A DNA stretch of 32,000 nt. Origin: an uncultured Methanobrevibacter sp. (GTDB taxonomy: Archaea; Methanobacteriota; Methanobacteria; Methanobacteriales; Methanobacteriaceae). The notes below the pieces were generated by a model, which was not told the DNA's origin, did not search any database, and saw only the letters and a list, made by a program, of their open reading frames with translations. Where the stretch lies: assembly GCF_902801725.1 (NCBI RefSeq), contig NZ_CADCJB010000013.1:11302-43301 (forward strand), read 5' to 3'. Position numbers and translations under genes: made by a program. Of the stretch, positions 1-32,000 are shown piece by piece (positions within the stretch are counted from its first letter, which is position 1; each line of letters opens with the position of its first letter).

Positions 1-2
1 TA

Positions 3-827
3 GTTAAGGGCGGATCCGGTGCTGCAACCTTGCCTGACTCTCCGGGCATTCCTACTGACACTACTAAAAATACTTTGTCTGTTCCATTCAATGATGAGGA
101 AGCCTTAACTGAACTGATTGAAAAAGAAGGAGAAAACATTGCCTGTATTATAATGGAAATAGTTATGGGCAATATTGGATGCATTGAACCAAAACCAGGA
201 TTTTTGGAATTTATTAGAAAAATAACTGAAGAAAATGGTATTGTATTGATATTTGATGAAGTGATTACCGGTTTCAGGGCTTCAAAAGGTGGAGCTCAGG
301 AATATTATGGAGTTACTCCGGATCTGACTACACTGGGTAAGATTGTTGGAGGAGGACTTCCAATGGGTGCATTCTGTGGTAAAAGAGAAATAATGGAATT
401 GATTGCTCCTAGCGGACCGGTTTATCAGGCAGGAACATTTTCTGGAAATCCTATTTCAGTTCAGGCGGGAATTTCTACCATGTCTCAGTTGGATGACAAG
501 TTTTATAAGGATTTGGAAAGCAAAGGAAATTTCCTTAGAAGCGAAATAAGAGCAACAGTTGAAGAAAGAGGATTGGAAATTCAACCTGTTGGTTTGGCTT
601 CAATGTTACAAATTTATTTCAATGAAAATGAAGTTTATAACTACGAAGATGCTAAAAAATCAGACAGTGACAGATTTTTAGTATACTTTAGAGAATTATT
701 AAAAGAAGGTGTTTTCATACCTCCTAGCCAATTTGAATGCAATTTTATTTCAAGTGCACACAGTATGGAGGATTTGGAAAAGACTTCTCAAGCTATTGAC
801 AATGCCTTAAGAGTGGCATTCAAATAA
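3..827 (+). CDS. hemL: Glutamate-1-semialdehyde 2,1-aminomutase, C-terminal part (5' end lies left of the window)
   Basis: The frame is open to the window edge (VKGGSGAATLPDSPGIP...), so the TTG listed at 30 is an internal Leu. Class-III aminotransferase motifs are FDEVITGFR, TLGKIVGGGLPMGAF (PLP-Lys region) and TFSGNP. Stop TAA at 825-827. Confidence 0.9.
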   Translation, partial: VKGGSGAATLPDSPGIPTDTTKNTLSVPFNDEEALTELIEKEGENIACIIMEIVMGNIGCIEPKPGFLEFIRKITEENGIVLIFDEVITGFRASKGGAQEYYGVTPDLTTLGKIVGGGLPMGAFCGKREIMELIAPSGPVYQAGTFSGNPISVQAGISTMSQLDDKFYKDLESKGNFLRSEIRATVEERGLEIQPVGLASMLQIYFNENEVYNYEDAKKSDSDRFLVYFRELLKEGVFIPPSQFECNFISSAHSMEDLEKTSQAIDNALRVAFK

Positions 828-846
828 ATGATAAAAAGGTGTTATT

Positions 847-1269
847 GTGACAGATTGGAAAGAGATTGCATCATATGCTGTTATATTGATTATAGTTTTG
901 ATAGCTGCACAGCATTTGAATGTAGTTGTTTCAGGAAGTATGGAACCTGCATTTTACAGGGGAGATATTGTAATGGTTGAAAAGGCCAATTTTCTGGGTA
1001 TCCAAGAATTCAACGTAAATGATATCCAAAAAGGGGATGTTGTTGTTTATGATGCAAAATGGTTTAATCAACCGGTAATTCATAGAGTTATTGATATTGT
1101 GGATATTAATGGAACTACGATGTATCTGATTAAGGGTGACAACAATAATGCTCCCGATCCGTATTATGTTTCACCAAGCCAAATCCAGTCTAAAGTTGTA
1201 AAAATTGGTGATAATCTGGTTGTAATTCCAAAAGTCGGTTATCTTTCCCTTTGGTTGAGGGGTTTATGA
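847..1269 (+). CDS. Signal peptidase I, archaeal/ER (S26B, Sec11-like) type
   Basis: N-terminal TM helix, then SGSMEP (catalytic Ser box), VIHRV (His box) and KGDNNNAPD. GTG start preceded by AAAGGTG. Size 140 aa. Confidence 0.8.
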   Translation: MTDWKEIASYAVILIIVLIAAQHLNVVVSGSMEPAFYRGDIVMVEKANFLGIQEFNVNDIQKGDVVVYDAKWFNQPVIHRVIDIVDINGTTMYLIKGDNNNAPDPYYVSPSQIQSKVVKIGDNLVVIPKVGYLSLWLRGL

Positions 1270-1287
1270 TTATTATAAGGTGAGTTA

Positions 1288-2988
1288 ATGTATTTTGAAA
1301 TTGAAAAACAAGCTATTGATGCCATCAATAAGGCATTAGATCAATATGATGTGGAAATAGATAGAAATTTCAAATTGGAATTTCCTCCTAATCCTAATTT
1401 AGGAGACTTGGCAAGCACCATTGCTTTTGCGCTTACAAAAAAATTAAGAACTTCACCTCCTGAAGTTGCTGCGGATTTGGTCGAAAAGATTGAAGTTCCT
1501 GAAATTTTTACCAAGGTTCAGAATTTCGGACCATATGTCAATTTTTTCATTGACTATTCAAAGTTTTCAAAACTTCTCCTGCAAAAGGTTGATGATAATT
1601 ACGGACAGCTTCCGGAATATGGTGAAAAAATCGTATTGGAACATACTTCTGCAAATCCTAACGGTCCATTGCATATTGGACATATAAGAAATTCAATTTT
1701 TGGAGATTCCCTTGCAAGGTTATTGAAATTGGCTGGAAGAGATGTTGTAACCCAGTATTACGTAAATGATATGGGAAGACAAATCGCCATAATTGTATGC
1801 GGAATAACCGAATGCGGTCTTAAGATTGAAGACTATGAAGGCGATAAACTTGACCACAAAATAGGAAAGCTATACTTTGATGCAAACAAGGCTGTGGAAG
1901 AGGATGAAGCCTTAAATGCTAAAGTTGACGAATTAATCCAAAAATATGAGCAAGGCGAAGACGAAGAGCTAAACAAGGTCTTCGAAGATGTTGTTTCCAA
2001 ATGCATTTCCGGAATGAAAGAATCTCTTTTGAGAATGAATATTGTCCATGACGACTTTGTTTGGGAAGGTCAATTCGTAAGAAACGGCGAAGTCGATGAT
2101 TTGGTTTCATACATTCAAAGGGAAGGTTTTACCCGTGAAAACGATGTGCTCTACATTGACCTAACAGATTTCAACATAGAAAAGGAATTTGTTTTAAGAA
2201 GGTCAAACGGCACTTCACTTTACTCTACCCGTGATTTGGCTTATCATAAGTACAAGGCTACTTTAGGAGACACTGTCCTTGACATTTTAGGTTCAGACCA
2301 TAAACTTGCTGCAAAACAGATAAAGGTTATTTTTGAAGAAATATTCAGGCAGGATGCTCCGGAAGTAATATTTTATGAATTCATTACACTTCCTGAAGGT
2401 TCAATGTCTACAAGAAAAGGCAAATTCGTATCAGTCGATGAATTGATTGATGAAGCTGTCTTAAGGGCACATGATGAAATAAAATCCAGAAATCCTGATT
2501 TGTCCGAAGAAGAAATTGCCCCAATGGCTGAAGAAATTGGTATCGGTGCTGTAAGATTCTTCATTGCAAAATTGTCTCCTGAAAAGCATCTGACCTTTAA
2601 ATGGGATGAGGCATTGAGCTTTGAGAGAGGATGTGCTTCAATTCAATATGCTCATGCTAGGGCATGTAAACTGCTTGAAAAATCAGGTAAGGATATCAGC
2701 TCTTTAAATGTCAGTGATGATTGGGTTCCTGATGAGATAGAACAGGACCTTGTAAGGCAAATTGCCAAATTCCCTCAAGTTGTTGAAGATTGCGCCAACA
2801 AAAAGAGAGTTCACAATATTACACAATACTCACAGGATTTGGCTAGTTCATTCAACAAGTTCTATAAGTCAGAACAGGTTATCGGCTCTGAAATTGAAGA
2901 TACTAGACTCATTTTAGTTGACAGAGCCAAAACAACTATTAAAAATGCTTTAGATATTTTAGGTGTTTCTGCACCTGAAAAAATGTAG
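1288..2988 (+). CDS. argS: Arginine--tRNA ligase
   Basis: Class I aaRS HIGH box (PNGPLHIGHIRN), KMSKS-equivalent (GSMSTRKG) and the C-terminal DALR anticodon-binding region (YAHARACKLL). SD AGGTGA lies upstream of the ATG. Confidence 0.95.
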   Translation: MYFEIEKQAIDAINKALDQYDVEIDRNFKLEFPPNPNLGDLASTIAFALTKKLRTSPPEVAADLVEKIEVPEIFTKVQNFGPYVNFFIDYSKFSKLLLQKVDDNYGQLPEYGEKIVLEHTSANPNGPLHIGHIRNSIFGDSLARLLKLAGRDVVTQYYVNDMGRQIAIIVCGITECGLKIEDYEGDKLDHKIGKLYFDANKAVEEDEALNAKVDELIQKYEQGEDEELNKVFEDVVSKCISGMKESLLRMNIVHDDFVWEGQFVRNGEVDDLVSYIQREGFTRENDVLYIDLTDFNIEKEFVLRRSNGTSLYSTRDLAYHKYKATLGDTVLDILGSDHKLAAKQIKVIFEEIFRQDAPEVIFYEFITLPEGSMSTRKGKFVSVDELIDEAVLRAHDEIKSRNPDLSEEEIAPMAEEIGIGAVRFFIAKLSPEKHLTFKWDEALSFERGCASIQYAHARACKLLEKSGKDISSLNVSDDWVPDEIEQDLVRQIAKFPQVVEDCANKKRVHNITQYSQDLASSFNKFYKSEQVIGSEIEDTRLILVDRAKTTIKNALDILGVSAPEKM

Positions 2989-3024
2989 ATGAGTAGTTTA
3001 ACTCATCTTTAATTTTCTTTTTTT
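2988..3024. terminator. Candidate bidirectional terminator between convergent argS and the nitroreductase gene
   Basis: Perfect 7-bp stem GATGAGT (2988-2994) / ACTCATC (3001-3007) with a 6-nt loop, followed by the T-rich tract TTTAATTTTCTTTTTTT. Confidence 0.4.
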
Positions 3025-3556
3025 AATCCACATATTGGATGTAGTCTTCTTTTCTAGGCAATGGTTCCGGTGCGTCCATATCAGGATATCCGAGCACGAC
3101 ATGACCAATTCCCTCATAAGTTTCAGGAATTCCCCATTCTTTTAGTAATTCTTTTCCTTTTTCGGATGCAAATTCTTCACGTGCTCTGTGAATCCAGCAT
3201 GAACCAACGCCAACTGCATGTGCTGCATTAACCAGAACCGCCAATACGCTGGAACCGTCTTCAACATATGTTGGACGTTCGCTGTCGGCCAGTACAATCA
3301 GCAATGTTTTTGCGCCGTAAAATGGATCCATATCTTCAGGAACATCAATCGGGAAATAGCTTCTGTTCCATGCTGAAAATTCTTTAATGGTTTCCGGATT
3401 TTGAATTACAACGATTTTAGGTGATTGCAGGCCCTGTCCTGTTGGTGCATAGGTTCCGGTTTCCAGGATTGTTTTTAACTCTTCATCGGAGATTTGTTCA
3501 TCTTTGAATTTTCTGATGCTTCTTCTTGTTTTTAGATTTTCGATAGTTTCGTTCAT
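3023..3556 (-). CDS. Nitroreductase-family (FMN-dependent) oxidoreductase
   Basis: N-terminal TRRSIRKF motif typical of the nitroreductase fold, size 177 aa. Its ATG overlaps the upstream MarR gene stop by 4 nt. Confidence 0.85.
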   Translation of the reverse strand: MNETIENLKTRRSIRKFKDEQISDEELKTILETGTYAPTGQGLQSPKIVVIQNPETIKEFSAWNRSYFPIDVPEDMDPFYGAKTLLIVLADSERPTYVEDGSSVLAVLVNAAHAVGVGSCWIHRAREEFASEKGKELLKEWGIPETYEGIGHVVLGYPDMDAPEPLPRKEDYIQYVD

Positions 3557-3969
3557 ATTAACTCCTCACATATTTTTAGCAGTGTACTTTTAAAGATAGT
3601 ATACTCTTCATAATTTAAATTACTTTTAATTATTTCATCCCATTTATCATCATAATCCATAACTTTTTGGGCGGTTTCGGATCCTTTTTGGGTTGTTTTT
3701 ATTATTTTTGTTCTTTTATCAGGTATTCTTTCGATGAAACCTTTATCTTCGAGTTTTTTAAGGTTTCTTGTTATTGTACTTTCGTTTAAATGGAATATTT
3801 CGGCTAACTGTTCCTGTATAATTCCTTCATTTTTGTAAATTGTTATTAAAATTGGCTGCAGGCCAAAACTCAAATCCTCATTTTTCACTTTTTCGTTTAA
3901 GTATTTGGCGTGTTCCCTGTAAAGTATGGATATCAATGGGGCTGTCGGCATTGTTTCATCAAAGGGCAT
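3553..3969 (-). CDS. MarR-family winged-helix transcriptional regulator
   Basis: wHTH region QEQLAEIFHLNESTITRNLKKLEDKGFIERIPDKRTK, about 140 aa. Overlaps the upstream MATE gene by 11 nt. Confidence 0.85.
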   Translation of the reverse strand: MPFDETMPTAPLISILYREHAKYLNEKVKNEDLSFGLQPILITIYKNEGIIQEQLAEIFHLNESTITRNLKKLEDKGFIERIPDKRTKIIKTTQKGSETAQKVMDYDDKWDEIIKSNLNYEEYTIFKSTLLKICEELI

Positions 3970-5329
3970 TGTCCCTACCTCGGATTAACTTGTTGATGTA
4001 TAGTTCAATGCATGCATAACATATTAATGATCCTATTCCACCGCCCAGAAGCATTCCGCAGTATATTCCGAACTCTCCCATGTGGAAGGTAAATCCTAAA
4101 AGGTATGCAAAGATTAACACCAAAATGAATTCCCTGAATGCTGTCAATACAAATGATATTGTTCCTTTTCCGACTCCCTGGAATACATTACCTGCACTTG
4201 CTCCAAATGGAACATATAGAATAAAAAAGCACATTATCTGCAGGAAACTTGCAATCAATGGAGCTAAATCTGCACTGCTTTGTGAATATGAGAAGATAAT
4301 CGCTATTTGGTTGGCAAATACGTATAATATAATGCACACGATTACTGATGCAATTAATGCCACCTTGACGGCATATCTTGCTGTCACTCTTAAGTTTTCA
4401 TATTTTCTTGCACCATATGCAACTCCGGCAACTGATATCGCTGCAGTTCCGATTCCTATTGCTGGAAGCATTCCAATATTTACTATTCTCCATCCTGCTG
4501 TATAAACAGCTACTGATGTAGGTCCGGAAACAATTGTAAGCATGTAATTGACAAATATTGTTAAAACGGACAGTACCAGCTGTTCCAAACTTGCAGGTAT
4601 GCCTACAACCAGAATATCTTTGTACATTTTAAAGTCATTATGGAAGTCTTTAAAGTTGTATGATAGGTATGTGTCTTTTTTGACAAAAATCCAGTATAGC
4701 ATGAGGAATAGACTTATAAGGGGTCCTAATACTGTTGCTATTGCAGCACCTTTAATTCCCATTCCTAATGTGTAGATTAATATCGGATCTAAAATCATAT
4801 TGATTACTGCGGCAACAGCTATTGGAATAGTAGCACGTTTGATATCTCCTTCAGCTCTAAATGCTCCCCCTACAATTGGAGGCATTAAAAGAGCAAATGT
4901 ACATGAAAATATGATGAATCCATAGTCCATTGCATAGTTTATTACGCTACTTGCACCCATAAGTTTGAGCATCGGCTCCATTGTAATAACAAATATGATT
5001 GCAATGACTATTGACACGATTACGCTTAGGATAAGATTGTGTATTGCAGCATTATTTGCCGAGGATTTGTCCTCTGCCCCAATAAATCTTGAAATCACCG
5101 AGTTACCACCGGCTCCGAGTCCGTTTCCAAATCCGACTATAATCATGAACAGGGGTGTGGTGTATCCTAATGCAGCAAGAGGTCCCGCACCAAGTCCAGC
5201 TACCCAAATACTGTCGATAATACTGTTTGCAAAAATTAAAAACATACTTGCAATAATCGGCAGGGATAATTTGTTTATTGCCTTTTTAGGGTCTCCTGTT
5301 ATCATTTCAATATTTTCGTTTTTTTCCAT
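3959..5329 (-). CDS. MATE-family multidrug/toxin efflux transporter
   Basis: About 12 predicted TM helices. MATE-like loop GFGNGLGAGGNSVISRFIGA and a repeated half-structure. I prefer the ATG at 5329 (MEKNEN...), preceded by GTGAGG, over the GTG at 5341 used by the ORF track. Confidence 0.85.
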   Translation of the reverse strand: MEKNENIEMITGDPKKAINKLSLPIIASMFLIFANSIIDSIWVAGLGAGPLAALGYTTPLFMIIVGFGNGLGAGGNSVISRFIGAEDKSSANNAAIHNLILSVIVSIVIAIIFVITMEPMLKLMGASSVINYAMDYGFIIFSCTFALLMPPIVGGAFRAEGDIKRATIPIAVAAVINMILDPILIYTLGMGIKGAAIATVLGPLISLFLMLYWIFVKKDTYLSYNFKDFHNDFKMYKDILVVGIPASLEQLVLSVLTIFVNYMLTIVSGPTSVAVYTAGWRIVNIGMLPAIGIGTAAISVAGVAYGARKYENLRVTARYAVKVALIASVIVCIILYVFANQIAIIFSYSQSSADLAPLIASFLQIMCFFILYVPFGASAGNVFQGVGKGTISFVLTAFREFILVLIFAYLLGFTFHMGEFGIYCGMLLGGGIGSLICYACIELYINKLIRGRDNAL

Positions 5330-5343
5330 AATTAGCCTCACTC

Positions 5344-5375
5344 TTGCATATGCAATTATATACTTGTATATGCAA
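5344..5375 (-). promoter_or_regulatory. Candidate MarR operator pair in the promoter/leader of the MATE-MarR-nitroreductase operon
   Basis: Perfect 12-bp palindrome TTGCATATGCAA (5344-5355) and a one-mismatch copy TTGTATATGCAA (5364-5375), 20 bp centre to centre. They lie 15-46 nt upstream of the ATG at 5329. A TATA-like TTTAAATA (minus strand, 5383-5390) lies just upstream. Confidence 0.45.
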
Positions 5376-5438
5376 GTATGCCTATTTAAATGTGATGTTA
5401 AAATATTAAGTTAAAATAAAAAAAGAAAAAGAAATGGT

Positions 5439-6107
5439 TTATTCTAAACCATTTTCAGTAACAACAGGTTGGTTATTGATGAGATCCAGAATGTGCATAC
5501 CGTCAGATTGTCCGCCTCTGATTATACCGTCGTCGTCATACCAAACATTTAATTCTTCATCGTAGTATAAGTTAGGTCCTGATCCTTCAGAAAGGCTTGA
5601 ACCAGATGATGAACCAGAACTGGAAGAACTGGATGATGTAGTTTTTTCATTATATTTTACAGTACTTGCAGTGGAATTTCCAGATACTTTTTCGGTATTT
5701 GTGGTATTTCCTTCTTCAATGGTTATAGTCTGTTTTGCACTGCATCCGTTGTATTTATTATTACCACCATAGGTTACGGTAACTTCGTGATTGCCTGCTT
5801 TTTCATTATTTAATGAAAGGCCACCTTTACCGTTATTGTCGGTAATAATTGAGAAGTTTTGTTTTTCTCCATTTTCCTCAAAAGTAATGTTTATAACTTG
5901 ATTTCCAATGGCTTTTCCACTTGCATCTTTAAGTTCAAATTGAACTATGTCCCCATTTTTTAAGTTTGCGTTACTTATGAATTTAATTTGAGTATTTACT
6001 TTACCATCTGCTGTTGTAGCTTGTTGTTGCGGGTGTGCAAACAAAGAAACTCCTACAATAGCGATGATGATAACAACTAAGATAGCAATAATTATATTCT
6101 TATTCAT
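5439..6107 (-). CDS. Secreted/anchored Ig-like-domain protein (adhesin-like) with a poly-Ser linker
   Basis: N-terminal TM/signal segment (MNKNIIIAILVVIIIAIVGVSLFA), a beta-rich region (HEVTVTYGGNNKYNGCSAKQTITI) and the SSSSSSSGSSSGSS linker. The start is taken at the internal ATG 6107 rather than 6143. Confidence 0.6.
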   Translation of the reverse strand: MNKNIIIAILVVIIIAIVGVSLFAHPQQQATTADGKVNTQIKFISNANLKNGDIVQFELKDASGKAIGNQVINITFEENGEKQNFSIITDNNGKGGLSLNNEKAGNHEVTVTYGGNNKYNGCSAKQTITIEEGNTTNTEKVSGNSTASTVKYNEKTTSSSSSSSGSSSGSSLSEGSGPNLYYDEELNVWYDDDGIIRGGQSDGMHILDLINNQPVVTENGLE

Positions 6108-6276
6108 TATATCACCTTTGACAAAATGTATTTTGATACTCATATTTATATTTTTTTTTAATTTGTGTGTTTTTCTGAAATTTTCTCAAATTTTTAAAAA
6201 AATAATAATTTTGTTAAATATTGAAACATTTTAAATATTCTTAATTACATACCTTAAAACAATAGGAGACTATATT

Positions 6277-7587
6277 ATGAAGGTTTTAGTTGTTGGAACT
6301 GGTGCTCGTGAACATGCTATTGCTGATGCCCTAAAAGATGATGTAGAATTATACTGTTATATGAGTAAAATAAACCCTGGAATGAGTAAAATTGCCGAAT
6401 TCAAACAAGGTGATGAAGGTGAAGTTGAAAAAGTAGCTGAATATGCAGTTGAAAATGATATTGATATTGCATTCATTGGTCCTGAAGCTCCACTCGGAAA
6501 AGGAATTGTGGATGAGCTTCAAAAGAATGGAATCAAATGCGTTGGACCAACTCAAAGTGCAGCTAGGATTGAAACTGACAAATCATTCATGAGAAAACTC
6601 TTTGAAGATTATGAAATCGAAGGATCACTCGTTTACAAGGTATTCGATAATTCTGAGGATGTTTCCGAATTCCTGGATGAATTTGACCGTGATGTTGTAG
6701 TAAAACCTGTCGGTCTGACAGGCGGTAAAGGAGTTAAAATTGTTGGCGACCACCTTAAAGACAATGAAGAGGCAAAAGAATATTCCTGTGAAGTTATTGA
6801 CAATGCAATGGGTGGATTCGCTCAAGTAATTATTGAAGAAAGATTAATCGGTGAGGAATTTACCATTCAGGCATTCTGTGATGGTGAACATCTTGCACCA
6901 ATGCCTGCAGCGCAGGACCATCCTCATGCATTTGAAGGAGATGTCGGTGCAATAACTGGGGGTATGGGATCATACTCTGATGTTGGAGGTCTGTTGCCGT
7001 TCTTAAGTCAGGAAGACTATGATGCTGCAGTTGAAATTATGAAAGCTACTCTAAAAGCTATTGCTGAGGAAGCAGAACCTTACAAAGGTATCCTATACGG
7101 TCAGTTCATGTTGACTGCTGACGGACCAAAACTCATTGAATACAATGCAAGATTCGGGGATCCTGAAGCTATGAATGTATTGCCACTTTTAAAAACTCCA
7201 TTGGCTGATGTTTGTCAGGCTGTTGTTGACGGTAACTTGGATAAAGTAGAATTTGAAGACAAGGCCAGTGTGTGCAAATACATTGTGCCGGACGGATATC
7301 CTGAAACCGAATATGCTGGAGAATTAATTGAAGTTGATGAAAAAGCTATTGAGCAGATGGGTGCCAAAGTATTCTATGCTGCTGTTTCTCTTGAAGACGA
7401 TGGAATCCACCTGTCCGGTTCAAGGGCATTGGGAATTGTGGCCAGCGGTGAAAGCATAGATGAAGCTGAAAAAGTAGCTGAAAAAGCATGCGAATTTGTT
7501 AAAGGTAATGTTTACCACAGACGAGATGTAGGTACTCCAGAACTTGTTAATAAACGTGTTGAACACATGAAAGAAATTTTAAACTAA
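6277..7587 (+). CDS. purD: Phosphoribosylamine--glycine ligase (GAR synthetase)
   Basis: [15 protein letters not shown]-terminus, [11 protein letters not shown]-grasp core, [16 protein letters not shown] lies upstream. Confidence 0.95.
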
Positions 7588-7608
7588 ATTTCTTTTTACT
7601 CATTTTTT

Positions 7609-8454
7609 TTGGGATTTGGTGATATTATCGAAGATGATGAGTTTGAACAATATAGGGACTATGTAACTTTAAGAAATTATTTTAGTTCAGAGCTTTCAGA
7701 GATAGTGGAAGAGTTGGATGATGAGGACGTTGAAAAAATAAGAAATTTTAGAACTCATTTTAATGAAAAATACTCTGATCATCCTATAGTTGGAAAAAAA
7801 GTTGACAATATAAAAAATGACTTCTTTCATAATTTTAAACAATCTTTTGAAAGCAATATTGATATTGACCCTAGTAGATTGCAGGGGTTGACTGATGGCA
7901 TTTTTGGTATGGTAATGACTCTTTTGATATTCGGTTTGGCTTTGCCTGCATCTCAATTAGTAACTGAAGGAGATTTTGTAACTTTTTTACAGTCAATTGC
8001 CCATACTTTCGGTTTAACTATTATTAGTTTTGTTCTAGTCAGCTCTTTTTGGATTTATCATCATGAATTTATAAAGATTAATTCATTGAATATTCCATAT
8101 TTGTGGATGAATATATTTTTTTTGGCTTGCATATCCACTATCCCATTTACAACATCTATGATAGGTGCTTATTCAAGGTTTTTCTTGGCAGAAGTGATAT
8201 TCGGATTAAATATATTTTTTACAAACCTCTCCTTTTTAATCATGTATGTCTATGCATATAATAGAGGATTTTTAGAGAATCATCCTTCAAAAAATGAAAA
8301 GAGATATGTTTTAAATACCTTTATATTAATCATGGCTCTTACTGTAATTGTAAATCTTCTGGATTACAATTTATCAGCGGATTTCATGTATCTGTTCCTG
8401 TTGGTTCCGGTAATTTCTACATTGAGGGATATTAATTTTAAAATGAACTCATAG
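7609..8454 (+). CDS. TMEM175/DUF1211-family membrane protein (putative K+ channel-like) with an acidic N-terminal extension
   Basis: TM1 signature RLQGLTDGIFGMVMTLL (compare RxxxFSDGVFAIxxTLL), followed by about 6 TM helices. Only a TTG start (7609) is available upstream of the domain, so the start is uncertain. Confidence 0.6.
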   Translation: MGFGDIIEDDEFEQYRDYVTLRNYFSSELSEIVEELDDEDVEKIRNFRTHFNEKYSDHPIVGKKVDNIKNDFFHNFKQSFESNIDIDPSRLQGLTDGIFGMVMTLLIFGLALPASQLVTEGDFVTFLQSIAHTFGLTIISFVLVSSFWIYHHEFIKINSLNIPYLWMNIFFLACISTIPFTTSMIGAYSRFFLAEVIFGLNIFFTNLSFLIMYVYAYNRGFLENHPSKNEKRYVLNTFILIMALTVIVNLLDYNLSADFMYLFLLVPVISTLRDINFKMNS

Positions 8455-8516
8455 AAACATTTAATATATATTAATAAGATATATTTATTTTTGTTAAGAT
8501 TATTTTAGGGGATTAT

Positions 8517-9428
8517 ATGGGTAATTTGGTATCAATATGTGACATAAAGGATGATGTTCACCATATTTTGGATTTGGCTATTAAAATTAAAGCAGGGGAA
8601 GTGGAAGACAAACCTCTTGAAGGCAAGACATTAGCTATGATTTTCCAAAAGTCATCAACAAGAACCAGAATTTCTTTTGATGTTGGAATGTATCAGTTAG
8701 GTGGAAGAGCAATCTTTTTATCTTCTAATGATTTGCAGATGGGAAGGGGAGAGCCGATTTCAGATACTGCAAAAGTTTTAAGCCGATTTGTTGATGGAAT
8801 AATGATAAGAGCAATTGAACATCATGATGTTCTTGAACTAGCCCATTATTCTGATGTTCCTGTAATCAGCGGATTAACCAATATTGAACACCCTTGTCAG
8901 GCATTGGCCGATGTTTTAACAATTAAGGAACATTTCGGCACTCTTGAAAATAAAAAGATATGTTTTGTCGGTGACGGAAATAACGTATGTAATTCCCTTT
9001 TATTGATTGCTCCGCTTTTAGGCATGGACATATCTGTAGCATGTCCTAAAGGATATGAACCTGATGAGCATATTTTAAGCATTGCAAAAGAGTATGCCGA
9101 TGAAAGGAACACTGAGGTTACTGTAAGCAGTGATTTAAAAGTTGCTTTGGATAATGTTGATGTTGTCTATACTGATGTTTGGGTAAGTATGGGCGATGAA
9201 AGCGAAGAATTGCAGAGAAAACTTGATTTATCTCCTTATCAGGTCACTTGCGAATTAATGAATTTGGCTAATGATGAAGCTATTTTCATGCATTGTCTGC
9301 CAGCAGTTAGAGGTCAGGAAGTCAGTGCTGATGTTATTGACGGGTCCCAATCTGTTGTTTTTGATCAGGCAGAAAACAGAATGCATGCTCAAAATGCCGT
9401 TTTATATCATTTTTTAAAGGACGATTGA
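8517..9428 (+). CDS. argF: Ornithine carbamoyltransferase
   Basis: Carbamoyl-phosphate motif SSTRTR, HPCQALAD, ornithine-binding DVWVSMG and HCLPA. Confidence 0.92.
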   Translation: MGNLVSICDIKDDVHHILDLAIKIKAGEVEDKPLEGKTLAMIFQKSSTRTRISFDVGMYQLGGRAIFLSSNDLQMGRGEPISDTAKVLSRFVDGIMIRAIEHHDVLELAHYSDVPVISGLTNIEHPCQALADVLTIKEHFGTLENKKICFVGDGNNVCNSLLLIAPLLGMDISVACPKGYEPDEHILSIAKEYADERNTEVTVSSDLKVALDNVDVVYTDVWVSMGDESEELQRKLDLSPYQVTCELMNLANDEAIFMHCLPAVRGQEVSADVIDGSQSVVFDQAENRMHAQNAVLYHFLKDD

Positions 9429-9448
9429 TGCTGAGAAATCAGAACAAT

Positions 9449-9790
9449 TTAAAGAGATGTCATTATCTCTAAAAACCACTTTATTATTATTTTTAAGAAT
9501 ATTATTAAACCAATTCCACCAATAAGACCAGTTGTAAATCGCAATGTATTGTTGCTTTCTCTAAATTCAAGAAATTGCGTAAATCCGTCAATTGTTGTAG
9601 GGATTAAAAGAAGCATTGAAATTATTAGCATGTTGATGCTGTAGTCAATTTCATAAAATTGATTGTATATTAAAAAAACAGCCAAACCAGTATAAAACCC
9701 GGTACATCTGGCACAAACTGGAAACTGGTGCCCTTTGATAAAAAAGCTTCTTTCAGGTTTTCTATGGCATATTAAGTTTTTATAATTCAT
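9449..9790 (-). CDS. DUF2085-family small membrane protein
   Basis: CHRKPERSF...CARCTG motif followed by 3-4 TM helices. Size 113 aa. Confidence 0.7.
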
Positions 9791-9877
9791 TTTTATCTCT
9801 TTTATAATTCTTTTAAGATAATTATATATATTCTTGTATACATAAGTTATTGTATAATATATAAAAAGGTTATTACA

Positions 9878-11572
9878 ATGAGAGGCGGAGAAGCGATAAT
9901 TGAATCCCTTAAAAATATGGGGGTTAAAACAATATTTGGTTATCCTGGTGGACAGACCATACCATTCTATGATATGTTATATGATTCAGACATGGACCAT
10001 ATATTAGTTAGACATGAACAATGCGCGGCTCATGCAGCAGACGGATATGCAAGAGCTTCTGGTAAAGTTGGTGTGTGTTTGGCAACTTCAGGTCCTGGAG
10101 CAACCAATCTAGTCACTGGAATTGCGACTGCATACATGGATTCTTCTCCAATTGTGGCTATTACCGGTCAGGTTCCTACTCATTTAATTGGTAATGATGC
10201 ATTTCAGGAAGCAGATATTATAGGAATAACAATGCCTATTACCAAGCATAGCTATCAGCCAAAAGATCCGGATTTGATACCTTCAATGATTAAATCCTCT
10301 TTTGAAATTGCTTCAAGTGGAAGGCCTGGCCCTATTTTGATTGATGTTCCCAAAGAAGTTCAGGAAGGGGAGCTTACAAAATTCGATGATTCATTAATTA
10401 GCACTCCGGGCTACAATCCAAATACTAAAGGCAATATTAGACAAATCAAAAAGGCTCGCGATTTGATAAAGCAATCCAAAAGACCTATGATTATAGCTGG
10501 TGCTGGTGTTATCATATCCAATGCTTGCTGTGAGCTGAAAAAACTTGCAGATACTATTGAAGCTCCAGTCATGACTTCACTATTAGGTAAGGGAGCTATT
10601 GATGAGACTGATGATTTGGCGTTAGGTATGCTCGGTATGCATGGAAGAAAGGTTTCAAATGATTACATTAACGAGTCCGATTTGCTGATAGCAGTCGGTA
10701 TAAGATTTTCAGATAGGACTACCGGAAGGCTGGACAGTTTCGCACCGGATACTAAAGTCATTCATATTGATATAGACCCTGCTGAAATAGGCAAGAATGT
10801 GGATGTTGATTTGCCGATTGTAGGGGATGCAAGAAATGTATTGTCATCATTAAATAAGCTTTTAAAAGATTATGAAGTGTCAAATGATGTTAAATCATGG
10901 GCAAATATGATTCGAGAGAAAAAGCAGGAATTGCTTCCAAGAGTTACTTATGATGATGTACCTTTAAAACCTCAAACAGTTATAAAAGAAATTTCTGAGG
11001 TCTTAACACCTGAATCTATTTTAACAACAGATGTAGGTCAAAATCAAATGTGGGCGGCACATTTCTATAATACTCAAAAACCGCGCAAATTCATTTCATC
11101 CGGAGGTCTTGGGACTATGGGATTTGGATTCCCGTCAGCTATTGGTGCAAAAGTGGCCTGTCCTGATGATCCTGTTGTATCCATTAATGGTGACGGCGGA
11201 TTTTTAATGGTTTGCCAGGAGCTGGCAACTGTCCATGAATATGACATACCTGTCATTGCTGTCGTATTGGAAAACAGGACCTTGGGAATGGTATATCAAT
11301 GGCAAAGCTTATTATATGATGAAAGACACTCTCAAACCTTATTGGGCAATAGTCCGGACTTTGTTAAATTAGCGGAAAGTTTCGGCGTCAATGGAGTTAG
11401 AATTACAAAACCTGGTGAAACAAAAGAGGCGTTATCAAATGCAATTAAGGATAACGAACCGGTTTTATTAAATGTTGTTATTGATTCTGAAGAGGCGCTG
11501 CCGATGCTTCCTCCCGGAGCCGGAATCAATGAGATGATTGGCGAGTACAAACTTGAAAAGGATGTGATTTAA
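9878..11572 (+). CDS. ilvB: Acetolactate synthase, large (catalytic) subunit
   Basis: ThDP enzyme: [23 protein letters not shown], ThDP-binding [17 protein letters not shown]...NGDGGF. Confidence 0.93.
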
Positions 11573-12058
11573 ATGACCTTGGAATATCACGTTATTTCTA
11601 CATTGGTTGAAGATAAACCGGGTGTTTTACAAAAAGTAGCTGGAATGTTTAATAGAAGAGGATTCAACATAGACAGCATAACCGTTGGAAAATCAGAAGT
11701 GGAAGGTCAATCCCGTATGGTAATTACTGTTCATGCAGATGAAAAAGGACTTGAACAGGTTACAAAACAATTAAATAAATTAATTGATGTTATCAAGATT
11801 AAAGATATTACTCAAACTGCTGTTAAAAGGGAATTGTGTCTTGTTAAAGTCTCTGTTCCTAATGCGAAAGCAAGAGCAGAAATAATGCAGTATACAAATA
11901 TTTTCAGAGCCCATATTTTGGATGTTTCAGAGCAGACATTAATGGTTGAGCTTACTGGAGATAAGGAAAAGATTAATGCATTCATATCTTTAGTAGAAAA
12001 TTATGGAATTAAAAGAATAGCCCGTACTGGCCTTACAGCTATGTCAAGGGGAGTATAA
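11573..12058 (+). CDS. ilvN: Acetolactate synthase, small (regulatory, ACT-domain) subunit
   Basis: The start abuts the ilvB stop (TAAATG). ACT-domain N-terminus HVISTLVEDKPGVLQKVAGMFNRRGFNIDSITVG. Confidence 0.9.
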   Translation: MTLEYHVISTLVEDKPGVLQKVAGMFNRRGFNIDSITVGKSEVEGQSRMVITVHADEKGLEQVTKQLNKLIDVIKIKDITQTAVKRELCLVKVSVPNAKARAEIMQYTNIFRAHILDVSEQTLMVELTGDKEKINAFISLVENYGIKRIARTGLTAMSRGV

Positions 12059-12059
12059 A

Positions 12060-12587
12060 ATGACTATATTAGAAAACGTATTAAAAGACAACAAGGAATT
12101 TGTAGAAAACTTTGAAGGCGAAGAAATGTCTCACCATGCAGCTAAAAAATTAGCTATCTTAACCTGTATGGACTGTAGACTAATCGACTTTTTTGAACCT
12201 GCACTCGGTCTTAAAAGAGGGGATGCAAAAATCGTTAGAAATGCCGGAAACTCCATTGTAGGTGAAGATGCAATCAGATCTATTGGTGCAGCTTTATACA
12301 ACCTCGGTGCTGAAGAAGTCATGGTTGTAGGTCACACTGAATGTGGTATGGCTGGCGCAGATGCTGAAGCTTTAAAAGAAAAAATGCTTGCTCGAGGTAT
12401 CAAAGAGGAAGACATTGCAAAATATGATTTGGCTGAATGGATTGGCGGATTCGATGACGAAGAAGAAAACGTTAAAAACGTTTGTGAAAAAATCAAAAAC
12501 CATCCATTGATACCTGATGTACCTGTTCACGGTCTCATAATCGATATTGTTACAGGTGAACTGAAAGTTTTAGTAGATGGTTACTGA
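12060..12587 (+). CDS. Beta-class carbonic anhydrase (Cab-type)
   Basis: Zn-ligand motifs LTCMDCRL and VVGHTECGM (Cys-His-Cys set), size 175 aa. The ATG lies 1 nt after the ilvN stop. Confidence 0.8.
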   Translation: MTILENVLKDNKEFVENFEGEEMSHHAAKKLAILTCMDCRLIDFFEPALGLKRGDAKIVRNAGNSIVGEDAIRSIGAALYNLGAEEVMVVGHTECGMAGADAEALKEKMLARGIKEEDIAKYDLAEWIGGFDDEEENVKNVCEKIKNHPLIPDVPVHGLIIDIVTGELKVLVDGY

Positions 12588-12613
12588 TTCCCATCTATTT
12601 TTTTATTTTTTTC
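12574..12613 (+). terminator. Candidate terminator of the ilvB-ilvN-carbonic anhydrase unit
   Basis: 7-bp stem TAGATGG (12574-12580) / CCATCTA (12591-12597) spanning the stop codon, followed by TTTTTTTATTTTTTT. Confidence 0.45.
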
Positions 12614-12740
12614 TGTAATTAGAGATTATTTCTATACCTAATTTTAGGTTACTTTTATAAATATTGAAAATCATATTTATTAAATGATATTTTGTTTAAT
12701 ATCTAGATTTTAATTAAATTATTTAACGAGATGATTTAAA

Positions 12741-13733
12741 ATGAAAATGTATTACGATGCAGATGTAAATACAGATGCTCTTGAAGGAAAAACCATTGCA
12801 GTAATTGGATATGGTTCTCAAGGAAGAGCACAATCTAGAAACATGGCTGACAGTGGAGCTAATGTTATTGTTGGTGTAAGAGAAAATGGTAGTTCCTGGA
12901 ACTTAGTCAAAGAAGACGGTATGACAGTAAAAACTATCGAAGATGCAGCTAAAGAAGCTGACATTATTCACATTTTGCTTCCTGACGAAATCCAAGAAAA
13001 AGTCTACAATGAACAAATTGCACCATATGTTGAATCTGGCAACACCATTTCATTCTCTCATGGTTACAACATCCACTTCGGTTTAATCAAACCTGATGAA
13101 GATGTAAACATTGTAATGTTTGCACCAAAAGGACCTGGATCCATGGTAAGAAGAACTTACGAAGAAGGATTCGGTATTCCTGGTTTAGTAGCAGTTCAAC
13201 AAGACGCTACTGGTGATGCAATGCAACTTGCATTAGGCATGGCAAAAGCTTGTGGATTAACCAAAGCTGGTGTTTTAGAAACTACTTTCCAAGAAGAAAC
13301 AGAAACTGACTTGTTTGGTGAACAAACTGTTTTATGTGGAGGAATCACTGAATTAATTAATGCAGGTTTCACTACTTTGGTAGAAGCAGGATATCAACCT
13401 GAAATCGCTTACTTTGAAACCTGTCACGAAGTAAAACTTATTGTAGATTTAATCTATGAAAAAGGTTTTGCCGGAATGTGGCACGATGTAAGTAACACTG
13501 CTGAATATGGTGGATTAACCAGAGGTAATAGAATTATTACTCAAGAAGCAAAAGACGGTATGAAAACTGTTTTAAAAGAAATCCAAGATGGAACTTTCAA
13601 AAAACAATGGGCTGAAGAAAACGCTACTGACGGCGCTAACTTAAAAGAAATGAGAGCTGCTGAAAGTCAAAAAGATATCGAAATTGTTGGTGAAAGATTA
13701 AGAAAAGCTTGTGGATTACAAAAAGACGATTAA
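12741..13733 (+). CDS. ilvC: Ketol-acid reductoisomerase (NADP+)
   Basis: [17 protein letters not shown] Rossmann motif, [22 protein letters not shown]. Confidence 0.95.
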
Positions 13734-13775
13734 GTCTTTTTAATCCTTTTACTATTTTTTTTATTTATTTTAAGT

Positions 13776-14789
13776 GTGGTAAACATGGTGTTTATTGGTA
13801 TGGACCATGGAACTACTGGAATCTCTTTTTGCATAATGTCTGATGAAGGGGATGTTATTGATATTTTCAAAATCGGAAGAGAGGAAAGTAAGAAAGGCTT
13901 GGTTTCAGCTTCACAGGAGCTGACCAAGCGTGTTGATTTGGATTCTGTAAAATTGATGGCCATTACCTATGCAATGGGTGACGGTATAAGTAAGATTTTG
14001 CCAGCTGACCAAGTTAAGGATAGGGGAATATTATCAATTAATGGTGCCGGCAAGGTGACTGGTGGAGGAACATCAGTATTTTCTGAATTGCAGGAGTTAA
14101 ATATTCCTTCTATAATGATTCCTGGTCTCCATAAGGATTCTACTTCTCTTGATGAATTATTTAGAGCTGCCTATTCTCATCAGGCAAGTCCGGAAAAGGT
14201 AAGCATTTCATATAATGCTATTAAGGAAACCGGCTGGAGCGATTTTATAGTTGCTGATATATCTTCAAACAGTGTAGATATACTGATTGAAGACGGCAAA
14301 ATCAAAGGGGCAATGGATGCATGCTTGGGCGCAATGGGTATTGTACATGGACCTATTGATCTGGAAATGATAAGAGACATTGATGAAAACAATGCGTCCG
14401 CTAATGATTGTTTTTCAAATGCCGGAGCTATTAAAATTGCCGGAATCGACGGTAAAGTAGCTAACATGAAAGATCAGCTATTGGAAAACTATAGGAACGG
14501 TGATGAAAATGCCAAATTGGCTATTGACACATTAATAATGACCGTTGCTATGGAAATTGCCGGTTTGGATGTGGTCTGTAACAATGAAATTGAAGGTATT
14601 GTTTTGACAGGGTCCGTTGGAAGTGCAACTGAACCGTTTAACTTTGAAGATGAAATCAACAGCTATTTCAAAAATAAGTATCCTTTAAAAGTTATTTCAA
14701 AAGAATCCGGTGCAATTGGTGCTGCACAAATAGCGATGGATGTTTTCAATGGTAAAAAAGAAATCTTAGGAATAGAAGTAGATATCTAA
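13776..14789 (+). CDS. UPF0285 / methanogenesis-marker-12-like protein (ASKHA/BadF-type ATPase fold)
   Basis: N-terminal FIGMDHGTTGISF phosphate-binding motif of the sugar-kinase/actin fold. About 335 aa, sited immediately downstream of ilvC as I recall for Methanothermobacter. The start is GTG 13776 or ATG 13785. Confidence 0.6.
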   Translation: MVNMVFIGMDHGTTGISFCIMSDEGDVIDIFKIGREESKKGLVSASQELTKRVDLDSVKLMAITYAMGDGISKILPADQVKDRGILSINGAGKVTGGGTSVFSELQELNIPSIMIPGLHKDSTSLDELFRAAYSHQASPEKVSISYNAIKETGWSDFIVADISSNSVDILIEDGKIKGAMDACLGAMGIVHGPIDLEMIRDIDENNASANDCFSNAGAIKIAGIDGKVANMKDQLLENYRNGDENAKLAIDTLIMTVAMEIAGLDVVCNNEIEGIVLTGSVGSATEPFNFEDEINSYFKNKYPLKVISKESGAIGAAQIAMDVFNGKKEILGIEVDI

Positions 14790-14793
14790 GATT

Positions 14794-14997
14794 TCAATCT
14801 TCTTTTAAACTAATAAAAATGATATTTCCGCCTTTAATGGTTTCAAGACCATTTTCATTTTCAAGAACAAGGTTTAAATAGTTATCGATAGCAATTACTT
14901 TTCCTTCACTTTGATAGTCGCCTCTTAAATCTACAGTTACATATTTGTCTTTAAATTGGGCAAAAAGTTTATTTACATTATCTTTATCAAAACTCAT
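14794..14997 (-). CDS. Sm-like (LSm/SmAP) RNA-binding protein
   Basis: Sm1-like YVTVDLRGDYQSEGKVIAIDNYLNLVLEN and Sm2-like IKGGNIIFISL. Size 67 aa. Confidence 0.7.
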   Translation of the reverse strand: MSFDKDNVNKLFAQFKDKYVTVDLRGDYQSEGKVIAIDNYLNLVLENENGLETIKGGNIIFISLKED

Positions 14998-15079
14998 TTT
15001 TTCAAATCCTTGGTTATAATAATTCTATTCATATTTTGATGTTTCAACTTTAAATACTTTAATGTTGATAATATATACT

Positions 15080-15223
15080 ATGGCAATTAATCAATTAGAA
15101 GAAAATTTAGAAGCGATTACTAGAACAATTGAACAGTTAAAAAGAGACGGATGCACTGATGAAAAAATTTTAAATGAGCTTCGTGAAGAAAGAGATAAAA
15201 TACTTAAAGATTTAAATTTATAA
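15080..15223 (+). CDS. Small hypothetical helical protein (47 aa), absent from the supplied ORF track
   Basis: ATG 15080 to TAA 15221-15223 translates to MAINQLEENLEAITRTIEQLKRDGCTDEKILNELREERDKILKDLNL. It fills an otherwise empty 230-nt gap and has a TATA-like CTTTAAATAC about 30 nt upstream. Confidence 0.35.
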   Translation: MAINQLEENLEAITRTIEQLKRDGCTDEKILNELREERDKILKDLNL

Positions 15224-15228
15224 GTATT

Positions 15229-16005
15229 TTATTTTAACCATTTTTTCAATGAATCCATATCATTTGTCAAATCTATTTTTAAGGGTGTTATTGTAGTTTT
15301 TTGACCCCTGCGTAATTCATAACCATCAGTTCCAGGTTCATCAAAATCATATGGCTCGCCGCCAATCCAGTAATATGATTTTCCTCGTGGATCCAAACGT
15401 TCCTCGATATTAGGTATGTACATCCTTTTTCCTAATTTTACAACTTCAAATTCTTCATTTATTGGATTTGCAGGTATATTAACATTTAATAAGTCGATTC
15501 CTTCAGGCAATCCTTTTTTAAGAACAATTTTAGCCAGTTTATTTAGCATTTTTCCTGCAAAGTCAAAGTCTATTTCAATTTCTCCGTTTTCAAATTTGAT
15601 GTCGTCCCTTGCAACTTCCAGTGAGATGGCGATTGTTGGAATTCCAAAACTTGCCGCTTCAATTGCAGCTCCCAATGTTCCGGATGTTGTCAGCTCTGCC
15701 TGTCCAAGATTATATCCGGTATTTATTCCGGAAATCATGATGTCTGGATGCTCTTCCAGTATCTCAAATAATCCTAAGGTCACAGCATCGGTCGGTGTTC
15801 CGCTTACGCCATAGCCTAAACTTCCGTCTTTTAAGGTATATTCATTTACTCTCAATGGTTCATAAAGAGTTAATGCATGTCCTATACCACTTTGTTGTGT
15901 TTCTGGAGCTATTACATATGTATCACATAAATTTTCGACTGCCTTTTTAGCAGCAAGAATTCCTGAAGCAGTTATTCCGTCATCGTTACTTATTAATGCT
16001 TTCAT
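15229..16005 (-). CDS. surE: 5'/3'-nucleotidase SurE
   Basis: MKALISNDDGITASGI (SNDDG metal-binding motif), SGINTGYNLG, GTLGAA. Confidence 0.92.
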   Translation of the reverse strand: MKALISNDDGITASGILAAKKAVENLCDTYVIAPETQQSGIGHALTLYEPLRVNEYTLKDGSLGYGVSGTPTDAVTLGLFEILEEHPDIMISGINTGYNLGQAELTTSGTLGAAIEAASFGIPTIAISLEVARDDIKFENGEIEIDFDFAGKMLNKLAKIVLKKGLPEGIDLLNVNIPANPINEEFEVVKLGKRMYIPNIEERLDPRGKSYYWIGGEPYDFDEPGTDGYELRRGQKTTITPLKIDLTNDMDSLKKWLK

Positions 16006-16135
16006 ATATTTATTAAGGTATTACCTTGTTAAAGTAGTTTTATGTTTTCTGCAAAATATGATAAACTTTAATAATAATTTAATTAATAAAATATATTAGT
16101 ATATTTTTTTTGAAAAAACACATGCGGGTGGAAAT

Positions 16136-17035
16136 TTGGAAAAACCACAACTGATTAATTTTATAGCTAAGGTAATGGAGGACTCTGGTTTCAAGGTTTA
16201 TAAGAATTTTAAAACCTCTCAGAAAGTTATAGATATATATGCTATATTGCCAACTACTATTGGGGATTTTGGAGTTGTTGTAGCATGTAAAAACTATGAT
16301 AAAGACTTTGAAATTGGAGTGGATGTTTTAAAAGAGATGGAAGAAGTTGGAGAAAGTTTAAAGGCATCTAAAGTAACTATTGTTTCATCTTCTTATTTTT
16401 CAAGTCAGGCAACTAATTATGCGCTTCGAAAAAACATTAAATTGGTAGATAGGGATAACCTGCTTGAACTTGCCAAAAAATATCAGGACAGAACTTCCCA
16501 AACAACTCTTGACAACACTCCATATGATGGCGGAGCTTCTGCTTATATTGATGAGGAATATCCGGAATACAGTTATGATGCTTCTGACATGGAATATCTG
16601 ATGCAAAGAAGAGACCAGAATCCTGTTGTCTACAAAAACAGTCTTTACAGGGAAGTTGGTGATAACCGCTCTGGAGGAATTTCTTCATTATTTAATAGGG
16701 GAGTCAATACTGCCAGAGGTGGCGGTTATGGCCACACAACATTATATAACTATAATCGGGGATCAAATTTCAGTAATTCCCCATTTTTCGTACTGATTCA
16801 AAATCCGATAGTAATGGTTATTGTGGTTGTTATTGTTTCATTTCTCCTTTCATTCATTGCAGGCAATCTTTTGAAGATGGATGCTGGAATTTCAGGTTTA
16901 ATTGAAATGCTTACTGCTTTAATTTTATCTTATGGTTTGTCCTTTTATGCAGATAGAAATAGTGATTTTATTGTTAAAGGAACATTCATATTCTTTGTTT
17001 CATTGATAATATTAATTGTATTAATTTTTATTTAA
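16136..17035 (+). CDS. Membrane-tethered protein with an N-terminal Mrr-cat-like (PD-(D/E)xK restriction-endonuclease fold) domain
   Basis: FIAKVMEDSGFKV...IDIYA...VVVACKNY...KVTIVSSSYFSSQATNYALRKNIKLVDRDNLLEL matches the Mrr N-terminal catalytic-domain layout. A G/N/Y/R-rich linker and 3 C-terminal TM helices follow. TTG start preceded by GGGTGGA. Confidence 0.65.
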   Translation: MEKPQLINFIAKVMEDSGFKVYKNFKTSQKVIDIYAILPTTIGDFGVVVACKNYDKDFEIGVDVLKEMEEVGESLKASKVTIVSSSYFSSQATNYALRKNIKLVDRDNLLELAKKYQDRTSQTTLDNTPYDGGASAYIDEEYPEYSYDASDMEYLMQRRDQNPVVYKNSLYREVGDNRSGGISSLFNRGVNTARGGGYGHTTLYNYNRGSNFSNSPFFVLIQNPIVMVIVVVIVSFLLSFIAGNLLKMDAGISGLIEMLTALILSYGLSFYADRNSDFIVKGTFIFFVSLIILIVLIFI

Positions 17036-18082
17036 TTTAATATAATTAAAATTAATTATTATTAAAATTAATCCTAAAAGATACAGGAACCAAATCATTA
17101 TGTCTGTTGGTCCGGTTTCTATCCAAATTAATGTGTGTGTAAGTATAATGGAGTAAATCCCTACTCCTATTCCTTTTTTTATTTTGTGTGTCAGTTGCAG
17201 AAACACTCCCATAAACAGCATCTGAATTGTCAATCCGATCAATCCGAAATCAAGATATGCCGGTCCAAACAATGTGGATGTTAAGCACACGTCATAATGC
17301 AGCACATATTGGCCGATGAATGTTCTGGGACTTCCGGATGAGAAAATCATGCTTAATATGTGTCCATGTGTACTTCCGCCCAATGGTATTATCTTTTCAA
17401 ATACTTCCAATGTGAATGCGGCTCTGTAAAAAACAAGTTCTATAGGATTTAAAGTCCAGTGCTGGTTTGCGATTGACTGTGATGCGATGTATCCGACTGC
17501 CAACATTCCGATGGTAATTATTGCAATGAAGACAATGCCCATTTTTCTTGATGTTTTTTTAAGGTAGTAAAGGGTAATGAATGAGCTTCCTAAAATTCCA
17601 AGGACTGATGTTCTGTAACCGTTTAATCCGAATATCAATGCACCGATAATTACCAAAAGCAGATATTTTTTATCGTAATACTTTGCAAGCAACAGATTAA
17701 TCATTATTAGGAATAGCGGATATGCTATTCTCCAGATGTTGGTTGTTGCATTGGACTTTAAAACGCTGTTGAAAAGAGGAATGCCTCCAATCAATACCAT
17801 ATTCAGCGCCTGCAATATTAATGCGATTATTACAAGAATGACAAGCAGCTTTTCCGAGAGAAAATCAAGATTTTTGGTTTCTTCCACATTGACTTTGTAT
17901 TTGACGATAACTGCTCCGGCTATAAATATTGCACATGAAAAAATAATGGTTAATATTACATTCAGATTCAACGGATCTTCAAACCTGTAGTTGAATGATC
18001 CAACATAGCCCATTGCTAAAAATACGAGTATTGCAATTACTACCAGTAAAGGCTGAAAGAAATCAATTTTTTCAAGTTTCAT
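17021..18082 (-). CDS. Polytopic membrane protein (about 10 TM), possibly oligosaccharide repeat-unit polymerase (Wzy)-like
   Basis: Highly hydrophobic 353-aa ORF with about 10 TM segments. The function is suggested only by size, topology and recollection of similar annotations. It begins 2 nt after the cbiA/cfbB stop. Confidence 0.5.
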   Translation of the reverse strand: MKLEKIDFFQPLLVVIAILVFLAMGYVGSFNYRFEDPLNLNVILTIIFSCAIFIAGAVIVKYKVNVEETKNLDFLSEKLLVILVIIALILQALNMVLIGGIPLFNSVLKSNATTNIWRIAYPLFLIMINLLLAKYYDKKYLLLVIIGALIFGLNGYRTSVLGILGSSFITLYYLKKTSRKMGIVFIAIITIGMLAVGYIASQSIANQHWTLNPIELVFYRAAFTLEVFEKIIPLGGSTHGHILSMIFSSGSPRTFIGQYVLHYDVCLTSTLFGPAYLDFGLIGLTIQMLFMGVFLQLTHKIKKGIGVGIYSIILTHTLIWIETGPTDIMIWFLYLLGLILIIINFNYIKLNKN

Positions 18083-18084
18083 GA

Positions 18085-19440
18085 TTATCCTTCAAGTTCC
18101 TTGGCGGATATGGTCAGGTTTCCTCCAAAGTCAGGCATTGCAGCCACATGTGTGTGAACATAGCTTGCAAGTGTGTTTCTGCATATGAATCCATCCTGGT
18201 TGTTGTATGAGCCTTTTCCTCTTAGGATATCGAATGCCAGTTTGTGGTCGATGTTTGTGGAATCAACCAGTACCTTTGAATAATGGAACTCATGGCCATG
18301 GAATTTTTCACCTTTTTTGGATATGATGTTGTCCTCTTTGACTTCGGCAATGGTGTACTTCAGTGCCTGCACCCTATCTGTTAGAATTGCCTTGTAAGGA
18401 TATACATTTACAACTTTATCTTCGTGGATGGAATTCATAAGATACATTAAACCACCACATTCGGCAAAAATAGGCCTATCTTCCAGGTGGAAAGTATGGA
18501 TTTCTTGAAGCATTCTTTCATTTGCACTAAGCTCTTTTGAAAAGAGTTCGGGATATCCTCCTCCAATATACAATCCGTCTACATCGGGCAACCCTTCATC
18601 GTTTAATGGTGAAAAATATTCTATTTTAGCATTGTTTGCTTCCAATGATTCAATATTTTCCTTATAATAAAAATTGAACACTTCATCATATGCCACTCCG
18701 ATTTTAACTTTCTGCTTATTTAGTTTATTCCAGATGGGAACGATATTTGATGTAATCTTCGGAGCTTCTTTTGCAATTTCCACCAGTCTGTCCAAATCGA
18801 TTGAATTCTTTATTACTTCAGACCAGATGTCAATAAATTTGAGAGAATTTTCTTTTTCTCGAGCAGGAACAAGGCCTAAATGCCTTTCTTCAATTGATAT
18901 GGAATCATCACGAATAATCCCTCCGATAACTTCGGTTTTTGTTATTTCTTCAATTGATCTCTTTGTTTTTTCGTAGTGTGCCTTGTTTTTAACCTTGTTC
19001 AGGATAACTCCTGCAATATTTATTTCAGGATCCAATGCCTTAAAGCCCAAAACCAAAGCTGCGGCGCTTTTGACCAAACTTCTTGAGTTTATGATTAGGA
19101 TAACCGGTGCCTTTAGGGATTTTGCTATTGAAGCTGTACTTCCGATATCGTTGACAGAATCGATTCCCTCATAAAGTCCCCGAACACCTTCGATTACAGC
19201 AATGTCCTTTCCATCCATAGCTTTCAGATAGGAGTCTCTCACCTGTCCGGATTCCATAAAAAAAGAATCCAAGTTTCTGGATACATTACCGGTAGCTAAT
19301 GTATGGTAAGACGGGTCTATATAATCAGGTCCAACTTTAAATGGTTGAACATTGTATTTTTCACTTAAAGCTTTCATAATCCCGGTAGATATTGTGGTTT
19401 TTCCAACAGCACTACCAGTCCCTGCTAAAATAATTCTCAT
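18085..19440 (-). CDS. cbiA: Tetrapyrrole a,c-diamide synthase (cobyrinate or Ni-sirohydrochlorin a,c-diamide synthase)
   Basis: P-loop [14 protein letters not shown]-terminal GATase domain with the nucleophile box [11 protein letters not shown] and HGHEFHYS. The start is taken at ATG 19440 (MRIILAG...) rather than 19473. The CbiA and CfbB paralogues cannot be told apart by eye. Confidence 0.88.
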
Positions 19441-19538
19441 ATTTAGTAATTTGCATCTTCTTTTTATAAACAATTATTGTATAAATCATTTTATATAATA
19501 TTAAAAATAAAATTTAAACCATAATATATGGTGATTAA

Positions 19539-21362
19539 ATGAGAATTTTACTAATCCATTCTGATTATTTAAATTACAATGTAAAGAATAAAACACCTGT
19601 TGCCGAAGAAATCGACGAGGCTAAAATGCAAGGTGCATTCGACGATTCTTTAGTGGTATTTACAAGTGTTGAAAAAGATGATGAAAATAATCCGGAAGGC
19701 ATCGTCAAAAATTTAGTCAGCGAAGTTATAAAAACCAATGAACAAGTTAATGCGGAAAATATTGTTTTATATCCATATGCTCACTTATCTTCTTCATTAG
19801 GTTCTCCAAAAGTTGCTATTCAAATTTTAAAGGATACTGAAGAAGCTTTGCTCGCTGAAAATTTAAATGTTAAAAGAGTACCTTTCGGATGGTATAAGGC
19901 CTTTGAGATTTCCTGTAAAGGCCACCCATTGAGCGAACTTTCAAGAACTATCACTGCCGATGTTGAAGATGAAAAAGTTGAAAGAAAACCTTCCAAGTGG
20001 CAAATTCTTGAAGGAGACAAAATTACTCAAATTGAAGACTTTAACTTTGAAAACAGGGCTTTCAAACAGCTTGTTGATTATGAGCTCGGACAAGGCGCAT
20101 CCGATGAAGGAGAACCTCCTCACGTAAAACTGATGAGGGAAAAGGAAATCTGCGATTATGAACCAGCATCCGATGTCGGAAACCTCAGATGGTATCCTAA
20201 AGGAAAATTAATCAGGGATTTGCTTTCAGATTATGTTTATGATTTGACTGTAGATCGTGGAGCAATGCCTGTTGAAACCCCAATTTTCTATGACCTGGAC
20301 AATCAAGCTATTTACGAACATGCCTACAAATTCGGTGAAAGACAGTACAGAACCGACACCAAAAAGAATTTGATGCTTAGATTTGCGGCTTGTTTCGGTG
20401 CATTCAGATTAATGTCCGATTCATATTTGACATGGAAAAATTTCCCTGCCAAAATTTTCGAATTAACCAGATACAGTTTCCGTTTTGAGAAAAAAGGTGA
20501 AGTTGTTGGTCTTAAAAGATTAAGAGCATTCACTATGCCTGATTGTCATTCATTCTGTTGTGATGTACCTTCATCTTTAGAAGAATTTTCTCAACAAACT
20601 GATATGTGTATGCAAACAGGTAAGGATTTGGACCTTGACTTTGAAGTAATTTTCAGAGCAACCCAAGACTTCTTTGAAGAAAATGAGGAATGGATGTATG
20701 AAATTGCAAGTAAATTCAATAAACCAATTCTTTTAGAAATCCTGCCTGAAAGACACCACTACTGGGTATGTAAAATCGATTTGGCAAACATTGACGCATT
20801 AGGCCGTCCGATTGAAAACCCAACCGTACAGATAGATGTTGAAAGTGGTAAAAGATTCGACATTACCTATTTGGGTGAAGACGGCAAACAGCATAATCCT
20901 ACAATCCTGCACACTTCACCAACCGGAAGTATTGAAAGGGTTTTATGTGCAATGCTTGAAAAAACCGCAATTGAAATTAATGAAAGATCTCCAATGTTGC
21001 CAACATGGTTAAGCCCAATTCAAGCAAGAATCTTGACTATTGGAGAAGCCCATAAAGAATTTGCAGATGAACTCTATGCAAAAATCAATGCTTCAAACAT
21101 TCGTGTAGACGTTGACGACAGGGATGAAAGCGTTGGTAAAAAAATCAGAAACGCATCTAAAGAATGGATTCCGTACATATTCGTTGTTGGTGATAAAGAA
21201 ATGGAAACCGGCAAGTTCCAAGTGACCGTACGTGAAACCGGACAAAAAGTTGACATGACAGTCGACGAATTGATAGATGAAATAAATGCCAAATGTGAAG
21301 GAAAACCTTTCAGAAAATTGCCTTTGCCTAAGGACATTTCAAGAAGGATTAACTTCCAATAA
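19539..21362 (+). CDS. thrS: Threonine--tRNA ligase, archaeal type with the N-terminal archaea-specific editing domain
   Basis: N-terminal [10 protein letters not shown]... editing-domain-like region, class II core ([33 protein letters not shown]) and a C-terminal anticodon-binding domain. SD GGTGAT. Confidence 0.93.
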
Positions 21363-21419
21363 TTATATTTACAAATAAAAACATATTATAAAATGTTATT
21401 ATATAACGGAGGAAATTTA

Positions 21420-22670
21420 ATGGACCCAATGTACAGAATAGGAGAAGCTCTTATTGGAGATGGACCTGAATTGGCTCACGTTGATTTATTAATCGGTGAT
21501 AAATTCGGACCTGTTGGTCAAGCTTTTGCTAATGGATTATCCAATTTATCTGTTGGACACACTCCATTGACAAGTGTAATCAGACCAAACTTAATGACTA
21601 AACCAGCTACTTTAATTATTCCTAAAGTAACTGTTGGAGATTTGGAAGATGCAAGTAAAATCTTTGGACCTGCACAAACCGCTGTTGCAAGAGCAGTAGC
21701 TGATGCAGTTGAAGACGGTTACATTCCAAAAGATATTGTAGAAGATATCGTTATTAACGTAAGCGTATTTATTGATCCTTCTGCAAAAGATTTCAGAAAA
21801 ATATATCAATATAACTACGGCGCAACCAAGTTAGCTATCAGAAGAGCTATGGAAAACTATCCATCCATCGACAAAGTGCTTGCAGAAAAAGACCGTGGAA
21901 CTCACCCAATCATGGGATTCAAAGTCAAAAAACTTTGGTCACCACCATACTTGCAAGTTGCACTTGACCTTGATAATGAAGCTGCAATGGAAAGAATCAT
22001 CAGCGATTTGCCTGACAATGACAGAATTTTACTTGAAGCAGGTACTCCGCTCGTTAAAAAATTCGGTGTCGGAATCATCGGTAAAATCAGAGCATTACGT
22101 CCTGATGCATTCATTATTGCTGACTTGAAAACCTTGGATGTTGGTCGTGTAGAAGTTAAAATGGCAGCAGATGAAACTGCAGATGCAGTTGCAATCTCCG
22201 GTCTAGGTACTGTAGAATCTATCGCTAAAGCTATTCACGAAACCCAAAAACAAGGTATTTACTCTATCCTCGATATGATGAATGTAGCTGAATTCGAGAA
22301 AAAATTAGCCAAACTTCCTAAAGACTTAAAACCAGATATTGTTTTATTACACAGAAATGTGGATATGGAAACCTACAGGGCAGAACATGGTGAAGACACT
22401 AGCGACATGACCGAATGGGGTAATATTAAAGATATTAAAGCTGCACTTGGTCCTAAAGGTCTCATTGCTGTTGCTGGAGGAATCAAACCTAATAATGTTG
22501 AAGAAGCAATCGGTAAAGGTGCAAACATCATTATTGCAGGAAGATACATAATCGGTTCAAGAGATGTAAGAAGAGCTGCACAAGACTTCTTAGAACACTT
22601 TGACCCAGATCCAGACAACATGAGACTTGCTATGGATGAAGATGAAAATATTGAAGTGAAAGACGACTAG
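21420..22670 (+). CDS. fae-hps: Bifunctional formaldehyde-activating enzyme / 3-hexulose-6-phosphate synthase (Fae-Hps)
   Basis: N-terminal Fae domain ([22 protein letters not shown]) fused to an OMP-decarboxylase-fold Hps domain ([20 protein letters not shown]...GRYI). GGAGG lies upstream of ATG 21420, preferred over 21393. Confidence 0.88.
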
Positions 22671-22709
22671 TAAATTAGATTAATTCTAATTTACCTACTA
22701 TTTTTTTTT
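22671..22709 (+). terminator. Candidate terminator after fae-hps
   Basis: 9-bp stem TAAATTAGA (22671-22679) / TCTAATTTA (22685-22693) with a 5-nt loop, then a T9 run (22701-22709). Confidence 0.5.
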
Positions 22710-22725
22710 AAAAGGAGTTTTTATT

Positions 22726-23007
22726 ATGGGATTTTGTAATTCATGTGGAAGACCAATCGTAAGGGAAGATTACGGTACTAACAAGGATGGTAGTCCAAAC
22801 GATGAATTTTGTATAGACTGTTATCAGAATGGTGAATATACGGAGCCAGATATTACTCTTAATGAAATGATTGTAAGAAAAACCAAAGAAATGATGGAAA
22901 AAAATCCTAGATTGGCGGAAACACAGGCAACAGGTATTACTGCGATGTTCATTCCTGGCTTGAAAAGATGGAACCCTGAGTTTCAGGATGATTACAAGAC
23001 TCTTTAA
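22726..23007 (+). CDS. Putative zinc-ribbon domain protein
   Basis: CNSCGRP...(GT.KDGS)...FCIDCYQNGEYTEPDITLNEMI matches the putative zinc ribbon layout (CxxC...CxxC). SD AAGGAG upstream. Confidence 0.65.
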   Translation: MGFCNSCGRPIVREDYGTNKDGSPNDEFCIDCYQNGEYTEPDITLNEMIVRKTKEMMEKNPRLAETQATGITAMFIPGLKRWNPEFQDDYKTL

Positions 23008-23858
23008 TTGCCACCATTTAAAATAAATTCTTTAACTTTATTGGCGATGTATTCATCGTGGCTTCTATTTGTTTTTATGTTATAGATTTCTTCTTGTAAA
23101 TCATTATATTTATCAACTAAATCATTATATTCAAGACGTAGGGAATCGTAATCTTTTTCTAAATCTTCATTAAGCTCATAAATCTCTGCGTAACTGGTTT
23201 TTGTACTGAGATTTTCATGCTTTAGCTGATCATATTTGGAAGTGATCTTATCATAGCTGCTCTTGATGTTTTGATGCTCTTCTTTTAAGTTGGAACATTT
23301 GCTTTTCAGGTTTTTGTTTTCTTCTTTAATGCTTGAATACTTGGTTTTGAGATTCTCATTTTCGGTTTTCATATTGACGAATTTGGTTTTGAGATTTTCA
23401 TTTTCTATAATTAATTTTGAATGTTTGTCTCTGATGTTTTCATTCTCTTTTTTCAAATTGTCAATATTGTTTTCGTTTAAGGTATTGTATTTGTTTTCAA
23501 TTTCAGTTATGGCATCATTTTTTGCAGCAATTTCAGCTTTTAACTCTTCAATTTCTTTTTTATATTCTAAAGTAGATGGATTAACGTTATTTTCAAGTTG
23601 ATCTCTCAATTCTTTCACTTCCTGTACATACAAATAATTAGCTATTTTTAAAGATTCACTTTCTTCCTCTCTACTTTTAAAGGTTTCAATTTCGCTTTGG
23701 GGTATGATTAATACTTCTTCCTGGTTATTGTAAATGTCTTCATTTTTAGGAACGGTGATTTGAATTTGTTCTGTTGTGTATTTCTTTCTCTCACCGTTTT
23801 TCAAAGTTCTATGATATTCCCTTGAATATTTTTTTACAATACCTTTTCCTACTTTCAT
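23004..23858 (-). CDS. Hypothetical coiled-coil protein with a basic N-terminus and 14-aa tandem repeats
   Basis: Long E/K/N-rich heptad-like sequence. The N-terminal 40 aa are basic (MKVGKGIVKKYSREYHRTLKNGERKKY). No recognisable enzymatic motif. Confidence 0.6.
   Translation of the reverse strand: MKVGKGIVKKYSREYHRTLKNGERKKYTTEQIQITVPKNEDIYNNQEEVLIIPQSEIETFKSREEESESLKIANYLYVQEVKELRDQLENNVNPSTLEYKKEIEELKAEIAAKNDAITEIENKYNTLNENNIDNLKKENENIRDKHSKLIIENENLKTKFVNMKTENENLKTKYSSIKEENKNLKSKCSNLKEEHQNIKSSYDKITSKYDQLKHENLSTKTSYAEIYELNEDLEKDYDSLRLEYNDLVDKYNDLQEEIYNIKTNRSHDEYIANKVKEFILNGGN
23238..23447 (-). repeat. Five tandem 42-nt (14-aa) in-frame repeats inside the coiled-coil gene
   Basis: The units are ENENIRDKHSKLII, ENENLKTKFVNMKT, ENENLKTKYSSIKE, ENKNLKSKCSNLKE and EHQNIKSSYDKITS. 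At DNA level, TTGGTTTTGAGATT(C/T)TCATTTTC occurs at 23341-23363 and 23383-23405. Confidence 0.75.
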
Positions 23859-23954
23859 ATTATACCCTTTACCTATTATAAATATATATTGTGTTTGTGA
23901 GTATAAATATTTTTATTAATTGGCTTTTTTTATGGGGTTTAACTTTTTTTCAAT

Positions 23955-23996
23955 AGTAATACTTTTTTTCGATATTTGTGAAATAAGTAATACTTT
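23955..23996 (+). promoter_or_regulatory. Two exact copies of palindromic motif AGTAATACT(TT) upstream of the CobN-like operon; candidate operator overlapping the promoter
   Basis: AGTAATACTTT at 23955-23965 and 23986-23996, 31 bp apart. The core AGTA-A-TACT is a 4-1-4 inverted repeat. The second copy runs directly into the TATA-like TTTAAATATA (23994-24003), about 48 nt before the start codon. Confidence 0.4.
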
Positions 23997-24050
23997 AAAT
24001 ATATTTATTAATATTAAAAGTAATAATTAAAAATAGTTTTTATATTAACA

Positions 24051-27000
24051 GTGGGTAATATTATGTTTTGTTTAAAAAATAAAAAGTATTTTTGCGTATT
24101 AATTTTATTAATAACGATTTTTATCATTCCTTATTCATTTGCATTGGATAATTCCACTTCAGATGATTTGCCTATTTCAAGTGATGATAATGCATTATTA
24201 AATGATAATATTGAAGAATCGGTTGGCAACGATAATCTGATGAGTGTAGATTCATCCAAATCTCAAAATATTACTTTATTTATTGTAAGCGACAATCCAG
24301 GGACTAATATTTTGGATAAAGCTAGCAGTGAATTAAGCAGTTCCCAAAATTTAAGTAATATTAATTTGGTTGTTCGCAGCGGTGAACAGATAAAGGAAAT
24401 GAGTGATTTTGAATTAATAAGTCTTCTTTCTTCCAGCGACGGATTTGTCGGTGAATGGATAAGTAGTGATGTAGATTCAGTTTTAACAAATGTTTTGGGT
24501 AAATATCCTGAATTGTCAAATAAGGAATTGTTTCTTATATTGGAACCGCCTTCAGGCAAAATGAACTCCGGTTCCAGTTCAATAGGTTTAATCAGAAACA
24601 ATACAATAAATTATCAAAAGATTTTCGCATCATTTTCAGACCAGGAATTGATTTCATATTTTGAAAACACAAAAAGAGGCAAATACTATACTGATGTTTA
24701 TAATTACATTGACAGGAGCGCTACAAAATTTGACCCACTGTTCAATCAGATGGTTCTTTATAAGGATATAAACGATAAAGAAAATCTTAAAAATCAAATA
24801 TTATACGCATTAAACTTTTTAGGCACATCTTTTGAAGTCAATGCACCGACATTTACAGGAGTAAAACAGTATGGAATTTATAGGGACAGATGGTATTCCC
24901 TTGAAGAGTATATTGCAGAATTTTTCAATCCGAATAATTCCAGAACTGTCGGAATATTGGAAAGTACAATGTATGTTGAATCTCAGCAATTGCATCCATG
25001 CTACAACATTATCGAATCATTGGAATCAAGAGGATATAATGTAATCCCTATCTTTGCTGCAGGGGGGTCTGCTGAACAATTGAAAGTGATGATTGAATCC
25101 TGGACCAGTGCAAAGACTGACTATTCCGGATTTTTAAGAAATTCATCCAATTATGATATTTATGTGGATGCAATAGTGTCCATGGTTGCTTATGGTGTTG
25201 GGGGTCAGAATTTTTCCAATGCTACAAACTTCTTTGAACAGGTGGGCGTGCCTGTATTCAGGGCAGTACACTCTGATTATGTTTCCAATGAGATGTGGGA
25301 ATTGGGATCTACCGGTCTTACAACAGAAAAAAGTGACAAATGGTGGCACATTACCATTGCCGAAACTCAGGGAATAATTGATGCAACATTTGTTGGCGGT
25401 CAATCAAAGTACATTTCCAGCAGGACAGGAGCTCAGATTACTACCTACATACCTCACGCCAGAAACATTGATTTGCTGGCTGACAGAATAGATTCCTGGG
25501 TTGATTTAAAATACACTTCAAATATCGATAAGCTAATCTCAATAATCTATTACAATTATCCTCCTGGAAAACAGAATATCGGTTCAAGTTACCTGGATAC
25601 AATAACCAGTATTTACAACATGCTGATAACTTTAAAAAATGCCGGATATGATGTTGGCGAGTTGCCAGCTAATGTTTCTGAACTTGAAGATTTAATGCTT
25701 AAGTGCGGTATTAATGTAGCTACCTGGGCACCGGGAGAGCTTGAAAAATTGGCTAACCAGTCAGGCGTTACATTACTGCCGGTTAAAGAATATACCAAAT
25801 GGTTCAATTCATTGGATGAAATTGTTAAAATACAGGTCACTGAAGGGCCTGTTGCTTACATAGGCGAGCTTTCAAGACGTTCAGTTGAGCTAAACTACAC
25901 AGTAACAATCGCAGATACAATTGATGATTGGTACAATCAGGTTGTTGCCCTGCTTCCAGAGGAAAATGCCGATAAGTCTAAAAGCGTTTTAAACAATATC
26001 GTATCAAGCTTAAAAAATTATACAAAGACTCAGGATGCAAAATATTATAAGCTGTTCTTAAGGTACTTTGAAGAATTCAAAAAGTTAAATATTTCCGGAT
26101 TAAACGGTTGGGGTAATGCTCCGGGCAATGTAATGGTTGTTAATAGAAACGGAGTTGATTATTTTGTCATACCTGGCTTAACTTATGGAAATGTATTTAT
26201 CGCCCCTGAACCTCAAAGGGGATGGGAATCTGACATTGAAAACTTATATCACTGTACTGCAGTAGCTCCAACCCATCAGTATCTGGCGGCTTACTACTAT
26301 ATGCAGACCAAATACCACAATGCAATGATTTTCGTCGGAAGGCACGCTACACATGAATGGCTTCCTGGAAAGGAAATTTTACTATCATCCACTGATTACG
26401 GATCAGTTGTGGTAGGTGATGTCCCGCAACTGTACTTCTATATTGCAGATGGTTTGGCTGAAGCTATTCAGGCAAAAAGAAGAGGTTTTGCAGTTATCAT
26501 TTCACATTTGACTTCTCCAATGTCTTACACCCATTTATATGGTAACTTGACCGTTGCGGCTAGTCTGGTTAAGGAATATTCTGCTAATCCAAATGTTCGT
26601 ACTGCTAGTGAATTGCGCAATCTAATTATAAAAAATGATTACTACACTAATTTGGGCCTTTCAAAAGGAGAAGTAATGAATATCTCTGATACCTTACTTG
26701 TTGAGAAGGTAAATAAGTTTTTAGTGGAGATGCAGTCTACCTTGTATCCATTGGGGCTTCATGCATTGGGTCAGTCCTGGAGTGAACAGGACTTGGCAAG
26801 CACAGTTTCAGCAATGTTGTCTTATGATTATGTTCTTGATAATAATCAGGGTGTTTTAAATTTATTCAGTGAACTTTCAAGCTACTATTATTCAAAAGGA
26901 TATAGCCAGCTATCCGCATTTGAAAGGGAATTTATTTTAAACAAATCCTATGATATTGTAAAGGCACTGATTTACTGGGATGTAGACACGGTCAATAGCC

Positions 27001-29114
27001 TGTTAATAAGTCAAAATCAAAAATTCAACAATCCTACATTTTTTGCCTGCCTTGAATTGGCTAAAAAGTATATAGGCCTTATCAATTTCAGTGTTTCAAA
27101 CGAATTGGATGCAATGCTCGACGGATTAAACGGCAGATATGTTCCAGTTGGTGAAGGTGGAGAACTTGTAATAAAACCTGCAATTCTTCCGACAGGTAAA
27201 AACATGTTCCAGGACCAATCATCTGAGCTTCCGACAATGGATGCATGGGAATATGCGAAAAATTTGGCTTTATTAACACTTGCTGATTTAAATGACACAA
27301 CAGAGAAGATTATCATGGGTATCTGGTGTGTAGAAACCGCAAGAGATGACGGAGCGTTGGTTTCAACCGTTCTTTACTTGTTGGGTATGAAACCTGTCTG
27401 GACAGATTCATCAAGTGCGGGTTATGACGATGAAGGAAATCCGACAGGTAAAAAAGTGGGTGCAATGCCTGAAGTTATTAAACTGGATGATTTGACCCGT
27501 CCTGCCGGTTGGGCCAAAAAAAGAATTGACGTGACTGTAATAACTAGTGGTTTATTCAGGGATTTATACTCATCTCAATCAATTCTTATGGATAATGCTT
27601 ACCGTGTTGCGCTTGCAAGGTCCTATCTGACATTGATTAATAATAATGCATTAATGAACTCTAAAAATGGTAATCAATTGCGCGAGGCTCTTGAAGGTGT
27701 AATGCAAAGTATCAGCTATTATGGTATTTATAATGAGCCATTGGATTCCAATTATGTGGCACAGCACTGGATTGAAGATACTTTATTCTATTTAAGTCAG
27801 GGCTATAATGCAACTTATGCAGGCGAATGTGCAATAACAAGAATATTTGCACCTCCAAATGGTGATTATGGTGCCGGAATATCAAAATTAGTATCAATGT
27901 CATGGACATGGAACGATACTAGTGAACTTGCAGACTTTTACCTTGGAAGAATGGGTAACATGTATTCAAAAAATTATTGGGGAGATACAAACCCATTGGT
28001 ATTCCTGAGGGCTCTGTCAAACTCAGACACAATTGTGGCCAGTCGTAATACCAACCAATACGGTGTACTCGACAACGACGACTTCTTTGATTATTGGGGA
28101 GGTTTGTCAATGACTGTAGAAAATATTTCCGGAAAAGCTCCTAAATTCAATGTATTGATGTATTCAGATAAAAACAATGCATACATTTCATCTTTGGAGG
28201 AAGTAATGTATAAGGAAATCGCCGCAAGATATGATAATCCTGACTGGATTAAAGGAATGATGAAAGAGGGTTACAGCGGTGCTCGTTACATGTCAAATAA
28301 GTTTGTAAGTAATTTGCATGGATGGCAGGTAACAAGACCATCAGCCGTATCAAATGACTTGTGGAATAGAATTTACAATACTTATTACAATGATAAATAC
28401 AATATTGGAGTTAAAGATTGGCTAATGAGTGGAAACAATGCATATTCACTTATTTCCATGAGTGGAACAATGCTTACAACAATCCATGATGGTTATTGGA
28501 AGGCAGATAAGGCTACAATTAGCGATATAGCTAATACATGGGCTCAAGCAACTGTTCAAAATGGTGTGGCCTGTTGTGATTGCAGTTGCGGTAATATTGC
28601 AATGATGCAATGGGCTGTCCAATATGTCAATCCGGATATTTTAGCACAACTGCTTCCTAAATTATATGAAGCAACCAAAAATCCGGTATTTAAGAATAAT
28701 ACTCAATCAACTCAGCCGCCTGAAACTGATATAAAAGATAATCCGAAGGAAGCTTCAACTCAAAATCCTGTAAAGGGATCAACTTCATCTTCTACTATTA
28801 AAACAAATTCCAGCTCCACAACCACTCAAACTACTGCTCAAAGCGGAAGCAATGCTCAGGGTGATGCCTTTTCAAATGTTGGTGCTGGAAGTGAATCAGT
28901 TCAGGCTGGAAGTTCATCTGCAGAGGGAGCAGATGTCAAGAAAGCAGTTGAAATAAATCCAATATCCTCTCAATCAGCAAGTGAAGTAGGATTGTCAATA
29001 GTAGCTGTATTGGCTATTTTATGCTTGATTATGGTTGTGGCTGTTGGATACTTTAGAAATAATGATAATAAAGATAAAGTTCAAGATTTAGATAAGCTAT
29101 TTAATGAAAGATAG
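24051..29114 (+). CDS. Exported, membrane-anchored CobN/Mg-chelatase-family (class I chelatase large-subunit-like) protein
   Basis: CobN/ChlH signatures GRHATHEWLPGKE (26337-26375) and LDGLNGRYVPVGEGGELVIKPAILPTGKNMF (27117-27209), plus QYGVLDNDDFFDYWGG. N-terminal signal peptide KNKKYFCVLILLITIFIIPYSFA|LD. Ser/Thr-rich stalk (about 28695-28985). C-terminal TM VGLSIVAVLAILCLIMVVAVGYF followed by a basic tail. An alternative start is ATG 24063. Confidence 0.9.
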   Translation: MGNIMFCLKNKKYFCVLILLITIFIIPYSFALDNSTSDDLPISSDDNALLNDNIEESVGNDNLMSVDSSKSQNITLFIVSDNPGTNILDKASSELSSSQNLSNINLVVRSGEQIKEMSDFELISLLSSSDGFVGEWISSDVDSVLTNVLGKYPELSNKELFLILEPPSGKMNSGSSSIGLIRNNTINYQKIFASFSDQELISYFENTKRGKYYTDVYNYIDRSATKFDPLFNQMVLYKDINDKENLKNQILYALNFLGTSFEVNAPTFTGVKQYGIYRDRWYSLEEYIAEFFNPNNSRTVGILESTMYVESQQLHPCYNIIESLESRGYNVIPIFAAGGSAEQLKVMIESWTSAKTDYSGFLRNSSNYDIYVDAIVSMVAYGVGGQNFSNATNFFEQVGVPVFRAVHSDYVSNEMWELGSTGLTTEKSDKWWHITIAETQGIIDATFVGGQSKYISSRTGAQITTYIPHARNIDLLADRIDSWVDLKYTSNIDKLISIIYYNYPPGKQNIGSSYLDTITSIYNMLITLKNAGYDVGELPANVSELEDLMLKCGINVATWAPGELEKLANQSGVTLLPVKEYTKWFNSLDEIVKIQVTEGPVAYIGELSRRSVELNYTVTIADTIDDWYNQVVALLPEENADKSKSVLNNIVSSLKNYTKTQDAKYYKLFLRYFEEFKKLNISGLNGWGNAPGNVMVVNRNGVDYFVIPGLTYGNVFIAPEPQRGWESDIENLYHCTAVAPTHQYLAAYYYMQTKYHNAMIFVGRHATHEWLPGKEILLSSTDYGSVVVGDVPQLYFYIADGLAEAIQAKRRGFAVIISHLTSPMSYTHLYGNLTVAASLVKEYSANPNVRTASELRNLIIKNDYYTNLGLSKGEVMNISDTLLVEKVNKFLVEMQSTLYPLGLHALGQSWSEQDLASTVSAMLSYDYVLDNNQGVLNLFSELSSYYYSKGYSQLSAFEREFILNKSYDIVKALIYWDVDTVNSLLISQNQKFNNPTFFACLELAKKYIGLINFSVSNELDAMLDGLNGRYVPVGEGGELVIKPAILPTGKNMFQDQSSELPTMDAWEYAKNLALLTLADLNDTTEKIIMGIWCVETARDDGALVSTVLYLLGMKPVWTDSSSAGYDDEGNPTGKKVGAMPEVIKLDDLTRPAGWAKKRIDVTVITSGLFRDLYSSQSILMDNAYRVALARSYLTLINNNALMNSKNGNQLREALEGVMQSISYYGIYNEPLDSNYVAQHWIEDTLFYLSQGYNATYAGECAITRIFAPPNGDYGAGISKLVSMSWTWNDTSELADFYLGRMGNMYSKNYWGDTNPLVFLRALSNSDTIVASRNTNQYGVLDNDDFFDYWGGLSMTVENISGKAPKFNVLMYSDKNNAYISSLEEVMYKEIAARYDNPDWIKGMMKEGYSGARYMSNKFVSNLHGWQVTRPSAVSNDLWNRIYNTYYNDKYNIGVKDWLMSGNNAYSLISMSGTMLTTIHDGYWKADKATISDIANTWAQATVQNGVACCDCSCGNIAMMQWAVQYVNPDILAQLLPKLYEATKNPVFKNNTQSTQPPETDIKDNPKEASTQNPVKGSTSSSTIKTNSSSTTTQTTAQSGSNAQGDAFSNVGAGSESVQAGSSSAEGADVKKAVEINPISSQSASEVGLSIVAVLAILCLIMVVAVGYFRNNDNKDKVQDLDKLFNER

Positions 29115-29125
29115 TAGGTGTTTTA

Positions 29126-29833
29126 ATGGATGCAATTAATATTTTATGGCAACTTGGGATATTGTCAGCGGTTTTAATTTTTGGAGTCAAATTGGGCCTT
29201 GCTACAGGCCTTGCGAACATGTCAAAAAAGTATTTGGCATTGGTGTCAATAGGATATGGTGGGGGAGTTTTAGTACTCACAGAAATTTCTTCATTCTTCA
29301 CAGATCAAATCACTGATTTGATTTATACTTATAACTTTGAATTTTTCCTGATTATGGCGATAATCATGATTTTAGCGGGAATATTTACAATAAGGGAGTA
29401 TAAGGTATTTGAAAAAAATACCACTGCAGCCACTTGTATGGCGGTCGTTGCTCCATGTCCTTGTTGTTTTGGTTCTATTATTGTGAGTATAATGCTTGTA
29501 GCGCCTACTGTAGGTTTAGGGTTGATGAATTTAAGTGTAATCGTAGCTTTGGCGTTAGTTTTAACAATTGTTGTAACTTATTACGCATCAAATTACCTCG
29601 TAAAATTCATTAATAAGCCTTATCCAATAGTATTGGGCAATTTCATGTTCTTTTTGGGAATTTACTTCCTATTGTCTGCATTGTTCTTGCCGAATATTAC
29701 TGCAATGATTCAAAATCCAATGGAAGCAATATCAATATCATCTCCATATTCTCTGATTGGAGCTTTAGTATTGGTGCTTGTTATAGTGGCTATCGGCGGA
29801 ATAATCTCTAGGAGAAACAGTAATTTTAATTAG
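29126..29833 (+). CDS. Polytopic membrane protein (DUF2162-like predicted transporter; HmuT-like position) with an intramembrane CPCC motif
   Basis: About 7 TM helices. C-x6-CPCC (TCMAVVAPCPCCFGS, 29435-29467) sits within a hydrophobic segment. SD AGGTG (29116-29120), 11 nt after the CobN-like stop. The family assignment is from memory. Confidence 0.75.
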   Translation: MDAINILWQLGILSAVLIFGVKLGLATGLANMSKKYLALVSIGYGGGVLVLTEISSFFTDQITDLIYTYNFEFFLIMAIIMILAGIFTIREYKVFEKNTTAATCMAVVAPCPCCFGSIIVSIMLVAPTVGLGLMNLSVIVALALVLTIVVTYYASNYLVKFINKPYPIVLGNFMFFLGIYFLLSALFLPNITAMIQNPMEAISISSPYSLIGALVLVLVIVAIGGIISRRNSNFN

Positions 29834-29841
29834 GTGATTTA

Positions 29842-30486
29842 ATGGTAACTACAATTCCTGGAAGTGAAATATTAACATCAACATTGAATATGATTTCACA
29901 AAGTCTGCAGATTCCTGTAATCATATTTCTGGTGGTTTTTGCAGTCTTTGCAGTACTTGCAATCGGAGGATTGATTTCTGAGTATACTTCAAGAAAGAAA
30001 ATCACTCCCGAGCTGATTGAAGAATTGATTTATTCAATATCAAATGCAACTTCTTTGGATGAAATAAAAAACGTTATTAAAAACGCTAAAATTTATGAAT
30101 CTCAAAAAGTTGTTTTAATTAAGATTTTACGTGCAAATTCCCTAACTCCAGAGTCAAGACATGCACTTGCTAAGAAACTGGTTGAATTTGAAGAAAATAA
30201 ATTTGCAAAGTCAATCGAAAGAACCGATGTTGTCACGCGTATAGGACCTACATTGGGTTTGATGGGTACATTAATTCCTATGGGTCCGGGTCTTGCTGCA
30301 TTGGGAGCTGGTGATGTAAATACGTTGGCTAATGCTATTATTGTTGCTTTTGATACAACTGTTGTAGGTATTGGTGCTGGAGCTGTAGCTTATTTTGTAT
30401 CTAAAGTAAGGCGCAGATGGTATGAAGAGTACTTGTCCAATTTGGATGCGCTTGCAGATGCATTGCTTGATAAGTTAAATCAATAA
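29842..30486 (+). CDS. MotA/TolQ/ExbB-family proton-channel protein
   Basis: Three-TM layout with a long loop after TM1. Signature RIGPTLGLMGTLIPMGPGL and TM3 AFDTTVVGIGAGAVAYF. A perfect SD AGGTGAT (29832-29838) overlaps the upstream stop. Confidence 0.85.
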   Translation: MVTTIPGSEILTSTLNMISQSLQIPVIIFLVVFAVFAVLAIGGLISEYTSRKKITPELIEELIYSISNATSLDEIKNVIKNAKIYESQKVVLIKILRANSLTPESRHALAKKLVEFEENKFAKSIERTDVVTRIGPTLGLMGTLIPMGPGLAALGAGDVNTLANAIIVAFDTTVVGIGAGAVAYFVSKVRRRWYEEYLSNLDALADALLDKLNQ

Positions 30487-30492
30487 GAGGTT

Positions 30493-30831
30493 TTGGTGAT
30501 GGTTCGAGATAAATCTAAAAAACGATTTTCAGAAGGTGAAGAGGACCCGATGGCTGGAACTTCGAATCTTGTAGATGCAATGCTTGTTATTGCAGTTGGC
30601 TTATTGATTTTCGTTGTTATAAGTTGGAATATGCAGAGTGTGGTTTTCCAGGATAATCAAAATCCGCAGAAAGCTATTGAGCAGTCTTCACCTGATGTAA
30701 CGGAAGTCAGTGAAGGACAGACATTGAATGAAACTCCGGAATCTTCAAACAGTTCTGGTCAGGGTTATATGGAAATGGGTAAAGTCTATAAAGATCCTTC
30801 AACGGGCAAGTTGATTATGGTGGAAGGTTAA
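30493..30831 (+). CDS. Bitopic ExbD/TolR-like protein (DUF2149-like; HmuV-like position)
   Basis: Single TM NLVDAMLVIAVGLLIFVVI resembles the ExbD/TolR helix (..IDVMLVLLIIF..), with Asp retained at 30574-30576. Short polar extracytoplasmic tail. The start is ambiguous (TTG 30493 / GTG 30496 / ATG 30499), after AAGAGG (30485-30490). Confidence 0.7.
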   Translation: MVMVRDKSKKRFSEGEEDPMAGTSNLVDAMLVIAVGLLIFVVISWNMQSVVFQDNQNPQKAIEQSSPDVTEVSEGQTLNETPESSNSSGQGYMEMGKVYKDPSTGKLIMVEG

Positions 30832-30833
30832 TA

Positions 30834-30986
30834 AGTAATACTTTTTACTTTTGGATTTGCTCCATTAGTATTACTTTTTTCCTCTTTTTTTTAAATAATT
30901 ATTACTTTTTTTTAAAAAAACTTTACTTTAATATATAGTTTTCTCTTTTTTAGAGCAAATAAAAAGTTTTATAAGAGTATTACTTT
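30834..30986 (+). promoter_or_regulatory. Cluster of the same AGTA-W-TACT(TTT) motif between the operon end and the adhesin-like gene
   Basis: AGTAATACTTT at 30834-30844; AGTATTACTTT at 30867-30877 and 30976-30986; degenerate ATTATTACTTT at 30898-30908. Spacings are 33, 31 and 78 bp. The last copy runs into the TATA-like TTTATAAT (30984-30991), about 85 nt upstream of ATG 31075. Confidence 0.4.
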
Positions 30987-31074
30987 ATAATAATATAATA
31001 GTATTTTTAGTAATATAATTTATATTATTTTTATTATTACTGAATACTCAAGAGAAATGTAATTGAGTGAGATT

Positions 31075-32000
31075 ATGAAAAGTAAGAGTTTAATATTTTC
31101 AATATTTTTGGTTTTCATAATTGTTATTAGTGTCAGCGCCATATCCGCTCAGGATGTGGACGATGCTATCTCTACAACTGACGATGAAACAGTAATTGGG
31201 GATTCTGAACAAGTTTCAGGTACTGTTTCAGGAGATGTGGATGTTACAACTGAAAATCCATGGACTACAAGTGGAGAATTAAGTTATGATATTCCTGCCG
31301 ATGCTAAGACAATTAAAAGTGCTGATGTTTATGTGAATGTTTATAGTGGTAGTGCAAAAAATACTCATGGTGCAAATGCAAATGTAAGTATTTCAACCGC
31401 TAATGGAAATGAAAGTTACTCTGAATCTTTATGGACTGAAGACGGTTCAGCTGACGGTACTGTTTACAAAGTAAATAATCATACTACCAAATGCTATTCC
31501 GATTTCATGGTTCATTATGATGTAACCAGTTTAGTTCAAGGATTAAATGGAAGTAATTTAAAGATTAAAGTCGATACATTTAAGATGGAAAATAAGTCAT
31601 TTGACGGTAGGATAAAACTAATCGGATTAGTTTTAGCTTATGATGATGGAGATGATGATGTAATCAATTATTTAATTGATGATAATCAAATTTGGACTAA
31701 TTCCAATATAACTATTCCTTTTAACACTTTATCATTTAATAATGTGTTTGAATCAAATCTGATTAATATTGCTCTTTCATCAGTTGATGGAACTTATAAA
31801 TTCAATAATGAATTTTTAACAGATTCCAAACATAAATCCGGTAATTATTATCAATATAATGAATGGAATGTAACTAATTATTTCAAAAACGGTCAAAACA
31901 ATGAATTGAATGTAATTCCTGGTCAAGGTTCCTACGGATCTTCTTATAAAAGTGTTCTTTCAGTATTGACCGGAAAATCTGTTATAAATTCAGCTGCTAT
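31075..32000 (+). CDS. Secreted adhesin-like protein, N-terminal part (continues beyond the window; not in the ORF track because no stop is reached)
   Basis: I translated from ATG 31075 to the window end and found no stop. Signal peptide MKSKSLIFSIFLVFIIVISVSAISAQD. The beta-rich domain (ADVYVNVYSGSAKN..., FDGRIKLIGLVLAYDDG) resembles, from memory, the DUF3344-type N-terminal domain of Methanobrevibacter adhesin-like proteins. Confidence 0.7.
   Translation, partial: MKSKSLIFSIFLVFIIVISVSAISAQDVDDAISTTDDETVIGDSEQVSGTVSGDVDVTTENPWTTSGELSYDIPADAKTIKSADVYVNVYSGSAKNTHGANANVSISTANGNESYSESLWTEDGSADGTVYKVNNHTTKCYSDFMVHYDVTSLVQGLNGSNLKIKVDTFKMENKSFDGRIKLIGLVLAYDDGDDDVINYLIDDNQIWTNSNITIPFNTLSFNNVFESNLINIALSSVDGTYKFNNEFLTDSKHKSGNYYQYNEWNVTNYFKNGQNNELNVIPGQGSYGSSYKSVLSVLTGKSVINSAA

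Follow-up and report, generated by a model that had tools for sequence, protein, structure and literature searches.

An archaeal operon joining an exported CobN-like protein to a predicted proton-driven motor pair: a candidate cell-surface metal-uptake system

With somewhat more confidence than doubt, we read a four-gene operon of a Methanobrevibacter species as encoding a machine for metal extraction and uptake, driven by the proton-motive force, which would sit at the cytoplasmic membrane and act outside the cell. This reading would make it an archaeal counterpart, in a rumen or gut methanogen, of the Hmu system with which Bacteroides strips iron from haem, and would supply a testable role for the 'CobN' genes that methanogens carry, so far unexplained. 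We build on observations of gene order, protein families, topology signals, homology to HmuS, HmuU and HmuV, conservation, and the genes that surround related operons; what we say of the function of the archaeal proteins is read from sequence and gene context and not from experiment.

The operon and its four proteins

The window, by which we mean the whole stretch of 32,000 nt that was analysed, carries on its + strand ORF1 (24051-29114; 1687 aa, with an alternative ATG start at 24063), ORF2 (29126-29833; 235 aa), ORF3 (29842-30486; 214 aa) and ORF4 (30493-30831; 112 aa), separated by 11, 8 and 6 nt. ORF4 probably starts at the ATG at 30499, which matches homologues beginning MVR and would give a last gap of 12 nt. 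An earlier note made from the sequence had described these ORFs as a same-strand operon with Shine-Dalgarno-like elements, and its coordinates, strand and tight gaps all held, as did the elements themselves (AGGTG 29116-29120, AGGTGAT 29832-29838, AAGAGG 30485-30490). The families it expected were all recovered by Pfam search: CobN-Mg_chel for ORF1 (7e-227), a member of the CobN/ChlH/HmuS superfamily, DUF2162 for ORF2 (3.6e-65), MotA_ExbB for ORF3 (2.2e-10; 40.8 bits, above the cutoff of 22.9) and DUF2149 for ORF4 (6e-23). It had also proposed a check of gene-neighbourhood conservation, and here 80 related Methanobrevibacter loci were compared: in 47, among them a paralogue of ~54% identity, the four genes proved colinear, an arrangement far beyond chance; the order recurs in Methanobacterium and other archaeal contigs. 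An exported CobN-like protein with MotA and DUF2149 is also encoded in Firmicutes (Rubeoparvulum and Peptococcaceae), a gammaproteobacterium and Runella, and the module occurs again in L176. Elsewhere in the window, cfbB, a gene of F430 synthesis, lies 4.6 kb upstream of the operon, with unrelated genes on the other strand between the two.

The two signatures on which ORF1 had been placed in the CobN/ChlH family, VGRHATHEWLPGK (26337-26375; aa 763-775) and LDGLNGRYVPVGEGGELVIKPAILPTGKNMF (27117-27209; aa 1023-1053), both align to conserved motifs of CobN, ChlH and HmuS. The protein further contains a conserved His motif, GRHATH (~aa 765-770), DNDDFFDY (~aa 1343-1350), CCDCSC (aa 1508-1513) and a Ser/Thr/Gln-rich linker (~aa 1535-1640). 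By hydropathy, the sole basis of our signal-peptide and transmembrane calls, it has a signal-like N-terminus (aa 1-31) and a C-terminal transmembrane anchor (28986-29042, + strand; aa 1646-1664, hydropathy 3.07 over 19 aa), beyond which a basic, charged tail is placed in the cytoplasm, in agreement with the earlier prediction that ORF1 lies outside the membrane. Both segments are present in every MotA/DUF2149-linked CobN-like protein found (HmuS and those of Runella, the gammaproteobacterium, Peptococcaceae and the archaeal clades), and neither in the canonical CobN proteins of Haloferax and Comamonas, whose genes are accompanied by ATPase/VWA genes.

ORF1 shares with CobNST and ChlHID/BchHID the superfamily fold domains, the GxH motif and the GG(D/E)...P..LPTG(K/R)N motif, and with CobN an acidic DxDD. 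Those class I chelatases, however, are cytoplasmic and soluble and are driven by AAA+/VWA subunits encoded nearby, whereas ORF1 is predicted to be exported and anchored, and is paired instead with a proton-channel stator. The absence of an AAA+ partner had been remarked on before, and no ChlI/ChlD or CobS/CobT gene was found among the ORFs scanned: none by Pfam in any ORF before position 20000 that is 90 aa or longer, and none by NCBIfam in the four of the five ORFs at 19.5-24 kb other than that at 19539-21362. Among solved structures the best sequence match of ORF1 is HmuS (9d26, 310 bits; ChlH and CobN 270 bits each), and for the C-terminal domain the scores are 99.6 bits with HmuS and 57 with CobN. 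ORF1 and all its relatives keep the His that corresponds to catalytic-site His538 of HmuS, their His and acidic motifs are strictly conserved, and the second motif of ORF1 resembles that of the metal-inserting CobN (DNDD vs DSDD). In a rough tree, whose deep nodes lack resolution, the ORF1 clade is sister to the CobN of Marinobacter, the cluster of which encodes a TonB receptor, a cobalamin-binding protein, an ABC transporter and CobO/CobQ. ORF1 scores below cutoff for every NCBIfam CobN/BchH equivalog, and we ruled it out as a canonical CobN on these scores, its predicted export and the missing AAA+/VWA partner. Membership of the HmuS family was likewise rejected, on the missing Met-rich insertion and the replacement of His254 by Tyr and His1209 by Asp.

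The MotA/TolQ/ExbB signature attributed to ORF3 is borne out by its above-cutoff Pfam match; its TM2 and TM3 motifs are GLMGTLIPMG and AFDTTVVGIGAG. It is homologous to Bacteroides HmuU over its full length (33% identity, E 1e-36) and has a weak TolQ match in the PDB. The bitopic ORF4 is a homologue of HmuV (35% identity over the transmembrane region, E 3e-8; both DUF2149), and the Asp that had been noticed in its ExbD/TolR-like helix (D28, in NLVDAMLV) is, together with N25, M30, G96 and D101, invariant in 75 diverse DUF2149 members. When the DUF2149 profile was searched against the PDB, the transmembrane segments of TolR and ExbD (DVMLVL) took ranks 2-4 at E ~1-2, none significant, below a cytochrome bd subunit at E 0.18 that was also not significant. 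The pair thus resembles ExbB-ExbD(-TonB) and TolQ-TolR in the TM2/TM3 Thr/Gly motifs of a MotA_ExbB member and in a single N-terminal helix with an essential-type Asp in a D-x-M-L-V context. Unlike ExbD and TolR, ORF4 has neither a match to their Pfam family nor their periplasmic domain, but ~60 external residues ending in a conserved C-terminal motif, G-x-VY-x-DP-x-TGK, and the archaeal pair lacks a partner such as TonB or TolA, as well as an outer membrane.

ORF2 is polytopic, as had been seen, with its CPCC motif at aa 111-114 (nt 29456-29467), placed within the membrane. Across 64 family members C113 is invariant, and C111, P112 and C114 are conserved in at least 90%. An AlphaFold2 model has eight helices (pLDDT 75) and gave no significant match in a fold search against the PDB; DUF2162 has no significant sequence or fold match to known transporters, so that the role of ORF2 as a candidate permease rests on topology, operon position and the Cys motif.

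Relationship to Hmu and the gene contexts of relatives

HmuS has been shown by experiment to be a membrane-bound, ATP-independent haem de-chelatase anchored by N- and C-terminal helices (PMC12583661), and in P. gingivalis it faces the periplasm (PMC13227078). Both papers cite Rocha et al. 2019 as having proposed de-chelation, with BtuS2 as the homologue of HmuS. The likeness to hmuS-T-U-V drawn in the earlier note stands for gene order, since hmuYRSTUV of B. thetaiotaomicron and P. gingivalis has the same succession of CobN-like, ~233-aa polytopic, MotA/ExbB and DUF2149 genes, and it stands for ORF3 with HmuU, ORF4 with HmuV and HmuS as the closest solved structure to ORF1. It fails for ORF2: neither BLASTP (E 2.3) nor hhalign (probability 0.7%) detects homology with HmuT, and as occupants of the 'T' slot the two are alike only in position and size. 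Export of the CobN-like subunit, previously counted as a difference from Hmu, is instead a likeness, because HmuS is similarly anchored at both ends; the two proteins have in common an N-terminal signal/anchor, a C-terminal transmembrane helix and, ahead of the stalk, a motif that contains Cys, and neither system has an AAA+ partner.

The archaeal operon differs from Hmu in lacking the HmuY hemophore, a TonB-dependent receptor and an outer membrane, in having a DUF2162 protein as its 'T', and in its different candidate regulator site and DUF3344 neighbour. ORF1 in turn differs from HmuS in its long Ser/Thr-rich stalk, in the absence of the Met-rich insertion, and in having Tyr for the site-1 haem ligand His254 and Asp/Asp for His1209/Glu1212, replacements that are consistent across its clade. 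Haem de-chelation is therefore not simply transferable to ORF1, and the metal handled is likely to differ from that of Hmu. The haem- or corrinoid-type tetrapyrrole substrate suggested earlier finds no support in the sequence, in which the HmuS haem ligands and Met-rich insertion are missing, and the gene contexts are those of general metal supply. A search of the accessible literature found no description of an archaeal version of an Hmu-like system, as the earlier note had supposed.

What lies around the homologous genes in relatives points to a general role in supplying metal (Ni, Co, Fe), an assignment drawn from other genera and not from the window, which contains no Ni, Co or Fe transporter gene. 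The Methanobacterium module is flanked by CbiM on one side and by CbiM-PDGLE-CbiQ on the other; in the archaeal locus L165 it is divergent to FeoA-FeoA-FeoB, with a nicotianamine-synthase gene also there; in Runella it is enclosed by hypBF...hypCDE and accompanied by genes for a TonB receptor and for a permease of 208 aa that bears the NiCoT-type signature HAFEADH; and in the gammaproteobacterium it falls within a cbi operon, adjoining CobO and CbiX. S-(T)-U-V modules adjoin known systems of Ni/Co uptake (CbiMNQO/NikMNQO ECF; NiCoT/UreH/HupE; TonB-dependent Ni uptake), by way of CbiM/PDGLE/CbiQ in Methanobacterium and of the TonB receptor and HX4DH permease of the hyp cluster in Runella, which suggests that they share a physiological job. 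Unlike those systems, DUF2162 has no sequence relationship to Ni/Co permeases, and the energy would come from the stator, not from ATP or simple secondary transport. S, U and V are constant, whereas the polytopic 'T' varies between systems (HmuT, DUF2162, NiCoT-like or an unknown 230-aa protein), as one would expect if T sets the cargo.

Proposed mechanism and alternative explanations

According to the reading we favour, ORF1 would be secreted and held by its C-terminal helix and long Ser/Thr-rich stalk, and its class I chelatase body would bind an external metal complex and either free the metal or hand it on, running the reaction of CobN and ChlH in reverse, as shown for HmuS with haem. Because there is no ATP outside the cell, the AAA+ motor would be replaced by ORF3 and ORF4, an ExbB/ExbD-like stator in which proton flow via the Asp-bearing DUF2149 helix would drive ORF1 and/or ORF2; the coupling of motor to chelatase is one that we infer. 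Archaea and Firmicutes, in which the module also occurs, have neither TonB nor an outer membrane, so its motor has to work at the cytoplasmic membrane. ORF2 would then carry the freed ion across the membrane through its Cys-Pro-Cys-Cys site. Nickel or cobalt would be the most likely metal, with iron possible, and the ligand attacked might be either a tetrapyrrole/corrinoid or some other organic chelate.

It is rather unlikely that the operon encodes a true HmuS-type haem de-chelatase, stripping Fe(II) from host or dietary haem at the cell surface and passing iron or porphyrin through DUF2162. HmuS is the best structural match, chiefly over the C-terminal domain, the anchoring is the same, U and V homologues are present, one archaeal homologous operon is divergent to feoA-feoA-feoB, and haem is present in the gut or rumen habitat of the methanogen; Bacteroides fragilis, to go by the title of Rocha et al. 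2019, reportedly needs FeoAB and the CobN-like BtuS1/BtuS2 for haem-iron assimilation. The features that define HmuS are, however, missing clade-wide, HmuT is not conserved, and the Methanobacterium orthologue sits among CbiM/CbiQ, not iron genes. A similarly low probability attaches to salvage, in which ORF1 would act at the surface on scavenged corrinoids, F430 or precursors of these, removing or exchanging their Co or Ni; methanogenesis needs both metals in very large amounts, which such a system would help to supply. The second active-site motif of ORF1 is CobN-like, and its sister in the rough tree belongs to the Marinobacter cluster with a cobalamin-binding protein, but the deep nodes of that tree are poorly separated; cfbB lies upstream in the window, but behind unrelated genes on the other strand. 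Likewise, the cbi operon of the gammaproteobacterial S-U-V module and the CbiM/CbiQ neighbours in Methanobacterium fit salvage, whereas tetrapyrrole binding has no support so far, and the Runella context, with hydrogenase nickel and a NiCoT-like permease for free ions, suggests ionic metal and not a macrocycle as cargo.

That ORF1 is, in line with its database annotation, an ordinary cytoplasmic CobN serving the biosynthesis of cobalamin or F430, with the small genes unrelated, we regard as extremely improbable. Methanogens use class II chelatases (CbiX, CfbA); the sub-cutoff equivalog scores, the predicted signal peptide, stalk and C-terminal helix, the lack of a nearby AAA+/VWA partner such as canonical loci have, and the conservation of the three small genes with ORF1 across phyla all count against it. 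In its favour are the strong CobN-Mg_chel domain and a listing of Methanothermobacter B12 genes that includes homologues under the name CobN (PMC3087415). MotA/DUF2149, with or without DUF2162, might alternatively be a general engine for the deployment, conformational control or turnover of surface proteins, with the CobN-like protein as one client and no role in metal transport. DUF2162-MotA-DUF2149 occurs without an adjacent CobN-like gene in 19 Methanobrevibacter loci and in L161 and L166, MotA-DUF2149 also stands beside adhesin-like beta-helix or Ig proteins, and such CobN-less motor genes have beta-helix/NosD, Ig-like, SLH and DUF3344 proteins as neighbours, so the motor may serve other surface proteins too; the neighbour here is itself a DUF3344 surface protein. 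Several genomes carry two or three of these loci, however, so that many of the CobN-less ones may work with CobN-like genes elsewhere in the genome, and the strict conservation in ORF1 of the acidic motifs and the catalytic His, the recurrent metal-uptake neighbourhoods and the demonstrated enzymology of HmuS favour a metal function, leaving the general engine distinctly unlikely.

Flanking palindromes and the DUF3344 gene

The palindrome AGTAATACT occurs twice before ORF1 (23955-23963 and 23986-23994, + strand, 31 bp apart), as a candidate operator of the operon, and its second copy abuts TTTAAATATA (23995-24004, + strand), a putative TATA-like element. Three more copies (30834, 30867 and 30976, within 30834-30984, + strand) lie after ORF4 amid T-rich terminator-like runs, in the spacer ahead of the next gene, for which they form a candidate operator. 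These five matches, confined to the two intergenic regions on either side of the operon, are all that the window contains; 0.28 were expected, and the count was reached in 0 of 100 shuffles. Related loci whose operon contains CobN keep such palindrome pairs ahead of it, 30 of the pairs with a spacing of 32 bp, and loci without CobN have none. The palindrome may be a repressor site, and a dedicated AGTAWTACT-binding regulator probably switches the operon and the next gene together. This gene, of which the window holds only the start (31075-32000, + strand; cut by the window end), encodes a secreted surface protein with a DUF3344 domain (Pfam, 8e-27), probably a co-regulated accessory of the operon and possibly a ligand-capture protein; a DUF3344 ORF lies at most 600 nt from 30 of 36 four-gene loci, and those near such loci are preceded by the same palindrome.

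Gene layout and protein families

The four genes lie on the + strand in the order ORF1 (24051-29114, 1687 aa), ORF2 (29126-29833, 235 aa), ORF3 (29842-30486, 214 aa) and ORF4 (30493-30831, 112 aa), with spacers of 11, 8 and 6 nt. The Shine-Dalgarno elements that the earlier note had claimed for the downstream genes were found where it placed them, a purine-rich element complementary to the 3' end of 16S rRNA preceding each of ORF2, ORF3 and ORF4. The start of ORF4 is more probably the ATG at 30499, because its homologues begin MVR. Pfam returned exactly the four families that had been predicted: CobN-Mg_chel (PF02514) over most of the domain for ORF1 (756 bits, cutoff 24.5, E 7e-227), DUF2162 for ORF2 (220 bits, cutoff 34.4, E 3.6e-65), MotA_ExbB for ORF3 (40.8 bits, cutoff 22.9) and DUF2149 for ORF4 (81.4 bits, cutoff 27.1, E 6e-23). 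The proteins match Methanobrevibacter MAG contigs at 89-97% identity.

An AlphaFold2 model of ORF2 (pLDDT 75) has eight helices, and the residues C111-P112-C113-C114 are among those invariant or nearly so across 64 family members. Links from DUF2162 to other Pfam families amounted to noise, including a match to MerT in 5 of the 64 members at E 0.017. ORF3 has three TM helices and carries TM2 and TM3 motifs like those of ExbB/TolQ (GLMGTLIPMG and AFDTTVVGIGAG). ORF4 has a single N-terminal TM helix in which D28, one of five residues invariant among 75 diverse DUF2149 proteins (N25, D28, M30, G96 and D101), aligns with the D-V-M-L-V of ExbD/TolR; going by this alignment, ExbD and TolR have the motif of its N-L-x-D-x-M-L-V helix in their own Asp-bearing helix. 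Pfam ExbD/TolR (PF02472) gave no match to ORF4 at E<=0.01, and a search of the PDB with a DUF2149 profile ranked TolR/ExbD TM segments second to fourth (E ~1-2) behind a cytochrome bd subunit (E 0.18), none of these being significant. The external part of ORF4 is short, ends in a conserved G-x-V-Y-x-D-P-x-T-G-K and is not an ExbD periplasmic domain.

We found no AAA+ or VWA chelatase subunit, TonB or outer-membrane protein among the scanned ORFs of the window, which were all those of 90 aa or more upstream of position 20000 (Pfam) and four of the five in 19.5-24 kb (NCBIfam), the ORF at 19539-21362 being outside the set. Over that set, the claim that the chelatase homologue has no AAA+ partner encoded nearby holds.

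The chelatase homologue compared with HmuS and CobN

Bacteroidota already provide a known system of this kind, and each of the genes has an annotation of its own. HmuS of B. thetaiotaomicron is a membrane-bound, ATP-independent haem de-chelatase with a cryo-EM structure and defined key residues (PMC12583661), and that of P. gingivalis has an inner-membrane anchor and faces the periplasm (PMC13227078). According to the HmuS papers, CobN operons encode no Hmu homologues; the 2025 HmuS paper leaves the archaeal homologues without an explanation and states that complete hmu operons are missing from archaea. We found the B. theta locus in gut metagenome contigs (L088 among the related loci compared here), where it encodes HmuY, a TonB-dependent receptor, HmuS (CobN-Mg_chel), HmuT (233 aa, with no Pfam family), HmuU (MotA_ExbB) and HmuV (DUF2149, 1e-33).

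Compared slot by slot with hmuS-T-U-V (S, T, U and V below), ORF1 is 30% identical to HmuS over the C-terminal 500 aa and 21-23% elsewhere, ORF3 is 33% identical to HmuU over its full length (E 1e-36), and ORF4 has the TM region in common with HmuV (E 3e-8). ORF2 shows no similarity to HmuT (BLASTP E 2.3). We discarded homology between HmuT and DUF2162, short of a very remote relationship, on this value and on a local hhalign probability of 0.7%, obtained with a 15-sequence DUF2162 alignment and an HmuT alignment of little diversity; with the same HmuT alignment, comparisons with a Peptococcaceae 230-aa protein, a Runella permease and a protein of locus L173 were also negative. The parallel with hmuS-T-U-V drawn in the earlier note therefore stands for S, U, V and the gene order, and for T by position only. 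HmuY and HmuR, which are part of Hmu, are absent here, as expected without an outer membrane.

The N-terminus of ORF1 consists of a basic stretch, a hydrophobic core (hydropathy 2.64) and a cleavage-like SFA|LD site, and its C-terminus of a Ser/Thr/Gln-rich low-complexity stalk (about aa 1535-1640), a helix (aa 1646-1664, hydropathy 3.07) and a charged tail. As far as sequence can tell, ORF1 is built like a surface protein that is secreted and anchored at its C-terminus. The topology of ORF1 and HmuS was called from hydropathy only. On that measure ORF1 and the HmuS family (Nath et al. 2025) are alike in being anchored in the membrane by a helix at each end, the body lying outside the cytoplasm, and HmuS, like ORF1, also has a Cys-containing motif at the equivalent position. 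Export had been counted as a difference from Hmu; this does not survive the comparison, given the matching hydrophobic segments of HmuS and the periplasmic orientation of the P. gingivalis protein. A signal-like N-terminus and a C-terminal helix were present in every motor-linked CobN-like protein, and canonical CobN has neither: the C-terminal hydropathy of Haloferax and Comamonas CobN is 0.35-0.36, which means no helix, and their N-terminal values are 0.43 and 1.68. We set aside the signal-like N-terminus of a Marinobacter CobN as proof of a periplasmic B12-linked enzyme, since its start codon may be mis-annotated.

The best solved-structure match of ORF1 is HmuS (310 bits), ahead of ChlH and CobN (270 each), and its scores fall under the cutoff of all nine NCBIfam CobN/BchH equivalog models (best NF004645, 737.7 bits against 1619). 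A rough neighbour-joining tree of 12 sequences, with ChlH left out, gave the ORF1 clade 100% support and likewise the canonical pair of Haloferax and Comamonas CobN, separate from it. The ORF1 clade was also separate from HmuS, at deep nodes with only 46-62% support. The phylogeny called for in the earlier note, as built here, resolves the clades but gives ORF1 no firm place nearer to HmuS or to CobN.

Residue by residue (HmuS numbering checked on L088), ORF1 retains the histidine aligned with HmuS His538, in V-G-R-H-A-T-H for F-G-T-H-G, and this is invariant in more than 30 archaeal relatives. The rest of site 2 is CobN-like, with both His1209 and Glu1212 replaced by Asp (DNDDFFDY; DSDDYYQF in CobN). 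The site-1 haem ligand His254, in a His-Gly-Arg motif in HmuS, gives way to Tyr (A-Y-G-V) in every relative from Methanobrevibacter and Methanobacterium, and ORF1 has no Met aligned to HmuS Met79, in a region where the alignment is weak. Also absent from ORF1 is the Met-rich domain IV insertion of HmuS, which has 21 Met in residues 773-892; the richest 120-aa window of ORF1 holds 8 and lies in another region. At the end of the chelatase body, before the stalk, is the clade-invariant Cys motif GVACCDCSCGN (aa 1508-1513, window 28572-28589), whose counterparts are GVTCCHHTC in a second archaeal clade and PSCSGFVCDN in HmuS (homologues from L165, L168 and L167 included). The Tyr/Asp/Asp replacements and CCDCSC are invariant among the Methanobrevibacter orthologues, a 54% paralogue and the Methanobacterium orthologue, and the second archaeal clade has GTHG, DNDD and CCHHTC. 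The ORF1 motif looks like a candidate metal or Fe-S site, and Cys motifs of this type might be related to the reductant requirement of HmuS. Its sequence marks ORF1 as neither HmuS proper nor CobN proper.

Distribution, metal context and putative regulation of the module

A genome scan with a DUF2149 motif gave 551 loci, of which we analysed the best 80, all labelled Methanobrevibacter or mis-binned. ORF1-2-3-4 were colinear in 47 of these 80, some genomes having two or three loci, among them a paralogous operon about 54% identical. A further 19 of the 80 had DUF2162-MotA-DUF2149 among housekeeping genes without a CobN-like gene (L059 and L062, for example), and 14 had MotA-DUF2149 only. One of these 14 (L049) has MotA-DUF2149 after adhesin-like beta-helix/Ig proteins and before DUF3344 proteins and a CobN-like gene. 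Motor sets without an adjacent CobN-like gene were also seen in L045-L053, L161 and L166, some beside NosD/beta-helix adhesin-like proteins.

Protein searches with ORF2 and a DUF2149 profile were dominated by rumen Methanobrevibacter, and more diverse relatives were reached via a Methanobacterium DUF2162, cluster look-ups and plasmid tblastn. The four-gene module occurs outside the genus in Methanobacterium (L163) and on three archaeal contigs (L165, L167, L168). The conserved gene neighbourhood that the earlier note proposed to check is present in Methanobrevibacter and Methanobacterium. An exported CobN-like protein with MotA and DUF2149 was found in Peptococcaceae (L162), Rubeoparvulum (L175), a gammaproteobacterium (L174) and Runella (L170), and with DUF2162 as well in one bacterium (L176). 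No AAA+ (CobS/ChlI) or VWA (CobT/ChlD) gene adjoins any S-U-V locus examined; such partner genes are present beside cobN of Comamonas and Haloferax.

The neighbours of the module in these genomes are repeatedly concerned with metals. In Methanobacterium it sits between FmdE-x-CbiM-x and CbiM-PDGLE-CbiQ, the second CbiM scoring above the NCBIfam 'cobalt transporter CbiM' cutoff; a related genome (L161) has the same CbiM block and is missing the CobN-like gene. The set preceding the module (L163 1-2970, L161 3767-8466) comprises an FmdE-domain protein of about 1000 aa, a small membrane protein, CbiM and a 157-aa family-less protein, and this CbiM-centred arrangement was seen in two Methanobacterium-type genomes. 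In L165 the module is divergent to feoA-feoA-feoB, with a nicotianamine-synthase-family gene nearby, and in Oscillospiraceae MotA-DUF2149 accompany CobW, an ABC system and surface proteins that include a Shr-like haem-interacting domain.

Two bacterial loci are more explicit. On Runella slithyformis plasmid pRUNSL01 (2516-10550) the order is hypB, hypF, a TonB receptor, a 208-aa permease, MotA, DUF2149, a CobN-like gene, hypC, hypD and hypE. The permease has weak NicO and nico matches and contains HAFEADH, the HX4DH signature of NiCoT/UreH-type Ni/Co permeases. This gene set is a nickel-supply context for hydrogenase, and it resembles an Hmu core turned to nickel acquisition. The existing annotations read only 'urease accessory protein' for the permease and 'CobN' for the large gene. 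In the gammaproteobacterial MAG (L174 4268-14163) the module stands at the head of an anaerobic-type cbi operon that includes CobO, CbiX, CbiC and others, a position usually occupied by cobalt importers. Its CobN-like protein is exported and anchored by hydropathy, and because the operon also encodes the class II chelatase CbiX, the arrangement argues that this protein is not the biosynthetic cobalt chelatase. Across all contexts S, U and V are constant and the polytopic protein varies with its surroundings. We rely chiefly on this pattern in arguing that metal supply is the task of the system and that its cargo is determined by the T protein.

The window has five copies of the palindrome AGTAWTACT(TT), against an expectation of 0.28. 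All of them are in the spacers on either side of the operon (23955-23994 and 30834-30984), and one AGTAWTACT copy abuts a TATA-like box. Among related loci L001-L065, pairs of AGTAWTACT 32 bp apart precede CobN-containing operons from the two paralogue classes as well as DUF3344 genes, and none was found at DUF2162-MotA-DUF2149 loci without CobN. It is probably the operator of a regulator. Riboswitches were absent, at Rfam gathering thresholds, from the window and from the sequence beside the modules. The only Rfam hit was a cobalamin riboswitch in the Peptococcaceae contig (L162 1652-1838, -, 137.5 bits), which we rejected as a control of the module there: it lies ahead of an unrelated operon on the minus strand, made up of a small gene and an aldehyde:ferredoxin oxidoreductase gene, and not ahead of MotA-DUF2149-CobN.

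The gene after ORF4 encodes a secreted DUF3344 protein (31075-32000, +) and runs past the end of the window. At 30 of 36 four-gene loci a DUF3344 ORF is found no more than 600 nt away and has the palindrome in common with them; the proteins often carry Ig-like domains (L023 10349-12955, L042 241-3339, L049 10784-15067). At the level of speculation, such a protein may be a ligand-capturing partner, loosely analogous to HmuY.

A proposed role and the operon's surroundings

The operon thus combines an exported, tethered chelatase homologue whose active-site His is conserved, a stator-like pair homologous to HmuU/V and a conserved Cys-rich polytopic protein, with no AAA+ partner among the ORFs scanned, and its core is also conserved in cells without outer membranes. 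We lean, by a modest degree, towards reading the operon as a surface metal-harvesting machine. In such a machine the ORF3/ORF4 stator would take the place of the AAA+ motor and drive ORF1 and/or ORF2, ORF1 would free the metal bound in an external complex, in the way HmuS acts on haem, and ORF2 would import the ion. In Methanobacteriales the metal would most likely be nickel or cobalt, with iron possible.

A version of the same mechanism in which the metal is haem iron seems to us unlikely, and we would say much the same of a version that salvages corrinoids or Ni-tetrapyrroles. The annotated role, that of a cytoplasmic CobN in B12 synthesis, is how a methanogen genome paper lists the homologues (PMC3087415). 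Against it stand the signal-like N-terminus, the C-terminal helix and scores below every one of the equivalog cutoffs, and we consider it very improbable. Methanothermobacter thermautotrophicus has three CobN paralogues (MTH237, MTH514 and MTH1363). To our knowledge, no role has been accepted for the CobN homologues of methanogens since the demonstration that B12 and F430 are made with class II chelatases (CbiX, CfbA).

The metal-harvesting reading can be extended, more tentatively and with rather less than an even chance of being right, to all loci that combine an exported CobN/HmuS-like protein with an HmuU/HmuV stator. These would form a cross-domain class of pmf-driven, outside-the-cell chelatase machines, in which the AAA+ motor gives way to a 5:2-type ion motor and the choice of cargo (Fe, Ni or Co) falls to an exchangeable permease (HmuT, DUF2162 or NiCoT-like). 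If so, the 'CobN' paralogues of methanogens would be surface metal-extraction enzymes feeding the Ni and Co demand of methanogenesis, and in Bacteroides HmuU/V would power HmuS/T at the inner membrane and not the TonB-dependent receptor. Because the same core occurs in cells without an outer membrane, HmuU and HmuV probably do act on HmuS/HmuT rather than energise the haem receptor.

We found no description of the archaeal S-DUF2162-U-V unit, of its different active-site make-up, or of its operator and Ni/Co/Fe contexts, and no paper mentioning DUF2162 was found in the literature searched. That Methanobacteriales carry the S, U, V core with a putative permease of their own, a regulator site and a surface partner makes the role of CobN in methanogens testable. 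Methanobrevibacter is the main methane producer of the rumen and gut and needs nickel and cobalt to grow, so inhibitors or vaccines could conceivably be aimed at an uptake machine exposed on its surface.

Elsewhere the window encodes methanogenesis marker 12, Fae-Hps and CfbB. The last, the Ni-sirohydrochlorin a,c-diamide synthase of coenzyme F430 synthesis (18085-19473, -; 637.6 bits, above a cutoff of 560), lies 4.6 kb upstream of the operon, with a 607-aa ORF (19539-21362), Fae-Hps and two small genes between them. Divergent to the operon is a gene for a 284-aa protein (23004-23858, -) with only weak SMC-like matches, a coiled coil with repeated ENENLKTK-type heptad-like units.

Follow-up and report, generated by a model that had tools for sequence, protein, structure and literature searches.

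Gene content of the locus

The window analysed here (the whole 32-kb stretch of DNA at its full length) contains a tightly packed operon of four genes, designated S, T, U and V, in which S comes first and the intergenic gaps measure 6-11 bp (Table 1). The ORF of S lies on the + strand, ends at 29114 and offers two in-frame start codons, ATG 24063 and the alternative GTG 24051. Since most of the called homologues begin with MFCLKNKK, the ATG is the likelier start, and the choice between the two leaves the architecture of the protein unchanged. A Pfam profile search matched the body of S to PF02514 (CobN-Mg_chel) at 7e-227, scoring 756 bits where the cut-off is 24.5. The genes directly downstream encode DUF2162, MotA_ExbB and DUF2149 proteins, which we equated with the hmuT, hmuU and hmuV families via the descriptions given in the papers and via a paper that names DUF2149 together with CobN; the contig of one HmuS-type representative ended too early to reveal its neighbours. 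These three partners define the system and were missed by an earlier sequence-only reading of the locus, which also overlooked the motif that two promoters have in common and the connection with nickel limitation described below.

Table 1. Features of the S-T-U-V locus, by position in the window
Feature	Position	Strand	Evidence or remark
Two exact AGTAWTACT palindromes (23955-23963 and 23986-23994), 31 bp apart	23955..23994	.	proposed operator
S, membrane-anchored CobN/ChlH/HmuS-superfamily protein, 1683 aa	24063..29114	+	Pfam CobN-Mg_chel; best solved relative HmuS 9d26
Signal-peptide-like segment of S, aa 1-27 (KNKK n-region, hydrophobic core, SFA|LD)	24063..24143	+	hydrophobicity and homologue comparison
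Acidic, disordered stretch that follows the predicted cleavage site, aa 28-67	24144..24263	+	pLDDT <30, D/E-rich, identity 0.27
Chelatase-like head, neck and body, aa ~68-1530 (H761, LDNDDFFDYWGG motif, ACCDCSCGN)	24264..28652	+	alignments, fold model
Ser/Thr/Gln/Gly-rich low-complexity linker, aa ~1545-1636, ending in conserved pre-TM GADVKKAVEINPISSQSASE	28695..28970	+	composition and identity
C-terminal TM helix, aa ~1641-1664	28983..29054	+	hydrophobicity scan; identity 0.84
Short charged tail YFRNNDNKDKVQDLDKLFNER (RNNDNKDK...), four K/R, predicted cytoplasmic	29055..29114	+	translation, homologue comparison
T, DUF2162 polytopic membrane protein, HmuT-described family	29126..29833	+	invariant P-C-P-x-C (PCPCC, aa 110-114) within a hydrophobic segment
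U, MotA/TolQ/ExbB-family proton-channel protein, HmuU family	29842..30486	+	PF01618 2e-10
V, DUF2149, single TM with invariant Asp (SNLVDAMLVIAVG), HmuV family	30493..30831	+	conserved C-terminal GYxEMGKVYKDPxTGKLIMV
Three exact AGTAWTACT copies (30834, 30867, 30976) plus degenerate copies ~31-33 bp apart	30834..30984	.	upstream of DUF3344 gene
DUF3344 surface protein with signal peptide, running past the window end	31075..32000	+	co-regulated neighbour; Big-like domains

The match of U to PF01618 lies above the cut-off and is accompanied by a weak similarity to TolQ. In V, the invariant Asp sits within the single membrane segment (NLVDAMLV), and we propose that V is an ExbD/TolR-like partner of U. 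Sequence and profile searches matched V neither with the ExbD family nor with solved ExbD/TolR structures, and a permissive Pfam threshold yielded DUF2149 only; because V matched no solved structure, its likeness to ExbD is argued from this motif and from adjacency to U. A sequence search of solved structures likewise found no relative of T, whose AlphaFold model (pLDDT 49) was too poor for use and whose homologues were all at least 86% identical among the 120 matches listed, so that the proposed role of T derives from its P-C-P-x-C motif. Both this motif and the Asp of V are kept in archaea and bacteria.

Of 80 related loci, which came from Methanobrevibacter, Methanobacterium, Methanosphaera and Methanothermobacter, most kept the order S-T-U-V, Methanosphaera having T-U-V-S instead; these loci were retrieved with a narrow alignment, a wide one having no sufficiently conserved stretch, and were mostly from Methanobacteriales. 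Some relatives of S are encoded without adjacent T-U-V genes, and the same four families also cluster in bacteria. ATPase partners of the ChlI/ChlD or CobS/CobT type were not found among the ORFs scanned in the 32-kb window.

The DUF3344 gene adjoins the module in most of the related loci, and in Methanothermobacter and Methanobacterium S carries its domain as an N-terminal fusion. A Methanothermobacter paralogue used as query retrieved DUF3344-CARDB-CobN fusions, and neither an informative solved relative nor literature was found for DUF3344 itself.

Architecture and predicted topology of S

S consists of a signal-peptide-like N-terminus, a chelatase-like body, a Ser/Thr-rich linker, a single C-terminal TM helix and a short tail. 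The body retains the superfamily His of the HFG(T/A)HG loop as H761 (VGRHATHEW), which aligns with His-538 of HmuS and is a His in 124 of the 131 representatives. A CobN-type Asp-Asp motif (LDNDDFFDYWGG) occupies aa 1336-1347 and a Cys cluster (ACCDCSCGN) aa 1503-1511, and all three sites are retained across distant relatives. With an identity of 0.86 in the homologue alignment, the body is the most conserved part of the protein. Its best solved relative by sequence was HmuS (9d26), at 2e-91 overall and 2e-44 for the C-terminal domains versus ~1e-21 for CobN and ChlH. In an AlphaFold model of aa 28-700 (pLDDT 76), the N-terminal half adopted the fold of head, neck and domain III, and Foldseek matched it to ChlH (5e-14) and CobN (2e-11) over 520-580 columns.

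A Kyte-Doolittle scan revealed only two hydrophobic segments in the 1683 aa of S, at aa ~9-27 and ~1641-1664. The first has the n-h-c layout of a signal peptide, with three K/R in the n-region MFCLKNKK, a core that terminates in SFA|LD and, over the 20 residues after this site, 5-6 D/E and no K/R. The same layout recurred in 113 close homologues, in which on average 2.8 K/R preceded the core and 5.1 D/E versus 0.16 K/R followed, and an xFA site was present in most of them. Identity within the segment was 0.40, the fast drift seen in cleaved signal peptides, and S is probably cleaved at SFA|LD. Both hydrophobic segments were present in 95 of 131 near-full-length family representatives. The anchored architecture is not peculiar to this gene; it is what one normally finds in a large branch of membrane-anchored superfamily members, to which HmuS of Bacteroidota belongs. 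Because the membrane anchor and periplasmic location of this branch are known, we regard the layout as the hallmark of a clade and not as an oddity of a single gene.

The second segment is preceded by the low-complexity linker, in which Ser and Thr make up 40% of aa 1551-1600. Identity among homologues was 0.68 in this stalk and 0.85 in the pre-TM stretch, and the TM helix that follows was conserved like the catalytic body (0.84 vs 0.86). Sequons of the type N-x-S/T were not enriched in S (23 vs 20.5 +/- 4.1 in shuffles), and the presumed glycosylated stalk would, as far as the sequence goes, be only a low-complexity linker. Searches with NCBIfam profiles found no archaeosortase- or sortase-type C-terminal signal in the anchor of S or in that of the Methanothermobacter marburgensis surface protein MTBMA_c10580.

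Two hydrophobic segments place both short ends of S on one side of the membrane, and the positive-inside pattern is clear at the N-terminus and weaker at the C-terminus (two K/R before the TM helix, four after it). The body therefore most likely faces outward. Membrane segments at both ends with an extracytoplasmic body between them are a trait of the HmuS family, one that S displays in its predicted topology, and the body of HmuS was exposed to the periplasm by experiment, with both termini serving as anchors (PMC13227078; PMC12583661). The sequence-only reading had already described the signal peptide, the Ser/Thr-rich segment, the C-terminal anchor and an outward-facing CobN-family body, and had called S longer than typical CobN; our hydrophobicity scan, composition and Pfam analyses bore out this layout, the homologues and the periplasmic HmuS body (PMC13227078) support the orientation, and the length of 1683 aa compares with 1230-1351 aa for the solved CobN and ChlH chains. 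Its premise that CobN, ChlH and BchH are soluble cytoplasmic enzymes fails when applied to the family as a whole, as it omits the anchored periplasmic HmuS branch (PMC12583661, PMC13227078).

The AGTAWTACT motif and the response of homologues to nickel limitation

The two AGTAWTACT copies in front of S are 108 and 77 bp away from ATG 24063, and the second copy adjoins a TATA-like box (TTTAAATATA). The 32-kb window holds five copies versus 0.4 expected, a number reached in 0 of 100 shuffles, and all five are upstream of either S or the DUF3344 gene. Among related loci the motif occurred upstream of S in 57 of 81, with a density of 3.5 per kb compared with 0.19 per kb in other intergenic DNA. 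Of the 264 copies present in 1.54 Mb of related loci, 226 fell in the 4.2% of bases that lie upstream of S, T or DUF3344, and the motif was 18-fold enriched over other AT-rich intergenic DNA. Several of the copies found elsewhere precede hmd, an hcgG-like gene, a radical-SAM gene and a CbiM-family gene (start MHLPDG), which is likely a nickel-uptake gene of the nikM type. An Rfam search detected no riboswitches or other RNA families in the 32-kb window, and a sigma-70 promoter and terminator scan was uninformative for the archaeal host. We infer that the AGTAWTACT boxes form an operator that abuts the TATA box and is bound by a nickel-responsive regulator, for which a NikR homologue is the obvious candidate.

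The locus tags of M. marburgensis could be mapped to an S-T-U-V cluster in which MTBMA_c10540 is the T homologue and MTBMA_c10530 the U homologue. According to published proteomics, the T homologue went from off to on, being detected only under Ni limitation, while the U homologue (annotated "Transporter") was ~35-fold up, the neighbouring surface protein MTBMA_c10580 ~330-fold up and CobN1 (D9PVN3, 143 kDa) ~300-fold up (PMC12350162). These changes occurred under Ni limitation and were absent under Fe or H2/CO2 limitation, the conditions compared (PMC12350162, Nature 2025). The M. marburgensis S beside T-U-V is split into three ORFs and was barely detected in the published data.

The nickel-limitation set of M. 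marburgensis resembles our locus in its S-T-U-V cluster with T and U homologues and in the AGTAWTACT motif upstream of the region, where copies precede MTBMA_c10580 and NAS (nicotianamine-synthase-like). In MTBMA_c10580 itself, signal peptide, linker and C-terminal anchor are of the type seen in S. The set differs from our locus in that the genus is another one, S is split in three and the partner surface protein carries FmdE domains and not DUF3344. The motif and the proteomics together suggest nickel scavenging and not B12 synthesis.

Proposed function and relation to known systems

We favour the view, with a probability of roughly 55%, that S-T-U-V is a surface module induced by nickel starvation and coupled to the proton motive force, which acquires metal or a metallo-tetrapyrrole and is the archaeal counterpart of hmuSTUV. 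This view joins the observed architecture, synteny, motif enrichment and induction of homologues under nickel limitation to a predicted topology of S and to a putative motor coupling, regulator and substrate. The signal peptide would export S, so that head, neck and body end up outside the cytoplasmic membrane, tethered by the flexible Ser/Thr-rich linker and the one conserved C-terminal helix. This helix may contact T and U/V, the latter acting as an ExbB/ExbD-like proton-driven motor. In soluble class I chelatases an AAA+ ATPase does work on the big subunit, a role in which we propose the proton motor because ATP is absent outside the cell; its client could be the anchored S, T or both. Nickel scarcity would switch the module on, and external nickel might then be captured as free ion, as a metallophore complex or as a Ni- or Co-tetrapyrrole, to be either stripped of its ligand for import or passed inward with the whole ligand.

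The probably outward-facing body and the failure to find ChlI/ChlD or CobS/CobT partners among the ORFs scanned in the window make a de novo role in B12 or F430 synthesis unlikely and scavenging the better reading, in line with what the sequence-only reading had concluded in stricter terms. Database records name S "cobaltochelatase subunit CobN", and its strong family similarity and the gene of the F430 enzyme CfbB at a distance of 4.6 kb might be taken to indicate a cytoplasmic CobN subunit of an ATP-dependent cobaltochelatase or an F430 nickel chelatase. Methanogens make B12 by the anaerobic route with CbiX, and F430 via CfbA. Adding to this, the predicted topology contradicts a cytoplasmic location, S scored far under every NCBIfam equivalog cut-off for CobN (738 vs 1619 bits for NF004645, the best; 447 vs 822 for TIGR02257), and archaeal CobN-like homologues are not linked to cob genes (Nath et al.), which renders the database label extremely unlikely to be functionally correct. 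A structural or adhesive surface protein with a chelatase-like body devoid of catalysis would suit the wealth of adhesin-like proteins in Methanobrevibacter genomes and the Big-like domains of the DUF3344 neighbour. We consider this very unlikely, given that the body is the best conserved part of S, that the superfamily His, the Asp-Asp motif and the Cys cluster persist in distant relatives and that the linkage to the membrane partner genes is conserved.

Salvage of cobalt or corrinoids, in which S, like BtuS-type CobN homologues from B12 loci of bacteria, would bind or process cobamides or cobalt complexes from outside the cell for import, draws on the CobN-type Asp-Asp motif in the active site and on the large corrinoid demand of methanogens. 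A bacterial relative of the Asp-Asp type sits between T-U-V, a BtuF-CbiZ fusion and CbiK, behind a TonB-dependent receptor, and a Methanobacterium relative neighbours CbiZ and the gene of an MtrA-like corrinoid protein. The nickel evidence weakens this explanation, as the proposed operator of S is common to hmd, hcgG-like and likely nikM-type genes, a nickel-limitation set (PMC12350162), and no corrinoid-salvage gene adjoins the operon in the window; we deem it rather unlikely. Paralogues may also differ in the metal that they serve. That S is a functional HmuS orthologue, which takes iron from external haem, leaves protoporphyrin IX and feeds the gut methanogen iron, would agree with the closest solved relative, the shared anchored architecture and partner-gene families and a haem-rich habitat. 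It is nevertheless improbable: the defining features of HmuS (Met-79, His-254, His-1209, Glu-1212 and the Met-rich insertion) are missing, the N-terminal half is closer to ChlH/CobN in sequence and fold, the T and U homologues of M. marburgensis are unresponsive to iron limitation, and AGTAWTACT marks nickel-related and not iron genes.

If the nickel-acquisition module is what S-T-U-V represents, several unexplained "CobN" genes of methanogens, whose use in archaea the authors of the HmuS structure called unclear, can be read concretely as a surface module that is accompanied by partners of the hmuTUV type, preceded by a conserved putative operator and tied to nickel starvation. Mcr/F430 and the [NiFe]-hydrogenases depend on nickel, which is why this metal limits methanogenesis in natural habitats, and should the module be required for nickel supply, the large surface protein of rumen and gut Methanobrevibacter would be an attractive vaccine or inhibitor target against methane emission. 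A further-reaching proposal is that S-T-U-V forms a self-contained machine of the cytoplasmic membrane in which an ExbB/ExbD-like proton motor, and not an AAA+ ATPase, powers an extracellular class I chelatase-type protein. Were this so, the archaeal machine would run without outer membrane or TonB, and bacterial HmuU/V might serve S/T and not the TonB-dependent receptor; the machine would moreover be the missing high-affinity nickel route of starved Methanobacteriales, fed by external Ni-tetrapyrroles (F430) or nicotianamine-type metallophore complexes. Together with both corollaries we hold this proposal to be speculative and on the unlikely side.

Compared with known systems, S shares with CobN of the aerobic CobNST complex (PDB 7c6o, 9uk9) the multi-domain fold and the Asp-Asp at the position of the second His of HmuS/ChlH (LDSDDYYQFEGG vs LDNDDFFDYWGG). 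CobN, however, is soluble, cytoplasmic and partnered by the CobS/CobT AAA+ ATPase, whereas S has export and anchor signals and no such partner nearby. The subunits ChlH/BchH of Mg chelatase (PDB 4zhj, 6yt0) matched the N-terminal half (head, neck, domain III) best, in fold as well as in sequence, but are located in cytoplasm or plastid, need ChlI/ChlD and ATP and have an active-site His where S has Asp. The likeness to ExbB-ExbD, TolQ-TolR and MotA-MotB lies in the family membership of U and in V, which is small, has a single TM with an invariant Asp in the helix and is encoded directly after U; outside this helix V shows no detectable similarity to ExbD/TolR, and S-T-U-V comes without TonB, TolA, a peptidoglycan-binding partner or an outer membrane to energise. 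That the four genes stay together without an outer membrane bears on the roles of HmuT, U and V in Bacteroidota.

The closest counterpart is the haem de-chelatase HmuS of Bacteroidota (hmuYRSTUV; B. thetaiotaomicron PDB 9d26, P. gingivalis), which converts haem to protoporphyrin IX and Fe(II), was published in 2025 and was assigned a periplasmic topology in 2026. Both proteins belong to one superfamily and combine an N-terminal signal or TM segment with an external body and a C-terminal TM helix, and in both operons the genes that follow encode a membrane protein (DUF2162 in our locus), a homologue of ExbB and a DUF2149 protein. S retains the His corresponding to His-538 and shares with HmuS two Cys of the C-terminal C-x4-C-G-N motif. 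Unlike the complete hmuYRSTUV operon, neither the window nor the archaeal loci were found to contain hmuY or hmuR (haemophore and TonB-dependent receptor), their absence being explained by the lack of an outer membrane. The haem site-1 ligands Met-79 and His-254, at whose positions HmuS-type representatives show GMG/GHG and PHGR in the family alignment, are replaced by FVGEW and AYGVGG in S, in a region where the alignment has low certainty. Further along, LDNDDFFDYWGG stands against LSLDHxxEFMGG, with Asp for both His-1209 and Glu-1212, and the Met-rich insertion of domain IV is absent, as S has no 60-aa window with at least seven Met and an HmuS-type representative has windows with ten. S is also 220 aa longer and has the Ser/Thr linker, its N-terminal half is nearer to ChlH and CobN, and its regulatory context is nickel where that of HmuS is iron or haem. 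Strictly speaking, S is not an HmuS but an archaeal cousin of it.

Membrane anchoring of S and its place in the superfamily

The CobN/ChlH/HmuS-superfamily protein S is encoded by the sole long ORF at its place, and because most homologues begin with MFCLKNKK, the ATG at 24063 was chosen as its start, giving a protein of 1683 aa that matches the Pfam family CobN-Mg_chel (7e-227). A hydropathy scan of the protein revealed hydrophobic segments at only two places (aa ~9-27 and ~1641-1664), together with a Ser/Thr-rich stretch (aa ~1545-1636); the coordinates that the sequence-only reading had assigned to linker, helix and tail were all correct. No enrichment of sequons was found in S. Its N-terminus consists of three lysines, a hydrophobic core, S-F-A and an acidic run, and this signal-peptide-like layout recurs in 113 close homologues, which carry on average 2.8 K/R ahead of the core, mostly possess the x-F-A site, and contain 5.1 D/E versus 0.16 K/R in the 20 residues past it. 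Since the N-terminal segment is poorly conserved (identity 0.40, followed by 0.27 in the acidic linker) compared to the body (0.86), it reads as a cleaved signal peptide. The pre-TM stretch (0.85) and the C-terminal helix (0.84) are as conserved as the body, which suggests that the helix engages in specific helix contacts and is not a passive anchor. We infer that the body of S faces outward.

The window also contains a gene for a small signal peptidase of the S26 family, a kind of enzyme able to cleave the predicted signal peptide of S. The C-terminal module of S, in which a short stretch of the type [AS]YE[VI] is followed by a TM helix and G-[YF]-[FL]-R, is common to S and the Methanothermobacter marburgensis protein MTBMA_c10580, whose signal peptide and Gly/Ser linker are accompanied by an anchor resembling that of S (AYEV...TM...GFLRG); the module of these two proteins did not match any known sorting-signal model.

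When the S body was searched against sequences clustered at 50% identity, each cluster being represented by a single member, 131 of the best 150 matches were near full length. Among these, 106 carried the N-terminal hydrophobic segment, 118 the C-terminal TM and 95 both, and the anchored architecture of S is thus a hallmark of its clade. By sequence, HmuS of Bacteroides thetaiotaomicron (9d26, 2e-91), a haem de-chelatase, was the top solved relative, with ChlH and CobN ranking below it. HmuS is membrane-bound with a single TM helix predicted at each terminus (Nath et al., PMC12583661), has been described as having a signal peptide along with helices at the N- and C-terminus, and was located in E. 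coli at the inner membrane with periplasmic exposure (2026 paper, PMC13227078). The premise of the sequence-only reading that the family is cytoplasmic is consequently right for CobN and ChlH and wrong for the HmuS branch (PMC12583661, PMC13227078). Many archaeal homologues of unknown role have been noted, and complete hmu operons have been described as missing in archaea (Nath et al., PMC12583661).

Judged by its residues, S is not an HmuS in the strict sense. His-538 of HmuS is kept as H761 (VGRHATHEW), His-1209 and Glu-1212 are both replaced by Asp (LDNDDFFDYWGG), the positions of Met-79 and His-254 read FVGEW and AYGVGG, and the Met-rich insertion is absent. The Asp-Asp pattern is that of CobN (LDSDDYYQFEGG), whereas ChlH has His where S has Asp. 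Of the 131 representatives, 78 carried the Asp-Asp pair and 29 the Asp-His pair typical of HmuS; in these HmuS-type members the two ligand positions read GMG/GHG and PHGR. Most Asp-Asp members possess a Cys/His cluster near the C-terminus (TCCHHTCGN or ACCDHTCNN in relatives, ACCDCSCGN in S), of which HmuS-type members retain only C-x4-C-G-N; in S this cluster could form an external metal or redox site. The N-terminal half of S aligned better with ChlH than with HmuS, the alignment of the head region being of low certainty, and when aa 28-700 were modelled with AlphaFold (pLDDT 76), the predicted fold matched ChlH and CobN, with HmuS not among the top fold hits. Based on these residue differences, motif types and N-terminal comparisons, HmuS represents a single branch of a larger anchored family and S is a member of the larger, uncharacterised Asp-Asp branch.

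The S-T-U-V operon and other genes of the window

The anchored chelatase-like protein is encoded in a conserved operon together with a MotA/ExbB-family protein (U) and two further membrane proteins (T and V), separated by gaps of only 6-11 bp. The order S-T-U-V is kept in most of 80 related loci, including every Methanobrevibacter paralogue clade (54-93% identity), Methanobacterium and Methanothermobacter, with T-U-V-S found in Methanosphaera, and the same four families cluster in bacterial relatives of S. Genomes contain two or more such clusters (e.g. L005 and L026 from one genome). The single TM of V contains an invariant Asp (NLVDAMLV), and a hairpin-like stretch at its C-terminus is conserved; T has an invariant P-C-P-x-C motif within a hydrophobic segment; both motifs hold across archaea and bacteria. 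A comparable helix of ExbD and TolR bears an essential Asp, and by this analogy V is a putative ExbD/TolR-like partner, even though it did not match ExbD-type families or solved structures. T, U and V correspond to the published descriptions of HmuT (membrane permease-like), HmuU (ExbB homologue) and HmuV (without known family) (PMC13227078). The scanned ORFs of the window included neither hmuY or hmuR nor genes for a TonB-dependent receptor or an AAA+ chelatase subunit.

The other genes of the window include cfbB of F430 synthesis, which lies 4.6 kb from S with unrelated genes in between, a coiled-coil protein gene that is divergently oriented to S and has been conserved among close relatives, a Mrr-type endonuclease domain gene, and a Fae and OMPdecase-family domain fusion typical of methanogens.

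Coordinates of features in the window and in two related loci
Feature	Location	Strand	Description
Signal peptidase	window 847-1269		small, S26 family
Mrr-type protein	window 16136-17035		restriction endonuclease domain; weak match to NACHT-associated inactive endonuclease domain
CfbB	window 18085-19473	-	Ni-sirohydrochlorin a,c-diamide synthase; NCBIfam 1e-191, above cut-off
Fae fusion	window 21393-22670		formaldehyde-activating enzyme + hexulose-phosphate synthase-like protein
Coiled-coil protein	window 23004-23858	-	284 aa; family matches all sub-threshold
AGTAWTACT, two copies	window 23955-23994		5' of S
S	window 24051 (GTG) or 24063 (ATG) to 29114	+	CobN-like protein
Cys cluster of S	window 28569-28595		aa 1503-1511
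C-terminal module of S	window 28920-29114
T	window 29126-29833		DUF2162, directly downstream of S
U	window 29842-30486		MotA/TolQ/ExbB
V	window 30493-30831		DUF2149
AGTAWTACT, three copies	window 30834-30984		5' of DUF3344 gene
DUF3344 surface protein	window 31075-32000, runs off end		signal peptide
NAS-like gene	L084 (M. marburgensis) 5175-5977		nicotianamine-synthase-like, called as two ORFs
MTBMA_c10580	L084 6335-9229		FmdE domains, 964 aa
Corrinoid-type locus	L086 (bacterial) 971-11775		cluster with Asp-Asp-type CobN-like protein

A conserved promoter motif and the response to nickel limitation

A repeated AGTAATACT was spotted in the intergenic DNA of the window, where the palindrome AGTAWTACT occurs five times compared to 0.4 expected (0/100 shuffles reached five). 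A TATA-like TTTAAATATA directly adjoins the copy at 23986. Across 1.54 Mb of related loci, 226 of the 264 copies were positioned no further than 300 bp upstream of an S, T or DUF3344 gene, in regions comprising 4.2% of bases; their density there was 3.5 per kb, compared to 0.19 per kb for the remaining intergenic DNA (76% A+T), and the preferred spacing was 32 bp. The motif is conserved across Methanobacteriales (loci L002-L084), is restricted in the window to the S-operon and DUF3344 promoters, and is common to nickel-starvation genes: several copies elsewhere precede hmd, an hcgG-like FeGP-cofactor gene, a radical-SAM gene and a CbiM-family gene followed by N- and Q-like genes. The product of the latter starts with MHLPDG, which we take to be a NikM-type N-terminus marking a likely nickel-uptake gene. 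We infer that a nickel-sensing regulator binds AGTAWTACT.

A DUF3344 protein with signal peptide flanks S upstream or downstream in most loci, and Methanothermobacter and Methanobacterium have proteins of about 2100 aa in which DUF3344 and CARDB domains are fused to the S N-terminus. This fusion, the adjacency and the common operator argue for a probable joint function of the two proteins.

Scarce nickel is known to raise Hmd and the Hcg proteins (PMC3087415, PMC12350162). The M. marburgensis cluster comprises, in this order, the NAS-like genes, MTBMA_c10580, a CobN-like gene in three ORFs (c10570, c10560 and c10550), c10540 (DUF2162), c10530 (MotA_ExbB), c10520 (DUF2149), c10510 and c10500, the tags having been assigned from how the last two genes are annotated and from the masses in the supplement of PMC12350162. 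AGTAWTACT is present 5' of the NAS-like gene and of c10580, with degenerate copies 5' of the S and T genes. Induction of the homologues was specific to nickel: from standard to nickel-limited conditions, the protein intensity of c10580 rose from about 1.9e7 to about 6.4e9 (about 330-fold), CobN1 from about 7e6 to about 2.4e9 (about 300-fold) and c10530, the U homologue, from about 5.5e6 to about 2.1e8 (about 35-fold), while c10540, the T homologue, switched from off (0) to on (about 1e6) (PMC12350162 supplement); CobN1, c10530 and c10580 did not rise under iron or H2/CO2 limitation, and the authors drew no link to an hmuSTUV-like module (PMC12350162). Because the nicotianamine-synthase-like gene with its AGTAWTACT lies just upstream of this cluster, its presence hints at a possible metallophore in the M. 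marburgensis system.

Proposed function and comparison with known systems

We propose that the S-T-U-V system would import nickel, with U/V as a proton-driven motor acting on S and/or T and replacing the AAA+ ATPase of the soluble chelatases. S would either strip the metal from its ligand like HmuS or pass on a whole metallo-tetrapyrrole or metallophore complex, and T may pass metal or electrons via its P-C-P-x-C motif.

The main rival to nickel import is salvage of cobalt or corrinoids, which is favored by the CobN-type motif in S and by gene neighbourhoods, bacterial as well as one archaeal, that include CbiZ, BtuF and CbiK. The bacterial locus L086 encodes, in this order, a TonB-dependent receptor, DUF2162, MotA_ExbB, DUF2149, a BtuF-CbiZ fusion, an Asp-Asp-type CobN-like protein and CbiK, and represents a corrinoid-salvage version of the module. 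De-chelation of haem iron, the activity of the closest solved relative, is disfavoured by the HmuS residues missing from S and by the lack of response of the homologues to iron limitation, and a cytoplasmic biosynthetic role is very unlikely for a protein of this architecture.

The architecture of S itself has already been published for HmuS. New are the recognition that the archaeal proteins belong to modules of the hmuSTUV type that lack outer-membrane components, the placement of these proteins in a distinct Asp-Asp branch, the conserved operator AGTAWTACT, and the tie of the S-T-U-V module to the nickel-starvation response.

Follow-up and report, generated by a model that had tools for sequence, protein, structure and literature searches.

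What does an ExbB/ExbD-like stator pair energise in an archaeon that has no outer membrane? In textbooks, motors of the ExbB/ExbD type send energy through the periplasm to the outer membrane; here, a Methanobrevibacter locus encodes a pair of this kind (ORF3 and ORF4). We analysed this locus within a window of 32,000 nucleotides, that is, the whole stretch of DNA under study. Our best explanation, to which we assign a probability of roughly 60%, is that ORF3 and ORF4 form a TonB-less, proton-conducting stator of the HmuU/HmuV subfamily that energises the acquisition of metals or metallo-tetrapyrroles at the cell surface. The two reading frames lie where the original prediction had placed them (29842-30486 for ORF3; 30493-30831 for ORF4, counted from a TTG). 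On sequence evidence, they close a four-gene operon with the order CobN-like, DUF2162, ExbB-like and DUF2149, and with gaps of 8-12 nt between the four. Our literature searches found no dedicated study of archaeal ExbB-like genes, only passing mentions. The parts of the locus are the following:

23955..23994, + strand: two copies of AGTAATACT (23955-23963 and 23986-23994, 31 bp apart) in the operon promoter region; candidate operator
24051..29114, + strand: CobN/HmuS-like class I (de)chelatase, 1687 aa (Pfam CobN-Mg_chel, E 7e-227)
29126..29833, + strand: DUF2162 polytopic membrane protein in the 'HmuT' position, 235 aa (Pfam DUF2162, E 3.6e-65)
29842..30486, + strand: ORF3, ExbB/TolQ-like proton-channel subunit (HmuU-type), 214 aa (Pfam, Foldseek, alignment)
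30499..30831, + strand: ORF4, minimal ExbD-like subunit of the DUF2149 family (HmuV-type), 110 aa from ATG (Pfam, alignments)
30574..30576, + strand: GAT codon of the transmembrane (TM) Asp of ORF4 (D28 from TTG, D26 from ATG); candidate proton-accepting residue
30834..30984, + strand: intergenic region past ORF4, with oligo-T runs and three AGTAWTACT sites (30834, 30867 and 30976)

ORF3 is an ExbB/TolQ-type protein, beyond a chance match. It scores 40.8 bits against Pfam MotA_ExbB (cut-off 22.9; E 2.2e-10), and every chain at Foldseek ranks 1-47 for its AlphaFold2 (AF2) model is an ExbB, TolQ, MotA or PomA. The best ExbB TM-scores are 0.67, with about 200 of the 214 residues aligned. The model, for which the alignment was shallow (34 close sequences), has an overall pLDDT of 73 (55-70 in the TM helices) and, together with Foldseek, places three TM helices in the arrangement typical of the fold: an N-out TM1, a helical domain in the cytoplasm that links TM1 to TM2, and a long TM2-TM3 hairpin. 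A single-sequence search of the PDB gave weak matches (TolQ at E 0.1, ZorA at E 0.34). In alignments with E. coli ExbB and TolQ, T143 in TM2 falls on ExbB T148/TolQ T145 and T173 in TM3, part of the motif AFDTTVVG (residues 169-176), falls on ExbB T181/TolQ T178; P136 and G176 are also common to all three proteins. We take the aligned ExbB/TolQ threonines to be functionally important, channel-lining polar residues, and within the subfamily T143 is present in 61/61 members and T173 in 54/61. The TM3 Glu (ExbB E176/TolQ E173) is not kept in ORF3, which has V168 at the aligned position. An Asp, D171, lies three residues further on (one helical turn), is found in 55/61 subfamily members and may or may not stand in for the missing Glu. 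The subfamily also carries a signature of its own, GLMGTLIP[LM]GPG. Among the matches listed, the nearest homologues of ORF3 and ORF4 are from Methanobrevibacter, and the relatives of ORF3 are all at least 86% identical to it.

ORF4 belongs to Pfam DUF2149 (E 6e-23). Its true start is probably the ATG at 30499, because close homologues are mostly 109-111 aa long (query coverage 97-98%) and AGAGG stands upstream; the alternative TTG at 30493 would give 112 aa (30493-30831). The protein consists of a basic cytoplasmic N-terminus, a single TM helix, a variable polar linker and a conserved C-terminal motif (G-x-V-Y-x-D-P-x-T-G-K). Hydropathy puts the helix at residues 26-44, and the Lys/Arg-rich N-terminus that precedes it argues for an N-in topology. 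ORF4 thus has the core arrangement of ExbD and TolR, a single N-in helix with an Asp near its cytoplasmic end. The original prediction had staked its case on homologues retaining this Asp. When ORF4 was aligned with 109 DUF2149 representatives from clusters at 50% identity, 107 of the 110 sequences had it; the other three are fragments, either chimeric or frameshifted, and among intact representatives the residue is invariant. In a profile-profile alignment (hhalign), it falls on ExbD D25/TolR D23, over 22 columns only (E 1.2e-3, probability 19%).

ORF4 is not demonstrably a member of the ExbD family. ORF4 has no Pfam ExbD match at E <= 0.01, and only 3/94 DUF2149 family members give ExbD matches, all weak (best E 0.003). 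A single-sequence PDB search with ORF4 returned nothing meaningful, and a PDB profile search returned only an ExbD TM peptide at E 4.6. The folded periplasmic C-terminal domain of ExbD and TolR (about 90 residues) is absent. The TM helix is followed by 66 residues, mostly a gappy, variable polar linker, and only the C-terminal motif of about 20 residues is conserved. Because the likeness is confined to 22 TM columns and the periplasmic domain is missing, homology to ExbD is unproven; ORF4 reads as ExbD-like in its TM core and not detectably as an ExbD-family protein. Taken together, Pfam, Foldseek and the Asp alignment do bear out that an organism lacking an outer membrane has an ExbB-like protein paired with an ExbD-like one whose TM helix carries the Asp.

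The resemblance to the ExbB-ExbD and TolQ-TolR 5:2 motors is one of core architecture. They share with ORF3 the fold, the topology and the TM2/TM3 Thr, Pro and Gly positions, and their single-pass, N-in partner with an Asp in the ExbD D25 register is matched by ORF4 directly downstream. Ton and Tol systems act through TonB or TolA, held by an N-terminal anchor, whereas the window encodes neither and the helix that anchors its candidate clients is C-terminal. In 9ddo, TonB occupies a docking site at the periphery. As originally predicted, a scan of the window's 24 other ORFs found no TonB, Tol or flagellar genes, and none is present in the annotated orthologous locus. Moreover, unlike the Ton and Tol systems of Gram-negative bacteria, pairs of the ORF3/ORF4 type are found in archaea and monoderm bacteria.

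The pair is also not the isolated oddity that it had first seemed. A genome scan anchored on the ExbB-like alignment gave at least 597 loci of the ExbB-like/DUF2149 family in species-representative genomes. In 80 sampled loci (Methanobacteriaceae, Firmicutes, Actinomycetota), a DUF2149 gene adjoins the ExbB-like gene in all 80 and lies directly downstream in 78. By sequence comparison, the window operon is the archaeal counterpart of an annotated, uncharacterised Bacteroidota cassette, hmuS-T-U-V, which is part of hmuYRSTUV (P. gingivalis PG1555/PG1556; B. thetaiotaomicron BT_0492/BT_0491; reference loci L098 and L099). In these bacteria HmuU and HmuV are a MotA_ExbB and a DUF2149 protein, like ORF3 and ORF4; ORF3 is 30-33% identical to Bacteroidota HmuU (E 5e-28), and HmuV has the TM Asp and general layout of ORF4. 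The order is the same as well: a CobN-like protein with helices at both ends, a membrane protein of about 235 aa, then U and V. The S, U and V genes are homologous between the two. The third position is different, and we ruled out that DUF2162 is HmuT: the two have no BLASTP or hhalign similarity (probability 1.7%) and HmuT has no Pfam match. Further Bacteroidota features, namely hmuY, hmuR, TonB and the outer membrane, are missing in the archaeal case.

The Bacteroidota system brings with it a more conventional reading, in which the pair is an ExbBD-like energiser for a TonB-like transducer and a receptor encoded elsewhere, as is assumed for HmuU/HmuV with HmuR in Bacteroides. Nath et al. draw the TonB-dependent receptor HmuR as powered by HmuU/HmuV (PMC12583661), and the Bacteroidota genes share an operon with hmuR. 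For the archaeal pair we find this highly improbable. An outer membrane is lacking in Methanobacteriaceae, Firmicutes and Actinomycetota. Neither TonB nor a TonB-dependent receptor is among the neighbour families that recur around the 80 loci, the window holds no TonB-like gene, and DUF2149 has no periplasmic domain of the kind by which ExbD engages TonB. The gene set is found repeatedly in archaea and in bacteria with a single membrane, so the pair family probably needs neither TonB nor an outer membrane.

Candidate clients are found in the operon itself. The closest solved relative of the CobN-like protein is the heme dechelatase HmuS (9d26, E 2e-91), followed by ChlH and CobN at about 1e-79. 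Hydropathy gives it a signal-like N-terminal helix (residues 14-32) and a C-terminal TM anchor (1646-1664), preceded by a Ser/Thr-rich linker. Because of the signal-like N-terminus and the C-terminal helix, we predict that its catalytic part is exposed on the outer side of the cell membrane; HmuS is reported to have the same arrangement of membrane helices at its N- and C-termini (PMC12583661, PMC13227078). The anchor ends in GYFR, and the pair-linked CobN-like proteins of archaea, Firmicutes and gammaproteobacteria have a conserved ending, G-[YF]-[FYL]-[RK]. The equivalent of HmuS H538, a His kept throughout the superfamily, is present (GRHATHEW), and both H1209 and E1212 are replaced by Asp (DNDDFFDYWGG versus SLDHVYEFMGG). 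The Asp at His-1209 rules out strict HmuS orthology, and because of it the protein may act on another substrate than HmuS, or even in the other direction. In the class I ATP-dependent chelatases (CobNST and ChlHID) the large subunit is homologous to the CobN-like protein; unlike them, the latter is predicted to be extracellular, membrane-anchored and paired with a proton-channel couple. No AAA+ partners (ChlI/D or CobS/T) are encoded in the window or the orthologous locus.

The second candidate, the DUF2162 protein, has about six TM helices and an intramembrane APCPCC motif at residues 109-114. A Cys-Pro-Cys-type motif occurs in 18/18 CobN-adjacent DUF2162 proteins (two Firmicute ones read PCPFC) and is missing from those linked to ABC transporters. 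Relaxed Pfam scans of 27 DUF2162 members gave no second family, and our literature searches found no paper mentioning DUF2162. A single-sequence AF2 model was unusable (pLDDT 51).

How closely is the pair tied to these partners? An identical four-gene order is found in orthologous Methanobrevibacter and Methanobacterium loci. Related arrangements occur further afield. For example, a gammaproteobacterial cbi (B12) operon contains a gene for a CobN-like protein with a signal peptide and a C-terminal anchor, followed by ExbB-like and DUF2149 genes, and in two Firmicute loci the CobN-like gene comes after DUF2162, ExbB-like and DUF2149 (one of the two CobN-like proteins is cut by a contig end). 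Yet a CobN-like gene adjoins the pair in only 13/34 archaeal loci whose upstream flank is 6 kb or longer and in 3/17 bacterial loci with enough flank. The original prediction had held that homologues lying mostly away from CobN-like genes would tell against it. This came about in part, as the remaining modules adjoin FecCD/Peripla_BP_2 ABC transporters, CbiM, FmdE-domain or other C-terminally anchored surface proteins. With so few CobN-like neighbours, the motor is not dedicated to CobN, which on this gene-neighbourhood evidence is one client class of several and not the defining partner. The idea of a client encoded in the same operon survives in a reduced form: the operon partners are still the best candidates, and the conserved end of the CobN-like anchor speaks for them.

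These neighbourhoods lend some appeal to a different reading, in which the pair powers or gates transport across the cytoplasmic membrane (by the DUF2162 permease here, by a FecCD ABC importer elsewhere) and the CobN-like protein only prepares the substrate. In 39/50 archaeal loci the gene directly before the ExbB-like one encodes DUF2162, which is found there more often than CobN, and many modules sit within Peripla_BP_2-FecCD-ATPase cassettes. Reviews of P. gingivalis likewise propose that HmuTUV carries heme or iron across the inner membrane (PMC12094164). However, DUF2162 is nearly absent from bacterial loci (3/26), whereas a C-terminally anchored ectoprotein almost always adjoins the pair, and ABC importers come with their own ATPase. 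We know of no 5:2 stator that powers a permease, which also counts against transport, and we consider this reading unlikely, if still worth serious attention.

A stator serving a surface client remains our preferred reading, and from what is seen directly (the parts, their topology and their conserved residues) we infer the client and every step of the mechanism as follows. The probable clients are co-transcribed with the stator, that is, the surface CobN/HmuS-like (de)chelatase and the six-TM CPCC protein of the DUF2162 family. Protons would pass the invariant TM Asp of ORF4, seated within an ORF3 oligomer, and the resulting movement would be handed on to the membrane-anchored ectoenzyme and/or to DUF2162. 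The mechanical energy so supplied would correspond to what cytoplasmic class I chelatases receive from AAA+ ATPases (ChlI/D, CobS/T), which are unable to reach a protein outside the cell. It would drive the removal of metal from an environmental metallo-tetrapyrrole, or the release of product, and the freed thiophilic metal (Fe, Co or Ni) would then enter via the CPCC protein. In general, the pair family may be a portable unit that supplies energy to the modules by which archaea and monoderm bacteria acquire metals and tetrapyrroles. We link the pair to metals because the Cys-Pro-Cys motif tracks CobN (18/18), because its other neighbours are transporters, CbiM and FmdE, and because AGTAWTACT sites stand upstream of cbiM too. 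A point against this scheme is that DUF2162 is missing from nearly all bacterial loci and that HmuT is not detectably related to it, which weakens models requiring DUF2162. Purified HmuS turns over poorly, completing 1-2 cycles on its own, but does so without HmuTUV; the poor turnover is compatible with a missing membrane energiser.

Roles unrelated to metals can be weighed on the same neighbourhoods. ORF3 and ORF4 could serve as some other stator (Tol-like envelope upkeep, motility or Zorya-type defence) or be a decaying, horizontally acquired relic. ORF3 has a weak, generic similarity to ZorA (E 0.0025 in PADLOC, in addition to the PDB match at E 0.34), and homologues are spread patchily between archaea and Firmicutes, a pattern that suggests horizontal transfer. 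Against this, no ZorB/C/D, TolA/B/Pal or motility genes lie nearby, and the neighbours are consistently related to metals or tetrapyrroles. The genes, ORF3 included, are under strong purifying selection (dN/dS 0.03-0.15 versus orthologues), there are several paralogous modules per genome, and expression has been reported in Methanothermobacter and M. ruminantium (PMC6528648, PMC5816558). We give such roles hardly any credence. A Zorya or other defence function was ruled out as a separate candidate: in Zorya systems, ZorA has a long C-terminal tail and its partners are ZorC/D or ZorE and a ZorB that carries a PG-binding domain, whereas ORF3 has no tail and ORF4 has no PADLOC match.

A conserved archaeal and single-membrane branch with a stripped-down ExbD-like subunit in metal and tetrapyrrole operons implies a different class of client for this motor family. 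It bears on the role of HmuT/U/V in the heme harvesting common in gut Bacteroidota, on how CobN-type enzymes, normally cytoplasmic and AAA+-driven, work outside the cell, and on the purpose of the many methanogen 'CobN' paralogues. Methanogens of the rumen and gut need much Ni, Co and Fe, and the cassette could serve them as an important way of scavenging metals. According to Nath et al. (2025; PMC12583661), the role of the 'CobN' paralogues is unclear and complete hmu operons do not occur in archaea. More speculatively, HmuU/HmuV-type pairs could be a TonB-independent branch of ExbB/ExbD motors (in archaea, monoderms and some diderms) that drives C-terminally anchored ectoproteins and replaces the AAA+ ATPase for CobN/HmuS, a generalisation that we regard as possible rather than probable. 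If true, energy-dependent tetrapyrrole (de)metallation would occur outside the cytoplasm, and the role of HmuUV in the Bacteroides/Porphyromonas heme system would have to be reassigned.

Two sets of short motifs were recorded along the way. The first, a lead from a regular expression, is the pattern [YH]-E-[VI], about 15 polar residues, a TM helix and G-[YF]-x-[RK] on non-homologous ectoproteins upstream of pairs; 16/19 proteins with it are encoded at most 3 kb upstream of a pair on the same strand, a count confounded by shared ancestry and by the ad hoc pattern. The second concerns the flanks of the operon. The window has five exact AGTAWTACT sites against 0.4 expected, and all flank the operon. 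A riboswitch upstream of it was ruled out, with no Rfam match in the window. Past ORF4, the oligo-T runs are likely an archaeal terminator, and the gene after this intergenic region starts at 31077. Paired AGTAWTACT sites also precede the CobN-like gene in several orthologous loci, at a distance of 30-100 bp (in L018 and L019, 145-250 bp), and related loci have the paired motif in their cbiM/ectoprotein intergenic regions.

An ExbB-type subunit and a minimal partner carrying a transmembrane (TM) Asp are obligately co-encoded, and in the window the two are co-transcribed with a CobN/HmuS-like enzyme predicted to lie outside the cytoplasm and a membrane protein bearing a CPCC motif. The four genes are packed tightly on the forward strand (24051-30831, spacing 8-12 nt), with oligo-T runs 3' of the operon.

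23955-23994 and 30834-30984: all five copies of the palindrome-like motif AGTAWTACT, in the intergenic regions on either side of the operon
24051-29114 (+): CobN-like protein, 1687 aa (Pfam CobN-Mg_chel, E 7e-227)
28986-29114 (+): C-terminal module of the CobN-like protein
29126-29833 (+): DUF2162 membrane protein, 235 aa (Pfam E 3.6e-65)
29450-29467 (+): APCPCC in DUF2162, an intramembrane Cys-Pro-Cys-type motif
29842-30486 (+): ORF3, ExbB-like, 214 aa (Pfam MotA_ExbB, E 2.2e-10)
30499-30831 (+): ORF4 (Pfam DUF2149, E 6e-23)

ORF4 probably starts at ATG 30499, because its close homologues are mostly 109-111 aa long and the sequence reads AGAGG just 5' of this codon. Both ORF3 and ORF4 are closest to Methanobrevibacter proteins (87-95% identity). 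The remaining window genes scanned are housekeeping, with no TonB, Tol, flagellar or AAA+ chelatase subunit among them, and no Rfam match occurs anywhere in the window. A second tetrapyrrole-related gene, for a CobB/CobQ-type amidotransferase (CbiA/CfbB-like a,c-diamide synthase; 18085-19473, reverse strand), lies 4.6 kb 5' of the CobN-like gene.

Over its whole length ORF3 aligns with ExbB and TolQ of E. coli and shares P136, G139, L140, T143, A169, T173 and G176 with both; in this alignment T143 corresponds to ExbB T148/TolQ T145 and T173 to ExbB T181/TolQ T178. The canonical Glu (ExbB E176/TolQ E173) is replaced by Val168, and Asp171, one turn further on, is kept in 55/61 subfamily members. 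The AlphaFold2 model, built on a shallow alignment, has a mean pLDDT of 73, and its TM helices score lower for that reason. In a fold search, PDB ranks 1-47 were exclusively ExbB, TolQ, MotA or PomA chains, with TM-scores against ExbB of up to 0.67 over ~200 residues.

ORF4 has a Lys/Arg-rich N-terminus followed by a single TM helix (residues 26-44). HMMER, run in full against 1.84 billion representative proteins, returned 349 relatives; when ORF4 was aligned with 109 of them, the TM Asp was present in 107 of the 110 sequences, the other three being chimeric or frameshifted fragments. The DUF2149 signature, P-x2-G-x2-N-L-x-D-x-M-L-V-[FL]-A-x-G, resembles that of ExbD/TolR (I-N-[VI]-x-P-x-[IL]-D-V-[ML]-L-V-L-L), and hhalign places the Asp on ExbD D25/TolR D23, over just 22 columns (E 1.2e-3, probability 19%). 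Pfam ExbD does not match ORF4 and gives weak matches for only 3 of 94 family members. Of the 66 residues past the helix, mostly a variable polar linker, the sole conserved part is the C-terminal G-x-V-Y-x-D-P-x-T-G-K-[LM]-[IY]. Judged by sequence, ORF4 appears to act like the TM core of ExbD yet fails ExbD family membership. The original observation of an ExbB/ExbD-like couple with no TonB partner nearby is real; homology of ORF4 to ExbD is not demonstrable. The pair would form a proton-driven stator whose output passes to operon-encoded clients. Purifying selection acts on the genes of the operon (dN/dS 0.03-0.15, dS saturated), and a defence, Tol or relic role is less likely than a stator.

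Species-representative genomes were scanned with the ExbB-like alignment, and the best 80 of at least 597 matching loci were kept (50 Methanobacteriaceae; 30 bacterial, mostly Firmicutes with some Actinomycetota). Their ORFs were called and searched with purpose-built HMMs.

Neighbours of the ExbB-like gene among the best 80 of at least 597 loci
DUF2149 gene adjoining: archaeal 50/50; bacterial 30/30
DUF2162 gene directly 5': archaeal 39/50; bacterial 3/26
CobN-like gene adjoining, among loci with 6 kb or more of 5' flank: archaeal 13/34; bacterial 3/17

In these 80 loci the ExbB-like/DUF2149 pair is therefore the invariant unit. Other modules among these 80 loci contain or adjoin Peripla_BP_2-FecCD-ABC-ATPase-FmdE cassettes, CbiM, or large NosD/beta-helix/PKD surface proteins; Firmicute modules carry surface proteins with Oxidored_molyb-like, Fn3_assoc, Big_2 or SLH domains, and separate look-ups in Coriobacteriia and Clostridia found like neighbourhoods. 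The setting is therefore consistently metal or metallo-tetrapyrrole acquisition, mostly in hosts without an outer membrane. The original prediction that the client is encoded in the operon fares unevenly: TonB-less use holds and the C-terminal anchor of CobN could plausibly make contact, but CobN is only one of several partner types, and most of the loci with enough 5' flank have no adjacent CobN-like gene. The ABC cassettes would also suit a pair that energises a permease or ABC importer, a reading we rank below the stator.

Several loci merit separate mention (L numbers denote related loci fetched for comparison). Surface proteins with Oxidored_molyb-like plus Fn3_assoc/CHB_HEX_C_1, Big_2 or SLH domains flank the pair in the monoderm bacterial loci L006-L008, L067-L075 and L087-L096 (Firmicute, Actinomycetota), often with FecCD/Peripla_BP_2 transporters nearby and, in L006/L008, a Shr-like heme-binding SLH protein. 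The ExbB-like genes of L031 ('Clostridia bacterium' MAG) and L047 ('Actinomycetota' MAG; complete CobN-DUF2162-ExbB-DUF2149 order) are 80% and 53% identical to ORF3; mis-binning of methanogen contigs is the probable cause, with recent transfer as the alternative. In a gammaproteobacterial MAG (L097 5268-15163), an anaerobic cobalamin (cbi) operon has a gene for a CobN-like protein (signal peptide, periplasmic, C-terminally anchored) followed by genes for a truncated ExbB-like protein (145 aa) and DUF2149 and then by cobA, cbiX and cbiC. This gene order contradicts the published claim that Hmu-like genes never occur in CobN operons.

The hmu operon of Porphyromonas, Prevotella and Bacteroides ends in hmuS, hmuT, hmuU and hmuV, annotated as CobN-like, 'hypothetical', MotA/TolQ/ExbB and DUF2149, respectively (PMC11681262, PMC10434189). 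In the reference loci of Prevotella nigrescens (L098) and Bacteroides finegoldii (L099), HmuU shares 30-33% identity with ORF3 (E 5e-28), and HmuV is a DUF2149 protein (E 2e-34) whose TM Asp matches that of ORF4. HmuT has no Pfam family and neither BLAST nor profile similarity to DUF2162. Among solved structures, the window CobN-like protein is closest to HmuS (9d26, E 2e-91), a heme dechelatase that works anaerobically (Nath et al. 2025, PMC12583661); both have membrane helices at the N- and C-terminus. The window enzyme retains the superfamily His (HmuS H538), whereas HmuS His-1209 and Glu-1212 are replaced by Asp, as in the nine Methanobrevibacter orthologues in which the motif was found.

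Published accounts leave HmuTUV uncharacterised, with HmuU/V drawn as the power source of HmuR/TonB, or HmuTUV as a transporter in the inner membrane. Archaea are described as lacking complete hmu operons, with the role of their CobN homologues unclear (Nath et al., PMC12583661); elsewhere archaeal 'exbB' genes receive passing mentions only. The ORF3/ORF4 pair belongs to this HmuU/HmuV family, which is widespread and database-annotated but experimentally uncharacterised. A conventional Ton energiser, as in the first drawing, ranks below a proton-driven stator, with which the published data are compatible without proving it. Such a stator may take the place of the AAA+ ATPases by which class I chelatases in the cytoplasm are powered. 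The pair renders both the HmuTUV question and that of an 'extracellular class I chelatase' directly testable.

A lead on coupling, though no statistical proof, comes from the C-terminal module, in which [YH]-E-[VI] and ~15 polar residues precede a TM helix that is followed by G-[YF]-x-[RK]. All complete pair-linked CobN-like proteins end in a TM helix plus G-[YF]-[FYLA]-[RKM] (archaea, the one complete Firmicute protein, the gammaproteobacterium), except Bacteroidota HmuS, which lacks this end. Non-homologous ectoproteins just 5' of other pairs (FmdE-domain and small DUF11-like proteins) carry a similar module ending GY[FM][RK]. Instances among CobN-like proteins and ectoproteins taken together are L029 5518-8607, L059 9113-9958, L061 8985-9893 and L097 5268-9569. 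Firmicute pair neighbours, too, are anchored at the C-terminus. The module could be a docking element for the motor or just a lineage-specific anchor.

The Cys-Pro-Cys-type motif occurs in 18/18 CobN-adjacent DUF2162 copies (mostly APCPCC; PCPFC in the two Firmicute copies) and is missing from copies in Peripla_BP_2/FecCD (ABC-transporter)-linked modules, which suggests two functional subtypes. The motif itself hints at a route by which thiophilic metals could pass.

The window contains five copies of AGTAWTACT where 0.4 would be expected. Pairs with a spacing of ~32 bp are found again 5' of the CobN-like operon in orthologous loci and in the promoter regions of cbiM/ectoprotein genes (loci L016-L022, L029, L030, L037 and L040). 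The motif may serve as operator for a common regulon that possibly responds to metal. Divergent from the operon promoter region, a gene at 23004-23858 (reverse strand) encodes a highly repetitive, coiled-coil-like, ENLK repeat-rich protein (284 aa; ENENLKTK...), whose counterpart in the orthologous locus L001 has no Pfam family on record. At 31077-32000 (+) lies the first part of a large secreted adhesin-like protein (L001 counterpart 1385 aa, DUF3344 and Big_1 domains); this gene may be co-regulated with the operon, since it is directly downstream and behind three AGTAWTACT sites.
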